Below are positions 1 through 63,232 of a stretch of DNA of 63,232 nucleotides, piece after piece. The DNA comes from Acidimicrobiales bacterium (lineage in GTDB: Bacteria; Actinomycetota; Acidimicrobiia; Acidimicrobiales; CAVXTF01). Under the pieces are notes generated by a model. The model had not been told where the DNA came from and searched no databases. It saw nothing but the letters and a program-made list of their open reading frames with translations. The stretch spans positions 1 to 63,232 of the forward strand of contig JBAPRR010000455.1 of NCBI GenBank assembly GCA_049281195.1, in the 5' to 3' direction. Position numbers and translations under genes: made by a program. How positions within the stretch are numbered: position 1 is the stretch's first letter; each line of letters starts with the position of its first letter.

Positions 1-242
1 GTTACATACCTGTAAAGCGACATGGTTGTGAAACCGAGCTCCTTGGCCACCCTGGCCATCGAGACAGCGGCGAACCCCTCGTCGTCCGCCACGCGGATCG
101 CGGCGTCGACGATCGCGTCCACCGACAGCCCCGGCTTGGGACCGCGCCGGCCGCGCTCCCGTCTCCCCCAGAGCACGTCGAGTCCGGGCGGAAGAGCGGT
201 TTCTTCGCCGCCGGCGCAGGACCCCTTCTTTTCTTTTCTCAC
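1..242 (-). CDS. TetR/AcrR-family transcriptional regulator, N-terminal part only (gene runs off the left edge)
   Basis: Absent from the ORF track because it has no stop in the window. Reverse-complement translation from GTG (240-242) reads VRKEKKGSCAGGEETALPPGLDVLWGRRERGRRGPKPGLSVDAIVDAAIRVADDEGFAAVSMARVAKELGFTTMSLYRYV, a typical TetR HTH. Divergent from the ABC operon at 278. Confidence 0.75.
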   Translation of the reverse strand, partial: MRKEKKGSCAGGEETALPPGLDVLWGRRERGRRGPKPGLSVDAIVDAAIRVADDEGFAAVSMARVAKELGFTTMSLYRYV

Positions 243-277
243 GCCCTTGACTATAACTGCGTGCGCCATATACGGTT

Positions 278-1231
278 ATGTATATGTCATACACAGTTAA
301 TGCCACAGGAATCTGCAAGTCCTTCGGCAAGCAAGTTGTGCTCGACCAGGTGGACCTGGCAATCGAGAAGGGCGCTGTTCTGGCCCTGCTCGGCCCGAAC
401 GGAGCGGGTAAGACCACCATGGTTCGAATCCTCTCGACACTCGTCCGCCCCGACGCGGGGGCCGCCACCATCTGTGGACACGACCTTCTGACCGATCCCT
501 TCAGGGTCAAGGAGTCGATCAGCCTGACGGGTCAGTACGCGGCCGTGGACGACCTGCTTACCGGCGAGGAGAACATCGAGATGGCCGCTCGTCTCAAGCA
601 CCTCCGCCGTGGTGCTGCCCGTCTTAGGACAAGCGAACTGCTCAGTGACTTTGACCTTCAAGATGCCCGACACAAAAGGGCCTCGACGTATTCCGGCGGC
701 ATGCGCAGGCGGCTCGACCTGGCGATGAGCATGGTGGTCCAGCCCCAGTTGCTCTTCCTGGACGAACCGACGACCGGTCTCGATCCACACAGCCGGGAAC
801 AGGTCTGGAACACGGTCACACAGCTCACCAGCCAGGGGGTGACGATTCTCCTCACCACCCAGTACCTCGAAGAGGCTGACCGGCTGGCAGACGAGATCAT
901 GCTGCTCGACAAGGGACGGGTCGTGGCCCGTGGCACTGCAGAAGAGCTCAAGTCGACACTCGGCACGGAAGTGCTCCGCGTTGAGTTCGCCGACCAGGCG
1001 TCTTTCGACAAGGCGTTGCGCGTCATCGACACCATCCGGTTCGACGCACACCTGCAAGTCATCGAGGTCGCCACAAACGGGAGCGCAGGGGACATCTTCG
1101 ACACGCTCGGTCGGCTCCAATCGGCGGGCGCTTCTGCATCGAAGGTCGGTATTCGCAGCCCGAGCCTCGACGATGTCTTCCTTTCACTCACCGGGCTCGA
1201 CGACAGAAACGATACGAAGGAGGTTGCGTGA
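278..1231 (+). CDS. ABC transporter ATP-binding protein (DrrA / ABC-2 exporter type)
   Basis: Walker A GPNGAGKTT, ABC signature YSGGMRRRL, Walker B LLFLDEPTTGLD. An alternative start is ATG 284. Confidence 0.95.
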   Translation: MYMSYTVNATGICKSFGKQVVLDQVDLAIEKGAVLALLGPNGAGKTTMVRILSTLVRPDAGAATICGHDLLTDPFRVKESISLTGQYAAVDDLLTGEENIEMAARLKHLRRGAARLRTSELLSDFDLQDARHKRASTYSGGMRRRLDLAMSMVVQPQLLFLDEPTTGLDPHSREQVWNTVTQLTSQGVTILLTTQYLEEADRLADEIMLLDKGRVVARGTAEELKSTLGTEVLRVEFADQASFDKALRVIDTIRFDAHLQVIEVATNGSAGDIFDTLGRLQSAGASASKVGIRSPSLDDVFLSLTGLDDRNDTKEVA

Positions 1232-2010
1232 TGTCGATCTGGACCACACTCTCCGACTGCAGGGTGATGTCACTGCGCTGCATACGCCGGACTCTTCGCA
1301 ATCCCGAATCATTCTTCACCGCCTTGATCCTGCCGATCATCTTGATGCTTTTGTTCGTCTACGTGTTCGGCGGAGACTTGAGAACCTCAGGTAAATACGT
1401 GGACTACGTGGTGCCAGGTTTGATCGTTCTGTGCGCGGCCTTCGGCGCCAGTACGACGGCAGTGCAGGTGGCGACGGACATGACCAACGGCATTGTCGAC
1501 CGCATTCGTTCGATGCCGGGGAGGGGAGGCGCGCTCCTGGTGGGACACGTGATCTCAAGCCTGGCCCGCAATCTGATCGCGACTGCGATCGTTATCGGTG
1601 TAGGGCTCGGCGTCGGCTGGCGACCCACGGCGTCGCCGGTCGAATGGGTCAGTGCGGCCGGGATGATCGTGCTCTTCGCTTTCGCCATCTCGTGGCTCGC
1701 CGCCGGTGTCGGGCTGTTAGCTCGAAATGCGGAGGTGGCTACGTCGTTCACCATGATCCTCGTCTTCGTCCCTTACGTGAGCACCGCATTCGTACCCGCG
1801 CACACGATGCCCAGGGTGTTAGACGACTTCGCCCGGTACCAACCGTTCACCCCGATCATCGAGACGATGCGCGGTCTGTGGATGGGCCACACCTCGGTCG
1901 GAGCCACGGTGGGACACGAGGCCCTGATCGCGTGTGCATACTGCGCCGGCATCATCGTCGTGTCGGTCATAGCAGCAGGATGGTTGTTCGAGCACCGCAC
2001 CGCAGGATGA
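1228..2010 (+). CDS. ABC-2 type transporter permease
   Basis: ATGA overlap with the upstream ATPase. Multiple hydrophobic segments. Size and position are typical of a DrrB-like permease. Confidence 0.9.
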   Translation: MMSIWTTLSDCRVMSLRCIRRTLRNPESFFTALILPIILMLLFVYVFGGDLRTSGKYVDYVVPGLIVLCAAFGASTTAVQVATDMTNGIVDRIRSMPGRGGALLVGHVISSLARNLIATAIVIGVGLGVGWRPTASPVEWVSAAGMIVLFAFAISWLAAGVGLLARNAEVATSFTMILVFVPYVSTAFVPAHTMPRVLDDFARYQPFTPIIETMRGLWMGHTSVGATVGHEALIACAYCAGIIVVSVIAAGWLFEHRTAG

Positions 2011-2018
2011 CAACGTGT

Positions 2019-2540
2019 CTAACCGGTCAACCTTCCGGCAAGGATCTGCTCACGCAGGATGTCAGCGTGCCCGCAATGCATTGCGAGCTCGCGGATCATA
2101 TGGATGTAGACCCATCGAAGCGGGAGAGGGCTTCGGCGGTTACCGAGTAGGAGATCGTCGAGGCCGATTCCAGCTGCAGCACGACGCGAGACTTCACAGG
2201 CATCAGAATGTTCCTGTTGCACCGAGGCAACTGAGTCCTCGGGACTCAGGATGAAGGACTGTTCTGCGTCGTCGGGGATGCCGATTTCTTCCCGGGAACG
2301 GCACGTGATTCCTTCGTCGAACCAAACCCTCTCTACGAACGTGGCGTGCTTCAACAGCCCCAGCGGGGTGGTGCGAGATGGCACCAGAGATCTCCGGGCC
2401 TCCTCCTCTGTAAGCCCGTCGAGGGTCTCGTTGAGCCCACACCGGTGTTCTTCGAGAAAAGCTTCGAGTTGCTGTCGGATCGGGGCGTCAATGACGTCAG
2501 CCGCGGTCGTCGTCGGGAAGCTGGACATGCTCCACAGCAT
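2019..2540 (-). CDS. DinB-family / DUF664 protein
   Basis: 173 aa. C-terminal WVYIHMIRELAMHCGHADILREQI resembles the DinB/DUF664 four-helix metal-binding His pattern common in actinobacteria. Confidence 0.75.
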   Translation of the reverse strand: MLWSMSSFPTTTAADVIDAPIRQQLEAFLEEHRCGLNETLDGLTEEEARRSLVPSRTTPLGLLKHATFVERVWFDEGITCRSREEIGIPDDAEQSFILSPEDSVASVQQEHSDACEVSRRAAAGIGLDDLLLGNRRSPLPLRWVYIHMIRELAMHCGHADILREQILAGRLTG

Positions 2541-2583
2541 CCCAGACAGACGTGTCAGGGGCTGCCAGATGCGCAGTTAACGT

Positions 2584-5463
2584 TTGGAGGTGCATTCCAC
2601 GATCCGGCGGGAGCGTCTCCTGTCAGAGATGAGGAAGCGTCACGGAGCGACCGTGATCGCTCTCGAATCGGCGCCGGGATTCGGCCGGACGGTGCTGCTC
2701 GATCATGCGCTGGGCGAAGGCCCGGCCGATCCGAGGGACCACGATCTGATCTACCGGTGTGTCTTGGGTGACGACGCACCGGGACGGCTGGCAACAAGAA
2801 TTCTCGATGTTTGCGGAGCCCAGGTCTCCCCCGAGCAGGCAGAGCGAACCGTCCACGAGAGTGCTCAACAGATCGCTGACGCGTTGGAAGCGATCTCTGC
2901 GAATGAGTCTCAGGTCGCGCTACTGATCGACGACGTAGATCAAAGTGGCGATGATGGAGCGGCATTGATCGAGTCGCTGGTCCAACGACTCGGAACCAGG
3001 TGCCATCTGGTGTTGTCCGGACGACACCTTCCACGCCTCGGGCTCCCCCGACTGGTGGCAAATGGAAAAGCGTCGTTGATCGGCACGGAGGAACTCGCTT
3101 TCCGCGCCGAGGACCTGACCCAATTCGCACAGGAAGACCTGGCTCCACTGTTCGCGGACCCGGATCTTGCCCGTTGGCCGGCCCTGGCGAGCCTGATGTT
3201 GCAGAGGCACGCGGATCTGATGGTGGCTTACATCAAAGAGACTGTGATTGCCGATCTCGACCCTGGCGTCGCCAAAGCCTTGGCGGTCCTGGCCGCGGTG
3301 GGGGGATTGCCCAACCTTCTCATCGAAGGTGTGCTGAGGGCGGCCATCGGAGATCCGGAGGGACGCGAAAACTCGACCGACATCGCGTCAGATGCCGCTG
3401 CGGTCATGGTTCTGCCGCTCGTACGAACGCAAGACGGATGCTGGCCGCACCCGATCTGGGCGACCGCTACTGCCGAACTGCTCAGCCATCTCGAGCGCGA
3501 CAGAGCGGTCCTGGCGAAGATACGCGGGCTCATCGACACCGTGTCCACTCACGACGCGGGGAGACAGGCGATAGAGAACCGCTCCTCGGTCGGACTCGCT
3601 GCAGTCGTCCGGGCGGCCCTTTCGACACAGCCCTCCCGGGCTTCAGTGGCAGATCTGCGTACGTGGGCGGCGAGCGGCCTGCTCCCGAAGGAATGCATCG
3701 AACAACGATGGCTCGAGGCCGTCATAGCTATGCAGGTGGGCGATCCCGATGGATCCGGCCTTCGGGGCCTCGTGCAGGTTCGCCAGGAACTCGAGTCCGC
3801 CAAAGACGACGATGCGGAGGTTAGCGTCCTTCTTCAACTGGGCACATTCGCCCGGGCGAACAGCGATGTAGCGATGCTGGGTTTCCTCCTCGAGCGCGCC
3901 GCGTCACTGGCCGATGACGGAAATCCGGTCGCACGCGTACTCGTGGTTCTGGGTGAAGCCGTCGCGGCACAGCTTCGCGGAGACCCGCGTGAAGCTTTGG
4001 CTGCCCTTGAGCGGATCCCTCCAGGCCTCCTTCGCGGAGAGTGGGCCAGCCAGGCCCTCATGATGCGCGGTACGAACCTGCTTTTGGCAGGGAGGATCAC
4101 AGAAGCACTCGTCGCCCTGCACTCGAGCACCGGCGAAGGCTCCAGGTACACACGTAGCATCGCTCACGACCTGCTGTCGGCTGCGAAGTGGTACTCGGGC
4201 GACACATTCGGTGCGATCGATGAAGCGGAGATCTCCGAAAAGCTGGCATTCAATTCCACGACCACGTGGATAGGGCTGCAAAGAAGGGCATGGAGAGCCT
4301 GCCTTCTCGCGGCCACCGGGCAGACGCAAACAGCAGAAGAGCTCTTGTCCCAGTTGAAGGCCGGCGGAGACGAATACCGTGACGAAGAGACCAATGGCCT
4401 CGTTCGGATCACCGAAGCCCTGATCATGTGCGACCACAACGAGCTGTCAAAGGCCCGGGAGGTTCTCGTCGAGACGACGGTCGCTCCTCGGGCCACGCGC
4501 GCGGCGATGTGGAAAACCTCTTTGGAAATCGCACTTTCCGGCACTGAGGAAGATGAAGCCGGTCGAGCCGACGGTGACCCGACGCTGCAACTTGCCCGCG
4601 CGGCGGGGATCGACGGAGCCCGCCACCTGGCCGGCGGACCGTTGGTGGTAAGTGCTCACCGGCCATACCTGGCTGCAAGGTGGTGCGAGCCGGACCCCAC
4701 GTTCACAACCGTGAAGGTGATCGGATCAGCAAAGGTCATGAGAAACGGATCAATCGTCGACCATCGCGCGTGGGGCCGCTCGCGGGTCCGCGAGCTGTTC
4801 CTGCGTCTGGCCATCGTCGAAAATTCGACGCGCGCCCTCGTCGCCGCGGACATGTGGCCCGACCTTCTCGACCGCGACGCAGGACGCAACCTGCGAGTGA
4901 CCCTGACCCATCTTCTCGATGTGCTCGACCCGCAACGGTCCCGAACGTCCGGGTCGGTGCTGATAGTCGATACAGAAGGACGACTGTCACTTGATCGCGC
5001 GAGCGGCATGCGAATCGACGTTTGGGAACACGACCGGTACGCGAATGCATTGATCGAGACACCAGAACACGAGAGGGAAACACTCCTTGCCCATGCGAGA
5101 AGGTTGGCTGCGTTCGGGTGGGGACCTTTGCTCGCGGGTGCACCCCTCGGAGAGTGGATCGAGCCGCACAGTCGCCGTCGCAATGAGCTTCGGATCTCAG
5201 CGCTACTGCGCGGGGGAAACCACGCGGTGGCCGCAGCCGATTACAGGCTGGCCGAGGAGCTCGCCACCGCAGCCCTCGAGGTCGACCCCTGGTCCCAACA
5301 GGCGCACCATCTACTCATCGAGTCATGGATCGACGCCGGGGACCTTGACGCGGCGAGAAGGGCTTTCGCTCAGGCGATGGAGGCGTTCAAGGAGCTCGGT
5401 GTCAGTCCCGGCTTTTCCGTGAGCGGCATCACACAAAGGTTGGGCATCGGCTTCCCGCGTTGA
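2584..5463 (+). CDS. Large BTAD-domain transcriptional regulator: N-terminal ATPase-like region, helical middle, C-terminal winged-helix + BTAD
   Basis: TTG start, 959 aa. N-terminus has a MalT-like P-loop region ESAPGFGRTVLL. The C-terminus (from about nt 4711) reads VKVIGSAKVMRNGSIVDHRAWGRSRVRELFLRLA...NLRVTLTHLLDVLDP, an OmpR/SARP-type wHTH. It is followed by WEHDRYANAL...AADYRLAEELATAALEVDPWSQQAHHLLIESWIDAGDLDAARRAFAQAMEAFKELGVSP, a BTAD. Confidence 0.8.
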   Translation: MEVHSTIRRERLLSEMRKRHGATVIALESAPGFGRTVLLDHALGEGPADPRDHDLIYRCVLGDDAPGRLATRILDVCGAQVSPEQAERTVHESAQQIADALEAISANESQVALLIDDVDQSGDDGAALIESLVQRLGTRCHLVLSGRHLPRLGLPRLVANGKASLIGTEELAFRAEDLTQFAQEDLAPLFADPDLARWPALASLMLQRHADLMVAYIKETVIADLDPGVAKALAVLAAVGGLPNLLIEGVLRAAIGDPEGRENSTDIASDAAAVMVLPLVRTQDGCWPHPIWATATAELLSHLERDRAVLAKIRGLIDTVSTHDAGRQAIENRSSVGLAAVVRAALSTQPSRASVADLRTWAASGLLPKECIEQRWLEAVIAMQVGDPDGSGLRGLVQVRQELESAKDDDAEVSVLLQLGTFARANSDVAMLGFLLERAASLADDGNPVARVLVVLGEAVAAQLRGDPREALAALERIPPGLLRGEWASQALMMRGTNLLLAGRITEALVALHSSTGEGSRYTRSIAHDLLSAAKWYSGDTFGAIDEAEISEKLAFNSTTTWIGLQRRAWRACLLAATGQTQTAEELLSQLKAGGDEYRDEETNGLVRITEALIMCDHNELSKAREVLVETTVAPRATRAAMWKTSLEIALSGTEEDEAGRADGDPTLQLARAAGIDGARHLAGGPLVVSAHRPYLAARWCEPDPTFTTVKVIGSAKVMRNGSIVDHRAWGRSRVRELFLRLAIVENSTRALVAADMWPDLLDRDAGRNLRVTLTHLLDVLDPQRSRTSGSVLIVDTEGRLSLDRASGMRIDVWEHDRYANALIETPEHERETLLAHARRLAAFGWGPLLAGAPLGEWIEPHSRRRNELRISALLRGGNHAVAAADYRLAEELATAALEVDPWSQQAHHLLIESWIDAGDLDAARRAFAQAMEAFKELGVSPGFSVSGITQRLGIGFPR

Positions 5464-5482
5464 ATCGGAGCATCGGAATAGA

Positions 5483-5524
5483 AAGGACCGCCCCTACGGC
5501 AAACCCCCCCGAGGAGCGGTCCTT
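5483..5524 (+). terminator. Hairpin downstream of the BTAD regulator gene (possible terminator, or part of a small RNA)
   Basis: AAGGACCGC (5483-5491) pairs with GCGGTCCTT (5516-5524). The 24-nt loop is C-rich and is followed by CCCTTT. The long loop and weak T-tract make this uncertain. Confidence 0.3.
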
Positions 5525-5716
5525 CCCTTTCATTCCGATCGAGTCCACGTCCGCCGAAACCCCTCGATCAGCAACGACTAGTTGCCATAGGGCATATTGG
5601 CCAAGGCCCGCTAACTGAGCGCTAACCGCTTGTGACGGTCGGCTGAGCCTACGCAGCCGTTGGCGAGCCTTCGTGCCATTTCATTACTTTTTGGTCGTGC
5701 CGAAATTTGGGCATCC

Positions 5717-6793
5717 TCACCCAAGCGTGACCTGAGGCTCAGTTGCCGCGTTCGCTCCGCTCCGGCGACGCCGGACGAGCCAGTACAGGATCCAGCCGAG
5801 GGCGAGGATCAGCCAGAAACTGATAAAGCGGTAGAGCAGCACCGCTGCCATCGCCTTGGTCGCCGGCAGCCTCGCTGCCACCAGCGCCGCGGCAAGAGCC
5901 GGCTCGACCACGCCGAGTCCACCGGGGGTCAGATTGAAGCTGGCCGCTCCAGCGCCCGCCGCCCAGGCCAGAATCAGGTCGTTCCATGGAACGTGTAGGC
6001 CCACCGCCCGGATCGACAGGGCCAGGCAGCCAATGTCGAGGAGCCAGTTCAAAACCGAGGAGACCGAAGCCACGACCTTGTCGAAACGGGTGACACGAAG
6101 CGCGGCCATCGTTTGGATCGCCTCGCGAATCACGAGCTCGGGGTCATCGCCGGTCTTCTTGGTGATGCGGCGTCCCTGTTTGACCGCCCAGGCGCCGACC
6201 GCGATCAACTTGTCCTCGATGCGAGGACGAGTCGAGGCGACTCGAACCGCGACCAGCGGCAAAGCAACGAGAACGACGCCGGCTACGCCGGCGACCTCGG
6301 CGAGCGGGTGGCCGGAAACGATGGCACCGGCTGACACCACGAGACCGAACGCGACGGTGGAGAAGATCCCCGACAGCAGTAGCGCCCAGGTGGCCACCGC
6401 CCGGGTCGCGCCTCTGGCGGAGAATTGGCGGTGAAGAAACGCCGTGCCCACTCCGCTTCCCGCTATGGGAAGCGTGACGGCAATGGCATTTCCGGCGTAG
6501 GTGATCGCCACCATCGACTCGATGGTGAGCTTGATCCCACCCGAACGAAGAACGCTCCTTTGCATGCGGGCGAACGCTGCCATCGAAGTCCACTCGAGAG
6601 CGACCGCCACCCAGACGGCTCCCCATCTCAGGTGGCCCAGCTGCGTGATCGAGTTTCCGAGAATGGACCGGTAGCGCTGGATGGTGGCGAAGAGGATGAT
6701 CACCGCCAGAGCAACGACGAGCCACCGCTTCCAGTGACGGCGCCACCCATTACGTACCTGGATTTCGGCCTGAAGTAGTTCGGGCTCCGGCAC
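5717..6793 (-). CDS. UPF0104 / lysylphosphatidylglycerol-synthase-TM-region-like (flippase-like) membrane protein
   Basis: 358 aa polytopic membrane protein. The basic N-terminus followed by WKRWLVVALAVIILFATI and the overall layout are typical of the UPF0104 family. Confidence 0.7.
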   Translation of the reverse strand: MPEPELLQAEIQVRNGWRRHWKRWLVVALAVIILFATIQRYRSILGNSITQLGHLRWGAVWVAVALEWTSMAAFARMQRSVLRSGGIKLTIESMVAITYAGNAIAVTLPIAGSGVGTAFLHRQFSARGATRAVATWALLLSGIFSTVAFGLVVSAGAIVSGHPLAEVAGVAGVVLVALPLVAVRVASTRPRIEDKLIAVGAWAVKQGRRITKKTGDDPELVIREAIQTMAALRVTRFDKVVASVSSVLNWLLDIGCLALSIRAVGLHVPWNDLILAWAAGAGAASFNLTPGGLGVVEPALAAALVAARLPATKAMAAVLLYRFISFWLILALGWILYWLVRRRRSGANAATEPQVTLG

Positions 6794-6865
6794 CTTCCGT
6801 CCTTCCTGACGGCGTCAGTTCCGGTCGGGGATCACACTATTGACTGCGCACAGAACGCAATTCCC

Positions 6866-7924
6866 TCAGCTTGCGAAACGTTCCCCCGTCCCGGCCACCA
6901 AGTCGCGGACCCTCGGAATCACCTCGGTCCCGTAGAGCTCGATAGCCCGCATCAGCTTTTCGTGGGGCATGCGACCGGCGCTGTACTTCAGGTCGAAACG
7001 GTCGATCCCGAGAATCGAGGCCGTCCTGGCGATCTTTCCTGCCACGGTCTCCGGGGATCCAACGTAGAGCGATCCATGTGCTGAAGCTTCGTGATCGAAC
7101 TGCGACCGTGTCATCGGGGGCCATCCCCTCGAAGCACCGATGCGGTCGCGCGCCTCTTTGAAGTATGGCCACAGCTCCTCACGCGCCTGCTCGTCGGATT
7201 CCGCGACGTAACCAGGGGAGTGAACCCCGATTGGAAGCGAGTCCTTGCCGAACTCCTCGAGCGCACGCCGGTAAAGGTCGGCGTAAGGCTCGAACCTCTG
7301 AGGGTCTCCACCGATGATCGCTAGAACCAAAGGCAGGCCGTAGTGGGCGGCCCTGACGACCGACTCCGGGCTTCCTCCGACTCCTACCCATGTTTTCAAC
7401 GAACTGGATTCGGTGGTGGGATAAACGCGTTGGCTCTCGAGAGACGACCTGGTATTTCCCGACCAGGACACCTCGCCTTCTTCGAGAAGCTTGACGAACA
7501 GTTCCAGTTTCTCTTCGAAGAGCTCCTCATAGTTGTTCAAGTCGAACCCGAAAAGCGGAAACGATTCGGTGAACGATCCGCGGCCGAGGATGACCTCCGC
7601 GCGACCGTTCGAGGCCGCGTCAAGCGTCGCGAAACGCTGGAACACGCGAACCGGGTCATCCGAGCTCAATACCGTTACGGCGGATCCGAGCCGGATGTGC
7701 TCGGTCTGCCCGGCGATTGCGGCCAACACCGTCTCGGGGGCCGAGATGGCGAAGTCGACCCGGTGATGCTCACCCACTCCGAAGAAATCCACGCCCACCC
7801 GGTCAGCCAGCACACCTTCATCGATCACGTTGCGGATCGCCTGAGCGTGGGACACCAACTCGCCATTTTCGTCTTCGTTCACGTCCCCGAACGTGTCCAA
7901 ACCAAACTCCAGGCCCTTGTTCAT
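6866..7924 (-). CDS. LLM-class (luciferase-like) flavin-dependent oxidoreductase
   Basis: Starts at internal ATG 7924 (MNKGLEFGLDTFGD...). The 63-codon extension in the track is Arg/Ser-rich and overlaps the TetR 3' end. Motifs VDFFGVGEHH and ILGRGSF are typical of LLM enzymes. Confidence 0.9.
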   Translation of the reverse strand: MNKGLEFGLDTFGDVNEDENGELVSHAQAIRNVIDEGVLADRVGVDFFGVGEHHRVDFAISAPETVLAAIAGQTEHIRLGSAVTVLSSDDPVRVFQRFATLDAASNGRAEVILGRGSFTESFPLFGFDLNNYEELFEEKLELFVKLLEEGEVSWSGNTRSSLESQRVYPTTESSSLKTWVGVGGSPESVVRAAHYGLPLVLAIIGGDPQRFEPYADLYRRALEEFGKDSLPIGVHSPGYVAESDEQAREELWPYFKEARDRIGASRGWPPMTRSQFDHEASAHGSLYVGSPETVAGKIARTASILGIDRFDLKYSAGRMPHEKLMRAIELYGTEVIPRVRDLVAGTGERFAS

Positions 7925-8063
7925 GGCCAGCGCTATCTCCTTCCAGAACTTTCTGCTACCTCTACAGTTGACATAACAACTAACTCTAGGTTGAACGCCT
8001 GACTCAGGCGGATATTCCCGGGGTGAGCTCCTGGGGACCGGACAGAGACGCCGAAACGAACGC

Positions 8064-8792
8064 CTACAGGTCGGCAGCGATTCCGTTGAGGATCCGCCCC
8101 AGCCCTCGCGCAAATCCGAGCTCTACGCGATCCGGCGCGTGGGGGCCTGTGGCGTCGATCACGACCCTCGCAACATGTGGATGGAGCCCTTCTTCGATGA
8201 TGGTTCTCATGTAATCGCTATATGACGCCATCCACTGCTCGACGGTCACCCCGCTTCTTAACGTCCCCTCCTCTTCGGCGAATTCGCTGAGGGCGTACCC
8301 GCGAACGAAAGCCTCGATCGTCATCATGATCACTAACTGCTCATCGATGTCGAGATCCAACGGATCGAGAGCAGCAAGACCTCGTTCCATCAATACGAGT
8401 CGGTTTGGACCGAGATTCGGCCGTCCCGCTGCGATGGTCGCCATCCAAGGATGCTGGCGAATGACGCCTCGCATCCGGCTGGCGAGGGAGATCAGGTCCT
8501 CGCGCCAGTCCCCCGTCAACTCAGGCACGCCTTCTTCGCCCTCGACCGAGTCGATCATCAGGTCGAGCAACTCGTCCTTACTGGTGACGTACCGGTACAG
8601 GGAAGTCGCTCCTGTGCCGAGGGCAGCCGCGATCCGGCGCATGGAGACCCCCTCGGCTCCGTCGGAGTCGGCAATGGCCACAGCCGCAGCGGCGATGGCC
8701 GCTCTGCTGTATGCCGGCGCCGGACCCTTGGCAGCCCGTTCGGGCCGGTCCCAGATGACCGAGTAGACGCCTGATTCCTCGGGTGCAGACAT
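8064..8792 (-). CDS. TetR/AcrR-family transcriptional regulator
   Basis: HTH VSMRRIAAALGTGATSLYRYVTSKDELL plus a helical C-terminal ligand domain. Divergent from the ABC operon at 8845. Confidence 0.9.
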   Translation of the reverse strand: MSAPEESGVYSVIWDRPERAAKGPAPAYSRAAIAAAAVAIADSDGAEGVSMRRIAAALGTGATSLYRYVTSKDELLDLMIDSVEGEEGVPELTGDWREDLISLASRMRGVIRQHPWMATIAAGRPNLGPNRLVLMERGLAALDPLDLDIDEQLVIMMTIEAFVRGYALSEFAEEEGTLRSGVTVEQWMASYSDYMRTIIEEGLHPHVARVVIDATGPHAPDRVELGFARGLGRILNGIAADL

Positions 8793-8844
8793 GAATCCCT
8801 CTCGGTATTGCGCACACTGTGCTCGGTAGTGTTATATTGTTACT

Positions 8845-9840
8845 GTGAACAGTGTACCCAAAAGCACCAGACCTGCCGGGCCCGACGTCATCGTGGTTGA
8901 CAAGCTGGTCAAGCGGTTCGGCACCACGACAGCGCTCGACGGGATCGACCTGCGTGTTCCCTCAGGAATCGTCTACGGGTTGCTCGGTCCGAACGGATGC
9001 GGGAAGACCACGACGGTGCGAATCCTCGCCACCCTCTCCTCCGTCGATGGCGGACGAGCAGAGGTGTGTGGGTTTGACGTCACCCGCGACCCTGACGAGG
9101 TCCGCAGCCGGATCGGCTTGGTCGGACAGCAGGCGGCCCTCGACGAGAGGCTTCCCGCTCGCCTCAACCTGATCATGTTCGGCCGGCTGTACCACCTCGG
9201 TGAACGTGGTGCGAAGAAGCGCGCAGACGAATTGATCGAGCGCTTCGGTCTCGGCTCAGCGGCGAACCGACTCGTCTCCACGTACTCAGGTGGAATGCGT
9301 CGTCGTCTCGACCTCGCAGCGAGCCTGATCATCTCGCCGCAGCTTCTGTTTCTCGACGAACCGACCACCGGGCTCGACCCACGCGGTCGGAGCGAGGTCT
9401 GGGCGGCGATCAAGGAGTTGACCGACGGTGGCACCACTGTCCTTCTGACGACTCAATACCTCGACGAGGCTGATCAGCTCGCGCAAAGAGTCGCTGTGAT
9501 CGATCAGGGACGCGTCCTCGCCGAAGGAACACCGAGTGACTTGAAGCGAAGTGTCGGCACCGACCGCTTGGAGATAGTGGTCACGGACCCCGCCGCCGTA
9601 GACATGGTGGTACAGCACCTTCGCGCCGCGAATCTGTCGCCCGACGCCGATTGGGAAAACGGCGTTGTGAGCGTGCCGATCATCGACGGACTATCCGACC
9701 TGTCGTCGGCGATCGCGGGCCTGAAGGACAGTGGGGTGCCGATCGGAGACATTTCTCTTCGCCGCTCGAGCCTCGACGACGTGTTTCTCAGCCTGACCGG
9801 ACATGCCACCGAAGACACTGAAGAAAGGGTTGCATCATGA
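8845..9840 (+). CDS. ABC transporter ATP-binding protein (DrrA type), paralogue of 278-1231
   Basis: GTG start. Walker A GPNGCGKTT, signature YSGGMRRRL, Walker B LLFLDEPTTGLD. Confidence 0.95.
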   Translation: MNSVPKSTRPAGPDVIVVDKLVKRFGTTTALDGIDLRVPSGIVYGLLGPNGCGKTTTVRILATLSSVDGGRAEVCGFDVTRDPDEVRSRIGLVGQQAALDERLPARLNLIMFGRLYHLGERGAKKRADELIERFGLGSAANRLVSTYSGGMRRRLDLAASLIISPQLLFLDEPTTGLDPRGRSEVWAAIKELTDGGTTVLLTTQYLDEADQLAQRVAVIDQGRVLAEGTPSDLKRSVGTDRLEIVVTDPAAVDMVVQHLRAANLSPDADWENGVVSVPIIDGLSDLSSAIAGLKDSGVPIGDISLRRSSLDDVFLSLTGHATEDTEERVAS

Positions 9841-10673
9841 CGGCCGTCATTCCTCTACCGAACCGACCGACACAGTCTCGGCGTCTTCGCTCCGCGCTCA
9901 TGGACGGTTGGACGATCGTACGCAGAGACATTGCGCACCTGCGCTACACCCCTTCCGAACTCGCCGCGGAGCTCATCTTTGCCGCTGTTATGGTCGTTTT
10001 GTTCGGATTCGTCTTCGGGAGCGCGATCAAAATCCCCGGAGGCGCCAACTACAGGGCATACCTGATGCCGGGACTATTCGCTTTCAGCCAGGTGACCGCG
10101 ATCGGCGTCATCGCTCTGGCAACAGCGGACGACGCGGCGACAGGGGTCATGGACAGGTTCCGCTCGATGCCCATCGCGCGTTCGGCGGTGCCCTTCGGAA
10201 GGACGGGAGCCAGCCTTGCGACAGGCATCCTCAACCTGACAGTGCTATCGATCGCTGGCTTGATAGTGGGTTGGAGGGCGAACCGCGGCCTGCTTGATGC
10301 TGCGGCCGCTTTCGGCTTGTTGCTGCTGACCCGCTACGCGCTCAGCTGGTTGGGCGCCTACCTGGGCCTCCTCGTCAAAAACCCCACCACCGCTGACAAT
10401 CTCGTTCCACTCAGCTTCCCGATTGCCATGCTCTCCAACACGTTCGTGCCCACCGGGGACCTGCCTTTGTGGCTGCGTTACATCGCCGAGTGGAACCCGG
10501 TTAGCTGCCTGGTCGGTGCATGCAGGGAGCTTTTCGGAAACCCTGGAGCGGCATCGCAGCACACGTCGTGGGCGCTGGAGCATCCGGTGGTGGCCACCTT
10601 GGTGTGGGCGATCTTGCTCATCTGCGTGTTCGCGCCCCTTGCCACGCGGCGGTACAGCAAAGCGCATCTCTGA
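9837..10673 (+). CDS. ABC-2 type transporter permease
   Basis: ATGA overlap with the ATPase. Multiple hydrophobic segments. Paralogous in layout to 1228-2010. Confidence 0.9.
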   Translation: MTAVIPLPNRPTQSRRLRSALMDGWTIVRRDIAHLRYTPSELAAELIFAAVMVVLFGFVFGSAIKIPGGANYRAYLMPGLFAFSQVTAIGVIALATADDAATGVMDRFRSMPIARSAVPFGRTGASLATGILNLTVLSIAGLIVGWRANRGLLDAAAAFGLLLLTRYALSWLGAYLGLLVKNPTTADNLVPLSFPIAMLSNTFVPTGDLPLWLRYIAEWNPVSCLVGACRELFGNPGAASQHTSWALEHPVVATLVWAILLICVFAPLATRRYSKAHL

Positions 10674-10688
10674 TTATCAGTAAGCTGA

Positions 10689-12242
10689 TCATCTAGCCAG
10701 ATCGAGCGTTGCGGTTTGGTGTTTCGATGTAGTCGGTTGCGGCGCCGACTTCCGCGTGGCGGGAAGAACGAGGTAAGCGGCAACTGCAGCCGCCAGTACC
10801 AAGATCGCCCCCACGACCATGGCCAGGTCGAGCCCACCGGAATAAGCGTGGCGAGCCGCCAGTCCTATCGCGCTGTCCGGCCCTCCCCCGACCCCCAACG
10901 CCTCTGACAGGCCGGCCTTTGCCTGAACGGCCCGCGCCGGTTGAGCCGCGATGACCGCACCGATCCCCGAGCGATAGTGAGAAAGGGTGACACTTCCGAG
11001 CACTCCGATTCCGAACGCACCGCCGAGCTCGCGGACAAGATCGTTGACCGCCGATCCCACGCCTGCCTTGTGGGGTGGCAGCGATGACATGATCGCTCCG
11101 GAGGCGGGCGGCATCGTAAGGCCGATGCCCATCCCGACCAATGCGAGACCCACCTCGAATACCCAAGTCGGCGATGTAACGCCGCTCGAGGTGAGGATAA
11201 ATAGTCCGCAGGCAGACGAAACCAGCCCGCATACGAGGACAGGGCGAAATCCATGGCGAGCCACGAACGGCCTGGAAAGGTTGGCCACCAACAGTTGCGC
11301 GAGACCGGCTGGGAGCGCATAAAGGCCGGCTACAAGCGGTGAGTAACCGCGAACTAGTTGGAAGTACTGGGTGAAGAGGAAGTACATCCCGAAGAGAGCG
11401 AAATAGGCCATCGCGATCGAAAGGCTTCCAGCTGAAAAACGGCGCTCCGAAAAGAAACTCAGATCAAGCATCGGATTGTCGCTTCGTCTTTCCCAATAGA
11501 TGAATCCGGCCAATCCCACCAAACCGATCACGAAGGACAACAGGATCGGTGCCGACAGCCACCCGTCGTCTGGGGCCTGGATGAACCCATAGAGCAATCC
11601 GCTCACCGCGATCACTGAGAGAACGGCACCGACAGGATCAAGCCGTGCTTCTTCGGGATGACGCGAAGTCGGCAGCACGAGCCATCCAGCAACCAGTGCA
11701 AAAGCAGCGACAAACGCCATGCCGAGAAAGATCGACCCCCACCAGAAATGCTCGAGCATCGCTCCCGACAACGTGATCGAGATTGCAACGGATCCTCCCG
11801 CGACCGAAGCCCACACTGCGATGGCCTTTGGACGTTCAGATGGCGGGAACACGGTTGCCAGGATCGAGAGCGTCCCGGGCATGACCAGAGCCGCCCCGAC
11901 CCCCATGACCGCACGAGCAAGCATCAATTCCCAGGCGGTTGTGGAGAACGCGCCGAGGGCTGATGCGACCATGAACACGAGCAAGCCGAATTGAAGTAAA
12001 CCTTTTCGGCCGAACCGGTCCCCCATGGCTCCGGCAGGCAGCAGTAGCCCGGCGAAGCACAGCACATAGAGATCGACGATCCAGGCGAGCGATGAGACCC
12101 CGGCATGCAGTTCCCGACCCAGAGTGGGAAGCGCGACGTTCAGAGCCATGTTGCAGACGACAAGCAGGAAAATGGACAGGCACAGAACCGCGAGTACCAG
12201 CCAGCGCCGTTTGTAGGAGGCCTCGATTGTAGGAGTAAGCAC
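10689..12242 (-). CDS. MFS transporter, DHA2 (EmrB/QacA-like, 14-TMS type)
   Basis: Motifs GAMGDRFGRKG (MFS motif A) and LARAVMGVGAALVMP. I place the start at GTG 12242 (VLTPTIEASYKRRW...), because the longer track ORF overlaps the divergent LysR gene. Confidence 0.88.
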   Translation of the reverse strand: MLTPTIEASYKRRWLVLAVLCLSIFLLVVCNMALNVALPTLGRELHAGVSSLAWIVDLYVLCFAGLLLPAGAMGDRFGRKGLLQFGLLVFMVASALGAFSTTAWELMLARAVMGVGAALVMPGTLSILATVFPPSERPKAIAVWASVAGGSVAISITLSGAMLEHFWWGSIFLGMAFVAAFALVAGWLVLPTSRHPEEARLDPVGAVLSVIAVSGLLYGFIQAPDDGWLSAPILLSFVIGLVGLAGFIYWERRSDNPMLDLSFFSERRFSAGSLSIAMAYFALFGMYFLFTQYFQLVRGYSPLVAGLYALPAGLAQLLVANLSRPFVARHGFRPVLVCGLVSSACGLFILTSSGVTSPTWVFEVGLALVGMGIGLTMPPASGAIMSSLPPHKAGVGSAVNDLVRELGGAFGIGVLGSVTLSHYRSGIGAVIAAQPARAVQAKAGLSEALGVGGGPDSAIGLAARHAYSGGLDLAMVVGAILVLAAAVAAYLVLPATRKSAPQPTTSKHQTATLDLAR

Positions 12243-12296
12243 AATCCCATTGTCGGGACCAGATGGGTTGCCGTCTAGTGACTTATTCGCAATAGA

Positions 12297-13217
12297 TTGT
12301 TGCGTATGACGCAAGATATCGACTGGAACCTGCTGAGCGCGCTGGACGTCCTTCTGGCTGAAGGCAGTGTCACCGCTGCCTCTGAACGCCTCCATCTGTC
12401 GGTTCCGGCAACGAGCCGCACGCTCGGACGGATCCGCCGGGCGTTCGGCGATCCCATCCTGGTTCGCTCAGGACGGGGGCTCGTTCCGACACCCAGGGCG
12501 CTCGCGGTTCAAGAACAACTCCACCGACTGATTGAAGATGCACACGCGCTCGTCGAGAGCGGTCGCGATCTCCACCTGTCTTCCCTCGAAAGGACTTTCG
12601 CGATCCGAGCCAACGACGCACTGATCAGCGCGCTTCCGGCACGTCTTATCGACCGGGTTCAAACACAAGCGCCGGGAGTTGCGTTTCGCTTCGTCGCAGA
12701 AGGTGAAGAGGACGTGGGTCCCTTACGCGACGGCTCGATCGATCTCGACCTCGGGCAGATTGCGGACTTCGGTCCTGACGTAAGGGTCAGCCCCCTTTAC
12801 CAGGAGACATATCTGGGGGTCGTGGCAGCAGATAACAAGCTCGCCAAAGGTCGCGTCACCCTCAAACGCTTGGCTTCCGTCGGGCACGTTGCCGTTTCGC
12901 GAAGGGGACGAAGAACGGGAGCGCTCGACGACGTACTTGCCGAACACGGGCTGGCCCGCACGGTCGTAACCGTGGTTCCGACATTCACGGCCGCGGCTCA
13001 CATCATCGCAAGCTCGGAACTGACCGGGATGCTCCCCGCCCGCTACGCACTGCAGATCGCGGGTTTGACCGGCATGCACCCCTACCCCATTCCCGCAGAG
13101 CTTCCGTCGCTGCAGATTTCCCAGGCATGGCACGTTCGCCAAGACCTCGATCCCGCGCACCAATGGTTGCGCGGTCAGATCGCTGAGGTTCTGGCCGATC
13201 CGCAGAAAACCGCCTGA
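12297..13217 (+). CDS. LysR-family transcriptional regulator
   Basis: N-terminal HTH LLSALDVLLAEGSVTAASERLHLSVPATSRTLGRIRRAFGDPILVR plus a LysR substrate-binding domain. Divergent from the MFS pump. An alternative start is ATG 12306. Confidence 0.9.
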   Translation: MLRMTQDIDWNLLSALDVLLAEGSVTAASERLHLSVPATSRTLGRIRRAFGDPILVRSGRGLVPTPRALAVQEQLHRLIEDAHALVESGRDLHLSSLERTFAIRANDALISALPARLIDRVQTQAPGVAFRFVAEGEEDVGPLRDGSIDLDLGQIADFGPDVRVSPLYQETYLGVVAADNKLAKGRVTLKRLASVGHVAVSRRGRRTGALDDVLAEHGLARTVVTVVPTFTAAAHIIASSELTGMLPARYALQIAGLTGMHPYPIPAELPSLQISQAWHVRQDLDPAHQWLRGQIAEVLADPQKTA

Positions 13218-13234
13218 GGTCAGCTCTCCTGGGG

Positions 13235-13723
13235 ATGATTTTCAAAGGCTACGCACGTCTTGACAGCAAGAGAGCTAAACCGGAGGTCGAAGTGCCCAAC
13301 GACAAGTCAATCGAACAGGTTCTCGATGGATACAGAGACGCCGTCGGAGCCAAGGACGTCGGGGCGTTTACAAACCTGTACGACGAAGATGTCGTGGTCT
13401 TCGACATGTGGGGCCCTTGGTCCTACGACGGTCTCGGGTCATGGAGAAACTCGGTCACAGAGTGGTTCGGTTCGCTAGGCGACGAGACCGTCGCTGTCGG
13501 CTTTTCCGAAACCGTCGTTCTCGATGCAGATCAGACTGCCGCCGTCCACACGCAGGTGTCCTATATGGGTATGTCCTTGGCCGGAGAAGAACTCCGGTCG
13601 ATGACCAACCGGCTCACCTGGGTCCTGAAGCGACAGGACGACTCGGGGTGGAAAATCATCCACGAGCACTCGTCGGCACCGCTCGACTTCGAAACGGGCA
13701 AGGTGGTCCTGAACCACCAGTGA
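13235..13723 (+). CDS. NTF2-like (SnoaL/DUF4440-type) protein
   Basis: 162 aa. The pattern FTNLYDEDVVVFDMWGP...RLTWVLKRQDDSGWKIIHEHSS is typical of the NTF2-like fold. Exact start is uncertain. Confidence 0.65.
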   Translation: MIFKGYARLDSKRAKPEVEVPNDKSIEQVLDGYRDAVGAKDVGAFTNLYDEDVVVFDMWGPWSYDGLGSWRNSVTEWFGSLGDETVAVGFSETVVLDADQTAAVHTQVSYMGMSLAGEELRSMTNRLTWVLKRQDDSGWKIIHEHSSAPLDFETGKVVLNHQ

Positions 13724-13729
13724 ATTCGC

Positions 13730-14752
13730 CTAACTCTGGCGAACCCCGTGCAGGTCGAAGATCTCGTCGAGCGCATTGACGATCTCGTCGACCACCTCGC
13801 GCCTCACGGTCAACTGCCGCTTTCTACCTTCGTTACTGCTCGTCACGACGCCTGCATCACGTAGCTGCTTGACGTGGTTGCTGACTGTCGGTTGTGCCAG
13901 ACCGAAAAGGTTGGTTACGTCGGTGATGCTCATATCGCGTTGAGTCAACGCGTCGAGGATGGCCAAGCGGGTCGGATCGGCGATGGCCTTCAGCCGACGC
14001 GCCAGATCCTCGGTGCGGGCACGAGACGCCACTCCCATCGGTTTCGCCTGCGTCCCGATGATCAATATCCCCGGCAGGTCCGCGACCAACCCCTTGGCGG
14101 TGAAGAACGCCGGGACCAAAACGATCTCGCCTTCGTCTCCCAACCCCTCGATCAACTGGGTCATCTCATTTCGGCCGATGTTTGTGCAGTTGACCTGTTC
14201 GAGGTACTTGAGGGTCAACTCTGTGGGATCGGAGCCGGACTTCAGATACGCCGCGCATTCGCCAAGGGCCGCCTCTACAGCTTTACGTCCATCTGTCTCC
14301 CAAAGTCCTCGCACCCCGGTCCACACCTCCGCAACGACTTCGACATAGTGACGACGGACACTCTGATCGGTGCGGAGAAGATGAAGGCGTCGCAAAAGTC
14401 GCTCCCTGTCATCAGGCGTTTCAGCGACGAACGGAAGGTCTTCGGGCGCGTTCACACAGAGGTCTTCGAGACGCGACACGAATGCGTCGGTGTCGAGTCC
14501 GAACAGAACACCACCGCCATAGGCCAGGGCGGACAGTTCCAAAAAACAGGGATAGCTCAGCGTCTCCTGCGGGCTCCACAGATGCCGGACCCGCTCCGCG
14601 ATCTCGGGGTGCTGCTCGTAGAAGTCGCACAAGGCGGGTTGCGAATCCCGGGCGACTCGAAGAGACCCGGAGAGCGCCCAATCGATCTCCACCGAGGGAG
14701 AAGCCTTAGCCGTCATCATGATCCCGTTGAGGTCTTCCGCATACATTCGCAT
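13730..14752 (-). CDS. ArsR-family transcriptional regulator with a long N-terminal (DUF5937-like) domain
   Basis: C-terminal LKAIADPTRLAILDALTQRDMSITDVTNLFGLAQPTVSNHVKQLRDAGVV is a canonical ArsR wHTH. Confidence 0.8.
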   Translation of the reverse strand: MRMYAEDLNGIMMTAKASPSVEIDWALSGSLRVARDSQPALCDFYEQHPEIAERVRHLWSPQETLSYPCFLELSALAYGGGVLFGLDTDAFVSRLEDLCVNAPEDLPFVAETPDDRERLLRRLHLLRTDQSVRRHYVEVVAEVWTGVRGLWETDGRKAVEAALGECAAYLKSGSDPTELTLKYLEQVNCTNIGRNEMTQLIEGLGDEGEIVLVPAFFTAKGLVADLPGILIIGTQAKPMGVASRARTEDLARRLKAIADPTRLAILDALTQRDMSITDVTNLFGLAQPTVSNHVKQLRDAGVVTSSNEGRKRQLTVRREVVDEIVNALDEIFDLHGVRQS

Positions 14753-14802
14753 AGTTATCTGACTATATCACAATATTCATGTATTCGTGCTATCATGTCT
14801 GC

Positions 14803-15027
14803 ATGCACCCGTGGCTGACGAAACAACTCATGGACACCCGGGTAGCGGAACGTCACCGGAATGCCGAGCGAGCCAGCCTCGGCCGGGCGGAGCCGCTTCC
14901 CGCGGCTCATTCACAAGCAAGCCCCGCAGCCTCATCGCGGCTCAGGCGCGGTCTCGGACGCGTTCTCGTGCGCATCGGCAGCCGTGCCGGGGGCTTCGAG
15001 TCCCCGCAAACCGCTCACATCCTGTAG
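14803..15027 (+). CDS. Small hypothetical protein (74 aa), possibly translated from a leaderless mRNA
   Basis: ATG 14803 lies 6 nt after a TATCAT -10-like hexamer (14791-14796). The product MHPWLTKQLMDTRVAERHRNAERA...GLGRVLVRIGSRAGG resembles small actinobacterial ORFs that have a helical basic N-terminus. Support is weak. Confidence 0.3.
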   Translation: MHPWLTKQLMDTRVAERHRNAERASLGRAEPLPAAHSQASPAASSRLRRGLGRVLVRIGSRAGGFESPQTAHIL

Positions 15028-15147
15028 GCAGAACGAACCTCACGATTCCCGAGCCCCGATGGGCTCCAAGGCTTACCGTCAGCGTGGGAACCGACTGAGG
15101 TCTCTGAATTTCCTTCGAAGCTGTCGCGTATCGGCGGCGGCCGATGG

Positions 15148-15648
15148 TTGAAGACAGCGGGGGCATCTCTACGGGTGCATGCTGGGAGCGTCTTGGCGGA
15201 AGACATGGAAGCCGACTTCGAACGGTTCTTCACGGTCATCGAGCCGAAGCTGTGCCGCGCCCTCGTCGCTCGTTACGGACCAGACCGTGGAAGGGAAGCG
15301 ACTGCGGAAGCCCTGGCGTGGGCGTGGGAACACTGGGAGCGCGTGGCTTCGCTCGACAATCAGGTCGGCTACCTCTACCGGGTCGGCCAGAGCAAGAACC
15401 GGAAGAGGAGAAATCGACCCGTCTTCGAAGTCCCCGTAGATACGGACCCGGTCGTCGAACCCGGATTGGCGGGGGCGGTAGAAGCACTCCCTGATCGACA
15501 GAGGGTGGCCACCCTTCTCATCTACGGCGCGGGTTGGACGAATGCCGAGGTGGCAAGACTTCTGGGCGTTCAGCCGTCGACCGTGCATCGAAACGCCAGT
15601 CGGGGCTTGATCGCTCTCAGAAAGGCAATCGTCGGGGGTGAACGATGA
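15148..15648 (+). CDS. ECF-type RNA polymerase sigma-70 family factor
   Basis: Region 2 AEALAWAWEHWERVASLDNQVGYLYRVGQS. Region 4 LPDRQRVATLLIYGAGWTNAEVARLLGVQPSTVHRNASRGLIALRKAI. The start may be ATG 15205 (MEADFERFF). Confidence 0.85.
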   Translation: MKTAGASLRVHAGSVLAEDMEADFERFFTVIEPKLCRALVARYGPDRGREATAEALAWAWEHWERVASLDNQVGYLYRVGQSKNRKRRNRPVFEVPVDTDPVVEPGLAGAVEALPDRQRVATLLIYGAGWTNAEVARLLGVQPSTVHRNASRGLIALRKAIVGGER

Positions 15649-16391
15649 GCGCAAGCAATCGCGATGAGAAGATCGAGGCTCAGCTGTCGGTATTGCTCGA
15701 GTTCAATACGTCGGACGTGACCCTCGATGAGATCCGTGAGCGATCGCCGGGCGAGGTCGGCACGCGCAGTACGTCTCCAAATGAGCGCGAGAAGCGAGTG
15801 CTCGGACTCGCTCCTGCACTGGCTTGGATGCTGGCACTCATCGTTTTGGCCGGACTCGGACTTGGAATCGGTGAAAGCGTCGGTGGATCCGGATCACATG
15901 TCGCATCGCCGAAACCCCAAGTGCCGGTACAAATAAAAGCTTGCTCGCTGCTGTCCAACTCAGAAGCAAGCCAGGTGCTCGTTGAGCCCGTAATTGTTGA
16001 GACGCCGAATGACTACATCTGTCCGTACATCGGGACTAGGGGGATGACTGAAGGAACCGCTCCCCCGGGTCCTCCAGCACCGTCGGTCACGATCCAAACT
16101 CAACGAAGGGCACTGCGCCCATGTCGGCCTTCTAACGACCAATGCTCCATGCCAACCGGCTCTCAACTGATCACAATGGACGGGGTACGTGCTATCTGGT
16201 CGACCCGTGAATACGACGAAGGGCAAGGCCACGAAGAAACGATGAGCACACTGGCATTCACCTACCAGGGCCACTTCGTGGACATAGCGTTCGAATTCAG
16301 CCACCCGGACGAGCCGCCGTGGCCATCGCTATCAATGGTGGAAAAGGCCATGGGCTACGTGGTCACGAACCTGAAGCGATTGACTTCCTAG
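15645..16391 (+). CDS. Single-pass membrane protein co-transcribed with the ECF sigma (putative anti-sigma / partner)
   Basis: ATGA overlap with the sigma gene. One TM segment (LAPALAWMLALIVLAGLGLGI) follows an acidic ~55-aa N-terminus. No ZAS HxxxCxxC motif. Confidence 0.55.
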   Translation: MSASNRDEKIEAQLSVLLEFNTSDVTLDEIRERSPGEVGTRSTSPNEREKRVLGLAPALAWMLALIVLAGLGLGIGESVGGSGSHVASPKPQVPVQIKACSLLSNSEASQVLVEPVIVETPNDYICPYIGTRGMTEGTAPPGPPAPSVTIQTQRRALRPCRPSNDQCSMPTGSQLITMDGVRAIWSTREYDEGQGHEETMSTLAFTYQGHFVDIAFEFSHPDEPPWPSLSMVEKAMGYVVTNLKRLTS

Positions 16392-16552
16392 GTTCGAGGC
16401 GAACCGTGCATCTAGATATGGACCTTGCTTCTCTTACCCGTAAGGTCAAACTGATCAGGTAAGCCTTATCATCTAAGAAAAACAACACGGAAGATTGCGC
16501 GCCACTTCAAAAACGGCGACCACTTCAAACCCGCTGCAGCGCTTCGACGAGT

Positions 16553-18526
16553 TCACTCCTCTTCGGTCGCGGTGTTAAGCCGCTCGGAGATCGCGTTCAC
16601 GACTGTCGGATCCATCAGCGTCGTGACATCACCCAAAGGACGGTTTTCGGCCACGTCGCGCAACAGCCTGCGCATGATCTTTCCGCTGCGGGTCTTCGGA
16701 AGCTCAGGCGTGAGGATGATCTGACGTGGCTTTGCGATCGGACCGATCGTCGTAGCGACCAGGTCGCGCAGATCCGCCACGACCTTTTCGGTGTCTGCGT
16801 CGCTACGGACCAGCTCGCCCTTCAATGTGACGAAGGCCACGATGGCCTGTCCCGTGGTGTCATCTGAAGCTCCGACCACTGCGGCCTCTGCTACGAGGGG
16901 CGACCCGACCAGCGCGTGCTCCACCTCCGTGGTCGAAATTCGGTGCCCCGAGATGTTCATCACGTCGTCAACGCGTCCCAGCAACCACAGGTCGCCGTCG
17001 TCATCTTTCTTCGCACCGTCGCCCGCGAAGTAGCGACCAGGAAAGCGCGACCAGTAGGTCTCCTTGTACCGCTCCGGATCTCCCCAGATTCCGCGCAGCA
17101 TGCCCGGCCAGGGATCGGTCAGGACGAGGTACCCGCCTTCACCGTTCCCGACAGGATTCCCGGCGTTGTCCACGACGTCGGCCGAGATTCCGGGAAAGGG
17201 TGTCATCGCCGCACCCGGCTTCGTTGCAGTGATGCCCGGCAGCGGGGTGATCATGATCCCGCCCGTCTCGGTCTGCCACCAGGTGTCTACGACCGGGCAC
17301 CGATCCCCGCCGATGTAGGTCCGGTACCAGATCCAGGCTTCCGGGTTGATCGGTTCACCTACGGATCCGAGAAGGCGCAGGCTCGTCAGATCGTGCGAGC
17401 GAGGAAGGTCGTCGCCCCACTTCATGAACGTACGGATCGTGGTGGGAGCGGTGTAGAGGATATTGACCTTGTACTTCTCGATGATCTTCCACCACCGGTC
17501 GCGTCCTCCGGCGTCGGGAGTTCCCTCGTACATCACCGAAGTGGTGGCGTTGGCGAGCGGCCCGTAGACGATGTAGCTGTGCCCGGTCACCCATCCGATG
17601 TCCGCTGCCGTCCAGTAGATGTCTTTCTCCGGCTTTATGTCGAAGACGTACCGATGAGTGGCGGTCACGTGCGTCAGGTAACCGCCCGAGGTGTGGAAGA
17701 TCCCCTTGGGCTTGGCCGTGGTCCCACTGGTGTACATGATGTAGAGCGGGTGCTCGGAGTCGAAGGCTTCCGGCTCATGCGAGTCGGACTGGGGATCGAC
17801 GACGTCGTGCCACCAGTGGTCCCGGCCATCGACCCAATCAACTTGTTGCTCGGTTCTTCTGACCACCACAACGTTGGTGACGTCAGGACAACCGGTGAGC
17901 GCTTCGTCTACGGCGGGCTTGAGAGCTGATGCGGTTCCACGCCGGTATCCCCCGTCCGCGGTGATGACCGTATGAGCGTCGCAGTCGAGAATCCGGTCAC
18001 GCAGTGCCTCGGCCGAAAACCCACCGAACACCACGGTGTGAGGAGCGCCCAGGCGCGCGCACGCCAACATCGCCACCACTGTCTCGGGGATCATCGGCAT
18101 GTAGATGGCGACCTTGTCGCCGGCCTTCACGCCGAGCGAGGTAAGGGCGTTCGCAGCCTTCGAGACCATCCCCAACAGATCCGCATACGTGATCGTCCTG
18201 GCGTCTCCCGGCTCCCCCTCCCAGTGGAACGCCACCCGATCGCCCAGTCCGGCGGCAACGTGCCGGTCAACACAGTTGACCGACACGTTGAGCTTTCCGC
18301 CGATGAACCACTTGGCGAACGGTGCATTCGACCAGTCCAGTACCTCGGTCCAGGGCGTCTCCCATTGCAGGCGTTGGGCCTGGTTTTCCCAGAATGCGAG
18401 ACGGTCCCCGGCCGCCTCCTCGTAGATCCCGGGCTGGGCGTTGGCATCCCGAGCAAGGTCGGGTGGAGGTTCGAACCGGCGCTCTTCGTGCAGGAGCGCC
18501 GAAAGGGTGTCATCAGACATGTTCAA
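16553..18526 (-). CDS. acs: Acetyl-CoA synthetase (AMP-forming)
   Basis: 657 aa. AMP-binding signature YTSGTTAKPKG and C-terminal catalytic-Lys motif RSGKIMRRLLRD. N-terminus (ERRFEPPPDLARDANA...AFWENQAQRLQW) is typical of Acs. Confidence 0.97.
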   Translation of the reverse strand: MNMSDDTLSALLHEERRFEPPPDLARDANAQPGIYEEAAGDRLAFWENQAQRLQWETPWTEVLDWSNAPFAKWFIGGKLNVSVNCVDRHVAAGLGDRVAFHWEGEPGDARTITYADLLGMVSKAANALTSLGVKAGDKVAIYMPMIPETVVAMLACARLGAPHTVVFGGFSAEALRDRILDCDAHTVITADGGYRRGTASALKPAVDEALTGCPDVTNVVVVRRTEQQVDWVDGRDHWWHDVVDPQSDSHEPEAFDSEHPLYIMYTSGTTAKPKGIFHTSGGYLTHVTATHRYVFDIKPEKDIYWTAADIGWVTGHSYIVYGPLANATTSVMYEGTPDAGGRDRWWKIIEKYKVNILYTAPTTIRTFMKWGDDLPRSHDLTSLRLLGSVGEPINPEAWIWYRTYIGGDRCPVVDTWWQTETGGIMITPLPGITATKPGAAMTPFPGISADVVDNAGNPVGNGEGGYLVLTDPWPGMLRGIWGDPERYKETYWSRFPGRYFAGDGAKKDDDGDLWLLGRVDDVMNISGHRISTTEVEHALVGSPLVAEAAVVGASDDTTGQAIVAFVTLKGELVRSDADTEKVVADLRDLVATTIGPIAKPRQIILTPELPKTRSGKIMRRLLRDVAENRPLGDVTTLMDPTVVNAISERLNTATEEE

Positions 18527-19161
18527 TCTTTCGCGAGTGAGAGCGGTTTACCCACAAAAAGTACGTGACGCCCGGCCATGCCGTTGATCACACCGGCTGC
18601 CGAGGTGTACCAGGCCACCGCCGCGGTGATCACACCGAGCACGCCGGCCGCCTTGAGGGTGGTTGCCCCGCCTGACGAGAAGTTCCCGATGACCAGCAGT
18701 ATCTCGGTTATCTCGAGGGTCAGGAAAACGGCGCACACGGCCTTGGAAACGAAGAGGCTCCACAGGAGCATGTACGTGTTGAAGATCAAGAAGGCGAGAA
18801 CGATCCAGCCCTCGTCGTTGGCTATCTGGGCCGCGCTCTTCGCGCTGGGCACGATCAGCTCGGCGTAAAGCGCCAGACCGATCCAGAACGAGCCGTAGGT
18901 GGCGAAGGCCGTGGCACCGAACACGTTGCGGTTCCTGAACTCCCACATTCCTGCAAGCAACTGGGCGATCCCGCCGTAGGCGAAGGCGTATCCGAGCCAT
19001 TCGGCTCCTGTCCCCCTCGTCCAGTGAGCGTTCGCCACGGACAGAAGAAAAGTCGTGAGGGCGAACCCGGCAAGCCCGAGCGGTGCGGGATCGGCCACCG
19101 GGGGAACAGCGGTCACCTCCACCGGCTGGGCGGCTTGTCCGCCACCGAACGTTGTCGTCAT
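18523..19161 (-). CDS. GPR1/FUN34/YaaH-family acetate (succinate-acetate) channel
   Basis: Family signature DPAPLGLAGFALTTFLLS. Six hydrophobic segments. Start placed at ATG 19161 (MTTTFGGGQ). The stop overlaps the acs start (ATGA). Confidence 0.88.
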   Translation of the reverse strand: MTTTFGGGQAAQPVEVTAVPPVADPAPLGLAGFALTTFLLSVANAHWTRGTGAEWLGYAFAYGGIAQLLAGMWEFRNRNVFGATAFATYGSFWIGLALYAELIVPSAKSAAQIANDEGWIVLAFLIFNTYMLLWSLFVSKAVCAVFLTLEITEILLVIGNFSSGGATTLKAAGVLGVITAAVAWYTSAAGVINGMAGRHVLFVGKPLSLAKD

Positions 19162-19413
19162 GACATAACCCCCTCCGGCCACGGCCGGTTTCGTGTGCTG
19201 CCGGACGGTCCGGCCGCTGACGCGGATGATGAAGGCCAGGTAGGACGGTTTCAACTGCTCTGCGGCGAACGGACAGATGAATCGCTGAGCGGTCGCCGAG
19301 CGGTCGGTTTTCAGCGACGAGCGGCCACTCAGGCAGGTTTCAGAAACGCGCCTCTATGGCAGAATTTTGGGTAGCACTGCTCCCGAACCTTCGGGAAGCC
19401 GTCAGGGGACATA

Positions 19414-20592
19414 GTGAGAGAAGCCTTGTGGTTGACGCTGGTCGGCGTGATCTTCTTGATCACGGCCGTGGCATGGTTCGCATTCCGCGGCGGTCGCCAC
19501 CTTGGTACCCCCATGCAACGCGCCACGTACGAGGCCCTGCACACCGCCAGCCTCGCTGCTCCCGCTCTTCGCGCCGGTCTGACTCAGGAGTCAGCGGGCC
19601 GGGCGGTCCCTTATCTCCGGACCTTGCTCGACGTTCCAGGGGTGGCCCTCGGTGATCCGGGTGGGATCCTGGCCAGCGAGAACCTCGACCCCCAGCACTG
19701 CGCTCTTTTGGATGGGCCGCTCCAGGCGGCAATGGTTAGCGGGCGACCACAGACGCTCACCGCCGATCAGCTCGCGTGCGGTGACTCCGTGGGGTGTCCC
19801 CTACAGGCGGGTGTCGTGGTGCCCGTTCAGGTCGCCGGAACCGTGGTCGGAGCCCTCGCCGCGGTCGGCTCCGGAGCCTCCGCCGGTCAGCTGCGGCTCG
19901 CGGGCGAAGTCGCCCAGTTCGTGTCTACTCACCTCGAGCTTGCCGAGCTCGACCGCTCTCGCAGGCGCGCCGATCAGGCCGAGTTGCGGTTCCTCCGTGC
20001 TCAGATATCTCCGCATTTCATCTACAACGCCCTGACTGCCATCGAGTCCTTCGTGCGGACGGATCCCGAACGCGCACGCGAGCTGCTCATCGGGTTCGCA
20101 GACTTCACCAGGTACAGCTTCCGCAGCCACGGGCAGTTCGTCACGATGGCCGAGGAGCTGCGGCTGGTCGACACCTACCTCGATCTTGAAAGAGCGCGCT
20201 TCGGCGACCGTCTGTCGGTGACGCTCCGAGTTGCTCCCGAAGTGCTCAGCGTCGTACTTCCTTCTCTCGTGCTCCAACCGTTGGTGGAGAACGCTGTCCG
20301 TCACGGCCTCGAACCGGCTGAGCGCCCGGGCAAGTTGTCCATCGCCATATCCGACGCAGACAACGAGGCTCTGGTCACCATCGAAGACGACGGAGTGGGT
20401 GCCGATCCTGCGTACCTGGGACGCGTCCTTTCCGGCAACACCAAAGGCGGAGGCATCGGGCTGCACAATGTCGACGAACGCCTCCGTGCCGTGTTCGGCG
20501 AGGAGAACGGGCTGACCATCGAGACCGGGGTCGGCGCCGGGACCAAGGTCCTGCTCCATATCCCGAAATTCCATTCCGGGGTTCAGGTGTAG
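19414..20592 (+). CDS. LytS/YehU-type sensor histidine kinase
   Basis: One N-terminal TM and a GAF-like middle region. His_kinase motif FLRAQISPHFIYNAL. HATPase N-box LVENAVRHG and G-box GGGIGLHNV. Confidence 0.9.
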   Translation: MREALWLTLVGVIFLITAVAWFAFRGGRHLGTPMQRATYEALHTASLAAPALRAGLTQESAGRAVPYLRTLLDVPGVALGDPGGILASENLDPQHCALLDGPLQAAMVSGRPQTLTADQLACGDSVGCPLQAGVVVPVQVAGTVVGALAAVGSGASAGQLRLAGEVAQFVSTHLELAELDRSRRRADQAELRFLRAQISPHFIYNALTAIESFVRTDPERARELLIGFADFTRYSFRSHGQFVTMAEELRLVDTYLDLERARFGDRLSVTLRVAPEVLSVVLPSLVLQPLVENAVRHGLEPAERPGKLSIAISDADNEALVTIEDDGVGADPAYLGRVLSGNTKGGGIGLHNVDERLRAVFGEENGLTIETGVGAGTKVLLHIPKFHSGVQV

Positions 20593-21299
20593 TGCTTTCG
20601 ATCCTGGCGGTAGACGACGAAAGGCCTTCCCTCGACGAGCTCTCTTACCTGCTGCGGAGCTCGGACATGGTCGGGCCGGTCTCCGTGGCCCAAAACGCGA
20701 CGGACGCTTTGCGCCAGCTCCGCTACGACAAGTTCGATCTGGTGCTTCTCGATATCCGCATGCCCGGACTGGACGGACTCGAGCTCGCCCGTGTGCTCGG
20801 ACGATTCTCCGAGCCTCCTGTCATCGTCTTCGTCACCGCGCACGAGGAACATGCGCTGGAGGCGTTCGACGTGGGGGCGGCGGGCTACCTCCTCAAGCCC
20901 ATCGACCGCGAGCGGCTCGAACAGATTCTGCGCCGCGTCGTCGGCCCCGAAGAAGAGGACTTCGAGACGGTTCCCGTGGAGACCGGCGGTAGGACCGTTC
21001 TGATCTCGCGTCAGGACATCACCTGGGTGGAAGCCGCCGGCGACTACGTCCGCATTCACCTGCGCGACGGCCCCAGCTACCTGCTGCGAACCTCGATGTC
21101 TGTGCTGGAGGAGCAGTGGACGGGGTTCGTTCGCATCCATCGCACCTATCTGGTCGCTCTGCACGAGATTCAGGAGCTACGAACCGACGGACAACGAACT
21201 TCGGTGAAGGTGGCCGGGACAGAGTTGCCCGTCAGCCGGCGGCACCTGCGCGAACTGCGCGACCGCCTCGTCCGCCACGCCCGACCGGGCGCGCGGTGA
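20592..21299 (+). CDS. LytR/AlgR-family response regulator (receiver + LytTR DNA-binding domain)
   Basis: Receiver DLVLLDIRMPGLDG. LytTR domain ITWVEAAGDYVRIHL...FVRIHRTYLVAL. Its start overlaps the kinase stop by 1 nt. Confidence 0.93.
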   Translation: MLSILAVDDERPSLDELSYLLRSSDMVGPVSVAQNATDALRQLRYDKFDLVLLDIRMPGLDGLELARVLGRFSEPPVIVFVTAHEEHALEAFDVGAAGYLLKPIDRERLEQILRRVVGPEEEDFETVPVETGGRTVLISRQDITWVEAAGDYVRIHLRDGPSYLLRTSMSVLEEQWTGFVRIHRTYLVALHEIQELRTDGQRTSVKVAGTELPVSRRHLRELRDRLVRHARPGAR

Positions 21300-21664
21300 A
21301 CGATCGCCAGGTCGTCCGCGCCCCTGTCCGGCATTCCCCAGCGGTCCGCCAGTCGCCGGTTCCGGGCGACCTTTACCAGCAGGACAACTACGCGCGGACA
21401 TTGCTTCGCTCGTTGATGCGCGCCCAGCTCGGGGCAACCGTGTCCGTGCTCATTCCTGCCGCTTCGCTCCTATTGCTCTATCCCCTGCTGGCGATCCTCT
21501 TTCCCAGCCTCGGTCCGATGACAGTCGGCGGGGTGCCACTGACGTTCATCATCCTGGGAGGCGGCATCTATCCCCCGCTTGTCCTGCTCGGCTTCTGGTA
21601 CCGCAGGCGCGCGGCAAAGGTCGAAGAGCGGTTTGCGGAATTGCTAGAGGATCGAAATGACTGA
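21296..21664 (+). CDS. DUF485-like two-TM membrane protein (YjcH/Cg0952-type partner of acetate symporters)
   Basis: GTG 21296 overlaps the response regulator stop (GTGA). Two hydrophobic helices (VSVLIPAASLLLLYPLLAILF; LTFIILGGGIYPPLVLLGFWY). Its stop overlaps the symporter start. The upstream part of the 182-aa track ORF is discarded. Confidence 0.65.
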   Translation: MNDRQVVRAPVRHSPAVRQSPVPGDLYQQDNYARTLLRSLMRAQLGATVSVLIPAASLLLLYPLLAILFPSLGPMTVGGVPLTFIILGGGIYPPLVLLGFWYRRRAAKVEERFAELLEDRND

Positions 21665-23372
21665 ACCGGCGATCCTCGGCGCCATCATCGCCGTGGCGGT
21701 GGTAACCGCGGTGATCGGCGCCCGGGGAGTGCGGGTGGCGCGAACCCCCGAGGACTTCCTCGTTGCCGCGCGCCGGGTCCCGCCCACATTGAACGCGTCC
21801 GCCATCTGCGGCGAATACCTTTCTGCGGCTTCGTTCCTCGGCATCGCCGGCCTGGCCCTGGCGGATGGTCTCGGGGCCCTTTGGTACGCAGTCGGTTACG
21901 CCGCGGGATACCTGGTGCTTCTGGCTGCCGTCGCCGCCCCTCTTCGAAGGTTCGGTGCGTACACCATCCCGGACTTCGCTGAAGGCCGCCTCGATTCGCC
22001 GCTTCTTCGACGCGCGGCCACGGTGATGGTCCTCGTGATCTGCGGGTTCTACCTGCTCCCCCAATTGCAGGGAGCCGGTCTGACGGTGCAGGCCGCGGTG
22101 GGCGGTCCGTCATGGATAGGTGTGGTCGTGCTCGGGGTGGTCGTCATGGTGGCCATAGCGAGTGGGGGCATGAAGGGGATCACCTTCGTCCAGGCGTTCC
22201 AGTATTGGCTGAAACTCGTCGCCATCGCCGTGCCGGCCCTCGTGCTGTTGATGTTCTTCCAGCACCCCACACTCTCGCCACTGGACAGAGCATCTGCCCC
22301 CACCTTCCAAAAGGTGACCAAGGTCGAGTTTCCCCAAACCGAGAACATGAATGTCCGCCAACCCGTTCTCGTCGACGCGGCGGGTCTTCTCAATGGCCGC
22401 CACGCTGACGGTCCCTTCGAGTTGACACAAGGCCGCTACACGGTCGCGGCAGGAACGACGCTGGTGTTTCCCAGGGGATCGCAGGCCCCGACCGTCACCT
22501 CTTTGGCCGTCCTGTCCGGCCAGCAGTGGGACTCGCCTCTCGTTCGTCTCGGCGGCGACCTGATACACCCACTGGCGGCGACATACGGAGTGGTGCTTGC
22601 AACATTCCTCGGCGCGCTCGGCCTCCCGCACATTCTCGTTCGCTTCTATACGAACCCTGACGGGGCGGCCGCGCGCAAGACGACCTCACTCGTTTTGCTG
22701 CTGCTCGCCTGCTTCTACGTCTTCCCCGCGATCTTCGCCATCCTGGGGCGACTCGATGCGCCCCAGCTCTACACCAACGGCCAGACAGATTCCGTGGTGT
22801 TGGTGCTACCCCGGCTCGCGGCCTCGGGAGCGGTAGGTATCGCCCTCGCCGCTCTCACCGCCGCGGGGGCATTCGCGGCGTTTCTCTCCACGTCGTCAGG
22901 GTTACTGATCAGCATGGCGGGCGCGCTGTCCCACGATCTTCTTCGAGGGGGAGTCCGGGCCTTCAGATTGTCCGCCGTTGCCGCGGGAGTGGTGGGTACT
23001 CTCGCCGCGCTACTTGTCGGCGGGATATCGATCAACGTGCTCGTGGGTTGGGCATTCGCCATCGCCGCGTCCTCGTTCTGCCCGCTGCTCCTTCTCGGGA
23101 TCTGGTGGCCCGGTCTCACCTGGAAAGGCGCGCTGTGCGGGCTGGTATTAGGCGGAGGAGCATCCTCGGTAGGAGTGATCCTCACCATCTCGGGCGTGGG
23201 AAAGACAGGGTGGCCCGCGGTCTTATTGGGTGAACCGGCAATCTGGACGGTTCCCCTCGCATTCGCCGCGATGATCGGCGTGTCCCTGCTCACCCGCCGG
23301 TCCCTTCCTACCGATGTGACGCGCAAGCTGCTCGCACTCCATCTCCCAGAACGCGTCCGCCTGTCGGACTGA
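21657..23372 (+). CDS. Sodium:solute symporter family, cation/acetate (ActP/MctC-like) monocarboxylate transporter
   Basis: 571 aa polytopic protein. The N-terminal pattern DFLVAARRVPPTLNASAICGEYLSAASFLGIAGL is typical of SSS/ActP. Context is DUF485 + acs. Confidence 0.88.
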   Translation: MTEPAILGAIIAVAVVTAVIGARGVRVARTPEDFLVAARRVPPTLNASAICGEYLSAASFLGIAGLALADGLGALWYAVGYAAGYLVLLAAVAAPLRRFGAYTIPDFAEGRLDSPLLRRAATVMVLVICGFYLLPQLQGAGLTVQAAVGGPSWIGVVVLGVVVMVAIASGGMKGITFVQAFQYWLKLVAIAVPALVLLMFFQHPTLSPLDRASAPTFQKVTKVEFPQTENMNVRQPVLVDAAGLLNGRHADGPFELTQGRYTVAAGTTLVFPRGSQAPTVTSLAVLSGQQWDSPLVRLGGDLIHPLAATYGVVLATFLGALGLPHILVRFYTNPDGAAARKTTSLVLLLLACFYVFPAIFAILGRLDAPQLYTNGQTDSVVLVLPRLAASGAVGIALAALTAAGAFAAFLSTSSGLLISMAGALSHDLLRGGVRAFRLSAVAAGVVGTLAALLVGGISINVLVGWAFAIAASSFCPLLLLGIWWPGLTWKGALCGLVLGGGASSVGVILTISGVGKTGWPAVLLGEPAIWTVPLAFAAMIGVSLLTRRSLPTDVTRKLLALHLPERVRLSD

Positions 23373-23450
23373 GGAAGATGCTGCCTTCCATCTTGCGGAC
23401 GGCCTGCGCAAGATCTAGACCAGCCTTCTAGCTGGGACAGGAGAGTGTTG

Positions 23451-23843
23451 ATGAAAACGTCTGGGATTAGTGCGGCGTTGCCGGCTCAGGATCTGAGTCG
23501 GGCCAAAGCGTTCTACGTCGACAAGGTGGGACTCGAGGCAGGCGAGCCTTATCTCAATGCCAGCGATGGGCGCGTGGGCATCACCGTTCGAGATGGTGAC
23601 AACCAACTGGTCATCTATCCGGCCGAGGCGAGGTCTTCAGGAGAGTTCCTACAAGCCATCCTTCATGTCTCCGACGTCCGCGCTGCAGTCGATGAGATGA
23701 AGGCTCGCGGCGTGGAGTTCGAGGACTACGACACCGCGGAGACACAGACTGAGAACAGCATTGCTCGCGCACCCGATGGACACGAGGGTGCCTGGTTCAA
23801 GGACTCCGAAGGCAACCTCATCGCAGTGGTCGGCTCTTTGTAG
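23451..23843 (+). CDS. VOC-family (glyoxalase/bleomycin-resistance fold) protein
   Basis: AGGAG lies 7 nt upstream of ATG 23451. The pattern AKAFYVDKVGLE...AWFKDSEGNLIAVV is typical of the VOC fold. Confidence 0.82.
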   Translation: MKTSGISAALPAQDLSRAKAFYVDKVGLEAGEPYLNASDGRVGITVRDGDNQLVIYPAEARSSGEFLQAILHVSDVRAAVDEMKARGVEFEDYDTAETQTENSIARAPDGHEGAWFKDSEGNLIAVVGSL

Positions 23844-23856
23844 AGCTGACGCAGCG

Positions 23857-24399
23857 TCAACCGCTCTGCGTTATGTCCCCGAGCGCCGCAACAGCCTGGG
23901 CGAGAGCAGTCCGCGATTCCTCAGCGGTCAGAAGTCCGTCGGAGCCGACGTCCTCACGGGTGACCGGGACCCGGACGCACGCCGGCTCGACGATCCTCGC
24001 ATGGGCGTAGGTCATCACTGTGCGGAGCTCATCGTGCGCTCCTTCAGCTCCTCGCGGTGACGAGTTGATCCAACCGACCGGCTTTTCGTAGATCGATCCG
24101 GCCTGCTCGTCACCGATCAACCAATCCAGAAGGTTCTTCAATGAGCCGGGAAGGGCCCCTGCGTACTCGGGGGTACAGAACAGGATCGCATCCGCTCGAT
24201 GAACGGAATTCCGCAACGCGGCAACCGGTTCGGAGAGCGGGGCGTGGTCATCGTCGGGATTGAACGCCGGCAGTTGCGCCAGTCCGCCGTAGATATCGGA
24301 CCCGATTCCTTTAGGCACCATCTCGGCGGCGGTGAGAAGAACGGCCGAATTCGTGGACCCGGAACGGAGGCTCCCGGATATGAAGAGAAGCTGGCTCAT
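23857..24399 (-). CDS. NAD(P)H-dependent FMN reductase family protein
   Basis: N-terminus LLFISGSLRSGSTNS and FCTPEYAGALPGSLKNLLDW match flavodoxin-like FMN reductases. Confidence 0.85.
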   Translation of the reverse strand: MSQLLFISGSLRSGSTNSAVLLTAAEMVPKGIGSDIYGGLAQLPAFNPDDDHAPLSEPVAALRNSVHRADAILFCTPEYAGALPGSLKNLLDWLIGDEQAGSIYEKPVGWINSSPRGAEGAHDELRTVMTYAHARIVEPACVRVPVTREDVGSDGLLTAEESRTALAQAVAALGDITQSG

Positions 24400-24425
24400 T
24401 CAGTCTCGATCGTGAGCGTCGTCGC

Positions 24426-25274
24426 TCAGTTGTCCGCGTAGTCGCCATCGGGGTGGTCGGACTCGCCATTTCGCCAGTATCCCCGTGTGGTCATGGAGGT
24501 GACCGGAACGTGCTTCTCTTCGAGAAAGTGCTTTCTGATTCTTCGAATGGCGACAGCCTCGCCCGCGATCCACACGCGCGCACCCTCGGCCAGCGAGCTC
24601 GAACGGGCTGCATCATCCAGTTCTTCGCCCCAACCCTCGGGGTTTCGCCGATGGTGCCAGGTCACATTCGTTCGAGCGGCACTCGGTAGAGGGATCTCGT
24701 CGTCAGGACCCGCCACCTCCACATGGATCTCTGCTTGCGCCGACGCGGGAAGAACGTCGAGCAGGGTCCCGATAGCAGGAAGTGCGCTTTCGTCTCCTCC
24801 CACCCACCACCTTTCCGCCTCCCGATCGAAACGGAAGCGTCCGCCCGGACCTCCGATCGCGGCACGGTCCCCCACTTTGGCCTGAGCGGCCCAGTCCGAG
24901 GCCGGTCCGACGTCGTGCAGGAGGAATTGCACCTCGAGAGTGCCCGTCGTCTCGTCGAATCGGCGCGGGGTGTACGTGCGGACCACGGGCCGGGTGGCAC
25001 CTTCGGGCCACACAAGGCCGTCGGGACCGAACGTCGGAAGAACTGGTTCCGTCTGGCCACCGGCGGGGAGGAACACCTTTATGTGTGCGGTCGGCTCCTC
25101 GATGCGGAACCCCTCGAGAGCCGGGCCCCCGAAGAGAACCGACACGAACCGGGGGGCCATCTTCGACACCGAGACGACCTCGACAGGTCGCGGAGGAGGC
25201 CTGCGCTTGCGAACTTGTTGTGTTCCCTGAACCGACACCTGTGTCGCAGGGGCGTTTTGAACGTCTTCAGCCAT
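24426..25274 (-). CDS. Siderophore-interacting protein (SIP/ViuB-type FAD-binding ferric reductase family)
   Basis: RTYTPRR FAD-binding motif, a FAD_binding_9-like N-terminal half, and a C-terminal SIP domain (WIAGEAVAIRRIRKHF). Confidence 0.85.
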   Translation of the reverse strand: MAEDVQNAPATQVSVQGTQQVRKRRPPPRPVEVVSVSKMAPRFVSVLFGGPALEGFRIEEPTAHIKVFLPAGGQTEPVLPTFGPDGLVWPEGATRPVVRTYTPRRFDETTGTLEVQFLLHDVGPASDWAAQAKVGDRAAIGGPGGRFRFDREAERWWVGGDESALPAIGTLLDVLPASAQAEIHVEVAGPDDEIPLPSAARTNVTWHHRRNPEGWGEELDDAARSSSLAEGARVWIAGEAVAIRRIRKHFLEEKHVPVTSMTTRGYWRNGESDHPDGDYADN

Positions 25275-25331
25275 ACCCTTCGGTCTAATCGGAGATTGAG
25301 CCCCAACAGATCAACCGGAGGCCCGGATAAG

Positions 25332-26078
25332 TCATAAATTCTGCCCCTGGGCGGCTTCTTCGGCCCACAGCCTCGGATAGGTGTACGTGGAGGTGTAGCC
25401 CATTTTCAATTCGACCATCTTCGTGAAATGCCCGTCGACCGGATCCGAAAGCGTGATCGTGGTGGGCTCCGGATACGCGGGACCCGCCGCGCAGTTGGGC
25501 ACACAGGTCAGGTAGTTGGATGTGCCGTGACCAACAGCCCCGGTCGTCGACCATGACGACCATTCGAGATTGATGATGATGTTCCCGGCGTCACCGCTGA
25601 TGCCGATGCTCCCCGGTTCGCGCCCGGTGTAGGGCCCGGCGATGAACAGCGGCGTCTCGGATAGTGGGACCAGCGGCACCGTGGTCGTAATACGCGGGAG
25701 CGTGGTCTGAGTAGTCACATGTTCTGTCGTCGGTGTGGTCGAGCCCACCACCGGCGGGGCCGTGATGACGACGTGATGCGGGATCGTGGTCGTGCAACAG
25801 AAGTACGTCGAGCTCGGAGAAGTGGCGGCCGGAGCGATCTGCTTCGTCTTTCCCGCGGTGGCCACGTGCACGCCGATCACGAGCGCCGCCACCAGAACCG
25901 CAACCACCGCCAACCATGCGAAGGCCGTAACCCTGTAACGGGTGACGGGCCGCCTACGCGCGGCAGACGTTGTGGCAGGCGACATGACCTGCTCGGCGCT
26001 TACCGTCGGCACCAGCAGATCGATCATCGTTTTCAGGCGGTCGCCCAGCTCTTCTTCTGAAATCTGTTCTTCAATCAC
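25332..26078 (-). CDS. Single-pass membrane protein co-transcribed with an ECF sigma (putative anti-sigma / partner)
   Basis: 8-nt overlap with the upstream sigma gene. Acidic N-terminus, then TM FAWLAVVAVLVAALVIGV, then a Thr/Pro-rich linker and an extracytoplasmic domain. Confidence 0.55.
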   Translation of the reverse strand: MIEEQISEEELGDRLKTMIDLLVPTVSAEQVMSPATTSAARRRPVTRYRVTAFAWLAVVAVLVAALVIGVHVATAGKTKQIAPAATSPSSTYFCCTTTIPHHVVITAPPVVGSTTPTTEHVTTQTTLPRITTTVPLVPLSETPLFIAGPYTGREPGSIGISGDAGNIIINLEWSSWSTTGAVGHGTSNYLTCVPNCAAGPAYPEPTTITLSDPVDGHFTKMVELKMGYTSTYTYPRLWAEEAAQGQNL

Positions 26079-26550
26079 GGTTGGCTCCGAGTGCTCGTCG
26101 CAGTTTTGTAAGCCCGCGTTTGGTGAGAGTGTTCACGGTCGAGGGTGTTACGCCCATGGTTGCGGCCGCTTCGGATGGAGTGAGGCCTGAAGCCAGTACG
26201 AGGGCCACGGCCACGCGCTCGGACTTGGTGAGCTTGGACAACGCAGCACCGAGCTTCGGATCCACCCAGTACTCCGGCGTCCAGGGGCGCTGGAAGAGAT
26301 GCCGGATCTTTCTCTCGCGGGTCCTGCTCTGCCCCACCCTGTAGAGCAGGCCGATCGGATTATCCAGGTTCTTGACGTGGTCCCAGTGCTCCCAGGCATA
26401 AGCCAGGGACTCGGCTGTTGCTTCGGCTCCGCGCTCTGGTCCGTAGGCCGCGGTAAGCGCGCGCCGCAGGCGCGGTTCAGAAGATTCGACGAACCGGCGG
26501 AACGTCGTGTCTCCCTCGGAACCGATCCGGATCCCTACTGCCGGCTCCAC
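26071..26550 (-). CDS. ECF-type sigma-70 family factor, paralogue of 15148-15648
   Basis: AESLAYAWEHWDHVKNLDNPIGLLYRVGQS aligns by eye with AEALAWAWEHWERVASLDNQVGYLYRVGQS of the other sigma. Region 4 is LTKSERVAVALVLASGLTPSEAAATMGVTPSTVNTLTKRGLTKLR. Confidence 0.85.
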   Translation of the reverse strand: MEPAVGIRIGSEGDTTFRRFVESSEPRLRRALTAAYGPERGAEATAESLAYAWEHWDHVKNLDNPIGLLYRVGQSRTRERKIRHLFQRPWTPEYWVDPKLGAALSKLTKSERVAVALVLASGLTPSEAAATMGVTPSTVNTLTKRGLTKLRRALGANRD

Positions 26551-26672
26551 GTGTCCATCTCAGCGATCTCCCGTCTGGATCAGGAGGTTTCTCTATTGCA
26601 GAGGGTCCCTCCCAATTACAGAGACCCTCGAGACAATCTTCGCGTCGACGGGAATTTTCCGGACCGGCCAGA

Positions 26673-27236
26673 TCAGTGCGGCGAACCGGTTCCTTCGTGC
26701 GTGTGAGCCGATGACGGCATACCGGGATGCAGTCCCTGAACAAGTCCCAGGTTCTCTGTGACCCGATCCAGCAACCGGATCAGCTCCATCCTCACCTCCG
26801 GGGCGAAGCCCTCGCAGATCGTCTGCTCGAGGCCCATGGCCAGCACCGTGGCACGATCGAGCGTCTCTGTTCCCTGGGCGGTGATGTGGAGCAATCGGGC
26901 ACGCCTGTCCGTCGGATGGGCCCGGCGCTCCACCAACCTTCTCGACTCGAGTTGGTCGATCACGCTGACCATCGAGCTGGGTGGGATCCTCAACCACTCC
27001 CCGACCTGATTCTGGGACATCCCCTGAGCAGCCTGGATCGCCCTCATCACCGCGAATTGGCGAGGTTCGAGCTGGACCTCGGCCATGAGCTTGGTGAATC
27101 TCCCCGCCACCTCGAAACCGAGCTGAGAGAGCAGAAATCCGACCGCCTTGGGCAGGTGATCGGGAATGGGCGCGTGGAGATCAGCGGATGAATCCTGGGC
27201 GTCGGTCACGTCAGCACCGTGCGAAGTGTCCTGCAT
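26673..27236 (-). CDS. MarR-family transcriptional regulator
   Basis: wHTH region FAVMRAIQAAQGMSQNQVGEWLRIPPSSMVSVIDQLESRRLVERRAHPTDRRARLL. Confidence 0.9.
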   Translation of the reverse strand: MQDTSHGADVTDAQDSSADLHAPIPDHLPKAVGFLLSQLGFEVAGRFTKLMAEVQLEPRQFAVMRAIQAAQGMSQNQVGEWLRIPPSSMVSVIDQLESRRLVERRAHPTDRRARLLHITAQGTETLDRATVLAMGLEQTICEGFAPEVRMELIRLLDRVTENLGLVQGLHPGMPSSAHTHEGTGSPH

Positions 27237-27327
27237 ATGGAACTGCTCATCAAAACTACTTTACATCGGAATCAGTTGTGATAGAACTATTCGAATCCGA
27301 ACGATTCATGATGGAACGGAGTCAGTC

Positions 27328-29499
27328 ATGACCCTCGCCCCGCCTCGCTCGTCCACCACCGCCTCCTCCAGCCCTTCCGCCGTGCCGGCTTCGGTCCTCG
27401 GGCGCCTGGCCGCGCTGGTTCTTCGCCACCGCCGCATTGTGATGGGCATCTGGCTCGTTCTCCTCGTTCTGGGAGGCACCGCCGCCGGCCAAGTGTCGAA
27501 AAGACTGAGCTTCGACTTCTCCCTTCCGGGCCAGCCCGGTTACGAGACCGCTTCCAAGATCATCGGGATATGGGGAAACGGCGGAGACCAGCCGCCTTCG
27601 ATCCTGGTGGTCACGGCTCCGGCCGGTCAGACCATCTCGGGCGACTCCGCCGCGGTGGGTTCCGCGTTCGCAGGGGCGGCCCGCTCAGAGCCATCACTTC
27701 GGGTCGTGGACTACGCCACGACCGGCGACAGAGCCTTTTTCACGAACAACGGCTGGAGCACTTTCGCTCTGGTGTTCACACCGCCTGTCAACAACTTCGG
27801 ATCGGGCAAGCAGGTTCAAGCCGCGCAGACGATGCTGCAGCACGATCTCACGGGATATCAGGTCGGGCTGACCGGGCTCAACCAACTGTCCACCGGTGGC
27901 GACACCAAAGGGCCGGGGGTTCTCGTCGAGACGATCATCGGGGGTCTCGGCGCTCTGGTCGTCCTGGCCTTCGTTTTCGCATCCTTCCTGGCGTTCTTAC
28001 CTTTGCTGGTCGCGGCGGTCTCGATAACCACGACCTTCCTGGTCGTTCTCGGTCTGACGTATATGACGCAGGTGTCGTTCATCGTCGAGTTCCTGATCGC
28101 ACTCGTGGGGCTCGGTATAGCGATCGACTACTCGCTGCTGCTCGTCACCAGATGGCGCGAGGAACGGGCCCGGGGTGCGGACAACCACACCGCGGTGATA
28201 ACTGCGACCGAGACAGCAGGCCGTGCGGTCTTCTTGTCCGGACTTACGGTTGCCATCGGCCTCGCCGCGCTGGTCGTTCTGCCCGTTCCGGGACTGAGGA
28301 GCGTTGGCATCGGCGGGATGCTCATCCCACTCGTCTCGATCCTGGTGGTTCTCACCCTTCTGCCGGCCCTCCTCGGCGGTATCGGGCCGAGGATCGACTG
28401 GCCGAGGATCCGCAAGGAGCAGAGCGCCAGCCGGGCATGGTCCGCATGGGGTCGGGGAGTCATCCGGTGGCGCTGGGCCGCGGCCGGCGCGGCGATCATT
28501 CTCCTCGCGCTGTTCGCGTCGCCGATCTTCCAACTCAAGGTCGGAGAGACGGGAGTCAACTCACTCGCCAAGAGCGGTGCAGCCTTCGACTCCTACCAAC
28601 AGTTGACGTCAGGCGGCGTTGCGCAGGGCGTCCTATCCCCTATCGAAGTCCTTACGACGAACGCGGCAGCCCCCGCGGCGCGGTCTGCCATAGCGGAGCT
28701 CCCCGGCATCACCACGGCGGTCCTTCCCACCGGATCGGCCGGTAGCCGCCACGGACTTACTGACATCGTCGTGATCCCTCAGTCGGCGACCCTCAACAAC
28801 ACCACCCTGGCGCCGGTGCGAGCCGTCGAGAATTCGGTGACCCACATGCCGGGAGTAATCGGTGTCACAGGCCTGGGCGCGGTCGAACAGGACTACAGCC
28901 ACGCGGTGTTCGGGAACTTCCCGCTCATGTTCGCCCTGATCGCGATTGTGACCTTCGTGCTTCTCGCTCGTGCGTTCAGGTCACTGCTCCTGGCCGGCAA
29001 GGCCATTGTGCTGAACCTGCTGTCGTTGACCGCGACTTTCGGCCTGATGACGTGGTTCTGGCAGGAAGGCCACGGCTCGAATGCGATTTTCGGTATTCCG
29101 GCCACCGGGGCGATCACCTTCTGGGTGCCGTTGATGGTCTTCGCTTTCTTATTCGGGCTGTCCATGGACTACGAGGTGTTCATCCTCACCCGGGTGCGCG
29201 AGGAATATGACAGAACAGGAAACACGAATGCTGCAGTGACCGAAGGACTCGGCCGCACCGGCCGCCTCGTCACCAGCGCCGCCCTCATCCTGTTCCTCGC
29301 ATTTGCATCGCTGGCCTCTGCACCGGACACCGACGTGAAAGTTCTCGCCACCGGTTTGGGAGCAGGAATACTTCTCGACGCGACAGTGGTCCGCGCACTG
29401 CTCGTGCCGGCACTCGTTTCACTGTTCGGCAAGTGGAACTGGTGGTTCCCGCGCTGGGCATCGCGTGCACTCGCGGTGAGAACCGACCCCAGGCAGTAG
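27328..29499 (+). CDS. MMPL-family (RND-superfamily) membrane transporter
   Basis: Start at ATG 27328 (MTLAPPRSS). The upstream 54 codons of the track ORF overlap marR. Two repeated 6-TM blocks with DYSLLLVTRWREE and DYEVFILTRVREE motifs are typical of MMPL. Confidence 0.9.
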   Translation: MTLAPPRSSTTASSSPSAVPASVLGRLAALVLRHRRIVMGIWLVLLVLGGTAAGQVSKRLSFDFSLPGQPGYETASKIIGIWGNGGDQPPSILVVTAPAGQTISGDSAAVGSAFAGAARSEPSLRVVDYATTGDRAFFTNNGWSTFALVFTPPVNNFGSGKQVQAAQTMLQHDLTGYQVGLTGLNQLSTGGDTKGPGVLVETIIGGLGALVVLAFVFASFLAFLPLLVAAVSITTTFLVVLGLTYMTQVSFIVEFLIALVGLGIAIDYSLLLVTRWREERARGADNHTAVITATETAGRAVFLSGLTVAIGLAALVVLPVPGLRSVGIGGMLIPLVSILVVLTLLPALLGGIGPRIDWPRIRKEQSASRAWSAWGRGVIRWRWAAAGAAIILLALFASPIFQLKVGETGVNSLAKSGAAFDSYQQLTSGGVAQGVLSPIEVLTTNAAAPAARSAIAELPGITTAVLPTGSAGSRHGLTDIVVIPQSATLNNTTLAPVRAVENSVTHMPGVIGVTGLGAVEQDYSHAVFGNFPLMFALIAIVTFVLLARAFRSLLLAGKAIVLNLLSLTATFGLMTWFWQEGHGSNAIFGIPATGAITFWVPLMVFAFLFGLSMDYEVFILTRVREEYDRTGNTNAAVTEGLGRTGRLVTSAALILFLAFASLASAPDTDVKVLATGLGAGILLDATVVRALLVPALVSLFGKWNWWFPRWASRALAVRTDPRQ

Positions 29500-29504
29500 C
29501 CGGC

Positions 29505-30335
29505 TCAGGACGCTCCATCGGTGCGGAAGATCGGCCATCCGATCTCGGTGCGCCAGGACTCGTCGCTACGCGTGTCGTGGGTCCCGACGAGGTAGTACTC
29601 GCGGATCGGTCCGTCCACGCTCAAGGCGTGTCGTGCAACGTATGCGCCGAGTGCGCCGTAGGAGCGGTCGATCTCGCTGTGCGATCCGACGTGCACGATC
29701 GTCGCCAGTTCGACCGCCGGAATGATCGTCGCGGCCACACGGCCCGTCGCTCGAAGCTCTCCCGAATACGGAACGAAGATCGTCGCCAGTCCCTCCTCGT
29801 CGGCAAACAGCTCGTCGGCGTAGATGCCGCCCGCCGCGCCCAGGTCCGGAAGATCCTGCGCCGCGAGCGTGGCGTAGATCTCACCGATCGCTCCGGGGAA
29901 CCAGATGCCGGCGTCGGTCATCTTGATCTTGTCGGTGATCGCGGCGGCCTGTGTCGCTTCCACCTTCCTGAAGCCGACACCAGCCTCGCCGGACATCGGG
30001 CTCTCGAGCAGATCGCGAAGTGACGACACTGCCGCCTGCGTCTGCGCCAGGGTCGACTGCAATGCGTCCAGATGCTCGGCGATCAGACGGTTGCGCGTCT
30101 CGAGGTCCGCAGCGCCGAGTACTTCCTTGATCCGATCCAAGGGCATGTCGAGGTCCCGGAACCTACGGATCACCTGAGCCGGCGGGATCTGGTCCGCGGT
30201 GTAACGGCGGTATCCGGTCTCCGGATCCACATCGGCCGGTTCGAGAAGACCGATCTGGTGATAGTGGCGGAGCATCTTGACGCTCACGTGTGTCGAGCGT
30301 GCGAACTCTCCGATCGACAGGGCTGTGGAGGTCAC
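29505..30335 (-). CDS. MerR-family regulator with a C-terminal GyrI-like effector-binding domain
   Basis: HTH IGEFARSTHVSVKMLRHYHQIGLLEP, a coiled-coil linker, and a ~150-aa GyrI-like C-terminus. GTG start. Confidence 0.88.
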   Translation of the reverse strand: MTSTALSIGEFARSTHVSVKMLRHYHQIGLLEPADVDPETGYRRYTADQIPPAQVIRRFRDLDMPLDRIKEVLGAADLETRNRLIAEHLDALQSTLAQTQAAVSSLRDLLESPMSGEAGVGFRKVEATQAAAITDKIKMTDAGIWFPGAIGEIYATLAAQDLPDLGAAGGIYADELFADEEGLATIFVPYSGELRATGRVAATIIPAVELATIVHVGSHSEIDRSYGALGAYVARHALSVDGPIREYYLVGTHDTRSDESWRTEIGWPIFRTDGAS

Positions 30336-30351
30336 AGGTCAGATTGTGATG

Positions 30352-30368
30352 TCTCCCATGGTGGGAGA
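30352..30368. promoter_or_regulatory. Inverted repeat TCTCCCA-TGG-TGGGAGA, candidate MerR-family operator
   Basis: Perfect 7-bp arms, 17 nt upstream of the MerR-type gene start, in the divergent region shared with the NTF2-like gene at 30469. Confidence 0.35.
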
Positions 30369-30468
30369 GTCAAACCCGAACAGGCCCCTTGACCCTCCGA
30401 ATACGGGATGCCCGACGATGGGTTCAGTAGGGCAGTCCCCCGCAAACGGATGACAGAAAGGACCGATC

Positions 30469-30831
30469 ATGAACACGACCGAGCTCACCGGCGTCGTCGC
30501 CGAACACATCAAAGCTGTCAACGCCTTCGATACCGATGCCATCGTCGCCACCTTCAGTGACGACGCCTATGTAAACGACAACCGCCGCGAATTCGTCGGC
30601 CGCGATGCCGTCAGGCGCTGGGTGGCCAAGGAAATGGTGGGTGACCGGGTGACGATCGACGTCCGCGAGGTCCTCGACCACCACGGCGACACCATCGTGC
30701 GCGGCGCCTACGACGGGGATTTCGACCGGACCAACCTTCCCGACGACCTCGTGCTGTCCAACTACTTCAGCGTCCGTGACGGAAAGATCGTGAGCCTCGT
30801 GGTCATCAGGAATCAGCCCGCGGGCTACTGA
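30469..30831 (+). CDS. NTF2-like (SnoaL-type) protein
   Basis: 120 aa. VNAFDTDAIVATFSDDAYVNDNRREFVGRDAVRRWVAKE...VRDGKIVSL is typical of the SnoaL_2 pattern. Confidence 0.75.
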   Translation: MNTTELTGVVAEHIKAVNAFDTDAIVATFSDDAYVNDNRREFVGRDAVRRWVAKEMVGDRVTIDVREVLDHHGDTIVRGAYDGDFDRTNLPDDLVLSNYFSVRDGKIVSLVVIRNQPAGY

Positions 30832-30925
30832 TCCCGTAGGGCGCGCCCGCGTGAACGTCTCCTAATCTGCTCCCACGGCGACGTTCACCTTTCTCTTCTC
30901 CGATATCGAGGGATCGACCGCTCTC

Positions 30926-33628
30926 ATGCAGCGGATCGGTGAGAAGGCCTATGCCGAAGCGCTCGCGGCCCACCACTCGGTCATCCGTGGATGCCTGCAA
31001 GCCCACGATGGCAACGAGGAGGGCACCGAGGGCGACGCGTTCTTCGCCACGTTCTCTTCGGCCCGCTCCTGTGCAGCGGCCGCCGTAGAGATAGATCGGC
31101 GTATCGACGCTCATCCCTGGGGGCCCGGGCAGGCCATCCGGGTGCGAATGGGAATGCATACGGGCGAAGCTGAGGAGACGACCACGGGCCTGGTGGGACT
31201 GGACATTCACCGTGCCGCCAGAGTCGCCGGGGTGGCACACGGCGGACAGATCCTTCTGTCGGAGGCGGTCGCAAGCTTGGTCCGCGGCTTTCTTCCAGAC
31301 GGCGTGGAGCTGACCGACCTCGGCCTGCACCGGCTGAAGGATCTGGGACGGCCCGAGCAGATCTACCAACTCACCATCGATGGCCTGCGATCGGAGTTCC
31401 CTGCTCTCAAATCGTTGGACAACCCGGTCTTGGCGAACAACCTTCCCGTTCTCACTTCGAGCTTCATCGGAAGAGAGCGCGAGCTGTGGGACCTGCGCGA
31501 TCTAGTCAAGTCAGAGCGACTCATCACTCTCACCGGAGCTGGCGGTTCGGGAAAGACCCGCCTCGGGATCCAGCTCGCGGCCGAGACGCTCGATGGCTCC
31601 GGTGATGGCGTGTGGATAGTGGAGCTCGCCGGACTATCCGATCCTGATCTCGTCGTCCCGGCAATTTCCTCGGTGTTGGGCATCGCCGAGCAAAGCGGGC
31701 GATCGCCCCTCGACTCTCTCCTGGACGCACTGAGCCGGCAGGAACTCCTTCTGTTGCTGGACAATTGCGAGCATCTCATTGATACCTGCGCACGGGTCGC
31801 GGATTCGATTTTGCGCCGTTGCTCCGGCGTCCATCTTTTGACGACGAGCCGCGAGCCGCTCGGGATAGACGGCGAGTTCACGTATCGCGTGCCTTCTCTG
31901 TCGCTTCCGCCACCGGGCGCCGATGTGGAAGAGCTGTCAGATCCGGAGACATCCGATGCGGTAATGCTCTTCGTCGAACGAGTGAGATCGCATGGCGCGG
32001 ACTTCTCCCTCGACTCGGACAACGTCAATATGGTCGTTGATATCTGCAGACGGCTCGACGGCCTGCCGCTCGCCATCGAGCTCGCGGCGGCCCGGATGCG
32101 CTCTCTTGGACTGAGGGATCTCAACGATCTGCTCGACAAGCGGTTCCGGTTGCTCACCGGGGGGAGTCGCAGCGCGCTGGAGCGTCAGCAGACTCTCAGG
32201 GCCACCGTGATGTGGTCCTACTCTCTTCTGGACGACTCAGAAAAAACAATGCTGCGTCGATTGTCGGTGTTCGTCGACGGCTTCGACCTCGCCGCGGCAC
32301 GTGCTCTGTGCTCGTCGGACGTCATCACCGAGATCGAGGTCACCGACCTGGTCGGTTCACTGGTCGACAAGAGCCTCGTCGTCATCGAACAGACCGATGG
32401 TGGGATCCGTTACCGGCTCCTCGAAACGATCCGGCAGTTCGCGTCGGAGCAAATCCTCGAAACCGCTTCCGATGAAGCAGAGACGTTGCCGGGCGCGCAC
32501 TGTAGGTATTACCTCTCACTGGCCGAAGAAGCCATGCCACACCTGATCGTAAGAGGCCAAGGTGACTGGTTCAAACGGCTCGATGCCGAGCAGGGAAACC
32601 TTAGACGCGCCATGGAGTTCTCATCAGCCGAATCCGGTCACACAGAGCTCGGCTTGCGATTCGGGAAAGCGCTCAGGTACTACTGGGCGGCACGTCTGAA
32701 AAACACTGAGGCATATGAATTGTTGGTGCCGTTGCTGGATCGCGATGAAGCTCGAAAAGACCCGGAGCTCTATGTGGAGGCCCTCATTTCGGCCTCTGCC
32801 TTCGCCAGGTCTGTCGACATCAACGAGGCTCTGGAATTGGCTGCAAGAGCGGTAGTCGAGGCCGAACGAATCGGCGACGAGCGATTGACGGTGTGGTCGA
32901 CCGCAATTTTGGGAGCAGCGCATTTCTTCGCGGGCGATAGCCAGAAGGCGGCCACCATTTCAGAAGACTGCGTAGAGCGGGCGAGAGCCCTCGGTGATGA
33001 TCTCCTGTTGGCGGAGACCATGGTCCTGCACAGCGAATCACATCTGAGTCTCGACCCTGACGGGTCCAACGAGATCATTTCGGAGGCTCTCGAGATTCTT
33101 GATCGATCGGGAAACATGCTTCTGTTTGCCGATCTGAGCAATAACGCCGGCGTGTTGGCACTTGCAGCGGGTGACCTGGAACGAGCTCGTGGGCATCTGG
33201 CAGCCTCTTCCCGAGCTTTGGAAGAGACCGGAATTTCCATATTTCACGTGAAGATCAATCTTGCTCTTGTCGAGCTGCAACAGGGTGACCCCGCCGGGGC
33301 GGCATCGAATCTGGACCAGGCCGTCCGCATAAGCCGCAGATGCGGCAATCGCTTCGGGCTTGCCTATTCAACTCTCGGAATCGCATGCATGGCGGCGGAT
33401 CTTGCAAGATGGTCCGAGGCTGCGCAGATGCACGGCATAGCACAGGCCTTCTTGGACGAAACGGGTCAACCCTGGCTGTTTCCCTACGCAGATCTGAGAC
33501 ACGAGAGTATCGAAAGGACAAAAGAGGCCCTGGGCGGGCCATTCGATTCGGCATTCACCCAAGGAATGAACCTCGACTATGTGGAGGCCGTGAGACTGGC
33601 CCAAAGGCTTGTCTCCGAAGAGCCATGA
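30926..33628 (+). CDS. Class III nucleotide-cyclase domain + P-loop STAND (NB-ARC/AAA_16-like) ATPase + TPR-like repeats; 5' end unresolved
   Basis: Cyclase motifs GTEGDAFFATF and GLDIHRAARVAGVAHGGQILLS. Walker A GAGGSGKTRL. The C-terminal ~400 aa are helical repeats. The in-frame TFTFLFSDIEGST motif (30881-30919) lies upstream of the first ATG/GTG/TTG, just after stop TAA 30863 (see findings). Confidence 0.85.
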   Translation: MQRIGEKAYAEALAAHHSVIRGCLQAHDGNEEGTEGDAFFATFSSARSCAAAAVEIDRRIDAHPWGPGQAIRVRMGMHTGEAEETTTGLVGLDIHRAARVAGVAHGGQILLSEAVASLVRGFLPDGVELTDLGLHRLKDLGRPEQIYQLTIDGLRSEFPALKSLDNPVLANNLPVLTSSFIGRERELWDLRDLVKSERLITLTGAGGSGKTRLGIQLAAETLDGSGDGVWIVELAGLSDPDLVVPAISSVLGIAEQSGRSPLDSLLDALSRQELLLLLDNCEHLIDTCARVADSILRRCSGVHLLTTSREPLGIDGEFTYRVPSLSLPPPGADVEELSDPETSDAVMLFVERVRSHGADFSLDSDNVNMVVDICRRLDGLPLAIELAAARMRSLGLRDLNDLLDKRFRLLTGGSRSALERQQTLRATVMWSYSLLDDSEKTMLRRLSVFVDGFDLAAARALCSSDVITEIEVTDLVGSLVDKSLVVIEQTDGGIRYRLLETIRQFASEQILETASDEAETLPGAHCRYYLSLAEEAMPHLIVRGQGDWFKRLDAEQGNLRRAMEFSSAESGHTELGLRFGKALRYYWAARLKNTEAYELLVPLLDRDEARKDPELYVEALISASAFARSVDINEALELAARAVVEAERIGDERLTVWSTAILGAAHFFAGDSQKAATISEDCVERARALGDDLLLAETMVLHSESHLSLDPDGSNEIISEALEILDRSGNMLLFADLSNNAGVLALAAGDLERARGHLAASSRALEETGISIFHVKINLALVELQQGDPAGAASNLDQAVRISRRCGNRFGLAYSTLGIACMAADLARWSEAAQMHGIAQAFLDETGQPWLFPYADLRHESIERTKEALGGPFDSAFTQGMNLDYVEAVRLAQRLVSEEP

Positions 33629-33968
33629 GTTTTCGACACTCGGGACATTTCGAGATTGATGAACGCCTTGCCCCGCTCGATCCCTCTCAGCTTCTTCAGT
33701 ATCCCGTTCGGGCTCCGCGGCTTGGGGGACTGCTGACTGGTAGCCGCCAAGTTCGGCCCGGCGCCCGTATTCGTGGGCCAGCTCCTTGTCGCGCTCGCAG
33801 TGTCCGTTTGGGTCATGGTCGGAGTCGCGTATTTCCCAGCGATCCTCGCGCGCCACATCAGCCTCGGTGCACACTTTCTACGACAGTGTCCGCTTCAACA
33901 AGCTGTGGGCAGAAGTAACACCCGTCGCCTCTGTCTGACCCCATTCACGAAGTGCATTGGTGGCGTGG

Positions 33969-35564
33969 TCATCCGACCGCAACGCCAGCGGGCTCAGTGG
34001 GAGCTGACTCAGGTTGCGGTTGCTGCGACGTCACGAAGTCACGGGAGCGGATAAAGCCGACCGAACAGGCCGCTCCGACAAGGGCTAGAACGGCACTGAC
34101 GACGAGCAGAACATTTAGCGTGCTGGCGAAGCTTGATCGGATCGCTTCCACTAGTGGCCCTCGTAGTGATGTTGGCAGGGCGGCGATCGCCTTTCCGGCC
34201 TCACCTTGCTGAACTGCAGTGACGATCCGAGGTAGTTGGTGGTGGAGAGACTGGACGCCGCCGAGGGCTTGGCCGAGCTTGTGCTGGAGAGAAGATGCGA
34301 AGATCGAGCCGTAGGCGGCGATTCCGGTAGCGATGCCGATCTGACGGAAGGTCGTGTTGACCCCGGAGGTCATTCCGGAGCGCTGGGGGGTCACAACGCC
34401 AACGGCCGTGGACGCGAGTGGGGGGTTGACCATTCCGGAGCCGGCGCCGGCAACGACGAAACCGGGGATCAGGTGGATCCAGGAGCTTGCTCCGTCGAGA
34501 CCGGTCATGAGCAGCAGACCCACACCAACCAGCAGTAGGCCGGGGCCGATGAGCCAACGCACGGGCATGTGTGTACTGACGCGCCCGGCGATCGTCGCCG
34601 TGACGAGGGTCACGCCACTCATCACAAGGAGTCGGAGACCCGTTCCGAGAGCCGAGTAGCCGAGGTCGTCCTGCAAATAGAGAACGATGTACAAGATGAT
34701 TGCGTAGAGCGAGCCGTTCATAGCGAAGGCCGCAGCCAGGCCACCGCTGAAGGTTGGGATGCGGAACAGTGAAAGGTCGAACAACGGGTGTGCCGCCCGG
34801 TGCTCGACAGCAACGAATACGCCCAAGAACAAAACAGCCAAGGCGAGACAGATGGCCACTCCCGGGTCGCTCCAGGCGATCTCGCCCGCGCGGATCAACC
34901 CATAGACCAGACTGACCAGACCGGCAGTGAGCGTGGCGAACCCGGCCCAGTCAGGCCGAGCCGCATGCGGAGTCTTCGACTCATCGACCTGCGATCTGGT
35001 GATGACGAGCGCAGCTACACCGATCGGCAGGTTCACCAAGAAAATGCCCCGCCAGCTGATGCCGGTAGTGATCACCCCGCCCAGCACCGGTCCAAGTCCG
35101 ACAGCAATCCCGGTGACCGCGCCCCAGATGCCGAAGGCAACCCCTCGCTCATGGCCACGGAAACTCTGAGCCAGTAGAGCGAGTGATGTGGCGTAGAGGA
35201 TCGCTCCGCCGATCCCTTGGGCGCTGCGCGACAGGATCAACATGATCGGCGACTGGGCCACGCCGCAGAGCAGTGAACCGAGCGTGAAGACGATCAAGCC
35301 GATGGTGAACAGCAATCGCCGCCCGTAACGGTCGGCCAGAGAGCCGGCGGTCAAGAGCACTGACGCAAGGGTCAGGGCGTATGCGTCGACTACCCATTGC
35401 ACGTCGCCGAAGCTCGCGTGCAGTCCCGACTGAATCGTCGGCAAGGCGACGATCACGATGGTGATGTCCAGCAGCAGCATGAAGGTGGCTGCGCACACCA
35501 CGACGAGGGTCCACCACTTCTTTTCCATTCCTACAGCCTGCCGGTCTGACCTCTCCTCCGCCAC
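33969..35564 (-). CDS. MFS transporter, DHA2 (14-TMS drug:H+ antiporter type)
   Basis: GSLADRYGRRLLF (motif A) and LSRSAQGIGGAILYATSLAL. 531 aa, polytopic. Confidence 0.9.
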   Translation of the reverse strand: MAEERSDRQAVGMEKKWWTLVVVCAATFMLLLDITIVIVALPTIQSGLHASFGDVQWVVDAYALTLASVLLTAGSLADRYGRRLLFTIGLIVFTLGSLLCGVAQSPIMLILSRSAQGIGGAILYATSLALLAQSFRGHERGVAFGIWGAVTGIAVGLGPVLGGVITTGISWRGIFLVNLPIGVAALVITRSQVDESKTPHAARPDWAGFATLTAGLVSLVYGLIRAGEIAWSDPGVAICLALAVLFLGVFVAVEHRAAHPLFDLSLFRIPTFSGGLAAAFAMNGSLYAIILYIVLYLQDDLGYSALGTGLRLLVMSGVTLVTATIAGRVSTHMPVRWLIGPGLLLVGVGLLLMTGLDGASSWIHLIPGFVVAGAGSGMVNPPLASTAVGVVTPQRSGMTSGVNTTFRQIGIATGIAAYGSIFASSLQHKLGQALGGVQSLHHQLPRIVTAVQQGEAGKAIAALPTSLRGPLVEAIRSSFASTLNVLLVVSAVLALVGAACSVGFIRSRDFVTSQQPQPESAPTEPAGVAVG

Positions 35565-35612
35565 CAGATCTGGGATATCCGCTTGTTTGCGCCATGAGTT
35601 AGGTTGTGAGCC

Positions 35613-36596
35613 ATGGAATCTTCCACGCTTGATCTTTTGGATCGCAGGATCATCCAGACGCTTTATATCGATCCTCGGGCGCCGTTCAGCCGTTTGTCAG
35701 AGGTCCTCGGGGCCTCCGAACAGACCATTGCCCGCCGCTACCGGCGCATGTTCGACTGCCGTGTCGTTCGGGTCGTCGGCCAGCTCGACTCGCAACGGCT
35801 CGGCCGCTCCGACTGGGGCGTCCGGATCCGCTGTGCCCCAGGATCGGCCCCCACCGTTGCCTCAAGACTGGCGGAGCATCCGGACACTGCCTGGGTGCAG
35901 CTGACCTCGGGAGGAACCGAGATCTTCAGCACCGTTCACTCCCGCGACCGCGAACAGCGAACCCCACTTCTGCTCGGGCAGCTGTCGGTGGGCCGTCACG
36001 TCGTCGGCCTCGAGGCCTACTGCTTCCTGCACATCTTCGACGCCGGAGCATCTCCTCCGATGGGCTCGAGCGACCTCAACCGAAAGGAGATTGACGAGCT
36101 GTCCTTGCCGACACGAGCCAGAACACCAGGCGAAAGAACAACGGTCGCCGTGCAGGATTCCGACTGGCCGCTCGTCCAGGCTCTCGCTGAAGACGGCCGC
36201 GCCACTTACAGACAGTTGTCGGTGCGCACCCACTGGCACGAGTCCACCGTGCGGCGACGAGTAGAGGAGTTGATTTGCTCGGGTGTTCTCTCATTCGAAG
36301 TTGATCTCGATTCCGACGCGGTCGGAATCCGAAGCCGGGCGCTCTTGTGGATTTCGGTACTCCCGGCCAGGCTGGCCGAAGTCGGACACGCACTGGCGGG
36401 ATATCCGGAGATCCCCTTCGTCGCCGCAACCACCGGGTCAACCAACTTGGTAGCGGCATTGATCTGCAAAGACGACCGCTCTCTCTACGAGTACATCACC
36501 GGCGAGATTGCTTTCCTCGAAGGCATCAGCCACGTCGAAACCTCGCCCGTCATGCGAGCGATAAAGATGCACGCCACCATGACACCGCCTGAATAG
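35613..36596 (+). CDS. Lrp/AsnC-family transcriptional regulator (duplicated HTH_AsnC + effector modules)
   Basis: LDRRIIQTLYIDPRAPFSRLSEVLGASEQTIARRYRRM, and a second copy WPLVQALAEDGRATYRQLSVRTHWHESTVRRRVEEL. Divergent from the MFS pump. Confidence 0.85.
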   Translation: MESSTLDLLDRRIIQTLYIDPRAPFSRLSEVLGASEQTIARRYRRMFDCRVVRVVGQLDSQRLGRSDWGVRIRCAPGSAPTVASRLAEHPDTAWVQLTSGGTEIFSTVHSRDREQRTPLLLGQLSVGRHVVGLEAYCFLHIFDAGASPPMGSSDLNRKEIDELSLPTRARTPGERTTVAVQDSDWPLVQALAEDGRATYRQLSVRTHWHESTVRRRVEELICSGVLSFEVDLDSDAVGIRSRALLWISVLPARLAEVGHALAGYPEIPFVAATTGSTNLVAALICKDDRSLYEYITGEIAFLEGISHVETSPVMRAIKMHATMTPPE

Positions 36597-36603
36597 CGGC
36601 GGA

Positions 36604-36963
36604 TCAGGTTGGCGACGGACCGATAGAAGTGTGGCGAACCTCGGCAACCTGCCCGTTCGTGACCCGGTAGAGGCTCAGGCCCCGAAAGTCCGACCCATTC
36701 GCCAGATGGCCGGTCCACGCCACCGCAACGGTGTCGCCGCCGGCAACCAACGCATCGATGTCGTACGGGATCACTCCGCCTCCCAGATGAACCGCGTGCT
36801 CGTAATCGTCGCGGGCACCCTGCGGTCCATGACCAGGGGGCGTGTGGCCGTAGTCGATGTAATCCGCCGATACGATCTCGTCGAACCGATTCGGGCGGCC
36901 CTCGCTGTAAGCCGCAAAATATGCCCGGATCACCTCCTCTGGCGTCATGGTCTTCACTCCCAT
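36604..36963 (-). CDS. SnoaL-like / ester-cyclase-type NTF2-fold protein
   Basis: 119 aa. VIRAYFAAYSEGRPNRFDEIVSADYIDYGH...VAVAWTGHL...GLSLYRVTNGQVAEV. Confidence 0.72.
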   Translation of the reverse strand: MGVKTMTPEEVIRAYFAAYSEGRPNRFDEIVSADYIDYGHTPPGHGPQGARDDYEHAVHLGGGVIPYDIDALVAGGDTVAVAWTGHLANGSDFRGLSLYRVTNGQVAEVRHTSIGPSPT

Positions 36964-37115
36964 TACTCGTCGGCCGACATGTTGTTCAGGAGCTCAGTCA
37001 GCGCAACCGTCTCTGAGCGGGTCAATCCACCGTCGACTGCCACGAAGCCGGTGGGCTCCACGAGAAGGTCGCGGTGGCTGTCAGAAGCTCGGTCGTCAGC
37101 GAGGTCTTGCGAACT

Positions 37116-37559
37116 TCACCGGGCGCTCGCCACGAAAACCGGGATCTCCCGGTCCGTCTTCTCCTGGTACTCGGCGTACGCCGGGTAGGCCCGAACAGCG
37201 CGCTCCCACCACTGCGCCCGTTCATCTCCGGTCACCAGTCGGACAACTACGTCGAAGGGCTGAGGACCGTCTTGAAGCATGACGTCCTCGGGATAGGCGC
37301 GGAGGTTGTAGTACCAGACCGGATTCTCCGGTGCCCCACCCTTGGAAGCCACCAGGGCGTACTCGCCGTCGTGCTCCACGCGCATCACCGGGGTCTTGCG
37401 GATTTTCCCGCTCTTGTTTCCCCTGGTGGTGAAGATGACGATCGGCATCCCGGTGTCAAGAAGGGTGTTGGCGCGCTCACCGCCTGAGCTTTCGTATTCG
37501 GCCACCTGGTCGCGAACCCACGCGGACGGGCTGGGTTCGTACTCTCCTTCAAGCGCCAC
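37116..37559 (-). CDS. Deazaflavin (F420)-dependent nitroreductase family protein (Ddn/DUF385-type)
   Basis: Start placed at GTG 37559, which is preceded by GAGGAGG. Motifs IVIFTTRGNKSGKIRKTPVMRV, ASKGGAPENPVWYYNL and YAEYQEKTDREIPVFV are characteristic of the family. Confidence 0.85.
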   Translation of the reverse strand: MALEGEYEPSPSAWVRDQVAEYESSGGERANTLLDTGMPIVIFTTRGNKSGKIRKTPVMRVEHDGEYALVASKGGAPENPVWYYNLRAYPEDVMLQDGPQPFDVVVRLVTGDERAQWWERAVRAYPAYAEYQEKTDREIPVFVASAR

Positions 37560-37662
37560 GGCTGTTCCTCCTCGGGACTGGATGGACAGTCTCCACACAA
37601 GATCGTAGGAGCCCGCCTTCACTACTCCTGCAGGCCAGGTCGGCGGAGATGCCCGGCCCTCG

Positions 37663-38109
37663 TCAGAGGTTGCGTGCCCCGGGTCCTTGGGCGGCGAGCT
37701 GGTCGTCGGGATTCGCGAGCCTGCACATCTTCAGAGACAAGCAGCCGCAACCGATGCATCCGCTCAGGTTGTCGCGAAGACGCTGGAGGCGGAGGATCCG
37801 GTCATCGAGGTCGTTGCGCCACTGCGCCGAGAGGCGCTCCCAGTCCCGGCGTGTCGGAGTGCGGGAATCGGGCAAGGAGTCGAGTGCCGACTTGATCCGA
37901 CTGAGCGGAATTCCCACAGCCTGCGAGGCACGGATGAAGGCCACCCGGCGCAGCACATGCCGGGGATATCGGCGCTGGTTACCAGAAGTCCTGTGGCTCG
38001 ATATCAGACCTTGGACTTCGTAGAAGTGCAGGGCGGAGACGGCCACGCCGCTTCTGGCGGCGAGCTGGCCAACTGTGAGCTCGCTGTCTTGAACGGTTCC
38101 TATGGGCAT
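37663..38109 (-). CDS. soxR: Redox-sensitive transcriptional activator SoxR (MerR family, [2Fe-2S])
   Basis: HTH LTVGQLAARSGVAVSALHFYE and the diagnostic cluster motif CIGCGCLSLKMC. Start placed at ATG 38109 (MPIGTVQ). Confidence 0.92.
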   Translation of the reverse strand: MPIGTVQDSELTVGQLAARSGVAVSALHFYEVQGLISSHRTSGNQRRYPRHVLRRVAFIRASQAVGIPLSRIKSALDSLPDSRTPTRRDWERLSAQWRNDLDDRILRLQRLRDNLSGCIGCGCLSLKMCRLANPDDQLAAQGPGARNL

Positions 38110-38113
38110 CTGC

Positions 38114-38144
38114 TTGACCTCAACAATACTTGAGGTTCTATCGT
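38114..38144 (+). promoter_or_regulatory. SoxR-dependent promoter with SoxR box
   Basis: TTGACC (38114-38119), 19-bp spacer, TATCGT (38139-38144). The spacer holds the perfect inverted repeat ACCTCAA-CAATAC-TTGAGGT (38117-38136). Its half-sites and 6-nt spacing match the E. coli soxS SoxR site CCTCAA-N6-TTGAGG. Divergent from soxR. Confidence 0.85.
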
Positions 38145-38150
38145 TGTTTC

Positions 38151-39011
38151 GTGACATTCATTCTGGACGACGCGTACGAACGCATGGCAGGAACAGACTT
38201 TGAGCTCCCTAACGGGTTCGTCAACCACGGACCGATGGCTTGCGAGGCCCTCGTCACGTTGGGTCGCGAGGAACAGATCGAAGGTTGGGCGCGCTGGTCC
38301 GTCGATGTCGTCGGCACAGCCCCTGAAGCCGTCGAGCCGAACACTCGAAGCCCGTTCGATTGGAAGGCGGAGCTTGGCGCCTATGAACGGCTACCGGAGT
38401 GGCTGGGGTTCTACCAGAACCTTGTCGAGGACTCCCCGTGGACCTCGGTGGTGGAGGTCTGGGTACCCAGGCTCATGCCCGGCCTTGCCACCGTGCTCTA
38501 TCACGGAGCCATCCGCACAGCCCACGCTGTAAGGGCGGTGAGCGCCGCCGACACCGAGCCGCGACGCGCCGAGCTGGCCCGCAGTCTGGCTTACTGGTCC
38601 GCCCGCTTCAGTCCCGGAGAGGCTGTCGCCGCTGACGAAGACTCCGAAGACATCCACGGCGGCGTGATGGAGTCAGCCGCCGACGGAGCTTCGCGTTATG
38701 CAACCCGCCGAAGCATCTTCAACCTGCACGGCGTAACCGGAGCCATGGCGGTCGACATTCTGCTGGACCACATATCGCCCGCTGCAGCAACCGGCGCTCT
38801 ACGCCAACTCCGGGCCGAGCATGCGGCGATGTATCGCGGCGTGGTCGCGAGCATTCCGGCAACCGATCTCATTTGGAACGACGAATGGATCGACTCCGCG
38901 GCGCAAAGCCGCGACGCACACCAGGTCAAGCTTGTCGAAGCTTGTCGCAGAGGATTCGACGTGAGCGGTGATCGACGCTTCCCGATGGCCGCTGAAGTGG
39001 TGAGTCGTTGA
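38151..39011 (+). CDS. DUF4243 / questin-oxidase-like protein (predicted SoxR target)
   Basis: NHGPMACEALVTLGR is typical of the questin-oxidase-like family. GTG 38151 sits 7 nt after the -10, so the mRNA may be leaderless. ATG 38184 is an alternative start. Confidence 0.65.
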   Translation: MTFILDDAYERMAGTDFELPNGFVNHGPMACEALVTLGREEQIEGWARWSVDVVGTAPEAVEPNTRSPFDWKAELGAYERLPEWLGFYQNLVEDSPWTSVVEVWVPRLMPGLATVLYHGAIRTAHAVRAVSAADTEPRRAELARSLAYWSARFSPGEAVAADEDSEDIHGGVMESAADGASRYATRRSIFNLHGVTGAMAVDILLDHISPAAATGALRQLRAEHAAMYRGVVASIPATDLIWNDEWIDSAAQSRDAHQVKLVEACRRGFDVSGDRRFPMAAEVVSR

Positions 39012-39056
39012 CTGCTCTATAGAAGGTCCCCTGACCGAGGGAACCGACGCCCCGGG

Positions 39057-39902
39057 TCAGGCGGCTCCCACCTCGACGCCAAAGGCCTTTATGCCGGAGT
39101 GGCGATGTTCGTGACAGAGGTCAGGAGCTATGTGGTCGCTGGTTGCGACGAACAGCGTGCGTCCCTCTCGACCCCCCAGACAACAGGCGATCGCCAGCGT
39201 CTCTCCCACGTTCACGCGGTCGAGGATCTCCCCACCTTCTGCAACCCGGATGCATTCACCGGTCCCAATGGTCGCGGCCCACACAGCGCCCTCCGAATCA
39301 ATGCAGATCCCGTCAGGTGTCGCACCCTCGGGCAACGCCGCCCATAGCCTCGGATTGGACAACGTCCCGTCATCGTTCTTGTCGAGCGCAGAAAGCCGGC
39401 CGGCGAAAGTCTCTGCGAAGACGAGGGTGCGACCGAGATCGGTGATGACCATCCCGTTCGGGAAGGTGAGGTCCTCTGCCACAACCTTGTGCGTGCCGTC
39501 GGGCTCTACAGCGATGATCACCCCGGGTGACGGGTCTGCACCTCCGTTCAGGTCGAAACCAAACTCTCCGATGTATGCCCTGCCGTCGGTATCGATCACC
39601 ATATCGTTTATCGGATGCGGCGTGTGAGCCGACAAATCGGCGAAGACAGTGGTCCCTCCGGTGCCGTCGACTCTCAACAGCAACCTGTCCTCCATCGAGG
39701 CGATGAGAAGCTCACCATCCAAGGTCCACCCGAGCCCTGATGGCGAGGACTCGGTCCGAACCACTATCTCGTCTCCTCGGCTGTCGGACCATGTGTGGAC
39801 CTCGTTGGCGTACATGTCGGAGAACCAAAGCCTGTGATCGTGCCATCGAAGCCCTTCCGCAAAGGTCAAACCGTCCACCACGTTCTGCATCTCAGACTGC
39901 AT
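39057..39902 (-). CDS. SMP-30/gluconolactonase/LRE-family beta-propeller protein
   Basis: FAEGLRWHDHRLWFSDM, PNGMVITDLGRTLVFAET, PDGICIDSEGAVW. Six-blade lactonase pattern. Confidence 0.85.
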   Translation of the reverse strand: MQSEMQNVVDGLTFAEGLRWHDHRLWFSDMYANEVHTWSDSRGDEIVVRTESSPSGLGWTLDGELLIASMEDRLLLRVDGTGGTTVFADLSAHTPHPINDMVIDTDGRAYIGEFGFDLNGGADPSPGVIIAVEPDGTHKVVAEDLTFPNGMVITDLGRTLVFAETFAGRLSALDKNDDGTLSNPRLWAALPEGATPDGICIDSEGAVWAATIGTGECIRVAEGGEILDRVNVGETLAIACCLGGREGRTLFVATSDHIAPDLCHEHRHSGIKAFGVEVGAA

Positions 39903-40002
39903 AGCAGTTGAAGTTTCGACCCGCCGAACTTCGCTCGACGATGAGCCTCAATAACCTGGGGATAGCCAAGGTCGCTTTCAGATCTGACGGGAGGATGGTT
40001 CG

Positions 40003-40923
40003 ATGGTCCGAGCAGTTCGATTCGATCACTATGGCGATCGCGATGTGCTGTACATCGCAGATGTAGAAATGCCGAAGCCGCAGCCGGGCGAGGCCGTCGT
40101 CCGGGTCAAAGCTGCGGGGATCAATCCGGGCGAAGCGGCGATCCGAAAGGGCGCCCTCGAGTCTCTGTTCCCGGCGACGTTTCCTTCGGGGGAAGGGAGC
40201 GACCTCGCCGGCGTCGTGAGCGATGTGGGTGGATCGGTTACCGAATTCGCGGTCGGTGACGAAGTGCTCGGATGGTCCTGGAAGCGATCGAGCCACGCCG
40301 AATACGTGTCGGTCCCGGTCACCCAGTTGATTCGCAAGCCACCGGCGCTCAGCTGGGAGGTCGCCGGATCGCTATATGTCGTCGGATGTACCGCCTACGC
40401 GGCGGTGCGCGCAGTGAGTCCGCAACCAGGAGAAACGGTCGCCGTGTCGGCAGCCGCCGGGGGCGTTGGCTCCGTCGTCGTCCAACTCCTGAAGACGAAG
40501 GAGGTGACCGTCCTCGGTATCGCCTCGGAGAGCAACGATGAGTGGCTGCGCTCGCACGGAGCCACACCGATCGCCTACGGCGAAGGCATCAAGGAGCGTC
40601 TCGTGGCCGCCGCTCCGAATGGCATCGATGCCTTCATCGATCTGTTCGGGCCGCAGTACGTGCAGTTGGCGTTCGACCTCGGCATCGAACCGACCCGAAT
40701 CGAGACGATCATTTCGCGAGACAAGGCGCTCGAGCTCGGCGCAAAGGTCGAAGGGAGCGGGGATGCTTCGACCACAGAAGTGTTGACGGAAATGGCCGAG
40801 CTGGTTGCGTCCGGGCAGATCGAAATTCCGATCGCCGCGACCTACCCGCTCGAACAGGTCCGGGACGCCTACGAAGAACTCGAGGCGCGGCATACCCACG
40901 GCAAGATCGTTCTCATCCCCTAG
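40003..40923 (+). CDS. NADPH:quinone oxidoreductase / zinc-type alcohol dehydrogenase-like (MDR) protein
   Basis: VKAAGINPGE, the AAGGVGSVVVQL cofactor loop, and C-terminal HTHGKIVL. GGGAGGA Shine-Dalgarno upstream. Confidence 0.9.
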   Translation: MVRAVRFDHYGDRDVLYIADVEMPKPQPGEAVVRVKAAGINPGEAAIRKGALESLFPATFPSGEGSDLAGVVSDVGGSVTEFAVGDEVLGWSWKRSSHAEYVSVPVTQLIRKPPALSWEVAGSLYVVGCTAYAAVRAVSPQPGETVAVSAAAGGVGSVVVQLLKTKEVTVLGIASESNDEWLRSHGATPIAYGEGIKERLVAAAPNGIDAFIDLFGPQYVQLAFDLGIEPTRIETIISRDKALELGAKVEGSGDASTTEVLTEMAELVASGQIEIPIAATYPLEQVRDAYEELEARHTHGKIVLIP

Positions 40924-40985
40924 CGGCTCAGTGGTCGATCCCCACTAGAGTCTGCCGGCGGATCCGACCACGATTGAGAGAACTG

Positions 40986-41321
40986 ATGGAACAATCGAAG
41001 GCCAGGGAGCTGGTGAGCGCAGAGCGCCTCCGCCTAGAGCACCTACTTGCCCAGATGGATGGTGCGGGAACCGATGACCGGACCGCTGCAGACCAGCCGG
41101 GGGATATGTTCGACTCCGCCGAACCTCTCACCACTCAACGGACGGACGACTCGATAAGAGCGCAGCTGCAAGAAAACCTGGCCGCGATCGAGCGAGCGGA
41201 AAAGCGACTCGACGATGGCACCTACGGCCTGTCGGTGCTGAGCGGACAACCGATTCCCGACTCCCGCCTCGAAGCCGACCCGGCAGCAGAGTTGACCGTT
41301 GAAGAGGCCGCAAGGGCCTAG
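40986..41321 (+). CDS. DksA/TraR-like protein lacking the Cys4 zinc finger
   Basis: 111 aa. Coiled-coil N-terminus. C-terminal RLDDGTYGLSVLSGQPIPDSRLEADPAAELTVEEA matches the DksA/TraR finger region (dGtYGxCexCGxxIxxxRLxaxPxaxxC) with the Cys positions replaced. Confidence 0.55.
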   Translation: MEQSKARELVSAERLRLEHLLAQMDGAGTDDRTAADQPGDMFDSAEPLTTQRTDDSIRAQLQENLAAIERAEKRLDDGTYGLSVLSGQPIPDSRLEADPAAELTVEEAARA

Positions 41322-41364
41322 GCCACAAGATGGCCACATCCGGGAGTCGCATATCCTTGGCCAC

Positions 41365-43191
41365 ATGCCAGGGAGTGAACCGACGGGCTCTAACTACGAC
41401 CCGGAGACCGTTCGTGCCAAATACCTCGCCGAGCGCGACAAGCGGCTGATCCCGGGCCGGTCCGATATCCGGGATCTACGGACCGACGAGCACTTCAGGC
41501 GCTACCGTGACGACCCCTTCACTCCTGTAACAGAACGCGACCCGGTCGCAGACGAGGTCGACGTCGTCATCCTGGGCGGTGGGATCGCCGGCGTGACGGT
41601 TGGTGCCAAGCTCCGGCAAGCAGGAGTGGAGCGGATCCGCATCATCGATCTTGCAGGCGGCATCGGCGGCACCTGGTACTGGAACCGGTACCCAGGCGTC
41701 ATGTGCGACGTCGAGTCGTACATGTACCTTCCGTTGCTCGAAGAGCTCGACTACATCCCCACCAGGCGCTACGCCTTCGGGGACGAGATTCTCCATCACC
41801 TGGAATCGGTCGCAGACCGGTTCGACCTCGTCGAAGACGCCCTCTTCCATACAGGGGTCACCCGGGCCGAGTGGCGGGAGTCCGAAGGCCGGTGGCTGAT
41901 CCATACCGATCGTGGTGACGAGATCCGCTGCCGGTGGTACGTGGTCGCCCCCGGGATCCTGAACCTGATGAAGCTTCCGACCATCCCGGGGATGGAGGAC
42001 TTCGCGGGACGTTCGTTCCACACCGCCCGGTGGGATTACGAGTTCACCGGGGGTGGCCCGGGAAAGGTGCCGACGAAGCTGTCCGACAAGGTCGTCGCCA
42101 TGATCGGCACCGGAGCGACAGGAATCCAGTGCGTTCCGCCTCTGGCCGAGTCGTCCAAACACGTCTATATCTTCCAGCGGACTCCGTCGGCGATCGGTGA
42201 ACGTGGGAACCGCCCTACTGATCCGGACTTCGCAACCGGGCTCGAACCGGGGTGGCAGCGGGCCCGTATGGATAACTTCCAATCGGTCATGTTGGGCAAG
42301 CACGTCGAAGTCGACCAGGTCGATGACGGTTGGACCCAGCACTTCGCCGCGGTCCACCATCCTCCGCGAACCAAGGACATGACGTTCGAGGACTTTATGC
42401 GCGGTGCCGAGGAGCTCGACTACGGGATCATGGAAGCTCACCGCCAGCGTGTCGATCAGCTGGTGTCCGACCCGGCGACGGCCGAGATCCTCAAGCCTTA
42501 CTACCGCTACCTGTGCAAGCGCCCATGCTTCCACGACGAGTACCTGCTCGCATTCAACAACCCCAACGTCACGCTCATCGACTGTCCCGGCGGGATCGAG
42601 CGCATCACAGAGACGGGTCCTGTAGTGAACGGCACGCAGTACGAAGTGGACTGCATCATCTACGGCACGGGATTCGAAGCAGAGCTCACACCCCTTTACC
42701 GTCGAGTCGGTCACGAAATAGTCGGCCGCGACGGGATCACGCTCGCGGGCAAGTGGGCTGCCGGAGCAGCGTCTTTATTCGGGATGATGATCCGCGGATT
42801 TCCGAATGCGTTCTTCATGCCCGCGCCCGGGCAGCAGGCCGTCGTCACGGTCAACTACACCCAGCTAGCGGAGTTAGGAGCAGAGTTCGTCGGACGTGCG
42901 GTGGGCCTGATGCAAAAACGGGGTGTCGGGGTGTTCGAGGTGAGCGCCGAAGCCGAAGATGGCTGGACACAGAAGATCGTGGACTCGTTCGTGGACGGAA
43001 GCGCGGTCATGTCCGCCTGCACGCCGTCACGCATAAACAACGAAGGTCACCCCGAGGCGATGAACCCCAGAAACGGCAACTACGGCCGCGGGATGGGCGA
43101 TTTCTTCCGATATCGCGAGGTGCTCGAGCAATGGCTCGAGGCAGCTGACTTCGACGGGCTCGAGCTCAAAGTCTCCTCCACCGCGACGTGA
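41365..43191 (+). CDS. Baeyer-Villiger (type I, FAD/NADPH) monooxygenase
   Basis: GGGIAG FAD loop, BVMO fingerprint FAGRSFHTARWD, second Rossmann IGTGATGIQ. ATG 41365 is preferred because the longer ORF overlaps the previous gene. Confidence 0.9.
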   Translation: MPGSEPTGSNYDPETVRAKYLAERDKRLIPGRSDIRDLRTDEHFRRYRDDPFTPVTERDPVADEVDVVILGGGIAGVTVGAKLRQAGVERIRIIDLAGGIGGTWYWNRYPGVMCDVESYMYLPLLEELDYIPTRRYAFGDEILHHLESVADRFDLVEDALFHTGVTRAEWRESEGRWLIHTDRGDEIRCRWYVVAPGILNLMKLPTIPGMEDFAGRSFHTARWDYEFTGGGPGKVPTKLSDKVVAMIGTGATGIQCVPPLAESSKHVYIFQRTPSAIGERGNRPTDPDFATGLEPGWQRARMDNFQSVMLGKHVEVDQVDDGWTQHFAAVHHPPRTKDMTFEDFMRGAEELDYGIMEAHRQRVDQLVSDPATAEILKPYYRYLCKRPCFHDEYLLAFNNPNVTLIDCPGGIERITETGPVVNGTQYEVDCIIYGTGFEAELTPLYRRVGHEIVGRDGITLAGKWAAGAASLFGMMIRGFPNAFFMPAPGQQAVVTVNYTQLAELGAEFVGRAVGLMQKRGVGVFEVSAEAEDGWTQKIVDSFVDGSAVMSACTPSRINNEGHPEAMNPRNGNYGRGMGDFFRYREVLEQWLEAADFDGLELKVSSTAT

Positions 43192-44822
43192 GCGCACGAC
43201 AGCAGGTCGCCGTTGTAACCGGCGGTGGCGGCGGCATCGGAGCGGCCATTGCCGAGGACCTCGGGCGCACCGGATGGTTCGTCGTGACGCTCGATCCCCT
43301 CGTGACGCTCGACGGATCTGCACAACTGCCTGAACAGCCCGAGACCACTGCGGGGCGCATCATTGCCGCCGGCGGTCACGCGAGGGCGTCGGCCGCATCC
43401 GTCACTGATGCAGAAGCGGTCCGTGCGCTCTTCCACGGGATCTTTGAAGAGCACGGCGCACTCGACGCCGTCATCAACGTTGCCGGCATCACTCGACAGA
43501 CGTTCTTCGGAAAAGGGACGGAGGAGGACTGGCGGGCGGTCCTCCAGGTCCACCTCGGTGGATACCTGAACATCCTGGGGGCAGCACTCCCGTTGATGGC
43601 CACCGCCGGGCGCGGAACCATTCTCGGAGTCACGTCCGGGTCGGGCTGGCGCGCCGCCGACGCGGGTGCGTACAGCTGTGCGAAGCGTGCAGTCGCATCC
43701 CTCACCTGGCAGCTGGGACGGCACGCACCCGTTGGAGTGACCGTGAACGCCATGTCTCCCATCGCCGCAACGCGCATGGTGGCTGCTGCGCTCGAGCGGG
43801 CGCGTCAGGCCGGCAGAACCTCGGGTGGGGGTATTTCCTTCACGACCATGCCGGGCCCCGAAGATCTTGCACCGCTGGCCGCTTATTTCGTCGGTGACGA
43901 TTTCAGTTGGTGCAATGGGAAGGTCCTGTTCGCGGGTGGCTCAGAGGTAGCTGTCATCGACGAGCCTCGTCTGCTCGAGGTCGTGCGAACTGATGGCGTG
44001 TCCTCATTGCCGCGCCTGTTCGAATCGGTCATCCCGCGCGCATTCGTCACCGCGGAAACGAAGCAATCGTCAGAAGGTGGTGGCAATCCCCGCTTCGGCT
44101 CGATATTCGACGAGCCGTCGTCAGCGGCGAGTGATCCGGCGCCACCCCGTGGCTGCGTGATCGTGAGCGACCGACCTCGACTGCAAGCCTCTTTGACGAG
44201 TGCTCTCGAAGCAAGCTCCTTCACATGCCATCCGGTCCATGTTGAACACGGATTTCAACAAGCGGGTCAGGCCCTCGAGGCAATCGCCGAATCGTCCGGA
44301 CCGGTTGACGTGATCGTCGTTGCTATCGCTGGAACTGACCACGATTCCGCTGATGGCTGGGAGCAGATACTGGCCGAGCATTCCGGAATCGTGGAGGGAA
44401 TCCATACAGATGTGTCATGGGCCCGCGCGGCTTCCGACTACAGCGCACACTCCTCACGTCCGGTTCAACTGGTAACCCTCACCGATGCGACCACCTCCGG
44501 CGGCCGCAGCCGGGCTCAGGCCGTCGCCCAGCACGCCCGGGTCTCGGTTGGCGCCACAGAGGGACGCGTCACCGCTTTCTCCGTGAGTCTCGAAGCCCCC
44601 GAAGTGGAATCCGCCCAGCCCGCCAGCGAGCTCGTAGCGCACCTGCTCGGAAATGCCGACCTGTCGACGCTTTCAGGCGCGGAGCTGGTCGTAGGTTCCG
44701 GTTGGATCGGCCTCAGAAGCCATCCGAAGCCGGCAGGAAGCGTCATATACGGCGGACCGGTCATCCCCGATTGGCTCGACGGCACTCTGCGAGAGATCGC
44801 CGCCACCTCTGACCGCGCTTAG
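43188..44822 (+). CDS. SDR-family oxidoreductase with an additional ~270-aa C-terminal Rossmann-like domain
   Basis: GTGA overlap with the BVMO gene. TGGGGGIG cofactor loop and YSCAK (YxxxK). The C-terminal half lacks both motifs. Confidence 0.8.
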   Translation: MSARQQVAVVTGGGGGIGAAIAEDLGRTGWFVVTLDPLVTLDGSAQLPEQPETTAGRIIAAGGHARASAASVTDAEAVRALFHGIFEEHGALDAVINVAGITRQTFFGKGTEEDWRAVLQVHLGGYLNILGAALPLMATAGRGTILGVTSGSGWRAADAGAYSCAKRAVASLTWQLGRHAPVGVTVNAMSPIAATRMVAAALERARQAGRTSGGGISFTTMPGPEDLAPLAAYFVGDDFSWCNGKVLFAGGSEVAVIDEPRLLEVVRTDGVSSLPRLFESVIPRAFVTAETKQSSEGGGNPRFGSIFDEPSSAASDPAPPRGCVIVSDRPRLQASLTSALEASSFTCHPVHVEHGFQQAGQALEAIAESSGPVDVIVVAIAGTDHDSADGWEQILAEHSGIVEGIHTDVSWARAASDYSAHSSRPVQLVTLTDATTSGGRSRAQAVAQHARVSVGATEGRVTAFSVSLEAPEVESAQPASELVAHLLGNADLSTLSGAELVVGSGWIGLRSHPKPAGSVIYGGPVIPDWLDGTLREIAATSDRA

Positions 44823-44836
44823 TCGACGGAGGCTCG

Positions 44837-45703
44837 ATGACGCCCAGGCCAAGTCGCATCGTCGACGCCCACATTCATCTGTGGGACCCGGCACGCGCCG
44901 ACTGGTATCCGTACATAAGGGCGATCGCGGAGCACGGTGGTGGTGATGCGTCGAGGATGAACCGTCGGTTCGATGTCGACGCGTACAAGAAGGAGACCTC
45001 CGGCTGGAACGTCGAGAAATTCATCAACGTTGCTGCGGCATCGGGTCGAAACTCGATCGAAGAGACGATCGAGCTCGACCGGAAGGCCGATGCCGGTGAC
45101 GGTCCCGATGCGATCATCGGAGGCCTTCCACCAACCGAAACCGTTGCCGAAGCAGTCGAGTTGATCGACAGGCAGATGACGGCGTCGCGGTTCCGCGGGG
45201 TGAGGCCCATGGGTCCACTCGACAAACCATTGCCGCCACGCGAGGTTTTGGACGCACTGACCGAACGGAATCTTGTATTCGAACTCATGACTCATCCGGA
45301 TCAACTCCGGAAGGCCGCGGAGGGCCTTTCCGGATTCGACGATCTGACAGTTGTCGTCGAGCACACCGGATGGCCGCGATCTGACACTGACGAAGAGCGT
45401 TCGCTGTGGGAAGCCGGGATGTCGGCACTGGCCGGACTCGGTGACAACGTCATTTGCAAGCTCTCCGGACTGGCGATGCCCCTCGGGTCCATGAGCACCG
45501 AAGCGCTCGGTCCCTGGCTGGAGTATGCGATCACCGCCTTCGGGGTCGACCGCTGCCTGTTCGCAAGCAACTTTCCCGTCGATGCGAAAGCCGGTACTTT
45601 CGATGAGCTGTACACGACGTTCAGCGAGGTGACCGCGGAGTTCGACCATGTTTCGCGCGACAAGCTCTTCGCAGCCACTGCGGAACGCGTCTACCGGCTA
45701 TGA
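44837..45703 (+). CDS. Amidohydrolase-2 family metal-dependent hydrolase
   Basis: N-terminal IVDAHIHLWDP metal-binding motif. TIM-barrel-size protein. GGAGG Shine-Dalgarno. Confidence 0.85.
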   Translation: MTPRPSRIVDAHIHLWDPARADWYPYIRAIAEHGGGDASRMNRRFDVDAYKKETSGWNVEKFINVAAASGRNSIEETIELDRKADAGDGPDAIIGGLPPTETVAEAVELIDRQMTASRFRGVRPMGPLDKPLPPREVLDALTERNLVFELMTHPDQLRKAAEGLSGFDDLTVVVEHTGWPRSDTDEERSLWEAGMSALAGLGDNVICKLSGLAMPLGSMSTEALGPWLEYAITAFGVDRCLFASNFPVDAKAGTFDELYTTFSEVTAEFDHVSRDKLFAATAERVYRL

Positions 45704-45726
45704 CCCGGAAAAAGTACTTTTAGCAG

Positions 45727-46797
45727 GTGACCTCCCCCGAGCCGGTCCGGCTACAGGAACCCCAGGCGGTACTCACCCCGCTCACCGCGGCTGCGATCTT
45801 CCTGGTGGCGACCATCAATCAAGGTGCCGAAGAAGTCGTCCGCGAGCTTTTGGCCGACATTTCGGGTCTCGAACGCACGGTCGGGTTCAGGGTTCCGACA
45901 GCCGGGCTCGCCCTGGTGACAGGTATCGGCTCAGAAGCTTGGGATCGGCTGTTCGCCGGGCCCCGGCCGAAAGAGCTTCACCCGTTCAAAGAGCTCCGTG
46001 GCGAGAAGCATCACGCTCCGTCAACACCGGGAGACCTGCTCTTCCACATTCGCTCCGAGCAGACGGACCTCTCTTTCGAACTCGCCACTCAGATCGCAGA
46101 CCGGCTGGTCGACGCCACATCGGTGGTGGACGAGGTGCACGGGTTCAAGTACTTCGACGACCGCGATCTACTCGGCTTCGTCGACGGGACGGAGAATCCG
46201 ACGGGCGCGGCGGCCGAGGCTGCTGTCACAGTGGGCTCGGAGGACCCGGACTTCACCGGATCGAGCTACGTCATTGTGCAGAAGTATCTGCACAACATGA
46301 AAGGCTGGAATGTCCTGAGCACCGAGGCACAGGAGAATGTCGTGGGCCGGCGTAAGCTTTCGAACGTCGAGCTTGCCGACGATGTTAAGCCCAGCAACTC
46401 CCACGTTGCTCTGAACACGATCATCGATTCCGACGGCACGCAACGCCAGATCCTCCGCGACAACATGGCCTTCGGAAACGTCGGACGGTCCGAGTTCGGA
46501 ACCTTTTTCATCGGATACGCCTCAACGCCGAGCGTCACCGAGAGAATGCTTGAGAACATGTTCATCGGTGATCCCCCCGGCAACTATGACCGGATCCTCG
46601 ACTTTTCGACTGCCGAGACCGGAAGCTTGTTCTTCGTCCCGACCGCAGCCTTCCTCGACGACCTTCCCCCCGCCCCCGGCGACACTCCGACGCTCGTTGA
46701 AGTCGATAGCTCCGCCAATGGATCGGGTTCCCCTCCTAGCGGTCCGAGCGCCGACGGTTCGCTCGGGATCGCCGGATTGAAGGGGCGTTCGGGGTAA
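45727..46797 (+). CDS. Dye-decolorizing (DyP-type) haem peroxidase with an encapsulin-type C-terminal targeting peptide
   Basis: GXXDG motif GFVDGTENP, SNSHVAL proximal-His region, and RDNMAFG. The Pro/Gly/Ser-rich tail ends in DGSLGIAGLKGRSG (46753-46794). Confidence 0.92.
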   Translation: MTSPEPVRLQEPQAVLTPLTAAAIFLVATINQGAEEVVRELLADISGLERTVGFRVPTAGLALVTGIGSEAWDRLFAGPRPKELHPFKELRGEKHHAPSTPGDLLFHIRSEQTDLSFELATQIADRLVDATSVVDEVHGFKYFDDRDLLGFVDGTENPTGAAAEAAVTVGSEDPDFTGSSYVIVQKYLHNMKGWNVLSTEAQENVVGRRKLSNVELADDVKPSNSHVALNTIIDSDGTQRQILRDNMAFGNVGRSEFGTFFIGYASTPSVTERMLENMFIGDPPGNYDRILDFSTAETGSLFFVPTAAFLDDLPPAPGDTPTLVEVDSSANGSGSPPSGPSADGSLGIAGLKGRSG

Positions 46798-46806
46798 GCC
46801 GGGAAA

Positions 46807-48108
46807 GTGGAATTCCCTACAAGCGGCTGGATCGGACCGGTGACAGACCCGCGGCCGGGACTTTTGGGGAACGCCGAATGCGATGTGGCGGTGATCGGGG
46901 GCGGGCTGACCGGCATGGTGGCGGCCCTCCGACTGGCCGAACGCGGGATCGACGTATCTGTTCTCGAATCGAAGTTCTGTGGTTGGGGGTCGAGCTCGCG
47001 AAATGCAGGCCACCTCACCCCCACGATCGCCGGTGACCCGCAGGTACTGGCAACCGTTTATCGCCGCCGTGCCCCCGAGCTCATCCGCATGGCAGACAAT
47101 GCCGTGCATTTTGCCGAGAAGATGATCGAGCGCCTCGACATCGAATGTGAGTACGACGCCACGGGGAACGTGTCGGCCGCGTTGACACGAGGACAGCTGA
47201 GACGATCTGAACGAATTGCCCACATACTGCGCAATGCCGGTGGAGAGGTCGATTTCGTGATGGGTAACGAGTGGGGCCTTCCCCCCGCATTTGTCGGCGG
47301 GGTCCTCGAGCGGTCCGGTGGGATCCTGAATCCGGGCAAGCTCGCCCGCGGTGTCCGCGACGTGGTTCTGGCATCGAACGCCAAGGTGTACGAGCAGACC
47401 CCCGTCGAGGTGCTGGACTCCGACAACACGGGAGTCCGTCTCCGGACCCCGTGCGGACAAATCAGAGCAGGGCGGGCACTCCTTGCGACCAACGCTTATA
47501 CCCGCGATCTTTCCTTCGGCCCCGATCGAGTCGTTGCTCCACTGTGGGTCACCCTGGCGGAGACCGAGCCGATCGATGTGGAACGCATCCGTGAGACAGG
47601 ATGGTCGAGTCGCTCGGGTGTTTACACCCAACACCTGATCCTAGAGAACTACCGGCTAACTCCCAGAAATACCATCGTCTTCGGCACGCGCTTCGTCCAG
47701 TCTCCTCATGGTGCGCTGGCCGACCGGCTACCTGATCGAGCGGTGGTCGCCGATCTGATCACCGGTTTCCGTGACCGTTTTCCGACGTTGCACGATGTCG
47801 AAGTTCACACGGCATGGAGTGGATGGATAGCGATGACGCCTTCGTGGCTGCCCGTTGCCGGTGAGGTCTCTCCGAACATCTTTTACGCAATGGGCTACAA
47901 CGGTCACGGCCTGGCCCAGGCTCCTTACCTCGGCACGTTATTGGCAGACAGGATCGCCGGCGACTCCCCGCACGATGACCTCGAGGTGCTGTGGCGAAAA
48001 CGCAAGCGTTTTGCGGCGGCGCCGATGTTCAGCTCTCCGGCGCTGAAGATCGGATGGAAAGTGGACCGGACGTTCGATCGTCTGGCCGAACGTCGGAGTC
48101 CAAAGTGA
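46807..48108 (+). CDS. FAD-dependent oxidoreductase (DAO family)
   Basis: DVAVIGGGLTGM dinucleotide-binding loop near the N-terminus. 433 aa, DAO-like layout. Confidence 0.85.
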   Translation: MEFPTSGWIGPVTDPRPGLLGNAECDVAVIGGGLTGMVAALRLAERGIDVSVLESKFCGWGSSSRNAGHLTPTIAGDPQVLATVYRRRAPELIRMADNAVHFAEKMIERLDIECEYDATGNVSAALTRGQLRRSERIAHILRNAGGEVDFVMGNEWGLPPAFVGGVLERSGGILNPGKLARGVRDVVLASNAKVYEQTPVEVLDSDNTGVRLRTPCGQIRAGRALLATNAYTRDLSFGPDRVVAPLWVTLAETEPIDVERIRETGWSSRSGVYTQHLILENYRLTPRNTIVFGTRFVQSPHGALADRLPDRAVVADLITGFRDRFPTLHDVEVHTAWSGWIAMTPSWLPVAGEVSPNIFYAMGYNGHGLAQAPYLGTLLADRIAGDSPHDDLEVLWRKRKRFAAAPMFSSPALKIGWKVDRTFDRLAERRSPK

Positions 48109-48145
48109 CACAATCGCCGAGCTTCAACTCACTGGAGGAACCCGG

Positions 48146-49132
48146 GTGAGCACGATCCTCGTCACAGGCGGAACCGGCCTCACCGGTGCGAACATCTGCG
48201 AGCAACTCATAAGACGCGGCGACAAGGTCCGGACGCTCGTAAGGGACCCACAGCAGGCGGCTGAACTCAGCGCGATCGGTGTCGACCTTGTCCAGGGCGA
48301 CATTGTCAACGCCGACGACGTTCTTAGAGCGGGCGAAGGATGTGAAGCGGCCATCCACACTGCGGCGTTGCTCGGCGGAGCCAGTCAGAACATCGACGAC
48401 TTCCTTGCCGTCAACGTGGTCGGCACCATCAACGTTTTGGATGCAGGCGAATCTCTGGGCATGAGGCGTGTCGTCGCGCTCAGCACGAGCACGTTCTTCG
48501 ATCTCAGCTACCCGGGGCACTACGAAGAAGCTCCCCTGTCGGCCCATCCGTCCGAGGACCCGTATACCGTCACCAAGCTTGCGGCCTTCCGAGCGGTTCA
48601 CGAACGCGCCGCGGCGGGTCAAGACGTTCTCACTTGTCATCCCGGCGCCATATTCGGCCCGAGCCAGGTGGTCCGCAGGGCGCTTCATCCCACCAGCTTC
48701 AACGCAGTTCTTCGCGCAGCCATCCGCGGCCGCATCCCTGCCTATCTGAAATTCCCGGTGTGGTGGGTCGCAGTCTCCGACGTGGCGTCAGGTTCGATCG
48801 CGGCCTTGGATCGAGGCGTGGCCGGGGAGCGTTACTGGCTCACAGGCCGCCCCGAAGACCAGATTTCGACCGCTGCCGGCTGCAACCGTGCCTGCGAGAT
48901 CGCCGGCGTGGAGAACCGCGTTGAAGACCTCGACTACCGCTCCGACCCCGAGCAGCTCACCAAAACGTTCGGCCCGACTCTGATGGCGATCGCCGAGTCG
49001 GCACACAGTGAGGTCCGGACCCCGCGCTCGGTCCCGAATCCGACTTCCGAACGCCTCGGTTACGCCCCTATCAGCCTCGACCAAGGTCTCGCCATGCTGG
49101 TCACGTGGCTTCGTGAGCAGGAAAAGATCTGA
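48146..49132 (+). CDS. NAD-dependent epimerase/dehydratase (extended SDR)
   Basis: ILVTGGTGLTGANI, and YTVTK (YxxxK). Confidence 0.85.
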   Translation: MSTILVTGGTGLTGANICEQLIRRGDKVRTLVRDPQQAAELSAIGVDLVQGDIVNADDVLRAGEGCEAAIHTAALLGGASQNIDDFLAVNVVGTINVLDAGESLGMRRVVALSTSTFFDLSYPGHYEEAPLSAHPSEDPYTVTKLAAFRAVHERAAAGQDVLTCHPGAIFGPSQVVRRALHPTSFNAVLRAAIRGRIPAYLKFPVWWVAVSDVASGSIAALDRGVAGERYWLTGRPEDQISTAAGCNRACEIAGVENRVEDLDYRSDPEQLTKTFGPTLMAIAESAHSEVRTPRSVPNPTSERLGYAPISLDQGLAMLVTWLREQEKI

Positions 49133-49157
49133 CCGTGATGAAAGGCCTGGAATAGAC

Positions 49158-49964
49158 GTGGTGCTCGACCCGAATTCGGCCCGGCTCGACGGAATGGTGG
49201 CCGTCATAACCGGTGGTGGTTCCGGCATCGGACGCGGGATCGCCAACGGCATTCACGCCTTCGGCGCAGAGGTGGCTATCTGGGAGCGGGATCCCGATAC
49301 CTCCCGAGCCGCGGCAGATGAAGTCGACGGGCTTTCAGTTCCCACTGATGTGCGCGCCGGAGATCAGGTGGAGAATGCTTTAGCGGCGACGATCGACCGC
49401 TTCGGTACGGTCGACATTCTCGTGAACAACGCTGGTGGCGTTTTCGTCTCACCATTCCTCGAAACGAGCGAGAACGGGTTCGATGCGCTCTACCGCTCAA
49501 ACCTCAAGCACGTTCTTCTTTGCACCAAGGCGGTTGCGAAACACATGGTCGCGGCCGGCCACGGTGGAGCAATCATCAACATCACCTCGATCGAAGGCGT
49601 GCGGGCGGCTCCGATGTTCGCCGCTTACGCCGCCGCCAAGGCTGGAGTGATCAACCTCACGAAAACGCTGGCGCTCGAGCTCGCTCCGCACGACATCCGC
49701 GTCAATGCCATCGCGCCGGACATCACGATCACCGAGAGTCTTCTGGCGTTTGCGCCACCGGCGGCGACGGAGCGTCTGGGTCTCACCGTTCCGTTGGGCC
49801 GTGCCGGTCACGTCGACGAATGCGCAGGAGCCGCCGTCTTTCTTGCATCGCGCCTTTCGAGCTACGTGACCGGACACACCCTGCACGTCGATGGCGGTAC
49901 TGCCGCGTCGATGGGCTGGTATCACCACCCCGGTGACGGGCACTACGTGTACGGCCCTTACTGA
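49158..49964 (+). CDS. Classical SDR-family oxidoreductase
   Basis: GTG 49158 is preferred because the longer track ORF overlaps the previous gene. VITGGGSGIGRG, NNAG, YAAAKAG. Confidence 0.88.
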   Translation: MVLDPNSARLDGMVAVITGGGSGIGRGIANGIHAFGAEVAIWERDPDTSRAAADEVDGLSVPTDVRAGDQVENALAATIDRFGTVDILVNNAGGVFVSPFLETSENGFDALYRSNLKHVLLCTKAVAKHMVAAGHGGAIINITSIEGVRAAPMFAAYAAAKAGVINLTKTLALELAPHDIRVNAIAPDITITESLLAFAPPAATERLGLTVPLGRAGHVDECAGAAVFLASRLSSYVTGHTLHVDGGTAASMGWYHHPGDGHYVYGPY

Positions 49965-50012
49965 AGCTCGGGCAAGGGTTCAACGCCCGCACCGTCGCAC
50001 GGCGGCGGCCGT

Positions 50013-50039
50013 TGTCACAAAACAGAGCTCTGGCGGGTC
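50013..50039 (+). promoter_or_regulatory. ECF41-type promoter motif upstream of the CMD gene
   Basis: TGTCACA (50013-50019), N16, GGTC (50036-50039). As I recall it, the published ECF41 target consensus is TGTCACA-N16-CGTC. It lies 43 nt upstream of ATG 50082. Confidence 0.55.
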
Positions 50040-50081
50040 ATACCTGTGACAGAACGAAACGGATCTGACAAGGAGAGACCG

Positions 50082-50564
50082 ATGGAAGCTCGAATGAACA
50101 ATCCGCTGGTAAGTGTCCCTGGAGCCATGAGCGCCATGTACGCCCTGGGTAAGGCAGCGAGCCGCAGCTCCCTTCCCCAGTCCACGATCAATCTCGTTCA
50201 CCTGCGGGTGAGCCAGATCAACGGCTGCAGCGTCTGCGTCGACATTCACTCGCGCGATATGAAAAAGGCAGGAGAGTCAGAAGAGCGGATCTTCTTGGCG
50301 TCTGCATGGCGCGAAGCGCCGTACTTCACAGACGCAGAGAGGGCCGCACTCGATCTCGCCGAAGCAATGACCCGTCTCTCAGATCGTACCGACCCTGTTA
50401 CCGACGCCATCTTCGCCGAGGCGGCCTCACACTTCGACCAGGAGTCGCTGGCTGCGCTCATCATCCAGATCGCGGCCATCAATGTGTGGAACCGGGTGAA
50501 CGTCGCCACCAGGCAGCCGGCTGGAGAATGGACCGGCTCGGTCTCTGAAGACAAGGCGAGCTGA
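50082..50564 (+). CDS. Carboxymuconolactone decarboxylase (CMD) / AhpD-like alkylhydroperoxidase family protein
   Basis: AhpD-type CxxC motif INGCSVCVDIH. ATG 50082 is preceded by AAGGAG (50070-50075). Confidence 0.88.
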   Translation: MEARMNNPLVSVPGAMSAMYALGKAASRSSLPQSTINLVHLRVSQINGCSVCVDIHSRDMKKAGESEERIFLASAWREAPYFTDAERAALDLAEAMTRLSDRTDPVTDAIFAEAASHFDQESLAALIIQIAAINVWNRVNVATRQPAGEWTGSVSEDKAS

Positions 50565-50609
50565 GATCGCCGCGTTCTCTTCGTATGTCCCGGGAGAGCA
50601 TCAGGTGCA

Positions 50610-50636
50610 TGTCACAGCGAACCGAGTTGCGGTGTC
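50610..50636 (+). promoter_or_regulatory. ECF41-type promoter motif upstream of the sigma gene (putative autoregulation)
   Basis: TGTCACA (50610-50616), N16, TGTC (50633-50636). A second TGTCACA at 50633-50639 overlaps the -10 element. Confidence 0.4.
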
Positions 50637-50672
50637 ACATATACGACACCCTGCGAATCGGGAGTGTGACCG

Positions 50673-51560
50673 ATGAATGACTCAGACTGGCTGTCTGATG
50701 TGTTCGAGAACAACCGGACCCGCCTGCGGGCGATCGCTTACAACATGCTCGGTTCGTTGTCACAGGCCGACGATGCCGTTCAACAATCCTGGATCCGCCT
50801 CAGCCGGGCAGGCACGAGCGAAGTCGAGAATCTTCCGGCGTGGCTGACCACGATCGTGGTCCGGGTGTGTCTCAACCTGCTTCGTTCGCACAGAGCCCGG
50901 CGCGAGGAACCGATGGGATTTCACGTGCCTGATCCGGTAGTCAGCCCTGCGGACCAAAGGAGTCCTGAGGACGAGGCGATATTGGCCGATTCGGTAGGTC
51001 TGGCGCTTCAGGTGGTGCTCGAAACGTTGACTCCAGCCGAGCGGCTGGCGTTTGTGCTCCACGACATGTTCGATCTGCCGTTCGACGAGATCGCTCCCAT
51101 GCTCGGCCGAACCGCCGCCACCACCAGGCAGCTCGCCAGCCGGGCCCGGCGACGAGTGCGCGAAGCCGACGTTCAAGCTCCCGAAACCGATGTCGCTCGC
51201 CAGCGCAAGGTAGTGGACGCCTTCTTCCAAGCGGCGCACATGGGCGACCTCGAGGCCCTGGTGGCAGTTTTGGATCCGGATGTATTGCTGCGAACCGACG
51301 GAGGAACCGCGCTGCCGGAAGCTTCTGTCGTGATCCGCGGTGCCAAGGAGGTAGCCGGTCGCACCCTCGGAATCGCCCAGGCGTCTGCTCCAAAAATGCC
51401 CGTCCTGGTCAACGGGGCGGCGGGTGTGGTCGTACTGCTGGACAGGCGGCCGGTCGCCGTCATCGGCTTCACCGTCTCTGACGGGAAGATCGTGCAAATC
51501 AACTCGATCGCCGACCCGGAACGTATCGAGCGCCTCGACTTGGGTTTCCTCGACCGCTAA
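50673..51560 (+). CDS. ECF sigma factor with a fused C-terminal NTF2/SnoaL-like domain (ECF41 / SigJ-like)
   Basis: Region 2 DDAVQQSWIRL...AWLTTIVVRVCLNLLR. Region 4 ERLAFVLHDMFDLPFDEIAPMLGRTAATTRQLASRARRRV. A C-terminal extension of about 110 aa. No anti-sigma gene adjacent. CMD neighbour. Confidence 0.88.
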   Translation: MNDSDWLSDVFENNRTRLRAIAYNMLGSLSQADDAVQQSWIRLSRAGTSEVENLPAWLTTIVVRVCLNLLRSHRARREEPMGFHVPDPVVSPADQRSPEDEAILADSVGLALQVVLETLTPAERLAFVLHDMFDLPFDEIAPMLGRTAATTRQLASRARRRVREADVQAPETDVARQRKVVDAFFQAAHMGDLEALVAVLDPDVLLRTDGGTALPEASVVIRGAKEVAGRTLGIAQASAPKMPVLVNGAAGVVVLLDRRPVAVIGFTVSDGKIVQINSIADPERIERLDLGFLDR

Positions 51561-52087
51561 CGGACGGGGACACTGGCCGAGATCCGCGGCGTGGCCTCCG
51601 ACGCCCACCTCCTCACGATGGCGTCGAGGTTGGGGAACTGGGATTCGGTCACGTAAAGGCCCTGGCTCGGGGTTGATGCCCCCAATTCCGTGAGCAGAGG
51701 GCGAAGGTGCACCTCGAGGGCGAGCGTATGTACTGGCGCCGCACCAGTCATAACGGGTATGGCGACCACGCCGGCCAGGGCATTGGATCCGTAACGATCG
51801 AAGAACGACTTCAGCAGGCCGGTATAGCTCGCCTTGAAGGTCGGCGAAGCGACGATCAGCAGGTCACTGCTCGCAACGCTGTCGGTGAGCTTGCGGAGGG
51901 CCTCTGAATTCGGGTCGAAGATCTCTCCTGCATATTCGGCGAGATCCACCACCAGAAGTCCCGCAGTCACTTTCAGGCCCGAGACGACAGCTTCCGCGAT
52001 TGCGTTGGCCACGCCGAGAGTTCTCGAACCGGGCTTCGGGTTGCCTACCACCACGGAGACATTCAGCACAGCGGAACGATCGCTCAT
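51557..52087 (-). CDS. NADPH-dependent FMN reductase (SsuE/MsuE-like)
   Basis: Start at ATG 52087, overlapping the upstream stop (ATGA). VSVVVGNPKPGSRT and ASPTFKASYTGLLKSFFD. Confidence 0.85.
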   Translation of the reverse strand: MSDRSAVLNVSVVVGNPKPGSRTLGVANAIAEAVVSGLKVTAGLLVVDLAEYAGEIFDPNSEALRKLTDSVASSDLLIVASPTFKASYTGLLKSFFDRYGSNALAGVVAIPVMTGAAPVHTLALEVHLRPLLTELGASTPSQGLYVTESQFPNLDAIVRRWASEATPRISASVPVR

Positions 52088-53298
52088 GACGGTGAGGTCG
52101 CCGCAAGTTCGGATGGTCTGGTATCGCGCGCCGGTTGTCCTGATGTCGGAGCGAAGGGAACGCTTGCCGAAACCCGGGACGAGGATCCGATCGTCTGCTC
52201 TGGAAAGTCCCACAGGCCGCGCTGTTTCAGAACCGGCAGCACGCCCTCGCCGAACCAGTACGCCTCCTCCAGGTGCGGATAGCCCGACAGGATGAACTCG
52301 CCGATTCCCAGACGGGCGTACTCCTCGATACGGTCAGCTACTTCGGTATGGCTGCCGACAAGTGCTGTGCCCGCGCCCCCCCGAACCAAGCCGACCCCCG
52401 CCCACAGGTTGGGCGAGACCTCCAGATTGTCGATCGAACCCGAATGAAGCTGGAGCATCCGCCGCTGACCTTCGGACTCGCTTCGGCGCAACCCCTCCTG
52501 AACCTGGGCGATCGTCCGTGTATCGACATGTTCGATGAGCTTGTGGGCCTGGCGCCACGCTTCTTCTGGCGTGTCGCGGGTGATGACGTGAAGGCGAATT
52601 CCGAAGCGCAGGTCGTCACGGCCCTCAGCCTTGGCGAGCGATCTGATCCAGTCCAGCTTCTCAGCGACCGCGGACGGCGGCTCACCCCAGGTCAGGTAGA
52701 CGTCGCAGTACCCGGTGGCCACAGGTCCGGCCGCCTTCGAAGAGCCCCCGAAGTAAAGCGGCGGGACAGGGTCGGGAAGGCCGGTGAGCCGCGCTCCCTC
52801 CACGTGTAGATGCCTGCCTTCGAAGTCGACGGTTTCACCGCTCCACAGCCTTTTGACAATTTCGAGGAACTCGGCGCCTCTCGCGTAGCGATCGTCCTTG
52901 GAGATGAAGTCGCCGTAAGCACGTTGCTCGCTCGCTTCCCCGCCGATAACGACATTCAGGAGGAGCCGGCCTTTCGAGTAATGCTGAAAGGTCGACGCCA
53001 TCTGCGCCGCCAAGGTGGGCGAAACCAGCCCCGGGCGGAAAGCCACCAGGAATTTCAGTCTTTCTGTGACCTCGGTCAACATCGCCGTGGCCAGCCATGC
53101 GTCCTCGCACCATGCACCGGTAGGCGTCAACGCTCCGACGAAACCGAGTTGCTCCGCCGATCTGGCGATCTGTCCCAGGTATGCGATCGAAGACGGCCGC
53201 ATCGAGCCGGCCGTGCCGGAGGCCATCCCGTGCCCGCCACCGACGATGTCGCGCCCGTCACCGCTCGTCGGTAGGAACCAATGAAACTTCAATGACAC
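52084..53298 (-). CDS. LLM-class FMNH2-dependent monooxygenase (alkanesulfonate monooxygenase SsuD-like)
   Basis: N-terminus LKFHWFLPTSGDGR matches the SsuD-type FWFLPTHGDG. GTG 53298, preceded by GGGGG, is the preferred start (TTG 53325 is the alternative). Confidence 0.86.
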   Translation of the reverse strand: MSLKFHWFLPTSGDGRDIVGGGHGMASGTAGSMRPSSIAYLGQIARSAEQLGFVGALTPTGAWCEDAWLATAMLTEVTERLKFLVAFRPGLVSPTLAAQMASTFQHYSKGRLLLNVVIGGEASEQRAYGDFISKDDRYARGAEFLEIVKRLWSGETVDFEGRHLHVEGARLTGLPDPVPPLYFGGSSKAAGPVATGYCDVYLTWGEPPSAVAEKLDWIRSLAKAEGRDDLRFGIRLHVITRDTPEEAWRQAHKLIEHVDTRTIAQVQEGLRRSESEGQRRMLQLHSGSIDNLEVSPNLWAGVGLVRGGAGTALVGSHTEVADRIEEYARLGIGEFILSGYPHLEEAYWFGEGVLPVLKQRGLWDFPEQTIGSSSRVSASVPFAPTSGQPARDTRPSELAATSPS

Positions 53299-53598
53299 CG
53301 GAACCCCCTGGATACTAAGGACCAATTCTGGGTAAATCTATTGGTTTGATCGTATTTAGCACATGCGGCGTCAGTCAACACGGCAGGCTCCCAAACTCCC
53401 CAAAACGGGGCGATCCACAGCTTCTGGAAGAAGCATTACCTGAGCCCGCCGCGAAATGTACGCGTAATTGCGCAATTCCATGGAGGGTCCCCTCAGGCCC
53501 AGGCAGAAGGGCTTTCTGCTCGTTTAACATGTCCGCGAGGCGGTGGCGGAGGAAGCGGGACCTCTCCCTCACTGGGGTAAGTGGCGAGGAGGGGACTT

Positions 53599-56500
53599 AT
53601 GCGTTTCGGCGTGAATGTGCGCAGACTCGTTGCACTCCGCCGTCCTGCGGTCCACCGCACGCTGACGGCTCTCCTCATCGCAATGAGCGGCATCTTGACG
53701 TCGGTCGGAGTCTCCTTGCTGACGTCCACGCCCGCGGCAGCAGTGAGCGTCTCAGCGATCGTAACCAACGTTCCAGACGGGGTCACAGCGGTCGCGACCG
53801 ATCCCTCGGGGGTCATCTTCGTCGGTGCAGACGACGGCAACGTCTACGCCTGGTCGCCCACGACCACGGCGCTTTACGACACAAACATTCCTGCCGACAC
53901 GCTCACCTCTCTCACCCCGGGAGGAGTGGGCCAGACATTCAGCCTGGACTACCACAACGGCGACCTATGGATCTCGGATTCGGCCGATGGGCTACAGGTT
54001 CTGTCTCCCACCACGACGACGCTCTACGGAGTTTCGGTCACTGCCGATACTCCGACCACCATCGTTGCCGCCACGTCGAGCGTAGACCCCACACAGGTGA
54101 CTTTCGATTCGAGCAACGACCTGTTCTTCGCTGACAGCGCGACGACGGCAGGAGACGGGTCGGTCGACATCGACCCTGTTGCGAGCGGGACCATTTTCGA
54201 TCAGAACATCACAGCCGACCAGGTTCACCCATTGATCGCCGATCTCAACCAGCCCGACGGCGTTGCGCTCGACTCGTCAGGGGACCTCTTCTTCTCCGAT
54301 GACTCGCTCGACTACATCGGCGTGCTCCCGGTTTCGAGCGGGACCGTCTTCGGCCAACCGGTCAATGCCGACACAGCCAGCGGACTGTTCTACGGCGTCG
54401 TGGGCGTCGACTCGTCGAGCGGGCTCGATGCAGGGCCATTGGACTTTGACTCTTCCGGCGATCTCTACTTCGTCAACCTCTATACAGGCGTCGGCATTGT
54501 GACCAATACGACCGGCACTTATATCGGGACACAGGTCACAGACGACACGCCGACCAACCTCGATCTCGAGATGGACGTGGAGGGAATCGCCTTCCAAACC
54601 TCCGGCCAACTGCTGATGGCCGACGGCGACGACGCAGCGATCGTTTCGGCCGCCGCACCGACTGCCACGATCACAAACGTCAGCATCTCCGGCTCGCTCG
54701 ACAACCCCACGCTCACCGTCACCGGAACCGGCTTCGGTACCGAGCCCGCGGCAGTCGCCCCGGGGTGCAGCGCGTCCGGCAACGACTACAGCTACAGCAC
54801 TTTCGTCTTGAGCGACTCTCAACAGCAATGGCAGGCCGGCATGCCCGGTGACTGCGTGGCTTTCAACATTGTCTCCTACAACGCGACTCAGGTCGTCGCC
54901 ACGTTCGGAAGTTGGTACACCGATCAAGAGGTGGGCTCCGGCACCGAGATCCACCCCGGCGACAACTTGTGGGTGGGGCTGGCCGGCGCATACGCACCGG
55001 CCACCGTCCCCGGAGTCACGTCGGTGGTGCCGGACACCGGGCCGGACTCGGGTGGGACGACTGTGACGATCTCCGGAGAAGGGTTCACCGGCGCCACAGC
55101 CGTCGACTTCGGCCCGGGAAACCCCGCCTCATTCACCGTTGATGACGACAACCAGATCACCGCCACATCGCCGGCGACCGGGACAGGCACGGTCGACGTG
55201 ACTGTGACCACGCCGGTCGGCACCTCTGCGACCTCGTCAGCTGATCAATTCACCTTCACCAACGACGTCGCTTCTGACTACTCCTGCACCGTGCCGGGAG
55301 ACGGGACCAACAGCTTCGCCATAGAGGTAACCGAATCGCCCAAGGCCCCGACCTCAGAAGATGTCGGTACGAACTTCGAAGAAGCACCATCCGTCGAGGT
55401 CACGATTCCGGCGCCCGTCGTCGAGTACTACATCGGCCAGGGGGCCTTTTCGCTCAATCTCGAGTCACAGTCCGCTACGGAAAACGGGCTGGCGTCACCC
55501 GATGGGGCGGCGAGCGGCGCGGTCAGCCCCAACTCGGAGTCCAGTTCGGCGAACGATGTCCCGCAGACATTCAGCCCGCTCTCCGACAGTTCGATCACGT
55601 ACCAGACCACCTACGACCCAGTGACCTGGCAGACAGGGCCTGGGACGGGGACCGTGTACCTGACCCCGGGCGACATCAACATCGTGCTGACCTACGACGT
55701 CGACAGCACACCTGAGAGCTCCCAGGTGTCATGTTCGCCGCCTTCCAACGAGGCCGCAGTCGACACCACGACGGTCGAGCCCGCGGCGACAAGCCCCACT
55801 TACCAGGTACCGACATCCACTCCCCCGGTGCAGAGCGGGGTCACGTCCGGAAATGACGACGGGTGGACGTTCGTCATTGCCAACACATCTGACGACACGG
55901 TGACCGGCTTGCAGACTCAGGTGACGATCACCGATGGCGGAACTCCACCTTCGTTCGACACAACGGCCATCTCAGCCTCGGGAACTAAGGATTGCACGGT
56001 CACCTCTCCGGGTGTTCTGACCTGTACCGAGAACGACCTGGACGCCGGCGCGACCGACACCATCAATGTCCTCGTAGATACCAGCGGACTGACACAAGGC
56101 GTGGGCGTCGAAGGTTCGGCTTCGGTGACCTCCACCAATGCCGGTTCCGCCGGTGACAGCCTGGGCCAGTTTTCAGTGGTGGTGGTGAACAATGGCGTCG
56201 AGTCGTCGGCGGTGCCTGGCATCGCCCTCGCATCGAGCTCTCTGCCACTGTCCGATACGGGAGCGGCTGTCACGTTGACGCTTCCGAAGAACAAGATTCC
56301 GGTCGCTGGACCACATGCATCCGGTGCCGTCCCTGACGGTTCTGCAAAGACAAAGCCGCCGGTCGTCGGAGTCACCCTCGAACCCGTACCGGAATCCGAT
56401 GAGCCCACACTGTGCCCGCCGGCGTCGGGCGGCTGCCCGACCGACGTACTCGAGGTCGAGGGAACCTTTACGAACTACGTGAACGCGGCCCATCCGCTCA

Positions 56501-56739
56501 TCGCAGTGCTTCAGTACTACTTCGGATCTTCGAAGCCCAAGGGCCCCGTGTACATGCTCGAGGACAGCGGGACCGTGCTCGCACTCGGCGCGTGCGTGCA
56601 GTCGAAAAAGACCGGCGACTGGAATACACCTTGTGTGGACGGGGCGCAAAAGACCACCGGGTCCAAGGGCAAGGGCACCCTGAGTGTGGAAGACATCGTC
56701 TACTTCACCGGGAACGACCCGGGTTTCTCCCTCCGGTGA
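53599..56739 (+). CDS. Secreted 1046-aa multidomain protein: signal peptide, NHL-like six-blade propeller, IPT/TIG domain, DUF11-like repeat
   Basis: GAGGAGGGG Shine-Dalgarno 5 nt before ATG 53599. Signal-like MRFGVNVRRLVALRR...LLTSTPAAAVS. Six repeats of the form PDGVALDSSGDLFFSD / GPLDFDSSGDLYFVN. IPT/TIG GVTSVVPDTGPDSGGTTVTISGEGFTGATAVDFG (about 55008-55260). No LPXTG motif or C-terminal TM seen. Confidence 0.8.
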   Translation: MRFGVNVRRLVALRRPAVHRTLTALLIAMSGILTSVGVSLLTSTPAAAVSVSAIVTNVPDGVTAVATDPSGVIFVGADDGNVYAWSPTTTALYDTNIPADTLTSLTPGGVGQTFSLDYHNGDLWISDSADGLQVLSPTTTTLYGVSVTADTPTTIVAATSSVDPTQVTFDSSNDLFFADSATTAGDGSVDIDPVASGTIFDQNITADQVHPLIADLNQPDGVALDSSGDLFFSDDSLDYIGVLPVSSGTVFGQPVNADTASGLFYGVVGVDSSSGLDAGPLDFDSSGDLYFVNLYTGVGIVTNTTGTYIGTQVTDDTPTNLDLEMDVEGIAFQTSGQLLMADGDDAAIVSAAAPTATITNVSISGSLDNPTLTVTGTGFGTEPAAVAPGCSASGNDYSYSTFVLSDSQQQWQAGMPGDCVAFNIVSYNATQVVATFGSWYTDQEVGSGTEIHPGDNLWVGLAGAYAPATVPGVTSVVPDTGPDSGGTTVTISGEGFTGATAVDFGPGNPASFTVDDDNQITATSPATGTGTVDVTVTTPVGTSATSSADQFTFTNDVASDYSCTVPGDGTNSFAIEVTESPKAPTSEDVGTNFEEAPSVEVTIPAPVVEYYIGQGAFSLNLESQSATENGLASPDGAASGAVSPNSESSSANDVPQTFSPLSDSSITYQTTYDPVTWQTGPGTGTVYLTPGDINIVLTYDVDSTPESSQVSCSPPSNEAAVDTTTVEPAATSPTYQVPTSTPPVQSGVTSGNDDGWTFVIANTSDDTVTGLQTQVTITDGGTPPSFDTTAISASGTKDCTVTSPGVLTCTENDLDAGATDTINVLVDTSGLTQGVGVEGSASVTSTNAGSAGDSLGQFSVVVVNNGVESSAVPGIALASSSLPLSDTGAAVTLTLPKNKIPVAGPHASGAVPDGSAKTKPPVVGVTLEPVPESDEPTLCPPASGGCPTDVLEVEGTFTNYVNAAHPLIAVLQYYFGSSKPKGPVYMLEDSGTVLALGACVQSKKTGDWNTPCVDGAQKTTGSKGKGTLSVEDIVYFTGNDPGFSLR

Positions 56740-56754
56740 TCTGACCAGACGGAG

Positions 56755-59700
56755 ATGAACGCCGCCAGCGGTTCCGACCTCTTCCTCCCCTACCTCACCG
56801 CCCCGGCGGTGGCGTGGGCGCGAGACGAGGCAGCAAACGAGAGCGCAACGCGCTCGCAGTCCGTCGCCGGGACGATGGTGTTCGGTGACATCTCGGGATT
56901 CACAAAGATGTCGGAGCGCCTGGCACGCCACGGCAAGGTGGGCGCAGAAGAGGTCGCCGACGCCATCAACACCTGCTTCGAGCAACTCCTCGACGCCGCC
57001 TACAAGTTGGGCGGGAGCCTGTTGAAGTTCGGCGGCGATGCGATGCTGCTCCTTTTCACAGGTCCGGACCACGCCATAAGAGCGGCCCATGCCGCGATCG
57101 GGATGCGCTCCCGACTACGCAGCGCCGGTCGGTTGCACACCACGGCGGGCGAGGTGGTTCTCCGCATATCGGTCGGAGTTCACAGCGGTACGTTCGACCT
57201 GTTTCTCGTGGGAGATTCTCACCGCGAGCTCGTTGTCGCCGGGCCTGACGCCAGCACAACAGTTGATGCCGAGGCCACGGCGTCCGCCGGCGAGATCGTG
57301 ATGAGCGCGCAGACCGCGGCCCTGTTGCCGGCCCGGGCCAGAGGCCCGGCATGCGGAGCGGGATACCTGCTTCGTTCCCCCGGCGGTCCCCCGCCTCGGA
57401 TGGCGCCGAAGCGCCCCGATCCGGGACAAGCCGACATCTCCCGCTTCGTGCCGGCAGCCATCAGGCGCCACCTGGTCGAAGGCGGAGAAGAGCACGAGCA
57501 CCGGACTGCCACCGTGGCGTTCTTACACTTCGACGGCATAGACGACCTGGTGACGGAATTGGGCATCCACGAGGTGGCGCGACAACTCGATGCCGTGGTC
57601 CGGGCCGCGCAGGCCGCGGCCGACAGCCACCAGGTGAGCTTCCTGGGAACAGACATCGACAAGGACGGGGGAAAGATCATCCTCACCGCCGGCGTGCCGA
57701 GCCGCGCCGGCGACGACGAACAGCGGATGCTCCTTGCCGTCCGACAGGTCCTCGACCAACAGTTGCCACTGCACCTTCGCGTTGGCGTGAACACCGGGCC
57801 GGTATTCGCCGGCGATATCGGAACTCCGTTTCGGCGCACGTTCACCGTCATGGGCGACACGGTGAACCTCGCGGCCCGCTTGATGGCACGGGCCGAGCCC
57901 GACCAGGTCCTGGTCACAAAAGAGACTCTCAGCCGATCTGACGTCCAATTCGTCGCCGCCGAGCTTCCACCCTTCACCGTCAAGGGAAAGCGGCGGCCGG
58001 TGCAGGCGTTCGCAGTCGGCGCTCCGGACCGCGCTCACCGTTCTGTCACCGATCGCCTGCCACTGACCGGACGCGAAGAAGAGGTCGCTGTCCTGAGAGA
58101 GGCCGTCCGGGCGGCCTCCACGGGAGCCGGACGCGTGGTGGAGTTGGTCGGCGACCACGGATCAGGCAAGTCACGGCTGGCGGAGGTGCTTGTCGCTGAG
58201 TCCGAAACCCTTCCCACTTTCACGATCGTGTGCGAGCCGTACGAGTCGGCCACGCCTTACGCCACTTTCAACATTTTGGGGCGGGCCCTTGTCGGCGTGG
58301 AAATGGACGCCGCGGCCGAAACAGTGCGACAGAACCTCGTCACCTACCTCGAGCGGGAGGCTCCCGATCTGCGCTCCGACCTGTCGTTGCTCGCAACGGT
58401 CATCGGCCTGGATCTTCCCGACCCTCCGGCATTGGCCGCACTCGAGCCCGAGTTTCGTCGTCAGGCGGTGGCGGAGGCTTCCGCCCACTTGTTCTGCCGC
58501 GCTCTCGGACTCCCACGCGTGCTCGTGATTGAAGATGCGCAGCACATGGATCCTGCGTCGCAACAGATCATGGGGATCATGGTGCGCAACCTCGCCGAGC
58601 GCCCCGGTGCAATCTGCATCACCAGAAGGGAAACCGACGGAGGTTTCTCCGTCGATGAGGCGCCGCATACACGATCGGTGTTGCTTGCTCCTTTGACATC
58701 CATCCAGGCCAAGGCGGCACTGATCGCGGCCACAGAAGATGAGCCTCTCCTGCCTCACGAGATCCAGTTCATGGCCGACCGCAGCATGGGCAACCCTCTC
58801 TTCTTGGAGGAGCTGTGGCGATCGCGTCGAGACGGCGCAGGTATAGAAGCGCTCCCCGACTCGGTCGACGCCGCGGTCGGCGTGCAGATCGACAGCCTCC
58901 GTGCGCGGGACCGCCGCATCCTGCGATCCGCTTCTGTGCTCGGCTCGGTCTTCTTCGAGCGCGACCTCCGTGAACTGCTCGAGGCGTCAGGTCTTTTGAT
59001 CGACGATGGACTTGACCCAGGAGCACGCTCTTCGGCTCTGCCGCGATCGCTCGACCAGTTCCTCACCACCGACTCATCCGGCCTCGTGCGGTTCAGTTCC
59101 GCCCTAGTACGCGAGTGCGCGTACGAGGGACTCCCTTATCGCCGCAGACGCGAACTTCACGGGCGCGCCGCTGAGAGGCTCGAGGCCAGGGGCGGCACCG
59201 AATCCGACGCCGAGGTGCTGTCTCTTCACTACTTCTACGCGCAGCAGTTCGCCGCGGCGTGGCACCACGCTCGCACTGCCGCGCGCAACGCCAGCGACAA
59301 ATACGCCAACGTGGAATCGGCGAGACTGTACGAGAGAGCGCTGGCATGCACATCGCACATCGATGACCTGAACCGCGCAGACGTTGCGTCGGCGTGGGAG
59401 ATGCTCGGCGACGTGCGCGAGCGCGCCGGTGACTTCAAAGGCGGTGCTGCGGCCTACCGTCGAGCTGGGGGACTCACCACCGAGGTCGTCGCAAAGGCCG
59501 AGCTGTGCCTCAAAGAAGCTTGGATGGCTGAACGCCTCGGGCAGTTCCCATTGGCGGTGAGATGGATCCGCCGCGGATTGCGGGCTATCGCGAACCTCGA
59601 CAACCGGCCCGCGGGCCAGCTCCGCGCCCAGTTGATGACTTGGTACACCGCCGTCCGCCAAGCCCAGGGCCGGAGCTCCGAAGCAGTCGTCTCCGGCGAG

Positions 59701-60648
59701 CGGGCCGTCGCAGAAGCCAGAACCTGGGGTAATCGCAAGGCCGAGGCACACGCCCTGTCCCTACTCGACTGGGCTCTGGTTTCCCTCGGGCGCGCCGGTT
59801 CGGCCAACCACTCCGAAGATTCGGTGGCTATTTACCGCGAGCTCGGGGACCTCGGCGGGGAAGCGCAGGTGCTCAACAACATGGGCGGCTTCGCGTACTT
59901 CCGCGGCGCATGGGACGAAGCCGTCTCTTTCTACCGCCAGGCCCAGGACATCCGCCTGCGGACCGGCAACGAGGTGGAGGCGGCGATCTGCACCTTCAAC
60001 ATCGGAGAGATCCTGTCGGATCAGGGACACTTCGACGAGGCCCGCCCGCACCTGGACGAAGCTCTGCGCGTGCTGCGCGCGGCGCGCTATTCATGGGGGA
60101 TCGGCTACGCCATGATGCTGATCGGCAGGTTGGAGTCGCGCACGGGCTCCTTCGACTCCTCGTGGACCCACTTCGAGTCGTCACTGCGGGCGTTTCACGA
60201 GGTCGCCCGCGAAGCCGACGCATTTCAAGTGGAGTCGCTGATCGCCGAGTCCCTTGTCTTCCAGGGGCGGGCCACCGAGGCGCTCGACATCGCCGTTCGT
60301 CTAGCTGCGGATGTGGCCCGCGTCGGCTCAGCCGTGGGGAACGCGCTGGTCGAACGGGTGCGGGGGTACGCACTGGCACAACTCGGGGATCTCCGAAGCG
60401 CCGGTAGCGCTTTTGAAGCCAGTCGAACGACGGCGGAGGAGCTCGGAGCCGATTACGAGCTGATGCTGACGCTCGACGCCATGCGCTCGACAGGGGTCAG
60501 CTACCCAGACGGACATTCGCCCGAAGAGCTCACCGTGCGTATCGACGAGCTGCGCCAGCGACTCGGGATCGTGGTTCTTCCCGTGGTACCGATGACGGCG
60601 GCGGGTTCATCCCACACGTTTACCGGGCTGGTGGGCTCCCCGAGCTAG
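56755..60648 (+). CDS. Tandem class III cyclase homology domains + P-loop STAND ATPase + TPR-like repeat protein (1297 aa)
   Basis: CHD1 motifs FGDISGFT (56881-56904) and GGDAML (57031-57048). CHD2 motif [10 protein letters not shown] (57853-57882). Walker A GDHGSGKS (about 58150-58173). The C-terminal ~600 aa are helical/TPR-like repeats (e.g. [28 protein letters not shown]). Confidence 0.9.
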
Positions 60649-60745
60649 CCGGCATCGGCGCAGCCGGGGCGGGGAGATACAGCGCCGTGACCGTGTCTTC
60701 AGGCAGCATGGCAGACCTGTCGGGAGTAGCGGGAGGACTTTGAAC

Positions 60746-63232
60746 ATGCGCGGAGCGGGAGCGATCACGGCTGACTCGGTAACCGAGGGTGCGGGAGTCG
60801 TTCCCCCTGCACAGTCTCGTCCTTACGCCCCGATGGCCGCCATCGGTGTCGCCGCGTTCGGCGCGTTCCTCGCCTTCATGGACTCGACCGTGGTCAATGT
60901 GGCATTCCCCAACATCCAGGCCGCATTTCCGCACGCCACGGTCAGCACTCTTTCGTGGGTCCTCAATGCGTACAACGTGGTTTTCGCCGGCCTCCTCGTA
61001 CTTTCCGGACGTTTCGCCGACCTGCTCGGGAGGAGGCGCCTGTTCAAGCTGGGCCTGCTCATCTTCACCATCGCATCGGCCTTGTGCGCGGCGTCCAACT
61101 CGGTGGGAATGCTCATCGGGCTCAGAGCCATACAGGCTGTGGGCGCGGCCATGCTCGTTCCAGCCTCGCTCGGGATAGTCGTACATGCCTCGCCCAGCGA
61201 GCACAGGACCAGAGCGCTCAGCATCTGGGCGGCGGCGGCCGCTCTCGCCGCGGGCCTCGGGCCGCCGATCGGCGGTGCGTTGGTCGATCTCTACAATTGG
61301 CGTCTCGTATTCCTGATCAACGTCCCGCTCGGGTTGTTGGCCTGGGTCCTCGCCCGGCACGCCGTGATCGAAAGCCGTGCACCGGGAAGCCGCGTGATGC
61401 CGGATCTGCGCGGCGCCCTCCTGCTGTCGGCCGCCATCGGCTCGGTGACCCTCGGCGTGGTGCAGGGAAGCACATGGGGCTGGGCGAGCATCGGCACCGT
61501 CAGTGCATTCGTGGTCTCCGCACTGTGCGTGGCGCTGACTGTCCTGAGCTCGATGAAGCACCGATCCCCGGTGCTCGATCCGCAACTGCTCCGCATACGT
61601 GGCTTTCTCGTCTCCAACATCGTGACAGTCGCCTGCGGGCTCGGCCTTTACTGCTACCTGCTCGCCCACATCCTGTGGTTGCACTACGTGTGGGGATACT
61701 CGCTGCTCCTGGCCGGGCTCGCCGTCGCTCCTGGTGCGGTGGTAGCCGCCATCGTCTCGGTGCCTGCGGGGCGCCTGGCCGAGCGGATAGGCCCGCGACC
61801 CGTCGTCGTAGTGGGATCGATTGTGTGGGGCCTGGCCTACGTGTGGTACTCCACCCGCGTCGGGCTCAGACCCGACTTCGTCGGCCAGTGGCTGCCCGGG
61901 CAGATAATCAGTGGCATCGGTGTGGGCTCCACACTTCCCACCGCGTCGGCCGGAGGCCTGGCCACGGTCCCGGCCGGTCGTTACGCCACCGCATCTGCGG
62001 TCAACTCGAGCGCCCGCCAACTGGGAGGCGTTCTCGGGATCGCCATCCTCACCGTCTTCATCTCCCACGAGACGATCCTCACCTTCGCCGACGACGTGAG
62101 GCGGGGCTGGAAGCTCGCGGCAGGCGCCTTCTTCGTCGCCGCGTTCGTGGCGCTCTTCTTCGGGCGCATCCACGAGTCGAGCGAGGAAACCGACGTCGGA
62201 TCACGAGGTCCGTTGCTCGATCAGAGACCCGAGCCGGCTGTGGTGGCGGCGACACGTCGCGAAGGGGCCGACTTTCTCGACCTGCTCCCGGCTCAGGTGA
62301 GAACCCGGCTGATCGAAACCGGAGAACCCCTCGAACTGCGCGCTGGAACAACCTTGTTCTCGAGCGGCGAAGTCGGCGACGCCCTGTACGTGCTTCAGGC
62401 CGGGAGACTGGAATTGGAACGGCCCGATGGAGGGCGCCTGGACTTCTATCCCACCTCCACCTTCGGGGAGCTGGCGCTGCTCACGGACGCGCCCCGTTCG
62501 GGAACGGTCATCGCCCGGCGTGACAGCCGGTTGGTGCGCGTCAGTCGCGAGCGGTTCGACGGTCTGGCCGCCGCTGAACCTGCCGTGATGGACGCCGTGG
62601 CCAGAGGTATCGCCTTCCGCCTCCACGACAGCACCCCGATGAACCCTCCGGCGCGCCCCGAGCCGAAGGTCCTGTCGGTTGTGGGGGTCGACGTCGACAC
62701 CGAGGCCCAGAAAGTGGCGGCGGTCGTCCAAGGTGGCCTCGTGGAGAAAGGCCTGCGGGTGGCACTGCTCGCCGACTTCGCGCCCGACGGGCTCCAGCGG
62801 GCCGAGTCGGACAACGACAGGGTCGTCCTCGCATGCGGACGCAGCAGCACATGGCGCGACGCGGGCCTCCGCCAGGCCGATCGCGTGGTGCTCGTCTCCA
62901 GTAATCCGGCTGAGACCGGCATGCTGCCGGTCAATGTTCCCTGCGATGTCGTCTTGGTCGGCCACGCGCCGACACAAGCTCAGATCGTGGCATGGCACGA
63001 CGCTTCGGAGTGCCGGCGCGTGTACCACGTCGGTGAGGATCCAGCCTCGTGGCAGGCCGGCCTGCGCGCTCTCATCGCGCGCATCGCCGGTGACTCCGTA
63101 GGACTCGTCCTCGCCGGTGGTGGCGCCAGGTCTCTGGCCCACCTGGGAGTGCTTCACGCTCTCGAGGAGGCCGGAGTCGTCGTCGACCGCGTTTCGGGAA
63201 CGAGCATGGGCGCGTTCATCGCGTCGCTGTAC
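60746..63232 (+). CDS. MFS transporter fused to a cyclic-nucleotide-binding domain and a patatin-like phospholipase domain (3' end beyond the window)
   Basis: Absent from the ORF track (no stop in the window). My manual translation is open for 829 codons from ATG 60746, with GGGAGGA upstream. MFS: [47 protein letters not shown]. cNMP-binding: [14 protein letters not shown]...[18 protein letters not shown] (about 62270-62590). Patatin: [16 protein letters not shown] (63116-63124 = GGG) and the GTSMG nucleophile elbow (63197-63211). Confidence 0.85.

Follow-up and report, generated by a model that had tools for sequence, protein, structure and literature searches.

A putative cAMP circuit joining a soluble adenylyl cyclase-like STAND protein to an MFS-CNB-patatin fusion in an Acidimicrobiales bacterium

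The locus and its genes

The window, that is, the whole stretch of 63,232 nucleotides from an Acidimicrobiales bacterium that was analysed, ends with three long genes, here called g1, g2 and g3, which ORF calls and translations place co-directionally on the plus strand (Table 1). They are separated by gaps of 15 nt (g1-g2) and 97 nt (g2-g3), as a sequence-only reading of the same DNA had stated, neither gap holds a terminator-like hairpin, and g1 is probably co-transcribed with g2. There are two candidate starts for g1, GTG 53581 and ATG 53599, of which the ATG, already chosen in that reading, is favoured because a GGAGG ribosome binding site lies 8 nt upstream of it. The product of g2 has 1297 amino acids, and g3 runs past the window end, with its 5' 829 codons visible and about 210-250 missing, judging from full-length relatives of 1020-1090 amino acids. 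Pfam profile searches of the translations bear out the overall domain reading that had been given for the trio.

Table 1. Features of the three-gene locus, in window coordinates.
Feature	Coordinates	Strand	Description and basis
g1	53599..56739	+	exported; N-terminal hydrophobic segment, six-bladed NHL-type beta-propeller, TIG, further beta-sandwich domains, Cys-containing C-terminal region
g1 beta-propeller, six blades, NHL type	53740..54657	+	AF2 model, Foldseek
g1 IPT/TIG domain	55009..55257	+	Pfam PF01833, E = 4.2e-9, residues 477-559
g2	56755..60648	+	cytoplasmic sAC-like cyclase: C1-like CHD, C2-like CHD, STAND P-loop NTPase, TPR sensor; Pfam
g2 CHD1 (C1-like)	56857..57324	+	metal Asp D45, D95 and K91 present; without transition-state Asn/Arg
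g2 CHD2 (C2-like)	57502..58014	+	degenerate metal positions; T364, N371, R375 present
g2 STAND-type NTPase (AAA_16)	58063..58599	+	Walker A GSGKS 469-473, Walker B VIEDAQ 591-596
g2 TPR/MalT-like superhelical sensor region	59443..60453	+	TPR_12, TPR_MalT 1037-1223
g3, 5' part	60746..63232	+	MFS (DHA2), cNMP-binding, linker, patatin; Pfam and NCBIfam
g3 MFS permease, DHA2/EmrB-QacA type	60839..62170	+	TIGR00711 260.9 bits, cut-off 230.2; hydropathy
g3 cyclic-nucleotide-binding domain (CNB)	62333..62572	+	PF00027, E = 1.1e-15; phosphate-binding cassette FGELAL...PRS
g3 patatin start	63104..63232	+	PF01734 profile positions 1-44 of 191; remainder past window

The single hydrophobic segment of g1 (ORF residues 30-48) could be a signal peptide or an anchor. 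TIG is the sole family that Pfam assigns to g1; for NHL, Pfam gives g1 no significant match (E = 3.1), and g1 homologs give faint NHL/SGL matches. Despite this Pfam miss, the NHL-like propeller proposed earlier is backed by an AlphaFold model in which ORF residues about 54-359 form a six-bladed propeller (pLDDT about 85-94 across the propeller part, residues 20-325 of P0241), whose best Foldseek matches, at TMt 0.77-0.82 and E about 1e-10, are the designed Pizza6 propellers, which likewise have six blades. A DUF11-like repeat, also proposed for g1, was not detected in it, and a weak PF01345 match was seen only in a distant relative (P0309 in locus L166).

The cyclase core of g2

Hydropathy analysis finds no hydrophobic segment in g2, whose homologs number more than 6000 matches annotated as 'class 3 adenylate cyclase/TPR'. 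Pfam recognises Guanylate_cyc in two stretches, together with AAA_16 at residues 437-615 (E = 1.2e-16) and the TPR families, and NCBIfam adds a TPR-protein match at 897-1233. Across the 56 homologs aligned, CHD1 keeps D45 in 54 and both K91 and D95 in all, whereas CHD2 keeps T/S364, N371 (50/56) and R375 (56/56), with a variable residue at position 260 and an invariant K307 at the second metal position. This catalytic complementarity, with the metal Asp residues on one domain and the Asn and Arg on the other, speaks for one shared site, as far as conserved residues can indicate. Position 303 of CHD2, that of the canonical base-contacting Lys, is variable (H/R/K/A/T), so that specificity for ATP cannot be read from the sequence. 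In the NTPase, K472 is present in 56/56 homologs and E593 and D594 are nearly invariant.

When residues 1-440 were modelled with AF2 (pLDDT 83, pTM 0.85), the top 22 PDB matches were all to the C1-C2 core of human soluble adenylyl cyclase (sAC; TM 0.74-0.78, E 1e-24 to 1e-21), and the predicted fold of the g2 core is that of a C1/C2 pseudo-heterodimer. Consistent with this, phmmer aligns the metal Asp and Lys residues D45/K91/D95 with D47/K95/D99 in the C1 domain of human sAC (E = 2.5e-10) and matches CHD2 to sAC C2, tmAC C2 and Rv1625c. On the evidence of the model, the protein that g2 most resembles in structure is full-length mammalian sAC (ADCY10, sACfl), and not Avs. Both have a tandem C1-C2 class III core in one chain, a pseudo-heterodimer with one active site, and superposition of the predicted g2 core takes in all of the sAC core, with a TM of about 0.75; the spacing T364...N371...R375 is equal to that of T405...N412...R416 in sAC. 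A STAND P-loop NTPase is likewise predicted to follow C1-C2 in sACfl (PMC12802110). The two differ in that identity is only about 20%, the bicarbonate-site Arg176 of sAC aligns to Val in g2, g2 offers no evidence of haem or autoinhibitory segments, and g2 has a clear TPR region, the comparison with sACfl covering the catalytic core. Class III cyclase, STAND-type ATPase and TPR are also combined in the actinobacterial proteins Rv0386, Rv1358 and Rv2488c of Mycobacterium tuberculosis, which are treated as part of housekeeping cAMP signalling; however, these carry only one CHD, working as a homodimer, and their output is a LuxR HTH at the C-terminus, while in g2 there are two CHDs that complement each other and no HTH detectable by Pfam.

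The receiver encoded by g3

Pfam places MFS_1 at residues 37-431 of g3, cNMP_binding at 530-609 and the start of Patatin at 787-829, the last containing an oxyanion-hole GGGAR (791-795) and a nucleophile-elbow GTSMG (818-822). The patatin catalytic Asp of g3 lies past the window and is invariant in 19/19 full-length relatives (D930-G931 of P0127); the GGGxR, GxSxG and DG motifs are invariant in g3 relatives as well. The G-E-L and Arg of the CNB cassette are likewise invariant among 19 g3 relatives, and PDB matches of this domain are the PKA R subunits and Epac. With its cassette Glu and Arg and its patatin catalytic motifs conserved in this way, g3 looks competent as a receiver.

A CNB N-terminal to a patatin Ser-Asp lipase, as in the cytoplasmic half of g3, is the arrangement of PNPLA6 (neuropathy target esterase, NTE) and of Rv2565-type proteins, and it is shared by a gene of 599-627 aa that adjoins g3 in Acidimicrobiaceae relatives. 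Unlike these, g3 carries an additional 14-TM-type MFS permease, and we know of no established cNMP regulation of NTE-type enzymes. Rv3239c and Rv3728 of M. tuberculosis match g3 in size and in its three-domain MFS, cNMP-binding and patatin/NTE-like architecture. They have been described hypothetically only, as a putative efflux pump or hypothetical esterase (PMC10865251, PMC6300501). The mycobacterial g3 homologs retrieved, from M. szulgai (L054) and M. angelicum (L057), are about 46% identical to g3 and have a CNB-patatin-like gene upstream, but in neither locus is there a g2 homolog within 10 kb of g3. For the permease domain, taken from the g3 homolog P0127, the best PDB relatives are EfpA (Rv2846c; E = 7.5e-45), EmrB and QacA; EfpA is reported to be a lipid transporter that binds and transports lipids (PMC11536138, PMC11375168). 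It is without a CNB or patatin extension.

Conservation of the neighbourhood

Counting full-length g2 homologs of at least 300 bits that lie within 10 kb of g3, and with shared ancestry among loci uncorrected, linkage was found in 18 of 80 species-level loci and in 15 of the 54 with full flanks; the g3 flanks searched, 1.33 Mb in total, hold these 18 occurrences, and the control flanks, 0.52 Mb, hold 0. The linked loci, from Acidimicrobiia, Nocardioides, Microbacterium, Actinotalea and Jatrophihabitans, show at least three gene orders and are spread over eight or more clades in the g3 tree and three or more lineages in the g2 tree. The g2-g3 gap is 14 nt in L161, and the linkage is kept between the window and L162 although the surrounding genes are wholly different. 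The neighbourhood is thus conserved but facultative, since g2 is absent within 10 kb from 62 of the 80 g3 loci, and no g3 was found near g2 in the g2-centred loci checked (80 metagenome and three sister-clade loci, 28 of them flanked by 5 kb or more). Conservation of the adjacency, proposed as a test in the sequence-only reading, holds in part, recurring several times, in several orders and above control, but not as a rule, and that reading's wording of a 'self-contained' system and 'complete pathway' was overstated.

Further signalling genes are found around these loci. In L006 an Ig-like protein gene, a g2 homolog and, directly downstream, a gene for a soluble CNB-patatin follow one another on one strand, convergent with an MFS-CNB-patatin gene, and together with the recurrent linkage this supports the earlier suggestion that the cyclase is functionally coupled to a cNMP-gated patatin/MFS receiver. 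CNB-patatin genes recur as neighbours, as do small CNB proteins (L040/L162, L043, L161), L166 has a CNB-fused ABC ATPase with FtsX, and 17 of 80 loci contain an MBL-fold hydrolase that matches a model of cyclic-nucleotide phosphodiesterases weakly but over its full length. Unrelated secreted proteins also recur near g2-g3.

A proposed circuit and its alternatives

We lean towards reading the trio as a chromosomal, housekeeping-type cyclic-nucleotide circuit that leads from cAMP to phospholipase activity and lipid transport, drawing directly on gene order, domains, conserved catalytic and ligand residues, the predicted sAC-like fold and the recurrent neighbourhood. Because a cyclase of the g2 kind and a lipase-transporter of the g3 kind turn up near each other again in distantly related actinobacteria, the two probably make up an ordinary cAMP circuit, not one of defence, that acts on membrane lipids. 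CHD1 and CHD2 of g2 would fold together like sAC C1 and C2 into one active site, with metals held by CHD1 and the transition-state Asn and Arg supplied by CHD2, and the STAND ATPase and TPR sensor would set its output in response to a cue. We infer that the nucleotide made is most likely cAMP, which would bind the cytoplasmic CNB of g3 and, in close relatives, also the soluble CNB-patatin encoded just downstream. Binding may activate the patatin Ser-Asp lipase at the inner membrane face, and the fused DHA2-type MFS may move its lipid substrate or product, for a net effect of cAMP-controlled membrane-lipid remodelling or export. The exported propeller/Ig-like g1 would be a conserved partner of g2, as input or output. 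Against a dedicated link, cAMP is diffusible, so any cyclase may feed g3.

An alternative which we regard as unlikely, yet the most serious, is that g2 and g3 are loose neighbours, independent parts of a large actinobacterial cAMP network brought together by inherited synteny or general clustering of signalling genes, and not a producer and receiver dedicated to each other. The many loci at which one partner is missing would fit this, as would the large size of the g2 family, the presence of g2 homologs beside pstSCAB-like genes (L167), MoxR-VWA (L168) and PAS-GGDEF-EAL (L166), and a distant g2 paralog elsewhere in the window (30926-33628; CHD remnant, P-loop, TPR). However, such loose neighbourhood sits poorly with the excess over control flanks, with a link that recurs in differing gene orders, separate g2 lineages and wholly different surroundings, and with the separate link of g2 to the soluble CNB-patatin in L006.

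The pairing of g1 with g2 also has to be weighed. A g1-like gene stands directly upstream of the g2 homolog in the window and in L001, L009, L161, L164 and L166, and near it, upstream, in L163; g1 and g2 homologs occur together on further contigs (103974, 372992, 34613). Within Acidimicrobiia, g1-g2 is a tighter pair than g2-g3, and the nearest g2 sister clade (P0005, P0006) keeps g1, with SnoaL_4 in place of g3 downstream. Further lineages have g2 next to secreted proteins of another kind, from a Cys-rich family at 11 loci and a Big_3_5 protein in L006. It could be argued from this that the real unit is g1 plus the sAC-like STAND cyclase, with the cyclase either responding to the state of the g1 envelope protein or regulating it, g3 being incidental and cAMP acting globally. 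We hold this to be improbable, and more doubtful than loose neighbourhood, as g3 would still be compatible as an output, Actinomycetes-class loci keep a secreted gene between g2 and g3 so that all three travel together, the comparisons made did not show g1 and the Cys-rich family to be homologous, and there is no known mechanism for a cytoplasmic TPR to read an exported protein.

Least credible by far is abortive infection of the Pycsar, CBASS or Avs type, the framing entertained earlier, in which STAND-TPR would sense a phage protein and a cyclic, possibly pyrimidine, nucleotide would trigger membrane destruction by the CNB-gated patatin/MFS. The logic is similar, a nucleotide cyclase beside a receiver whose nucleotide-binding domain controls a membrane-damaging effector, as with CapV, and the non-canonical base-contact position of CHD2 would allow it. 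PADLOC PycC models match the g2 CHDs (up to 49.7 bits; 52 bits in the L006 homolog), Pycsar TIR-effector models the g3 CNB (46.8-51 bits) and CBASS phospholipase effectors the g3 patatin (about 30 bits), but these matches, about 30-52 bits, are partial and domain-level, none is to a full-length model, and no Avs model matches the trio proteins. Furthermore, PycC has a single CHD, unlike the tandem C1/C2 of g2, and CBASS uses a CD-NTase with SAVED or other sensors rather than a class III CHD plus CNB; no CD-NTase was found among the trio proteins or the window ORFs scanned. In agreement with the earlier remark that no mobile or defence genes flank the trio, neither phage, IS or integrase genes nor defence genes turned up in a Pfam scan of 36 window ORFs (trio included) or in the related loci examined. 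The context there is instead one of ordinary housekeeping and metabolism, with LexA, NrdR, HflX and metabolic enzymes. Over the loci sampled, both the g3 tree and the g2 tree agree for the most part with the taxon labels, and linked copies share a congruent topology within a large Actinomycetes-class clade, so that the distribution looks like vertical, lineage-wide inheritance and not like the patchy spread of defence genes.

A cyclase gene and a putative receiver gene recur as neighbours

Three plus-strand genes lie in tandem at the end of the window: g1, which encodes an exported propeller/TIG protein; g2, which encodes two cyclase homology domains (CHD1 and CHD2) followed by a STAND NTPase and TPR repeats; and g3, which encodes an MFS transporter fused to a cNMP-binding domain (CNB) and a patatin (Table). 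The sequence-only reading had described these open reading frames with gaps of 15 nt (g1-g2) and 97 nt (g2-g3), and they are present as it described; a terminator scan found no terminator-like hairpin in either gap. Its choice of ATG 53599 as the start of g1 is supported by a GGAGG 8 nt 5' of this codon, and Pfam and NCBIfam searches of the translations bear out its domain calls for g2 and g3 and the TIG domain of g1.

Whether g2 and g3 adjoin one another in related genomes had been put forward as a check, and the outcome is divided. A scan with the g3 alignment, using one genome per GTDB species, gave 432 relatives, and for the 80 best loci the 10 kb on each flank was inspected. A g2 homolog (full-length, at least 300 bits and within 10 kb of g3) is found at 18 of these 80 loci, in several arrangements, and at 15 of the 54 whose flanks reach 8 kb or more in each direction; the remaining 62/80 have no g2 within 10 kb, and the link is not obligatory. 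The density of g2 homologs near g3 is 13.6 per Mb, compared to 0 in control flanks (0.52 Mb around 83 g2-centred loci, with neither a second g2-like gene nor g3). At two loci (L001 and L009; L-numbers denote loci from the homolog scans) g2 lies directly 5' of g3 and is accompanied by g1, and L161 has the same g1-g2-g3 order, its g2 and g3 being just 14 nt apart. Elsewhere g2 is upstream with one minus-strand gene between (Nocardioides aestuarii, N. potassii, Microbacterium mangrovi and several MAGs), divergent from g3 (Actinotalea lenta, L044, and L072) or downstream and convergent with it (L004-L006).

In a neighbour-joining tree of g3 the linked loci are scattered over at least eight separate clades, in the g2 tree the linked copies come from at least three lineages, and the two topologies are congruent inside a large Actinomycetes-class clade. 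The other flanking genes are wholly different, for example a luciferase-like monooxygenase, an FMN reductase and an ECF sigma factor in the window versus LexA, NrdR and HflX at L162. Since the link recurs across clades while the flanking genes differ, these data, in which loci are counted irrespective of kinship, argue for selection on the neighbourhood rather than residual synteny. A reverse scan of metagenome contigs with the g2 alignment found g3 at 0/80 loci, and because its loci carry distant g2 homologs (44% identity or less) on contigs that are mostly short, this result bounds the linkage and leaves it unrefuted. Our literature search found no description of a cyclase paired with an MFS-CNB-patatin protein, nor any report that g2 and g3 recur together or that genes for CNB-patatin, CNB-ABC and exported proteins join them.

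Coordinates of the trio, of other features in the window and of recurrent neighbours at related loci
Feature	Locus	Coordinates	Strand	Remark
g1	window	53581/53599-56739	+	ORF
g2	window	56755-60648	+	ORF, 1297 aa
g3	window	from 60746 past window end	+	ORF, 829 codons within window
Divergent intergenic region	window	53326-53598		~270 nt, luciferase-like monooxygenase gene (minus strand) versus g1
Distant g2 paralog	window	30926-33628	+	900-aa ORF, C-terminal TPR_12; BLASTP against g2
ORF	window	2584-5463	+	959 aa; no Pfam match at E ≤ 1e-5
g2 homolog (two pieces) and tandem g1-like copies	L009	94-4962 and 5941-9780		close relative; g2 homolog aligns with query 4-244 and 356-1297
Secreted Cys-rich gene	L031	8760-9974	-
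Secreted Cys-rich gene	L038	8195-9694	-
Secreted Cys-rich gene	L040	7453-9225	-
Secreted Cys-rich gene	L041	8189-9688	-
Secreted Cys-rich gene	L043	5542-8571	-
Secreted Cys-rich gene	L046	8824-9777	-
Secreted Cys-rich gene	L050	8739-9785	-
Secreted Cys-rich gene	L051	8766-9836	-
Secreted Cys-rich gene	L062	5440-6519	-
Secreted Cys-rich gene	L069	from about 8720	-	tblastn match
Secreted Cys-rich gene	L075	8808-9791	-
Soluble CNB-patatin (or patatin) gene	L001	13228-15111	-	convergent, just 3' of g3
Soluble CNB-patatin (or patatin) gene	L006	13083-14882	-	convergent, just 3' of g3
Soluble CNB-patatin (or patatin) gene	L161	13147-14010	-	convergent, just 3' of g3
ABC ATPase fused to CNB	L166	2323-4365	-	beside FtsX-type permease
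MBL-fold gene near g3	L014, L018, L021, L024, L025, L028, L030, L043, L044, L046, L050, L051, L055, L062, L069, L079, L080	mostly ~13.2 kb	-
PF04185 Phosphoesterase (phospholipase C / acid phosphatase family)	L163	8018-9505	-
PF04185 Phosphoesterase	L164	5049-6623	+
PF04185 Phosphoesterase	L165	17654-20566	+

The g2 protein resembles full-length soluble adenylyl cyclase

The g2 protein matches PF00211 (Guanylate_cyc) in two stretches with 96.7 bits and has no hydrophobic segment. Across 56 homologs CHD1 keeps the metal-binding D45 and D95, together with K91, wherever aligned, and it lacks the transition-state Asn/Arg. In CHD2 the positions for metal binding are degenerate (260 is variable and 307 is an invariant Lys replacing the second Asp), whereas T/S364 (Thr/Ser in 52/56), N371 and R375 are retained. 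The catalytic residues of the domains are thus complementary, with two metal Asp in CHD1 and the Asn/Arg in CHD2, as in the C1/C2 labour split of heterodimeric class III cyclases, to which type g2 can be assigned on these residues. In a sequence search of the PDB, CHD1 aligns with the C1 domain of human soluble adenylyl cyclase (sAC; D47/K95/D99) and CHD2 with C2-type domains. An AlphaFold2 model of residues 1-440 (pLDDT 83, pTM 0.85) was compared with the PDB using Foldseek, and the top 22 matches are all the complete catalytic core of human sAC (TM 0.74-0.78, E down to 1e-24), consistent with a predicted intramolecular C1-C2 core having the sAC fold. At position 303 of CHD2, canonically a Lys that contacts the base, the window has K and most relatives have H, R, A or T; because this position varies in the family, cAMP is the likeliest, and not an established, product.

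The core is followed by an AAA_16 domain (437-615, E = 1.2e-16) whose Walker A and B motifs are conserved, and by TPR repeats (TPR_12, E = 4.2e-17; TPR_MalT at 30.6 bits, under its cut-off of 45), a pattern that fits a MalT-like STAND NTPase with a TPR sensor. A STAND P-loop domain has likewise been predicted after C1-C2 in full-length sAC, where its regulator is unknown (PMC12802110). When compared by domain order with that prediction, g2 also places a P-loop STAND NTPase C-terminal to the catalytic core, and the sAC-like core, the conserved Walker motifs and the TPR sensor together give it the architecture of full-length sAC and not that of the Avs proteins. We therefore place g2 as a new member of an sAC-like CHD-CHD-STAND-TPR family, the architecture itself not being new. 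The likeness does not extend to the whole bicarbonate site: Lys95 of sAC has a counterpart in K91, but Arg176 is replaced by Val170 and there is no Arg in that segment family-wide, for which reason we rejected bicarbonate regulation of g2 by analogy with sAC.

The g3 protein as a putative cyclic-nucleotide receiver

The g3 protein is a polytopic permease of the DHA2/EmrB type, exceeding the curated NCBIfam cut-off, with Pfam matches to cNMP_binding and to the opening 44 positions of the Patatin profile. The CNB carries FGELAL (573-578) and PRS (583-585), and in the alignment of 19 full-length relatives its G-E-L and Arg, which supply the Glu and Arg of the phosphate-binding cassette, are invariant, so that by sequence it is a PF00027 domain with the conserved cassette. 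Patatin motifs GGGAR (791-795) and GTSMG (818-822) lie inside the window and the catalytic Asp beyond its end; GGGxR, GxSxG and the DG of this Asp are all invariant in the same relatives. Full-length relatives of 1020-1090 aa with all three domains are abundant in Actinomycetota. DHA2 transporters have 14 transmembrane segments, and the CNB-patatin half should for this reason be on the cytoplasmic side.

We take this architecture, a DHA2 MFS, a cNMP-binding and a patatin domain in one chain of ~1050 aa, to be that of M. tuberculosis Rv3239c/Rv3728; Mycobacterium homologs of g3 were retrieved in the genome scan. The g3 protein is a new member of this family, and its architecture is not new. The literature that we found lists Rv3239c and Rv3728 solely as putative efflux pumps or as hypothetical esterases. 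The closest relatives of the permease half are M. tuberculosis EfpA, EmrB and QacA, and EfpA is reported to transport lipids (PMC11536138, PMC11375168).

An exported protein accompanies the cyclase

Pfam identifies a TIG domain in g1, which has a single, N-terminal hydrophobic segment. The NHL-like propeller suggested from sequence is absent from the Pfam results and present in the AlphaFold model (alignment of 14 homologs), which has six blades, then beta-sandwich domains and a tail that contains Cys and is modelled with low confidence, and whose best PDB matches for the propeller are the designed six-bladed Pizza6 proteins; a DUF11-like repeat, also suggested, went undetected. In Acidimicrobiia g1-like genes lie 5' of g2 homologs down to 47% identity (L163, L164 and L166), and further contigs carry homologs of both. 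The sister clade of the window g2 (proteins P0005 and P0006; 59-60% identity) has g1 upstream and SnoaL_4 downstream.

At 11 loci of the Actinomycetes class, g2 and g3 are separated by a gene for a secreted Cys-rich protein. This family (317-1009 aa, with an invariant Cys pattern and no match in Pfam or NCBIfam) is always located between a g2 homolog and a g3 homolog. Homology to g1 is unproven, BLASTP, hmmsearch and hhalign all being non-significant, though the C-terminal Cys motifs look alike. Since a g1-like, Cys-rich or Ig-like protein is found beside g2 in one lineage or another, an exported protein is a constant companion of g2, whatever its fold. At L009, a close relative, the alignment of the g2 homolog is split in two and g1-like genes stand in tandem, a truncated copy beside another, which could reflect a frameshift, a pseudogene or an assembly problem.

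Other recurrent neighbours

One strand of L006 encodes, in this order, an Ig-like (Big_3_5) protein of 1361 aa, a g2 homolog and a 599-aa CNB-patatin, and converges with the MFS-CNB-patatin gene; L001 has a similar CNB-patatin gene 3' of g3. A patatin gene is found 3' of g3 at 10/80 loci, and in the Acidimicrobiaceae relatives L001, L006 and L161 a soluble CNB-patatin or patatin gene converges with g3 from just 3' of it; such a gene is therefore expected just past the end of the window. The L161 call, at only 287 aa, may be truncated or frameshifted.

Small CNB proteins adjoin g3 or g1 at L040/L162, L043 and L161. The CNB-ABC ATPase and FtsX-type permease of L166 lie near a g1-like (PF01345) and g2-homolog pair and appear to be a further membrane machine gated by a CNB in the vicinity of these cyclases. 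MBL-fold (Lactamase_B_2) genes are found near g3 at 17/80 loci, and their products match the cyclic-nucleotide-degrading phosphodiesterase model NF041851 weakly over its full length (50.7 bits, cut-off 400) and also RNase Z; such a hydrolase may be the eraser of the circuit, a cAMP phosphodiesterase. PF04185 genes recur near g2 homologs without g3, and at L167 a pstSCAB-like phosphate ABC transporter is directly 3' of the g2 homolog, which together hint at a phosphate or phospholipid theme.

Proposed mechanism and the defence alternative

We classify the trio as a cNMP producer-receiver circuit and not as a new class of system. Judged by their residues, the cyclase and STAND ATPase motifs of g2 appear intact, as do the CNB of the adjacent g3 and, probably, its patatin dyad. 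The reading towards which we lean, if only slightly, is that an sAC-like cyclase drives a cNMP-gated patatin/MFS lipid circuit. The STAND-TPR module would switch the cyclase on upon some cue, its product, probably cAMP, would bind the CNB of g3 and of the neighbouring CNB-patatin, and binding would activate phospholipid hydrolysis at the inner leaflet, with the MFS domain moving the lipid substrate or product and g1 acting as an input or a co-regulated output.

The sequence-only reading had also raised a defence role of the Avs, Pycsar or CBASS kind. PADLOC, run on the trio and on relatives, does match PycC models to the CHDs (49.7 bits across 43 residues; 40 bits across CHD1), Pycsar TIR-effector models to the CNB of g3 (46.8-51 bits) and CBASS phospholipase effectors to the patatin (~30 bits), and g3, like a Pycsar effector, is a CNB fused to a transmembrane protein and adjoins a cyclase. 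However, these matches are partial and at the level of single domains. PycC is a single CHD, whereas g2 has a tandem C1/C2 core; the transmembrane part of g3 is a bona fide DHA2 transporter; and the producer is a class III cyclase rather than a CD-NTase, for which no model matches any of the three proteins. No Avs model is among the PADLOC hits of g2 or of its L006 homolog. Moreover, the 36 window ORFs in the Pfam scan, trio included, encode metabolic enzymes, transporters and regulators (three have no match), and the related loci have a housekeeping context. A new defence system is thus a tempting but unsupported reading, and the trio very probably does not serve immunity.

To our knowledge, no function has been demonstrated for the MFS-CNB-patatin family and no cyclase is known to be its cognate. 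The recurrence of g2 beside g3 nominates one, so that an orphan family of mycobacterial proteins gains a candidate partner open to testing, and points to lipid remodelling over drug efflux. The g2-type proteins are bacterial counterparts of full-length sAC that could serve as models for its unexplained STAND domain, and loci with conserved partners (exported protein and CNB effectors) offer tractable systems for what STAND-cyclases sense. A bolder proposal, which we regard as improbable, is that the exported propeller/Ig-like or Cys-rich protein, the sAC-like STAND-TPR cyclase and the patatin lipases gated by cNMP, whether free or joined to a lipid-type MFS transporter, form one envelope-to-lipid unit conserved in actinobacteria, in which the cytoplasmic TPR-STAND module would sense the condition of the exported protein through its export, its folding or a fragment released from it. 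If true, sAC-type STAND cyclases would gain their first class of ligand and their first cognate effector, and the orphan Rv3239c/Rv3728 family a function.

Genomic setting

The divergent region 5' of g1 likely holds the promoter of the trio. The CRP-type palindrome TGTGA-N6-TCACA is absent 5' of g1, including that region, and 5' of g3; across the window CRP-type sites fall below shuffled expectation. The window contains no tRNA gene. A look-up of the exact g2 sequence, meant to lengthen the contig, found no record. A distant paralog of g2, 23 kb 5' of it, shows in the BLASTP alignment a degenerate vestige of a cyclase domain (IRVRMGMHTGE...HRAARVAG) together with a P-loop (GAGGSGKT) and TPR repeats, and as a cyclase it is apparently catalytically dead.

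Follow-up and report, generated by a model that had tools for sequence, protein, structure and literature searches.

An MFS, cyclic-nucleotide-binding and patatin fusion gene next to a nucleotide cyclase gene in an uncultured Acidimicrobiaceae bacterium

Described relatives

Rv3728 and Rv3239c from Mycobacterium tuberculosis are the textbook examples of proteins in which an MFS transporter, a cyclic-nucleotide-binding (CNB) domain and a patatin-like lipase are fused, and their exact architecture is said to have been described by McCue et al. in 2000. In the literature searched, the two proteins appear only as MFS efflux pumps, as a 'two domain membrane protein' or as a hypothetical esterase, the last being Rv3728, with at least 803 codons. 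A sequence-only reading of the DNA considered here knew of no experimentally defined function for this architecture, and the same literature agrees with it, as none was found there. The window, i.e., the whole stretch of 63,232 nucleotides that was analyzed, ends inside a gene that is a member of this known actinobacterial family of MFS, cNMP-binding and NTE-like patatin fusions, which we take to be the family of Rv3728 and Rv3239c. The present protein shares the domain order and size class of these two; it differs in coming from an Acidimicrobiaceae MAG, in being truncated at the 3' end, and in having a STAND-type cyclase encoded directly upstream.

The soluble part of the family's proteins has a CNB, a probable P-loop-like and a Ser-Asp patatin domain in the order known from the NTE family, to which PNPLA6/NTE belongs and also, among the CNB-patatin proteins that stand alone in bacteria, M. 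tuberculosis Rv2565. NTE, however, carries three CNB domains and a single N-terminal helix, whereas the fusion protein has one CNB domain and a 14-TM transporter, and the P-loop-like domain of the window copy falls below the NTE_Ploop threshold. The transporter part, in turn, shares its 14 helices, motifs A and C and fold with the DHA2 MFS proteins EfpA, EmrB, QacA and Rv1410/MHAS2168, but none of these holds a C-terminal CNB or lipase module, and identities are 22-29%. EfpA is a lipid transporter (PMC11536138). A further parallel, by analogy of transport-enzyme coupling and not by homology, is the LplT-Aas lysophospholipid flippase/acyltransferase pair, which is coupled, and fused in some bacteria (PMC11416262). 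There, an MFS lipid transporter works with a lipid enzyme on the cytoplasmic face, but the transporter is from an unrelated MFS subfamily, the enzyme is an acyltransferase/acyl-ACP synthetase rather than a hydrolase, and there is no cyclic-nucleotide sensor.

The gene and its reading frame

The gene, its putative ribosome binding site and three competing open reading frames lie as follows:

60746..63232, plus strand: partial CDS of the fusion gene, 829 codons (open frame, GC3, Pfam/NCBIfam, relatives)
60732..60737, plus strand: Shine-Dalgarno-like GGAGGA, 8 nt 5' of ATG 60746 (read from the sequence)
60620-62173, minus strand: rival ORF of 517 aa (ORF list)
62201-63157, minus strand: rival ORF of 318 aa (ORF list)
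60955-62523, plus strand: rival ORF of 522 aa, Arg-rich (ORF list)

The plus frame is free of stops for 829 codons from ATG 60746 to position 63232, where the contig ends, and the in-frame stop upstream of the ATG lies at 60593. Pfam finds MFS_1 (1.1e-52), cNMP_binding (1.1e-15) and Patatin (1e-11) in this single frame and in this order. The product aligns end to end with full-length proteins of ~1,050 aa, its identity being 62-78% with relatives of the Acidimicrobiaceae type and 46-51% with most of the other Actinomycetota; its last ~220 residues, including the presumed catalytic Asp, lie beyond the contig end. The gene is an ordinary chromosomal one from an uncultured member of the Acidimicrobiaceae, and its 5' four-fifths are covered by the sequence. 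The sequence-only reading was right in placing a long real gene in this frame, as the 829 stop-free codons, the Pfam and NCBIfam matches and the homologues indicate, and the order that it gave (MFS, CNB, intermediate domain, patatin) is correct, the intermediate domain measuring ~140 aa. The gene is not, as was claimed, hidden or masked by shadow ORFs: it was missing from the ORF list since open frames that are cut by the sequence end go unlisted, and public gene calling already holds exactly this 829-aa partial product (P0001), from a contig of 63,232 bp of which the window is the whole.

The composition of the frame had been put forward as a check and gives a split answer. GC per codon position is 0.70/0.52/0.80, and over the shared spans GC3 favors the fusion frame over both the plus-strand ORF starting at 60955 (0.81 vs 0.52) and the minus-strand ORF starting at 60620 (0.82 vs 0.66). 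Over 62201-63157, by contrast, the fusion frame (0.777) and the antisense ORF (0.765) are mirror images that GC3 does not discriminate, so it is homology that settles the coding frame there. This silence, the readiness with which long spurious ORFs arise in high-GC DNA, and the closest MAG locus (L012, 78% identity), where the fusion gene is split into two ORFs with many apparent frameshifts, are what could be said for an artefact, that is, a chance open frame or separate genes joined by assembly or frameshift error, with one of the listed ORFs being the real gene. The probability of this is negligible, and the artefact is contradicted by the three independent Pfam domains in one frame and in the expected order and by gap-free alignment to hundreds of single-ORF homologues, those of cultured isolates included. 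None of the three rival ORFs has a Pfam match at E < 0.08, and one of them is 24% Arg. As for L012, its breaks extend to the neighboring genes and look like indel noise of that assembly; no inference on the missing 3' end was drawn from it.

The MFS transporter domain

The N-terminal part of the protein is occupied by the transporter:

60830..62152, plus strand: DHA2-type MFS domain with 14 TM helices, aa ~29-469 (TIGR00711, AF2 of P0002, Foldseek)
61001-61045, plus strand: MFS motif A, aa 86-100 (read from the sequence)
61253-61282, plus strand: antiporter motif C, aa 170-179 (read from the sequence)

The NCBIfam model for DHA2/EmrB proteins (TIGR00711) matches residues 32-447 with 260.9 bits, against a curated cut-off of 230.2, and the models for EmrB, QacA, LfrA and Tet match as well. 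The helix count is taken from the AF2 model of P0002, a full-length relative that is 77% identical (pLDDT 85.7), and not from the window protein itself; this model has 14 long helices across residues 27-467, in line with the "about 14 hydrophobic segments" noticed earlier together with the MFS motifs, of which motif A is present at aa 86-100. A crude Kyte-Doolittle count gave overlapping segments and was uninterpretable, and the AF2 secondary structure was used instead. In Foldseek searches, the best matches of the domain are EfpA with bound lipids (8x6x), EmrB, QacA and the Rv1410 homologue MHAS2168, with target-normalized TM-scores of 0.74-0.82, the highest value being that of EfpA. Among solved structures, the lipid transporter EfpA and the triacylglyceride transporter of the Rv1410 type come closest. 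The domain can be assigned by its sequence to the DHA2 (EmrB/QacA) subfamily, and it may export a substrate by proton coupling.

In an alignment of 45 sequences, this domain is the most conserved region of the protein, with a mean column identity of 0.74 and at least 90% identity in 40% of columns. The residues G88, D92, G95, R96, G172, P173, G176 and G177 of motifs A (G-x-x-x-D-x-x-G-R-R/K) and C (G-x-x-x-G-P-x-x-G-G) are invariant, as are charged intramembrane residues such as D46 and R127. Such conservation suggests that the domain is more than an anchor. It would otherwise be conceivable that the MFS domain has lost transport and serves only to hold a cNMP-regulated lipase of the NTE-like kind at the membrane, in the manner of NTE's single TM helix, given that eukaryotic NTE is membrane-anchored and that stand-alone CNB-patatin proteins do without an MFS domain. 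This explanation is very unlikely, as the conservation of the domain, with its invariant motifs and intramembrane charges, far exceeds what anchoring needs.

The tether and the putative regulated lipase module

The remainder of the window protein consists of a tether and three soluble domains, the last of them incomplete:

62153..62272, plus strand: poorly conserved tether, predicted to be disordered, from TM14 to the CNB domain, aa ~470-509 (pLDDT, column identity)
62273..62635, plus strand: CNB domain, aa ~510-630 (Pfam, PDB sequence matches, AF2)
62462-62515, plus strand: CNB phosphate-binding cassette, aa 573-590 (read from the sequence)
62672..63088, plus strand: conserved Rossmann-like α/β domain, NTE P-loop-like, aa ~643-781 (PF24179 matches of relatives, AF2)
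62792-62830, plus strand: conserved motif LQRAE..D
62867-62896, plus strand: conserved motif RQAD
63098..63232, plus strand: N-terminal ~45 residues of the patatin-like lipase domain (Pfam Patatin, motifs)
63116-63130, plus strand: oxyanion motif GGGAR, aa 791-795
63197-63211, plus strand: nucleophile elbow GTSMG, aa 818-822

The tether has a mean column identity of 0.37, and its pLDDT is below 50 at P0002 residues 478-484 and 493-504. After it, Pfam cNMP_binding (PF00027) matches aa 530-609 with 57.8 bits (1.1e-15), against a gathering score of 27.5. The PDB sequence matches of this domain are CNB domains of PKG and PKA-R, the AF2 model has a β-roll at this place, and G574, E575 and R584 are invariant in the 45 sequences. 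The canonical cNMP-binding signature reported earlier is thus present, at aa 573-590, and the domain is predicted to be a cNMP binder of the CAP/PKA-R type. Its phosphate-binding cassette reads PRSGT, which is compatible with specificity for either cAMP or cGMP.

What had been called a "linker domain" of ~150 aa turned out to be, judging from sequence and model, a conserved domain related to NTE_Ploop (PF24179). This family is matched by 15 of the 45 members, with a best E of 7.9e-06 and all scores below the 27-bit gathering score; the window copy itself has no PF24179 match at E <= 1, and P0002 gives 0.13. The AF2 model predicts alternating β and α elements with pLDDT > 90, and A686, E687, V693 and D712 are invariant in the alignment.

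The patatin match (PF01734) starts at aa 787 and reaches 45.9 bits (1e-11) against a cut-off of 27.7; it covers profile positions 1-44 of 191 and stops there because the contig ends. The GGGxR and GxSxG (GTSMG) motifs of the sequence-only reading are both in place, and G792, G793, A794, R795, G818 and S820 are invariant. Full-length relatives hold a complete patatin domain (Pfam Patatin, 7e-29) with the catalytic Asp as D-G in 44 of 44 (D931-G932 in P0002), and Foldseek matches the domain to PlpD with a target-normalized TM-score of 0.79. A patatin-like acyl hydrolase of the Ser-Asp type, with lipase activity, is predicted. From their invariant motif residues, all modules look functional.

The CNB-Ploop-patatin module can be aligned in full, over 335 residues, with many CNB-patatin proteins of 550-640 aa and stands alone in most of 171 representative clusters, which suggests a self-contained regulated lipase that has been joined to an MFS transporter. 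This bears on an alternative role for the protein, that of an efflux pump: a DHA2 drug or metabolite/H+ antiporter whose transport is regulated by the CNB domain, by way of cAMP, with the patatin as an accessory or acting on an unrelated substrate. The TIGR00711 score above cut-off, the EmrB, QacA, LfrA and Tet matches, and the invariant antiporter motif C all speak for such a cAMP-gated pump. Nevertheless, it is unlikely, since the catalytic residues of the patatin do not vary within the family, implying that the lipase is under selection, and since a block that is far commoner without any transporter suggests that the CNB domain regulates the lipase. In addition, where the literature makes a link to drugs, it does so through correlated expression rather than assays of transport.

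Distribution and annotation of the family

The architecture is not unusual, contrary to the earlier description. The same three Pfam domains occur in more than 100 clusters of ~1,020-1,090-aa proteins, and the fusion is found in at least 80 species-level Actinomycetota genomes, a count made from the best 80 of 390 genome loci, aligned across residues ~20-829. It falls into at least 13 distinct clusters at 50% identity, and NCBI and JGI already name such proteins 'MDR family MFS transporter/patatin-like phospholipase family protein' or 'NTE family protein'. Cultured genera with the fusion include Nocardioides, Phycicoccus, Actinotalea and Mycobacterium, and Longivirga is also among the best 80 of 390 loci. 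The two Mycobacterium species are M. szulgai and M. angelicum (46-47% identity, full coverage); the M. angelicum protein has 1,040 aa with MFS, CNB and patatin domains, and is 47% identical over window residues 35-828. The M. tuberculosis sequences Rv3728 and Rv3239c are not among the best 80 of 390 loci. Identity tracks taxonomy, which fits vertical inheritance of the family.

The upstream cyclase

Of the new observations, the most useful one concerns the neighborhood, where a gene for a nucleotide cyclase lies right beside the fusion gene:

56755..60648, plus strand: class III nucleotide cyclase of STAND type, 1,297 aa (Pfam)
53581..56739, plus strand: IPT/TIG-domain protein, 1,052 aa, 15 nt upstream of the cyclase gene (Pfam TIG, 4.2e-09)

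The cyclase stop is 97 nt before the fusion ATG, on the same strand. No terminator-like site was found in this gap, in a promoter and terminator scan that is uninformative for a high-GC actinobacterium. According to Pfam, the protein has two cyclase-homology domains, then an AAA_16 (STAND) NTPase, and after it TPR repeats (TPR_12), and Guanylate_cyc matches it in two stretches with 96.7 bits (1.7e-27). The first domain (CHD1) has retained the two metal-binding Asp residues and can be aligned with CyaB and with the C1 domain of ADCY10, while the second (CHD2) is devoid of the metal-binding Asp and keeps the Asn/Arg pair, so that both together would give one complete active site. The cyclase is, by these residues, probably active. 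The positions specifying the substrate are non-canonical, so cAMP is not established as its product.

The same type of cyclase adjoins the fusion gene in the closest loci (L001, L002 and L012). Among related loci, 20 of 81 have it within 8 kb, 15 of these upstream and on the same strand, and they are spread across several orders; any enrichment read from these counts presupposes a background frequency of such cyclases in genomes and comes from loci that are not phylogenetically independent. About three quarters of the related loci have no such cyclase within 8 kb, as is the case for the two Mycobacterium loci examined, and in Nocardioides-type loci a gene on the opposite strand separates cyclase and fusion. 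The pairing is therefore facultative, and not that of an obligate operon. The cyclase is a probable functional partner of the fusion protein. The separating gene of the Nocardioides-type loci is itself conserved; it lies on the minus strand, encodes 340-530 aa and has no Pfam match. The order TIG, cyclase, fusion is found only in L001, L002 and L012, and it is uncertain whether the TIG-protein gene is part of the same unit.

A cyclase beside a CNB-bearing membrane or lipase effector also follows the logic of Pycsar (PycC plus a CNB effector) and recalls the patatin CapV of CBASS. In an anti-phage system of this kind, the cyclase would sense infection and its cNMP would activate the CNB-patatin effector, destroying the membrane in an abortive infection. 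The PADLOC models PycTIR and PycC match the CNB domain (~1e-12 to 1e-15) and the cyclase (7e-14), the specificity residues of the cyclase are non-canonical, and defence systems often contain STAND NTPases with TPR sensors as well as patatin effectors. These PADLOC matches are at domain level only, with 49.7 bits for PycC against 96.7 for Guanylate_cyc, and 2.6e-06 for the CBASS phospholipase model against 7e-29 for Patatin. Moreover, the genes around the fusion are metabolic and form no defence island, the cyclase is missing from most loci, the family is broadly and, as identity tracks taxonomy, apparently vertically conserved in the phylum, and no precedent is known for a suicide effector that is a strongly conserved 14-TM antiporter. 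Compared with the compact pair, patchy distribution and defence context of Pycsar, what is found here is a conserved antiporter-lipase in a metabolic setting. Defence was rejected as the main explanation and is kept as a highly improbable alternative.

Proposed mechanism

The explanation that we favor, and hold to be somewhat probable, is that the cNMP made by the cyclase binds the sensor of this fusion-family member and switches a membrane-tethered lipase, while the EfpA-like MFS domain handles the lipid substrate or product. The 14-TM DHA2-type domain would sit in the cytoplasmic membrane and, as an even number of helices places the C terminus in the cytoplasm by the general rule for MFS proteins, the CNB, P-loop-like and patatin domains would hang on the inner face, carried by a flexible tether of ~35 residues; helices and tether are both seen in the AF2 model. 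A cyclic nucleotide, presumably and most likely cAMP, would be made by the STAND/TPR cyclase with its tandem domains, whose gene lies 97 nt upstream in the same direction, and bind to the CNB domain. As has been proposed for NTE-type CNB-patatin proteins, regulation may pass through the P-loop-like domain, by which the ligand would relieve or impose inhibition on the Ser-Asp patatin. The lipase could then act on membrane glycerolipids or lysolipids of the inner leaflet, and the MFS domain would supply the substrate or remove the product, a lysolipid or fatty acid, so that signaling, hydrolysis and transport would be coupled within one polypeptide. We infer the cNMP ligand, the lipid substrate, the transport substrate and the direction of regulation alike.

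As a case of gene finding, the locus has little value, since the gene is real and already called, and its architecture is common and named. Its value lies in the function of a fusion family that, in M. tuberculosis, is represented by proteins entered time and again as efflux pumps or as hypothetical esterases. The constrained modules, the EfpA-like MFS domain and the recurrent, probably active cyclase lead to a testable hypothesis, namely cNMP-gated lipid hydrolysis coupled to transport.

A bolder version, which is quite unlikely, would make cyclase and fusion protein a dedicated second-messenger circuit, where the STAND/TPR region senses a signal, a possibly non-canonical cNMP is produced, and the lipase-transporter is turned on to remodel or disrupt the membrane. 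If true, the Rv3728/Rv3239c family, long an orphan, would for the first time have a defined input and output. Its scope would be the present Acidimicrobiaceae lineage and about a quarter of the related Actinomycetota loci, and the signal sensed could be metabolic or, at the extreme, an infection by phage.

Coding frame of the fusion gene

The plus-strand frame that opens at ATG 60746 runs to the last base of the contig, 63232, and its translation gives 829 codons with zero stops, exactly as the sequence-only reading had described it. It is preceded by an in-frame stop and by a GGAGGA motif, both seen in the sequence:

60593, plus strand: preceding in-frame stop
60732-60737, plus strand: GGAGGA, with an 8-nt spacer to ATG 60746

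At the three codon positions GC is 0.70/0.52/0.80, a pattern that the neighbouring genes share and that is normal for a coding frame in sequence of about 66% GC. Three rival ORFs overlap this frame. GC3 favours the fusion frame against the first two, with 0.81 versus 0.52 over 60955-62523 and 0.82 versus 0.66 over 60620-62173. Over 62201-63157 the values are 0.777 for the fusion frame and 0.765 for the antisense ORF, which mirrors its composition, so GC3 cannot decide the frame there. One of the three rivals contains 24% arginine, and a Pfam search with all three returned no match better than E = 0.086. The coding frame is instead decided by homology, since the fusion frame holds three strong, ordered domain matches that the rival ORFs lack. 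The open frame and the Pfam matches both speak for a real gene, and it is exceedingly improbable that the long frame is an artefact.

Domains and motifs of the partial product (plus strand, residue numbers)
37-431: Pfam MFS_1, E 1.1e-52
530-609: Pfam cNMP_binding, E 1.1e-15
787-829: Pfam Patatin, E 1e-11, ending at profile position 44 of 191, cut by the contig end
MFS part: NCBIfam TIGR00711 (DHA2/EmrB), 260.9 bits against a cut-off of 230.2
86-100: MFS motif A, seen in the sequence
573-590: phosphate-binding cassette of the cyclic-nucleotide-binding (CNB) domain, seen in the sequence
791-795: GGGAR, seen in the sequence
818-822: GTSMG, seen in the sequence

All four motifs lie where they had first been placed. 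The idea that the gene is hidden by shadow ORFs has to be abandoned. The ORF list leaves out any ORF that extends past the start or the end of the source sequence, and the fusion gene is absent from it because its frame, with no stop inside the window, reaches the sequence end. High-GC DNA can be expected to hold long ORFs that are antisense or out of frame. The exact 829-aa partial product (P0001) is already present in a public protein collection, assigned to a 63,232-bp contig; the window is therefore one entire contig, on which this gene had been called before.

Family size and distribution

The fusion gene is a truncated new member of a known, widely annotated family. A word-indexed protein search found more than 100 clusters of proteins that are 1,020-1,090 aa long and share these three Pfam domains, under public names that include "DHA2 family efflux MFS transporter permease subunit" and "NTE family protein". 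With one genome scanned for each species, 390 relatives were found, and the best 80 of these 390 all align over window residues 20-829, approximately. The best genome match, with 78% identity, comes from an uncultured Acidimicrobiaceae MAG (L012), and assigns the window to the Acidimicrobiaceae. Among the cultured species with such a gene are Nocardioides potassii, N. aestuarii, N. zhouii, Phycicoccus flavus, Actinotalea lenta, Longivirga aurantiaca, Mycobacterium szulgai, and M. angelicum, whose product has 1,040 aa and the MFS, CNB, and patatin domains. Identity to the fusion is 62-78% in Acidimicrobiaceae-type loci and 46-51% in most other Actinomycetota; it thus tracks taxonomy, in keeping with vertical descent.

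When the soluble module (window residues 495-829) served as query in an exhaustive HMMER search, 171 representative clusters matched at E <= 1e-30, most of them stand-alone CNB-patatin proteins of 550-640 aa and at least 13 of them MFS fusions of about 1,000-1,100 aa; the six long proteins sampled were all confirmed as MFS fusions, together with one 902-aa variant. The same query also matched five proteins of 1,367-3,779 aa (P0121, P0123, P0127, P0128, P0130) through 7-14 repeated CNB stretches; these are giant multi-CNB proteins unrelated to the fusion gene.

The MFS-CNB-patatin architecture was reportedly described in 2000 for Rv3728 and Rv3239c of M. tuberculosis, and Rv2565 is said to have been described in the same year with the same architecture but no MFS part. 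In the literature searched, Rv3728 and Rv3239c are both listed as MFS efflux pumps, and no biochemistry was found. The first interpretation stands for the gene, its domains, and the lack of an experimentally defined function, and fails where it called the gene hidden and its architecture unusual.

Predicted structure and conserved residues

AlphaFold2 was applied to P0002, the closest full-length relative (1,053 aa, 77% identical), with a 45-sequence alignment as input, from which conservation was also read. The model is confident (mean pLDDT 85.7, pTM 0.70).

Predicted structure of P0002 (AlphaFold2, residue numbers)
27-467: 14 TM helices
478-504: low-confidence, flexible tether
508-626: β-roll CNB domain
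640-778: Rossmann-like alternating β/α domain
from 782: patatin fold
C-terminal: long helix

In Foldseek searches of the PDB, the membrane part comes closest to 8x6x, lipid-bound EfpA of M. tuberculosis (TM-score normalised to target 0.82), followed by EmrB, QacA, and MHAS2168, an Rv1410 homologue; the lipase part matches Pseudomonas PlpD (0.79, normalised likewise). EfpA is a lipid transporter (PMC11536138), and the closest solved relatives of the MFS domain are lipid transporters of the EfpA and Rv1410 type.

The residues of MFS motif A and antiporter motif C are invariant, as are G574, E575, and R584 of the CNB domain, which hold the ribose-phosphate, the patatin oxyanion G792-G793-A794-R795, and the nucleophile G818-x-S820. 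The catalytic Asp (D-G; D931-G932 in P0002) falls past the window end and is present in every full-length member of the alignment. Conservation is lowest in the tether (mean column identity 0.37) and highest in the MFS domain (0.74, with 40% of columns at least 90% identical). Such conservation disfavours an MFS domain reduced to an anchor, which is improbable.

The stretch between the CNB domain and patatin had been taken for a linker of about 150 aa and turns out to be a domain under conservation, with the motifs LQRAE..D and RQAD, in which A686, E687, V693, and D712 do not vary, and 15 of the 45 family members match PF24179, "Neuropathy Target Esterase family P-loop like domain" (best E 7.9e-06), a profile that the window's own intermediate domain did not reach in the Pfam search. 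Judged from these profile matches, the intermediate domain can be regarded as related to PF24179. Because the CNB domain is followed by this domain and then by patatin, the C-terminal half is probably a neuropathy target esterase (NTE)-type module.

The upstream cyclase

Two genes precede the fusion gene on the same strand:

53581-56739, plus strand: protein of about 1,050 aa with IPT/TIG as sole recognisable domain, 15 nt upstream of the cyclase; counterpart at 2870-6004 of the related locus L001
56755-60648, plus strand: class III nucleotide cyclase with AAA_16 (STAND) NTPase and TPR repeats, 1,297 aa, 97-nt gap to the fusion gene

A scan of the 97-nt gap found no terminator-like site. The cyclase holds two cyclase-homology domains, followed by the STAND NTPase and the TPR repeats, an overall layout like that of ADCY10, the soluble adenylyl cyclase of mammals, in its full-length form. 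Both metal-binding aspartates are present in the first domain, which can be aligned with P. aeruginosa CyaB and with C1 of human ADCY10 (2e-10); the second has lost the aspartates and retains the Asn/Arg transition-state pair. As in C1/C2 cyclases, the two domains would combine into a single complete active site, and the enzyme is probably active. The residues that specify the substrate are non-canonical, so that the sequence does not reveal which product is made; in 20 neighbour cyclases they are conserved as D-x-[DN]-x-D-G-G-K.

Of the 81 related loci, 20 have a cyclase of this type (E < 1e-20) no more than 8 kb from the fusion; in 15 of the 20 it is upstream on the same strand, and the lineages concerned are as far apart as Nocardioides, Phycicoccus, and Actinotalea. 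Chance would give about 1-2 cyclases in the roughly 1.07 Mb of flank, assuming a handful per genome and with loci that are not independent. The association is treated as real but facultative. The full order of TIG protein, cyclase, and fusion is common to L001, L002, and L012 only, the closest loci. In L012 (578-11086) each of these three genes is split into several overlapping ORFs; the breaks look like assembly indel noise and not real pseudogenes, and give no evidence for a split gene.

Proposed mechanism

Both termini of MFS proteins are cytoplasmic and the helix number is even, for which reason the soluble half would lie in the cytoplasm. There, the lipase may be switched by a cyclic nucleotide, for which cAMP made by the adjoining cyclase is the most likely candidate, and the MFS domain may feed or clear a lipid substrate or product. 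This lipid role is suggested by how strongly the MFS domain is constrained, by its solved lipid-transporter relatives, and by the precedent of LplT-Aas, in which an MFS protein that flips lipids is coupled to a lipid enzyme and in some cases forms one polypeptide with it (PMC11416262). A drug pump gated by cAMP, with the lipase as an accessory, is unlikely. A defence pair resembling Pycsar or CBASS is very improbable: PADLOC does give matches, but at domain level only, the genes around the pair are metabolic, and inheritance of the family looks vertical.

What is new here is the recurrent cyclase neighbour, and not a new kind of system. This neighbour and the resemblance of the MFS domain to lipid transporters, both context-level inferences, yield a useful hypothesis about an orphan family to which two genes of M. 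tuberculosis belong.

Other neighbouring genes

Further genes recur around the fusion in related loci:

L001 13147-14010, minus strand: small patatin-only protein of about 287 aa, convergent, just after the fusion gene
L050 6787-7857, minus strand: ORF between STAND cyclase and fusion
L081 4707-6626 (minus), 6878-7906 (plus), and 11035-12777 (plus): three genes flanking the fusion in M. angelicum

The small convergent patatin gene, whose product had no PADLOC match, is also found in the Acidimicrobiaceae-type loci L002-L008, L011, L012, and L041, and would be expected just beyond 63232 if the contig continued. The intervening minus-strand ORF (340-530 aa, GC3 0.77-0.93) is conserved in Nocardioides/Marmoricola-type loci, with equivalents in L034, L039, L040, L042, L051, L055, L064, L071, L075, and L080, and gave no match in a Pfam search. 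The M. angelicum flanks encode a 639-aa stand-alone CNB-patatin, an FHA-domain protein, and a Ser/Thr protein kinase, a layout repeated in M. szulgai (L067) that suggests a phospho-signalling context, different from the cyclase context of the window. The window itself carries two more DHA2-like MFS ORFs devoid of C-terminal extensions, at 33972-35696 and 10692-12467 on the minus strand, which match the MFS part of the fusion in phmmer at 1.3e-49 and 2.1e-43, respectively.
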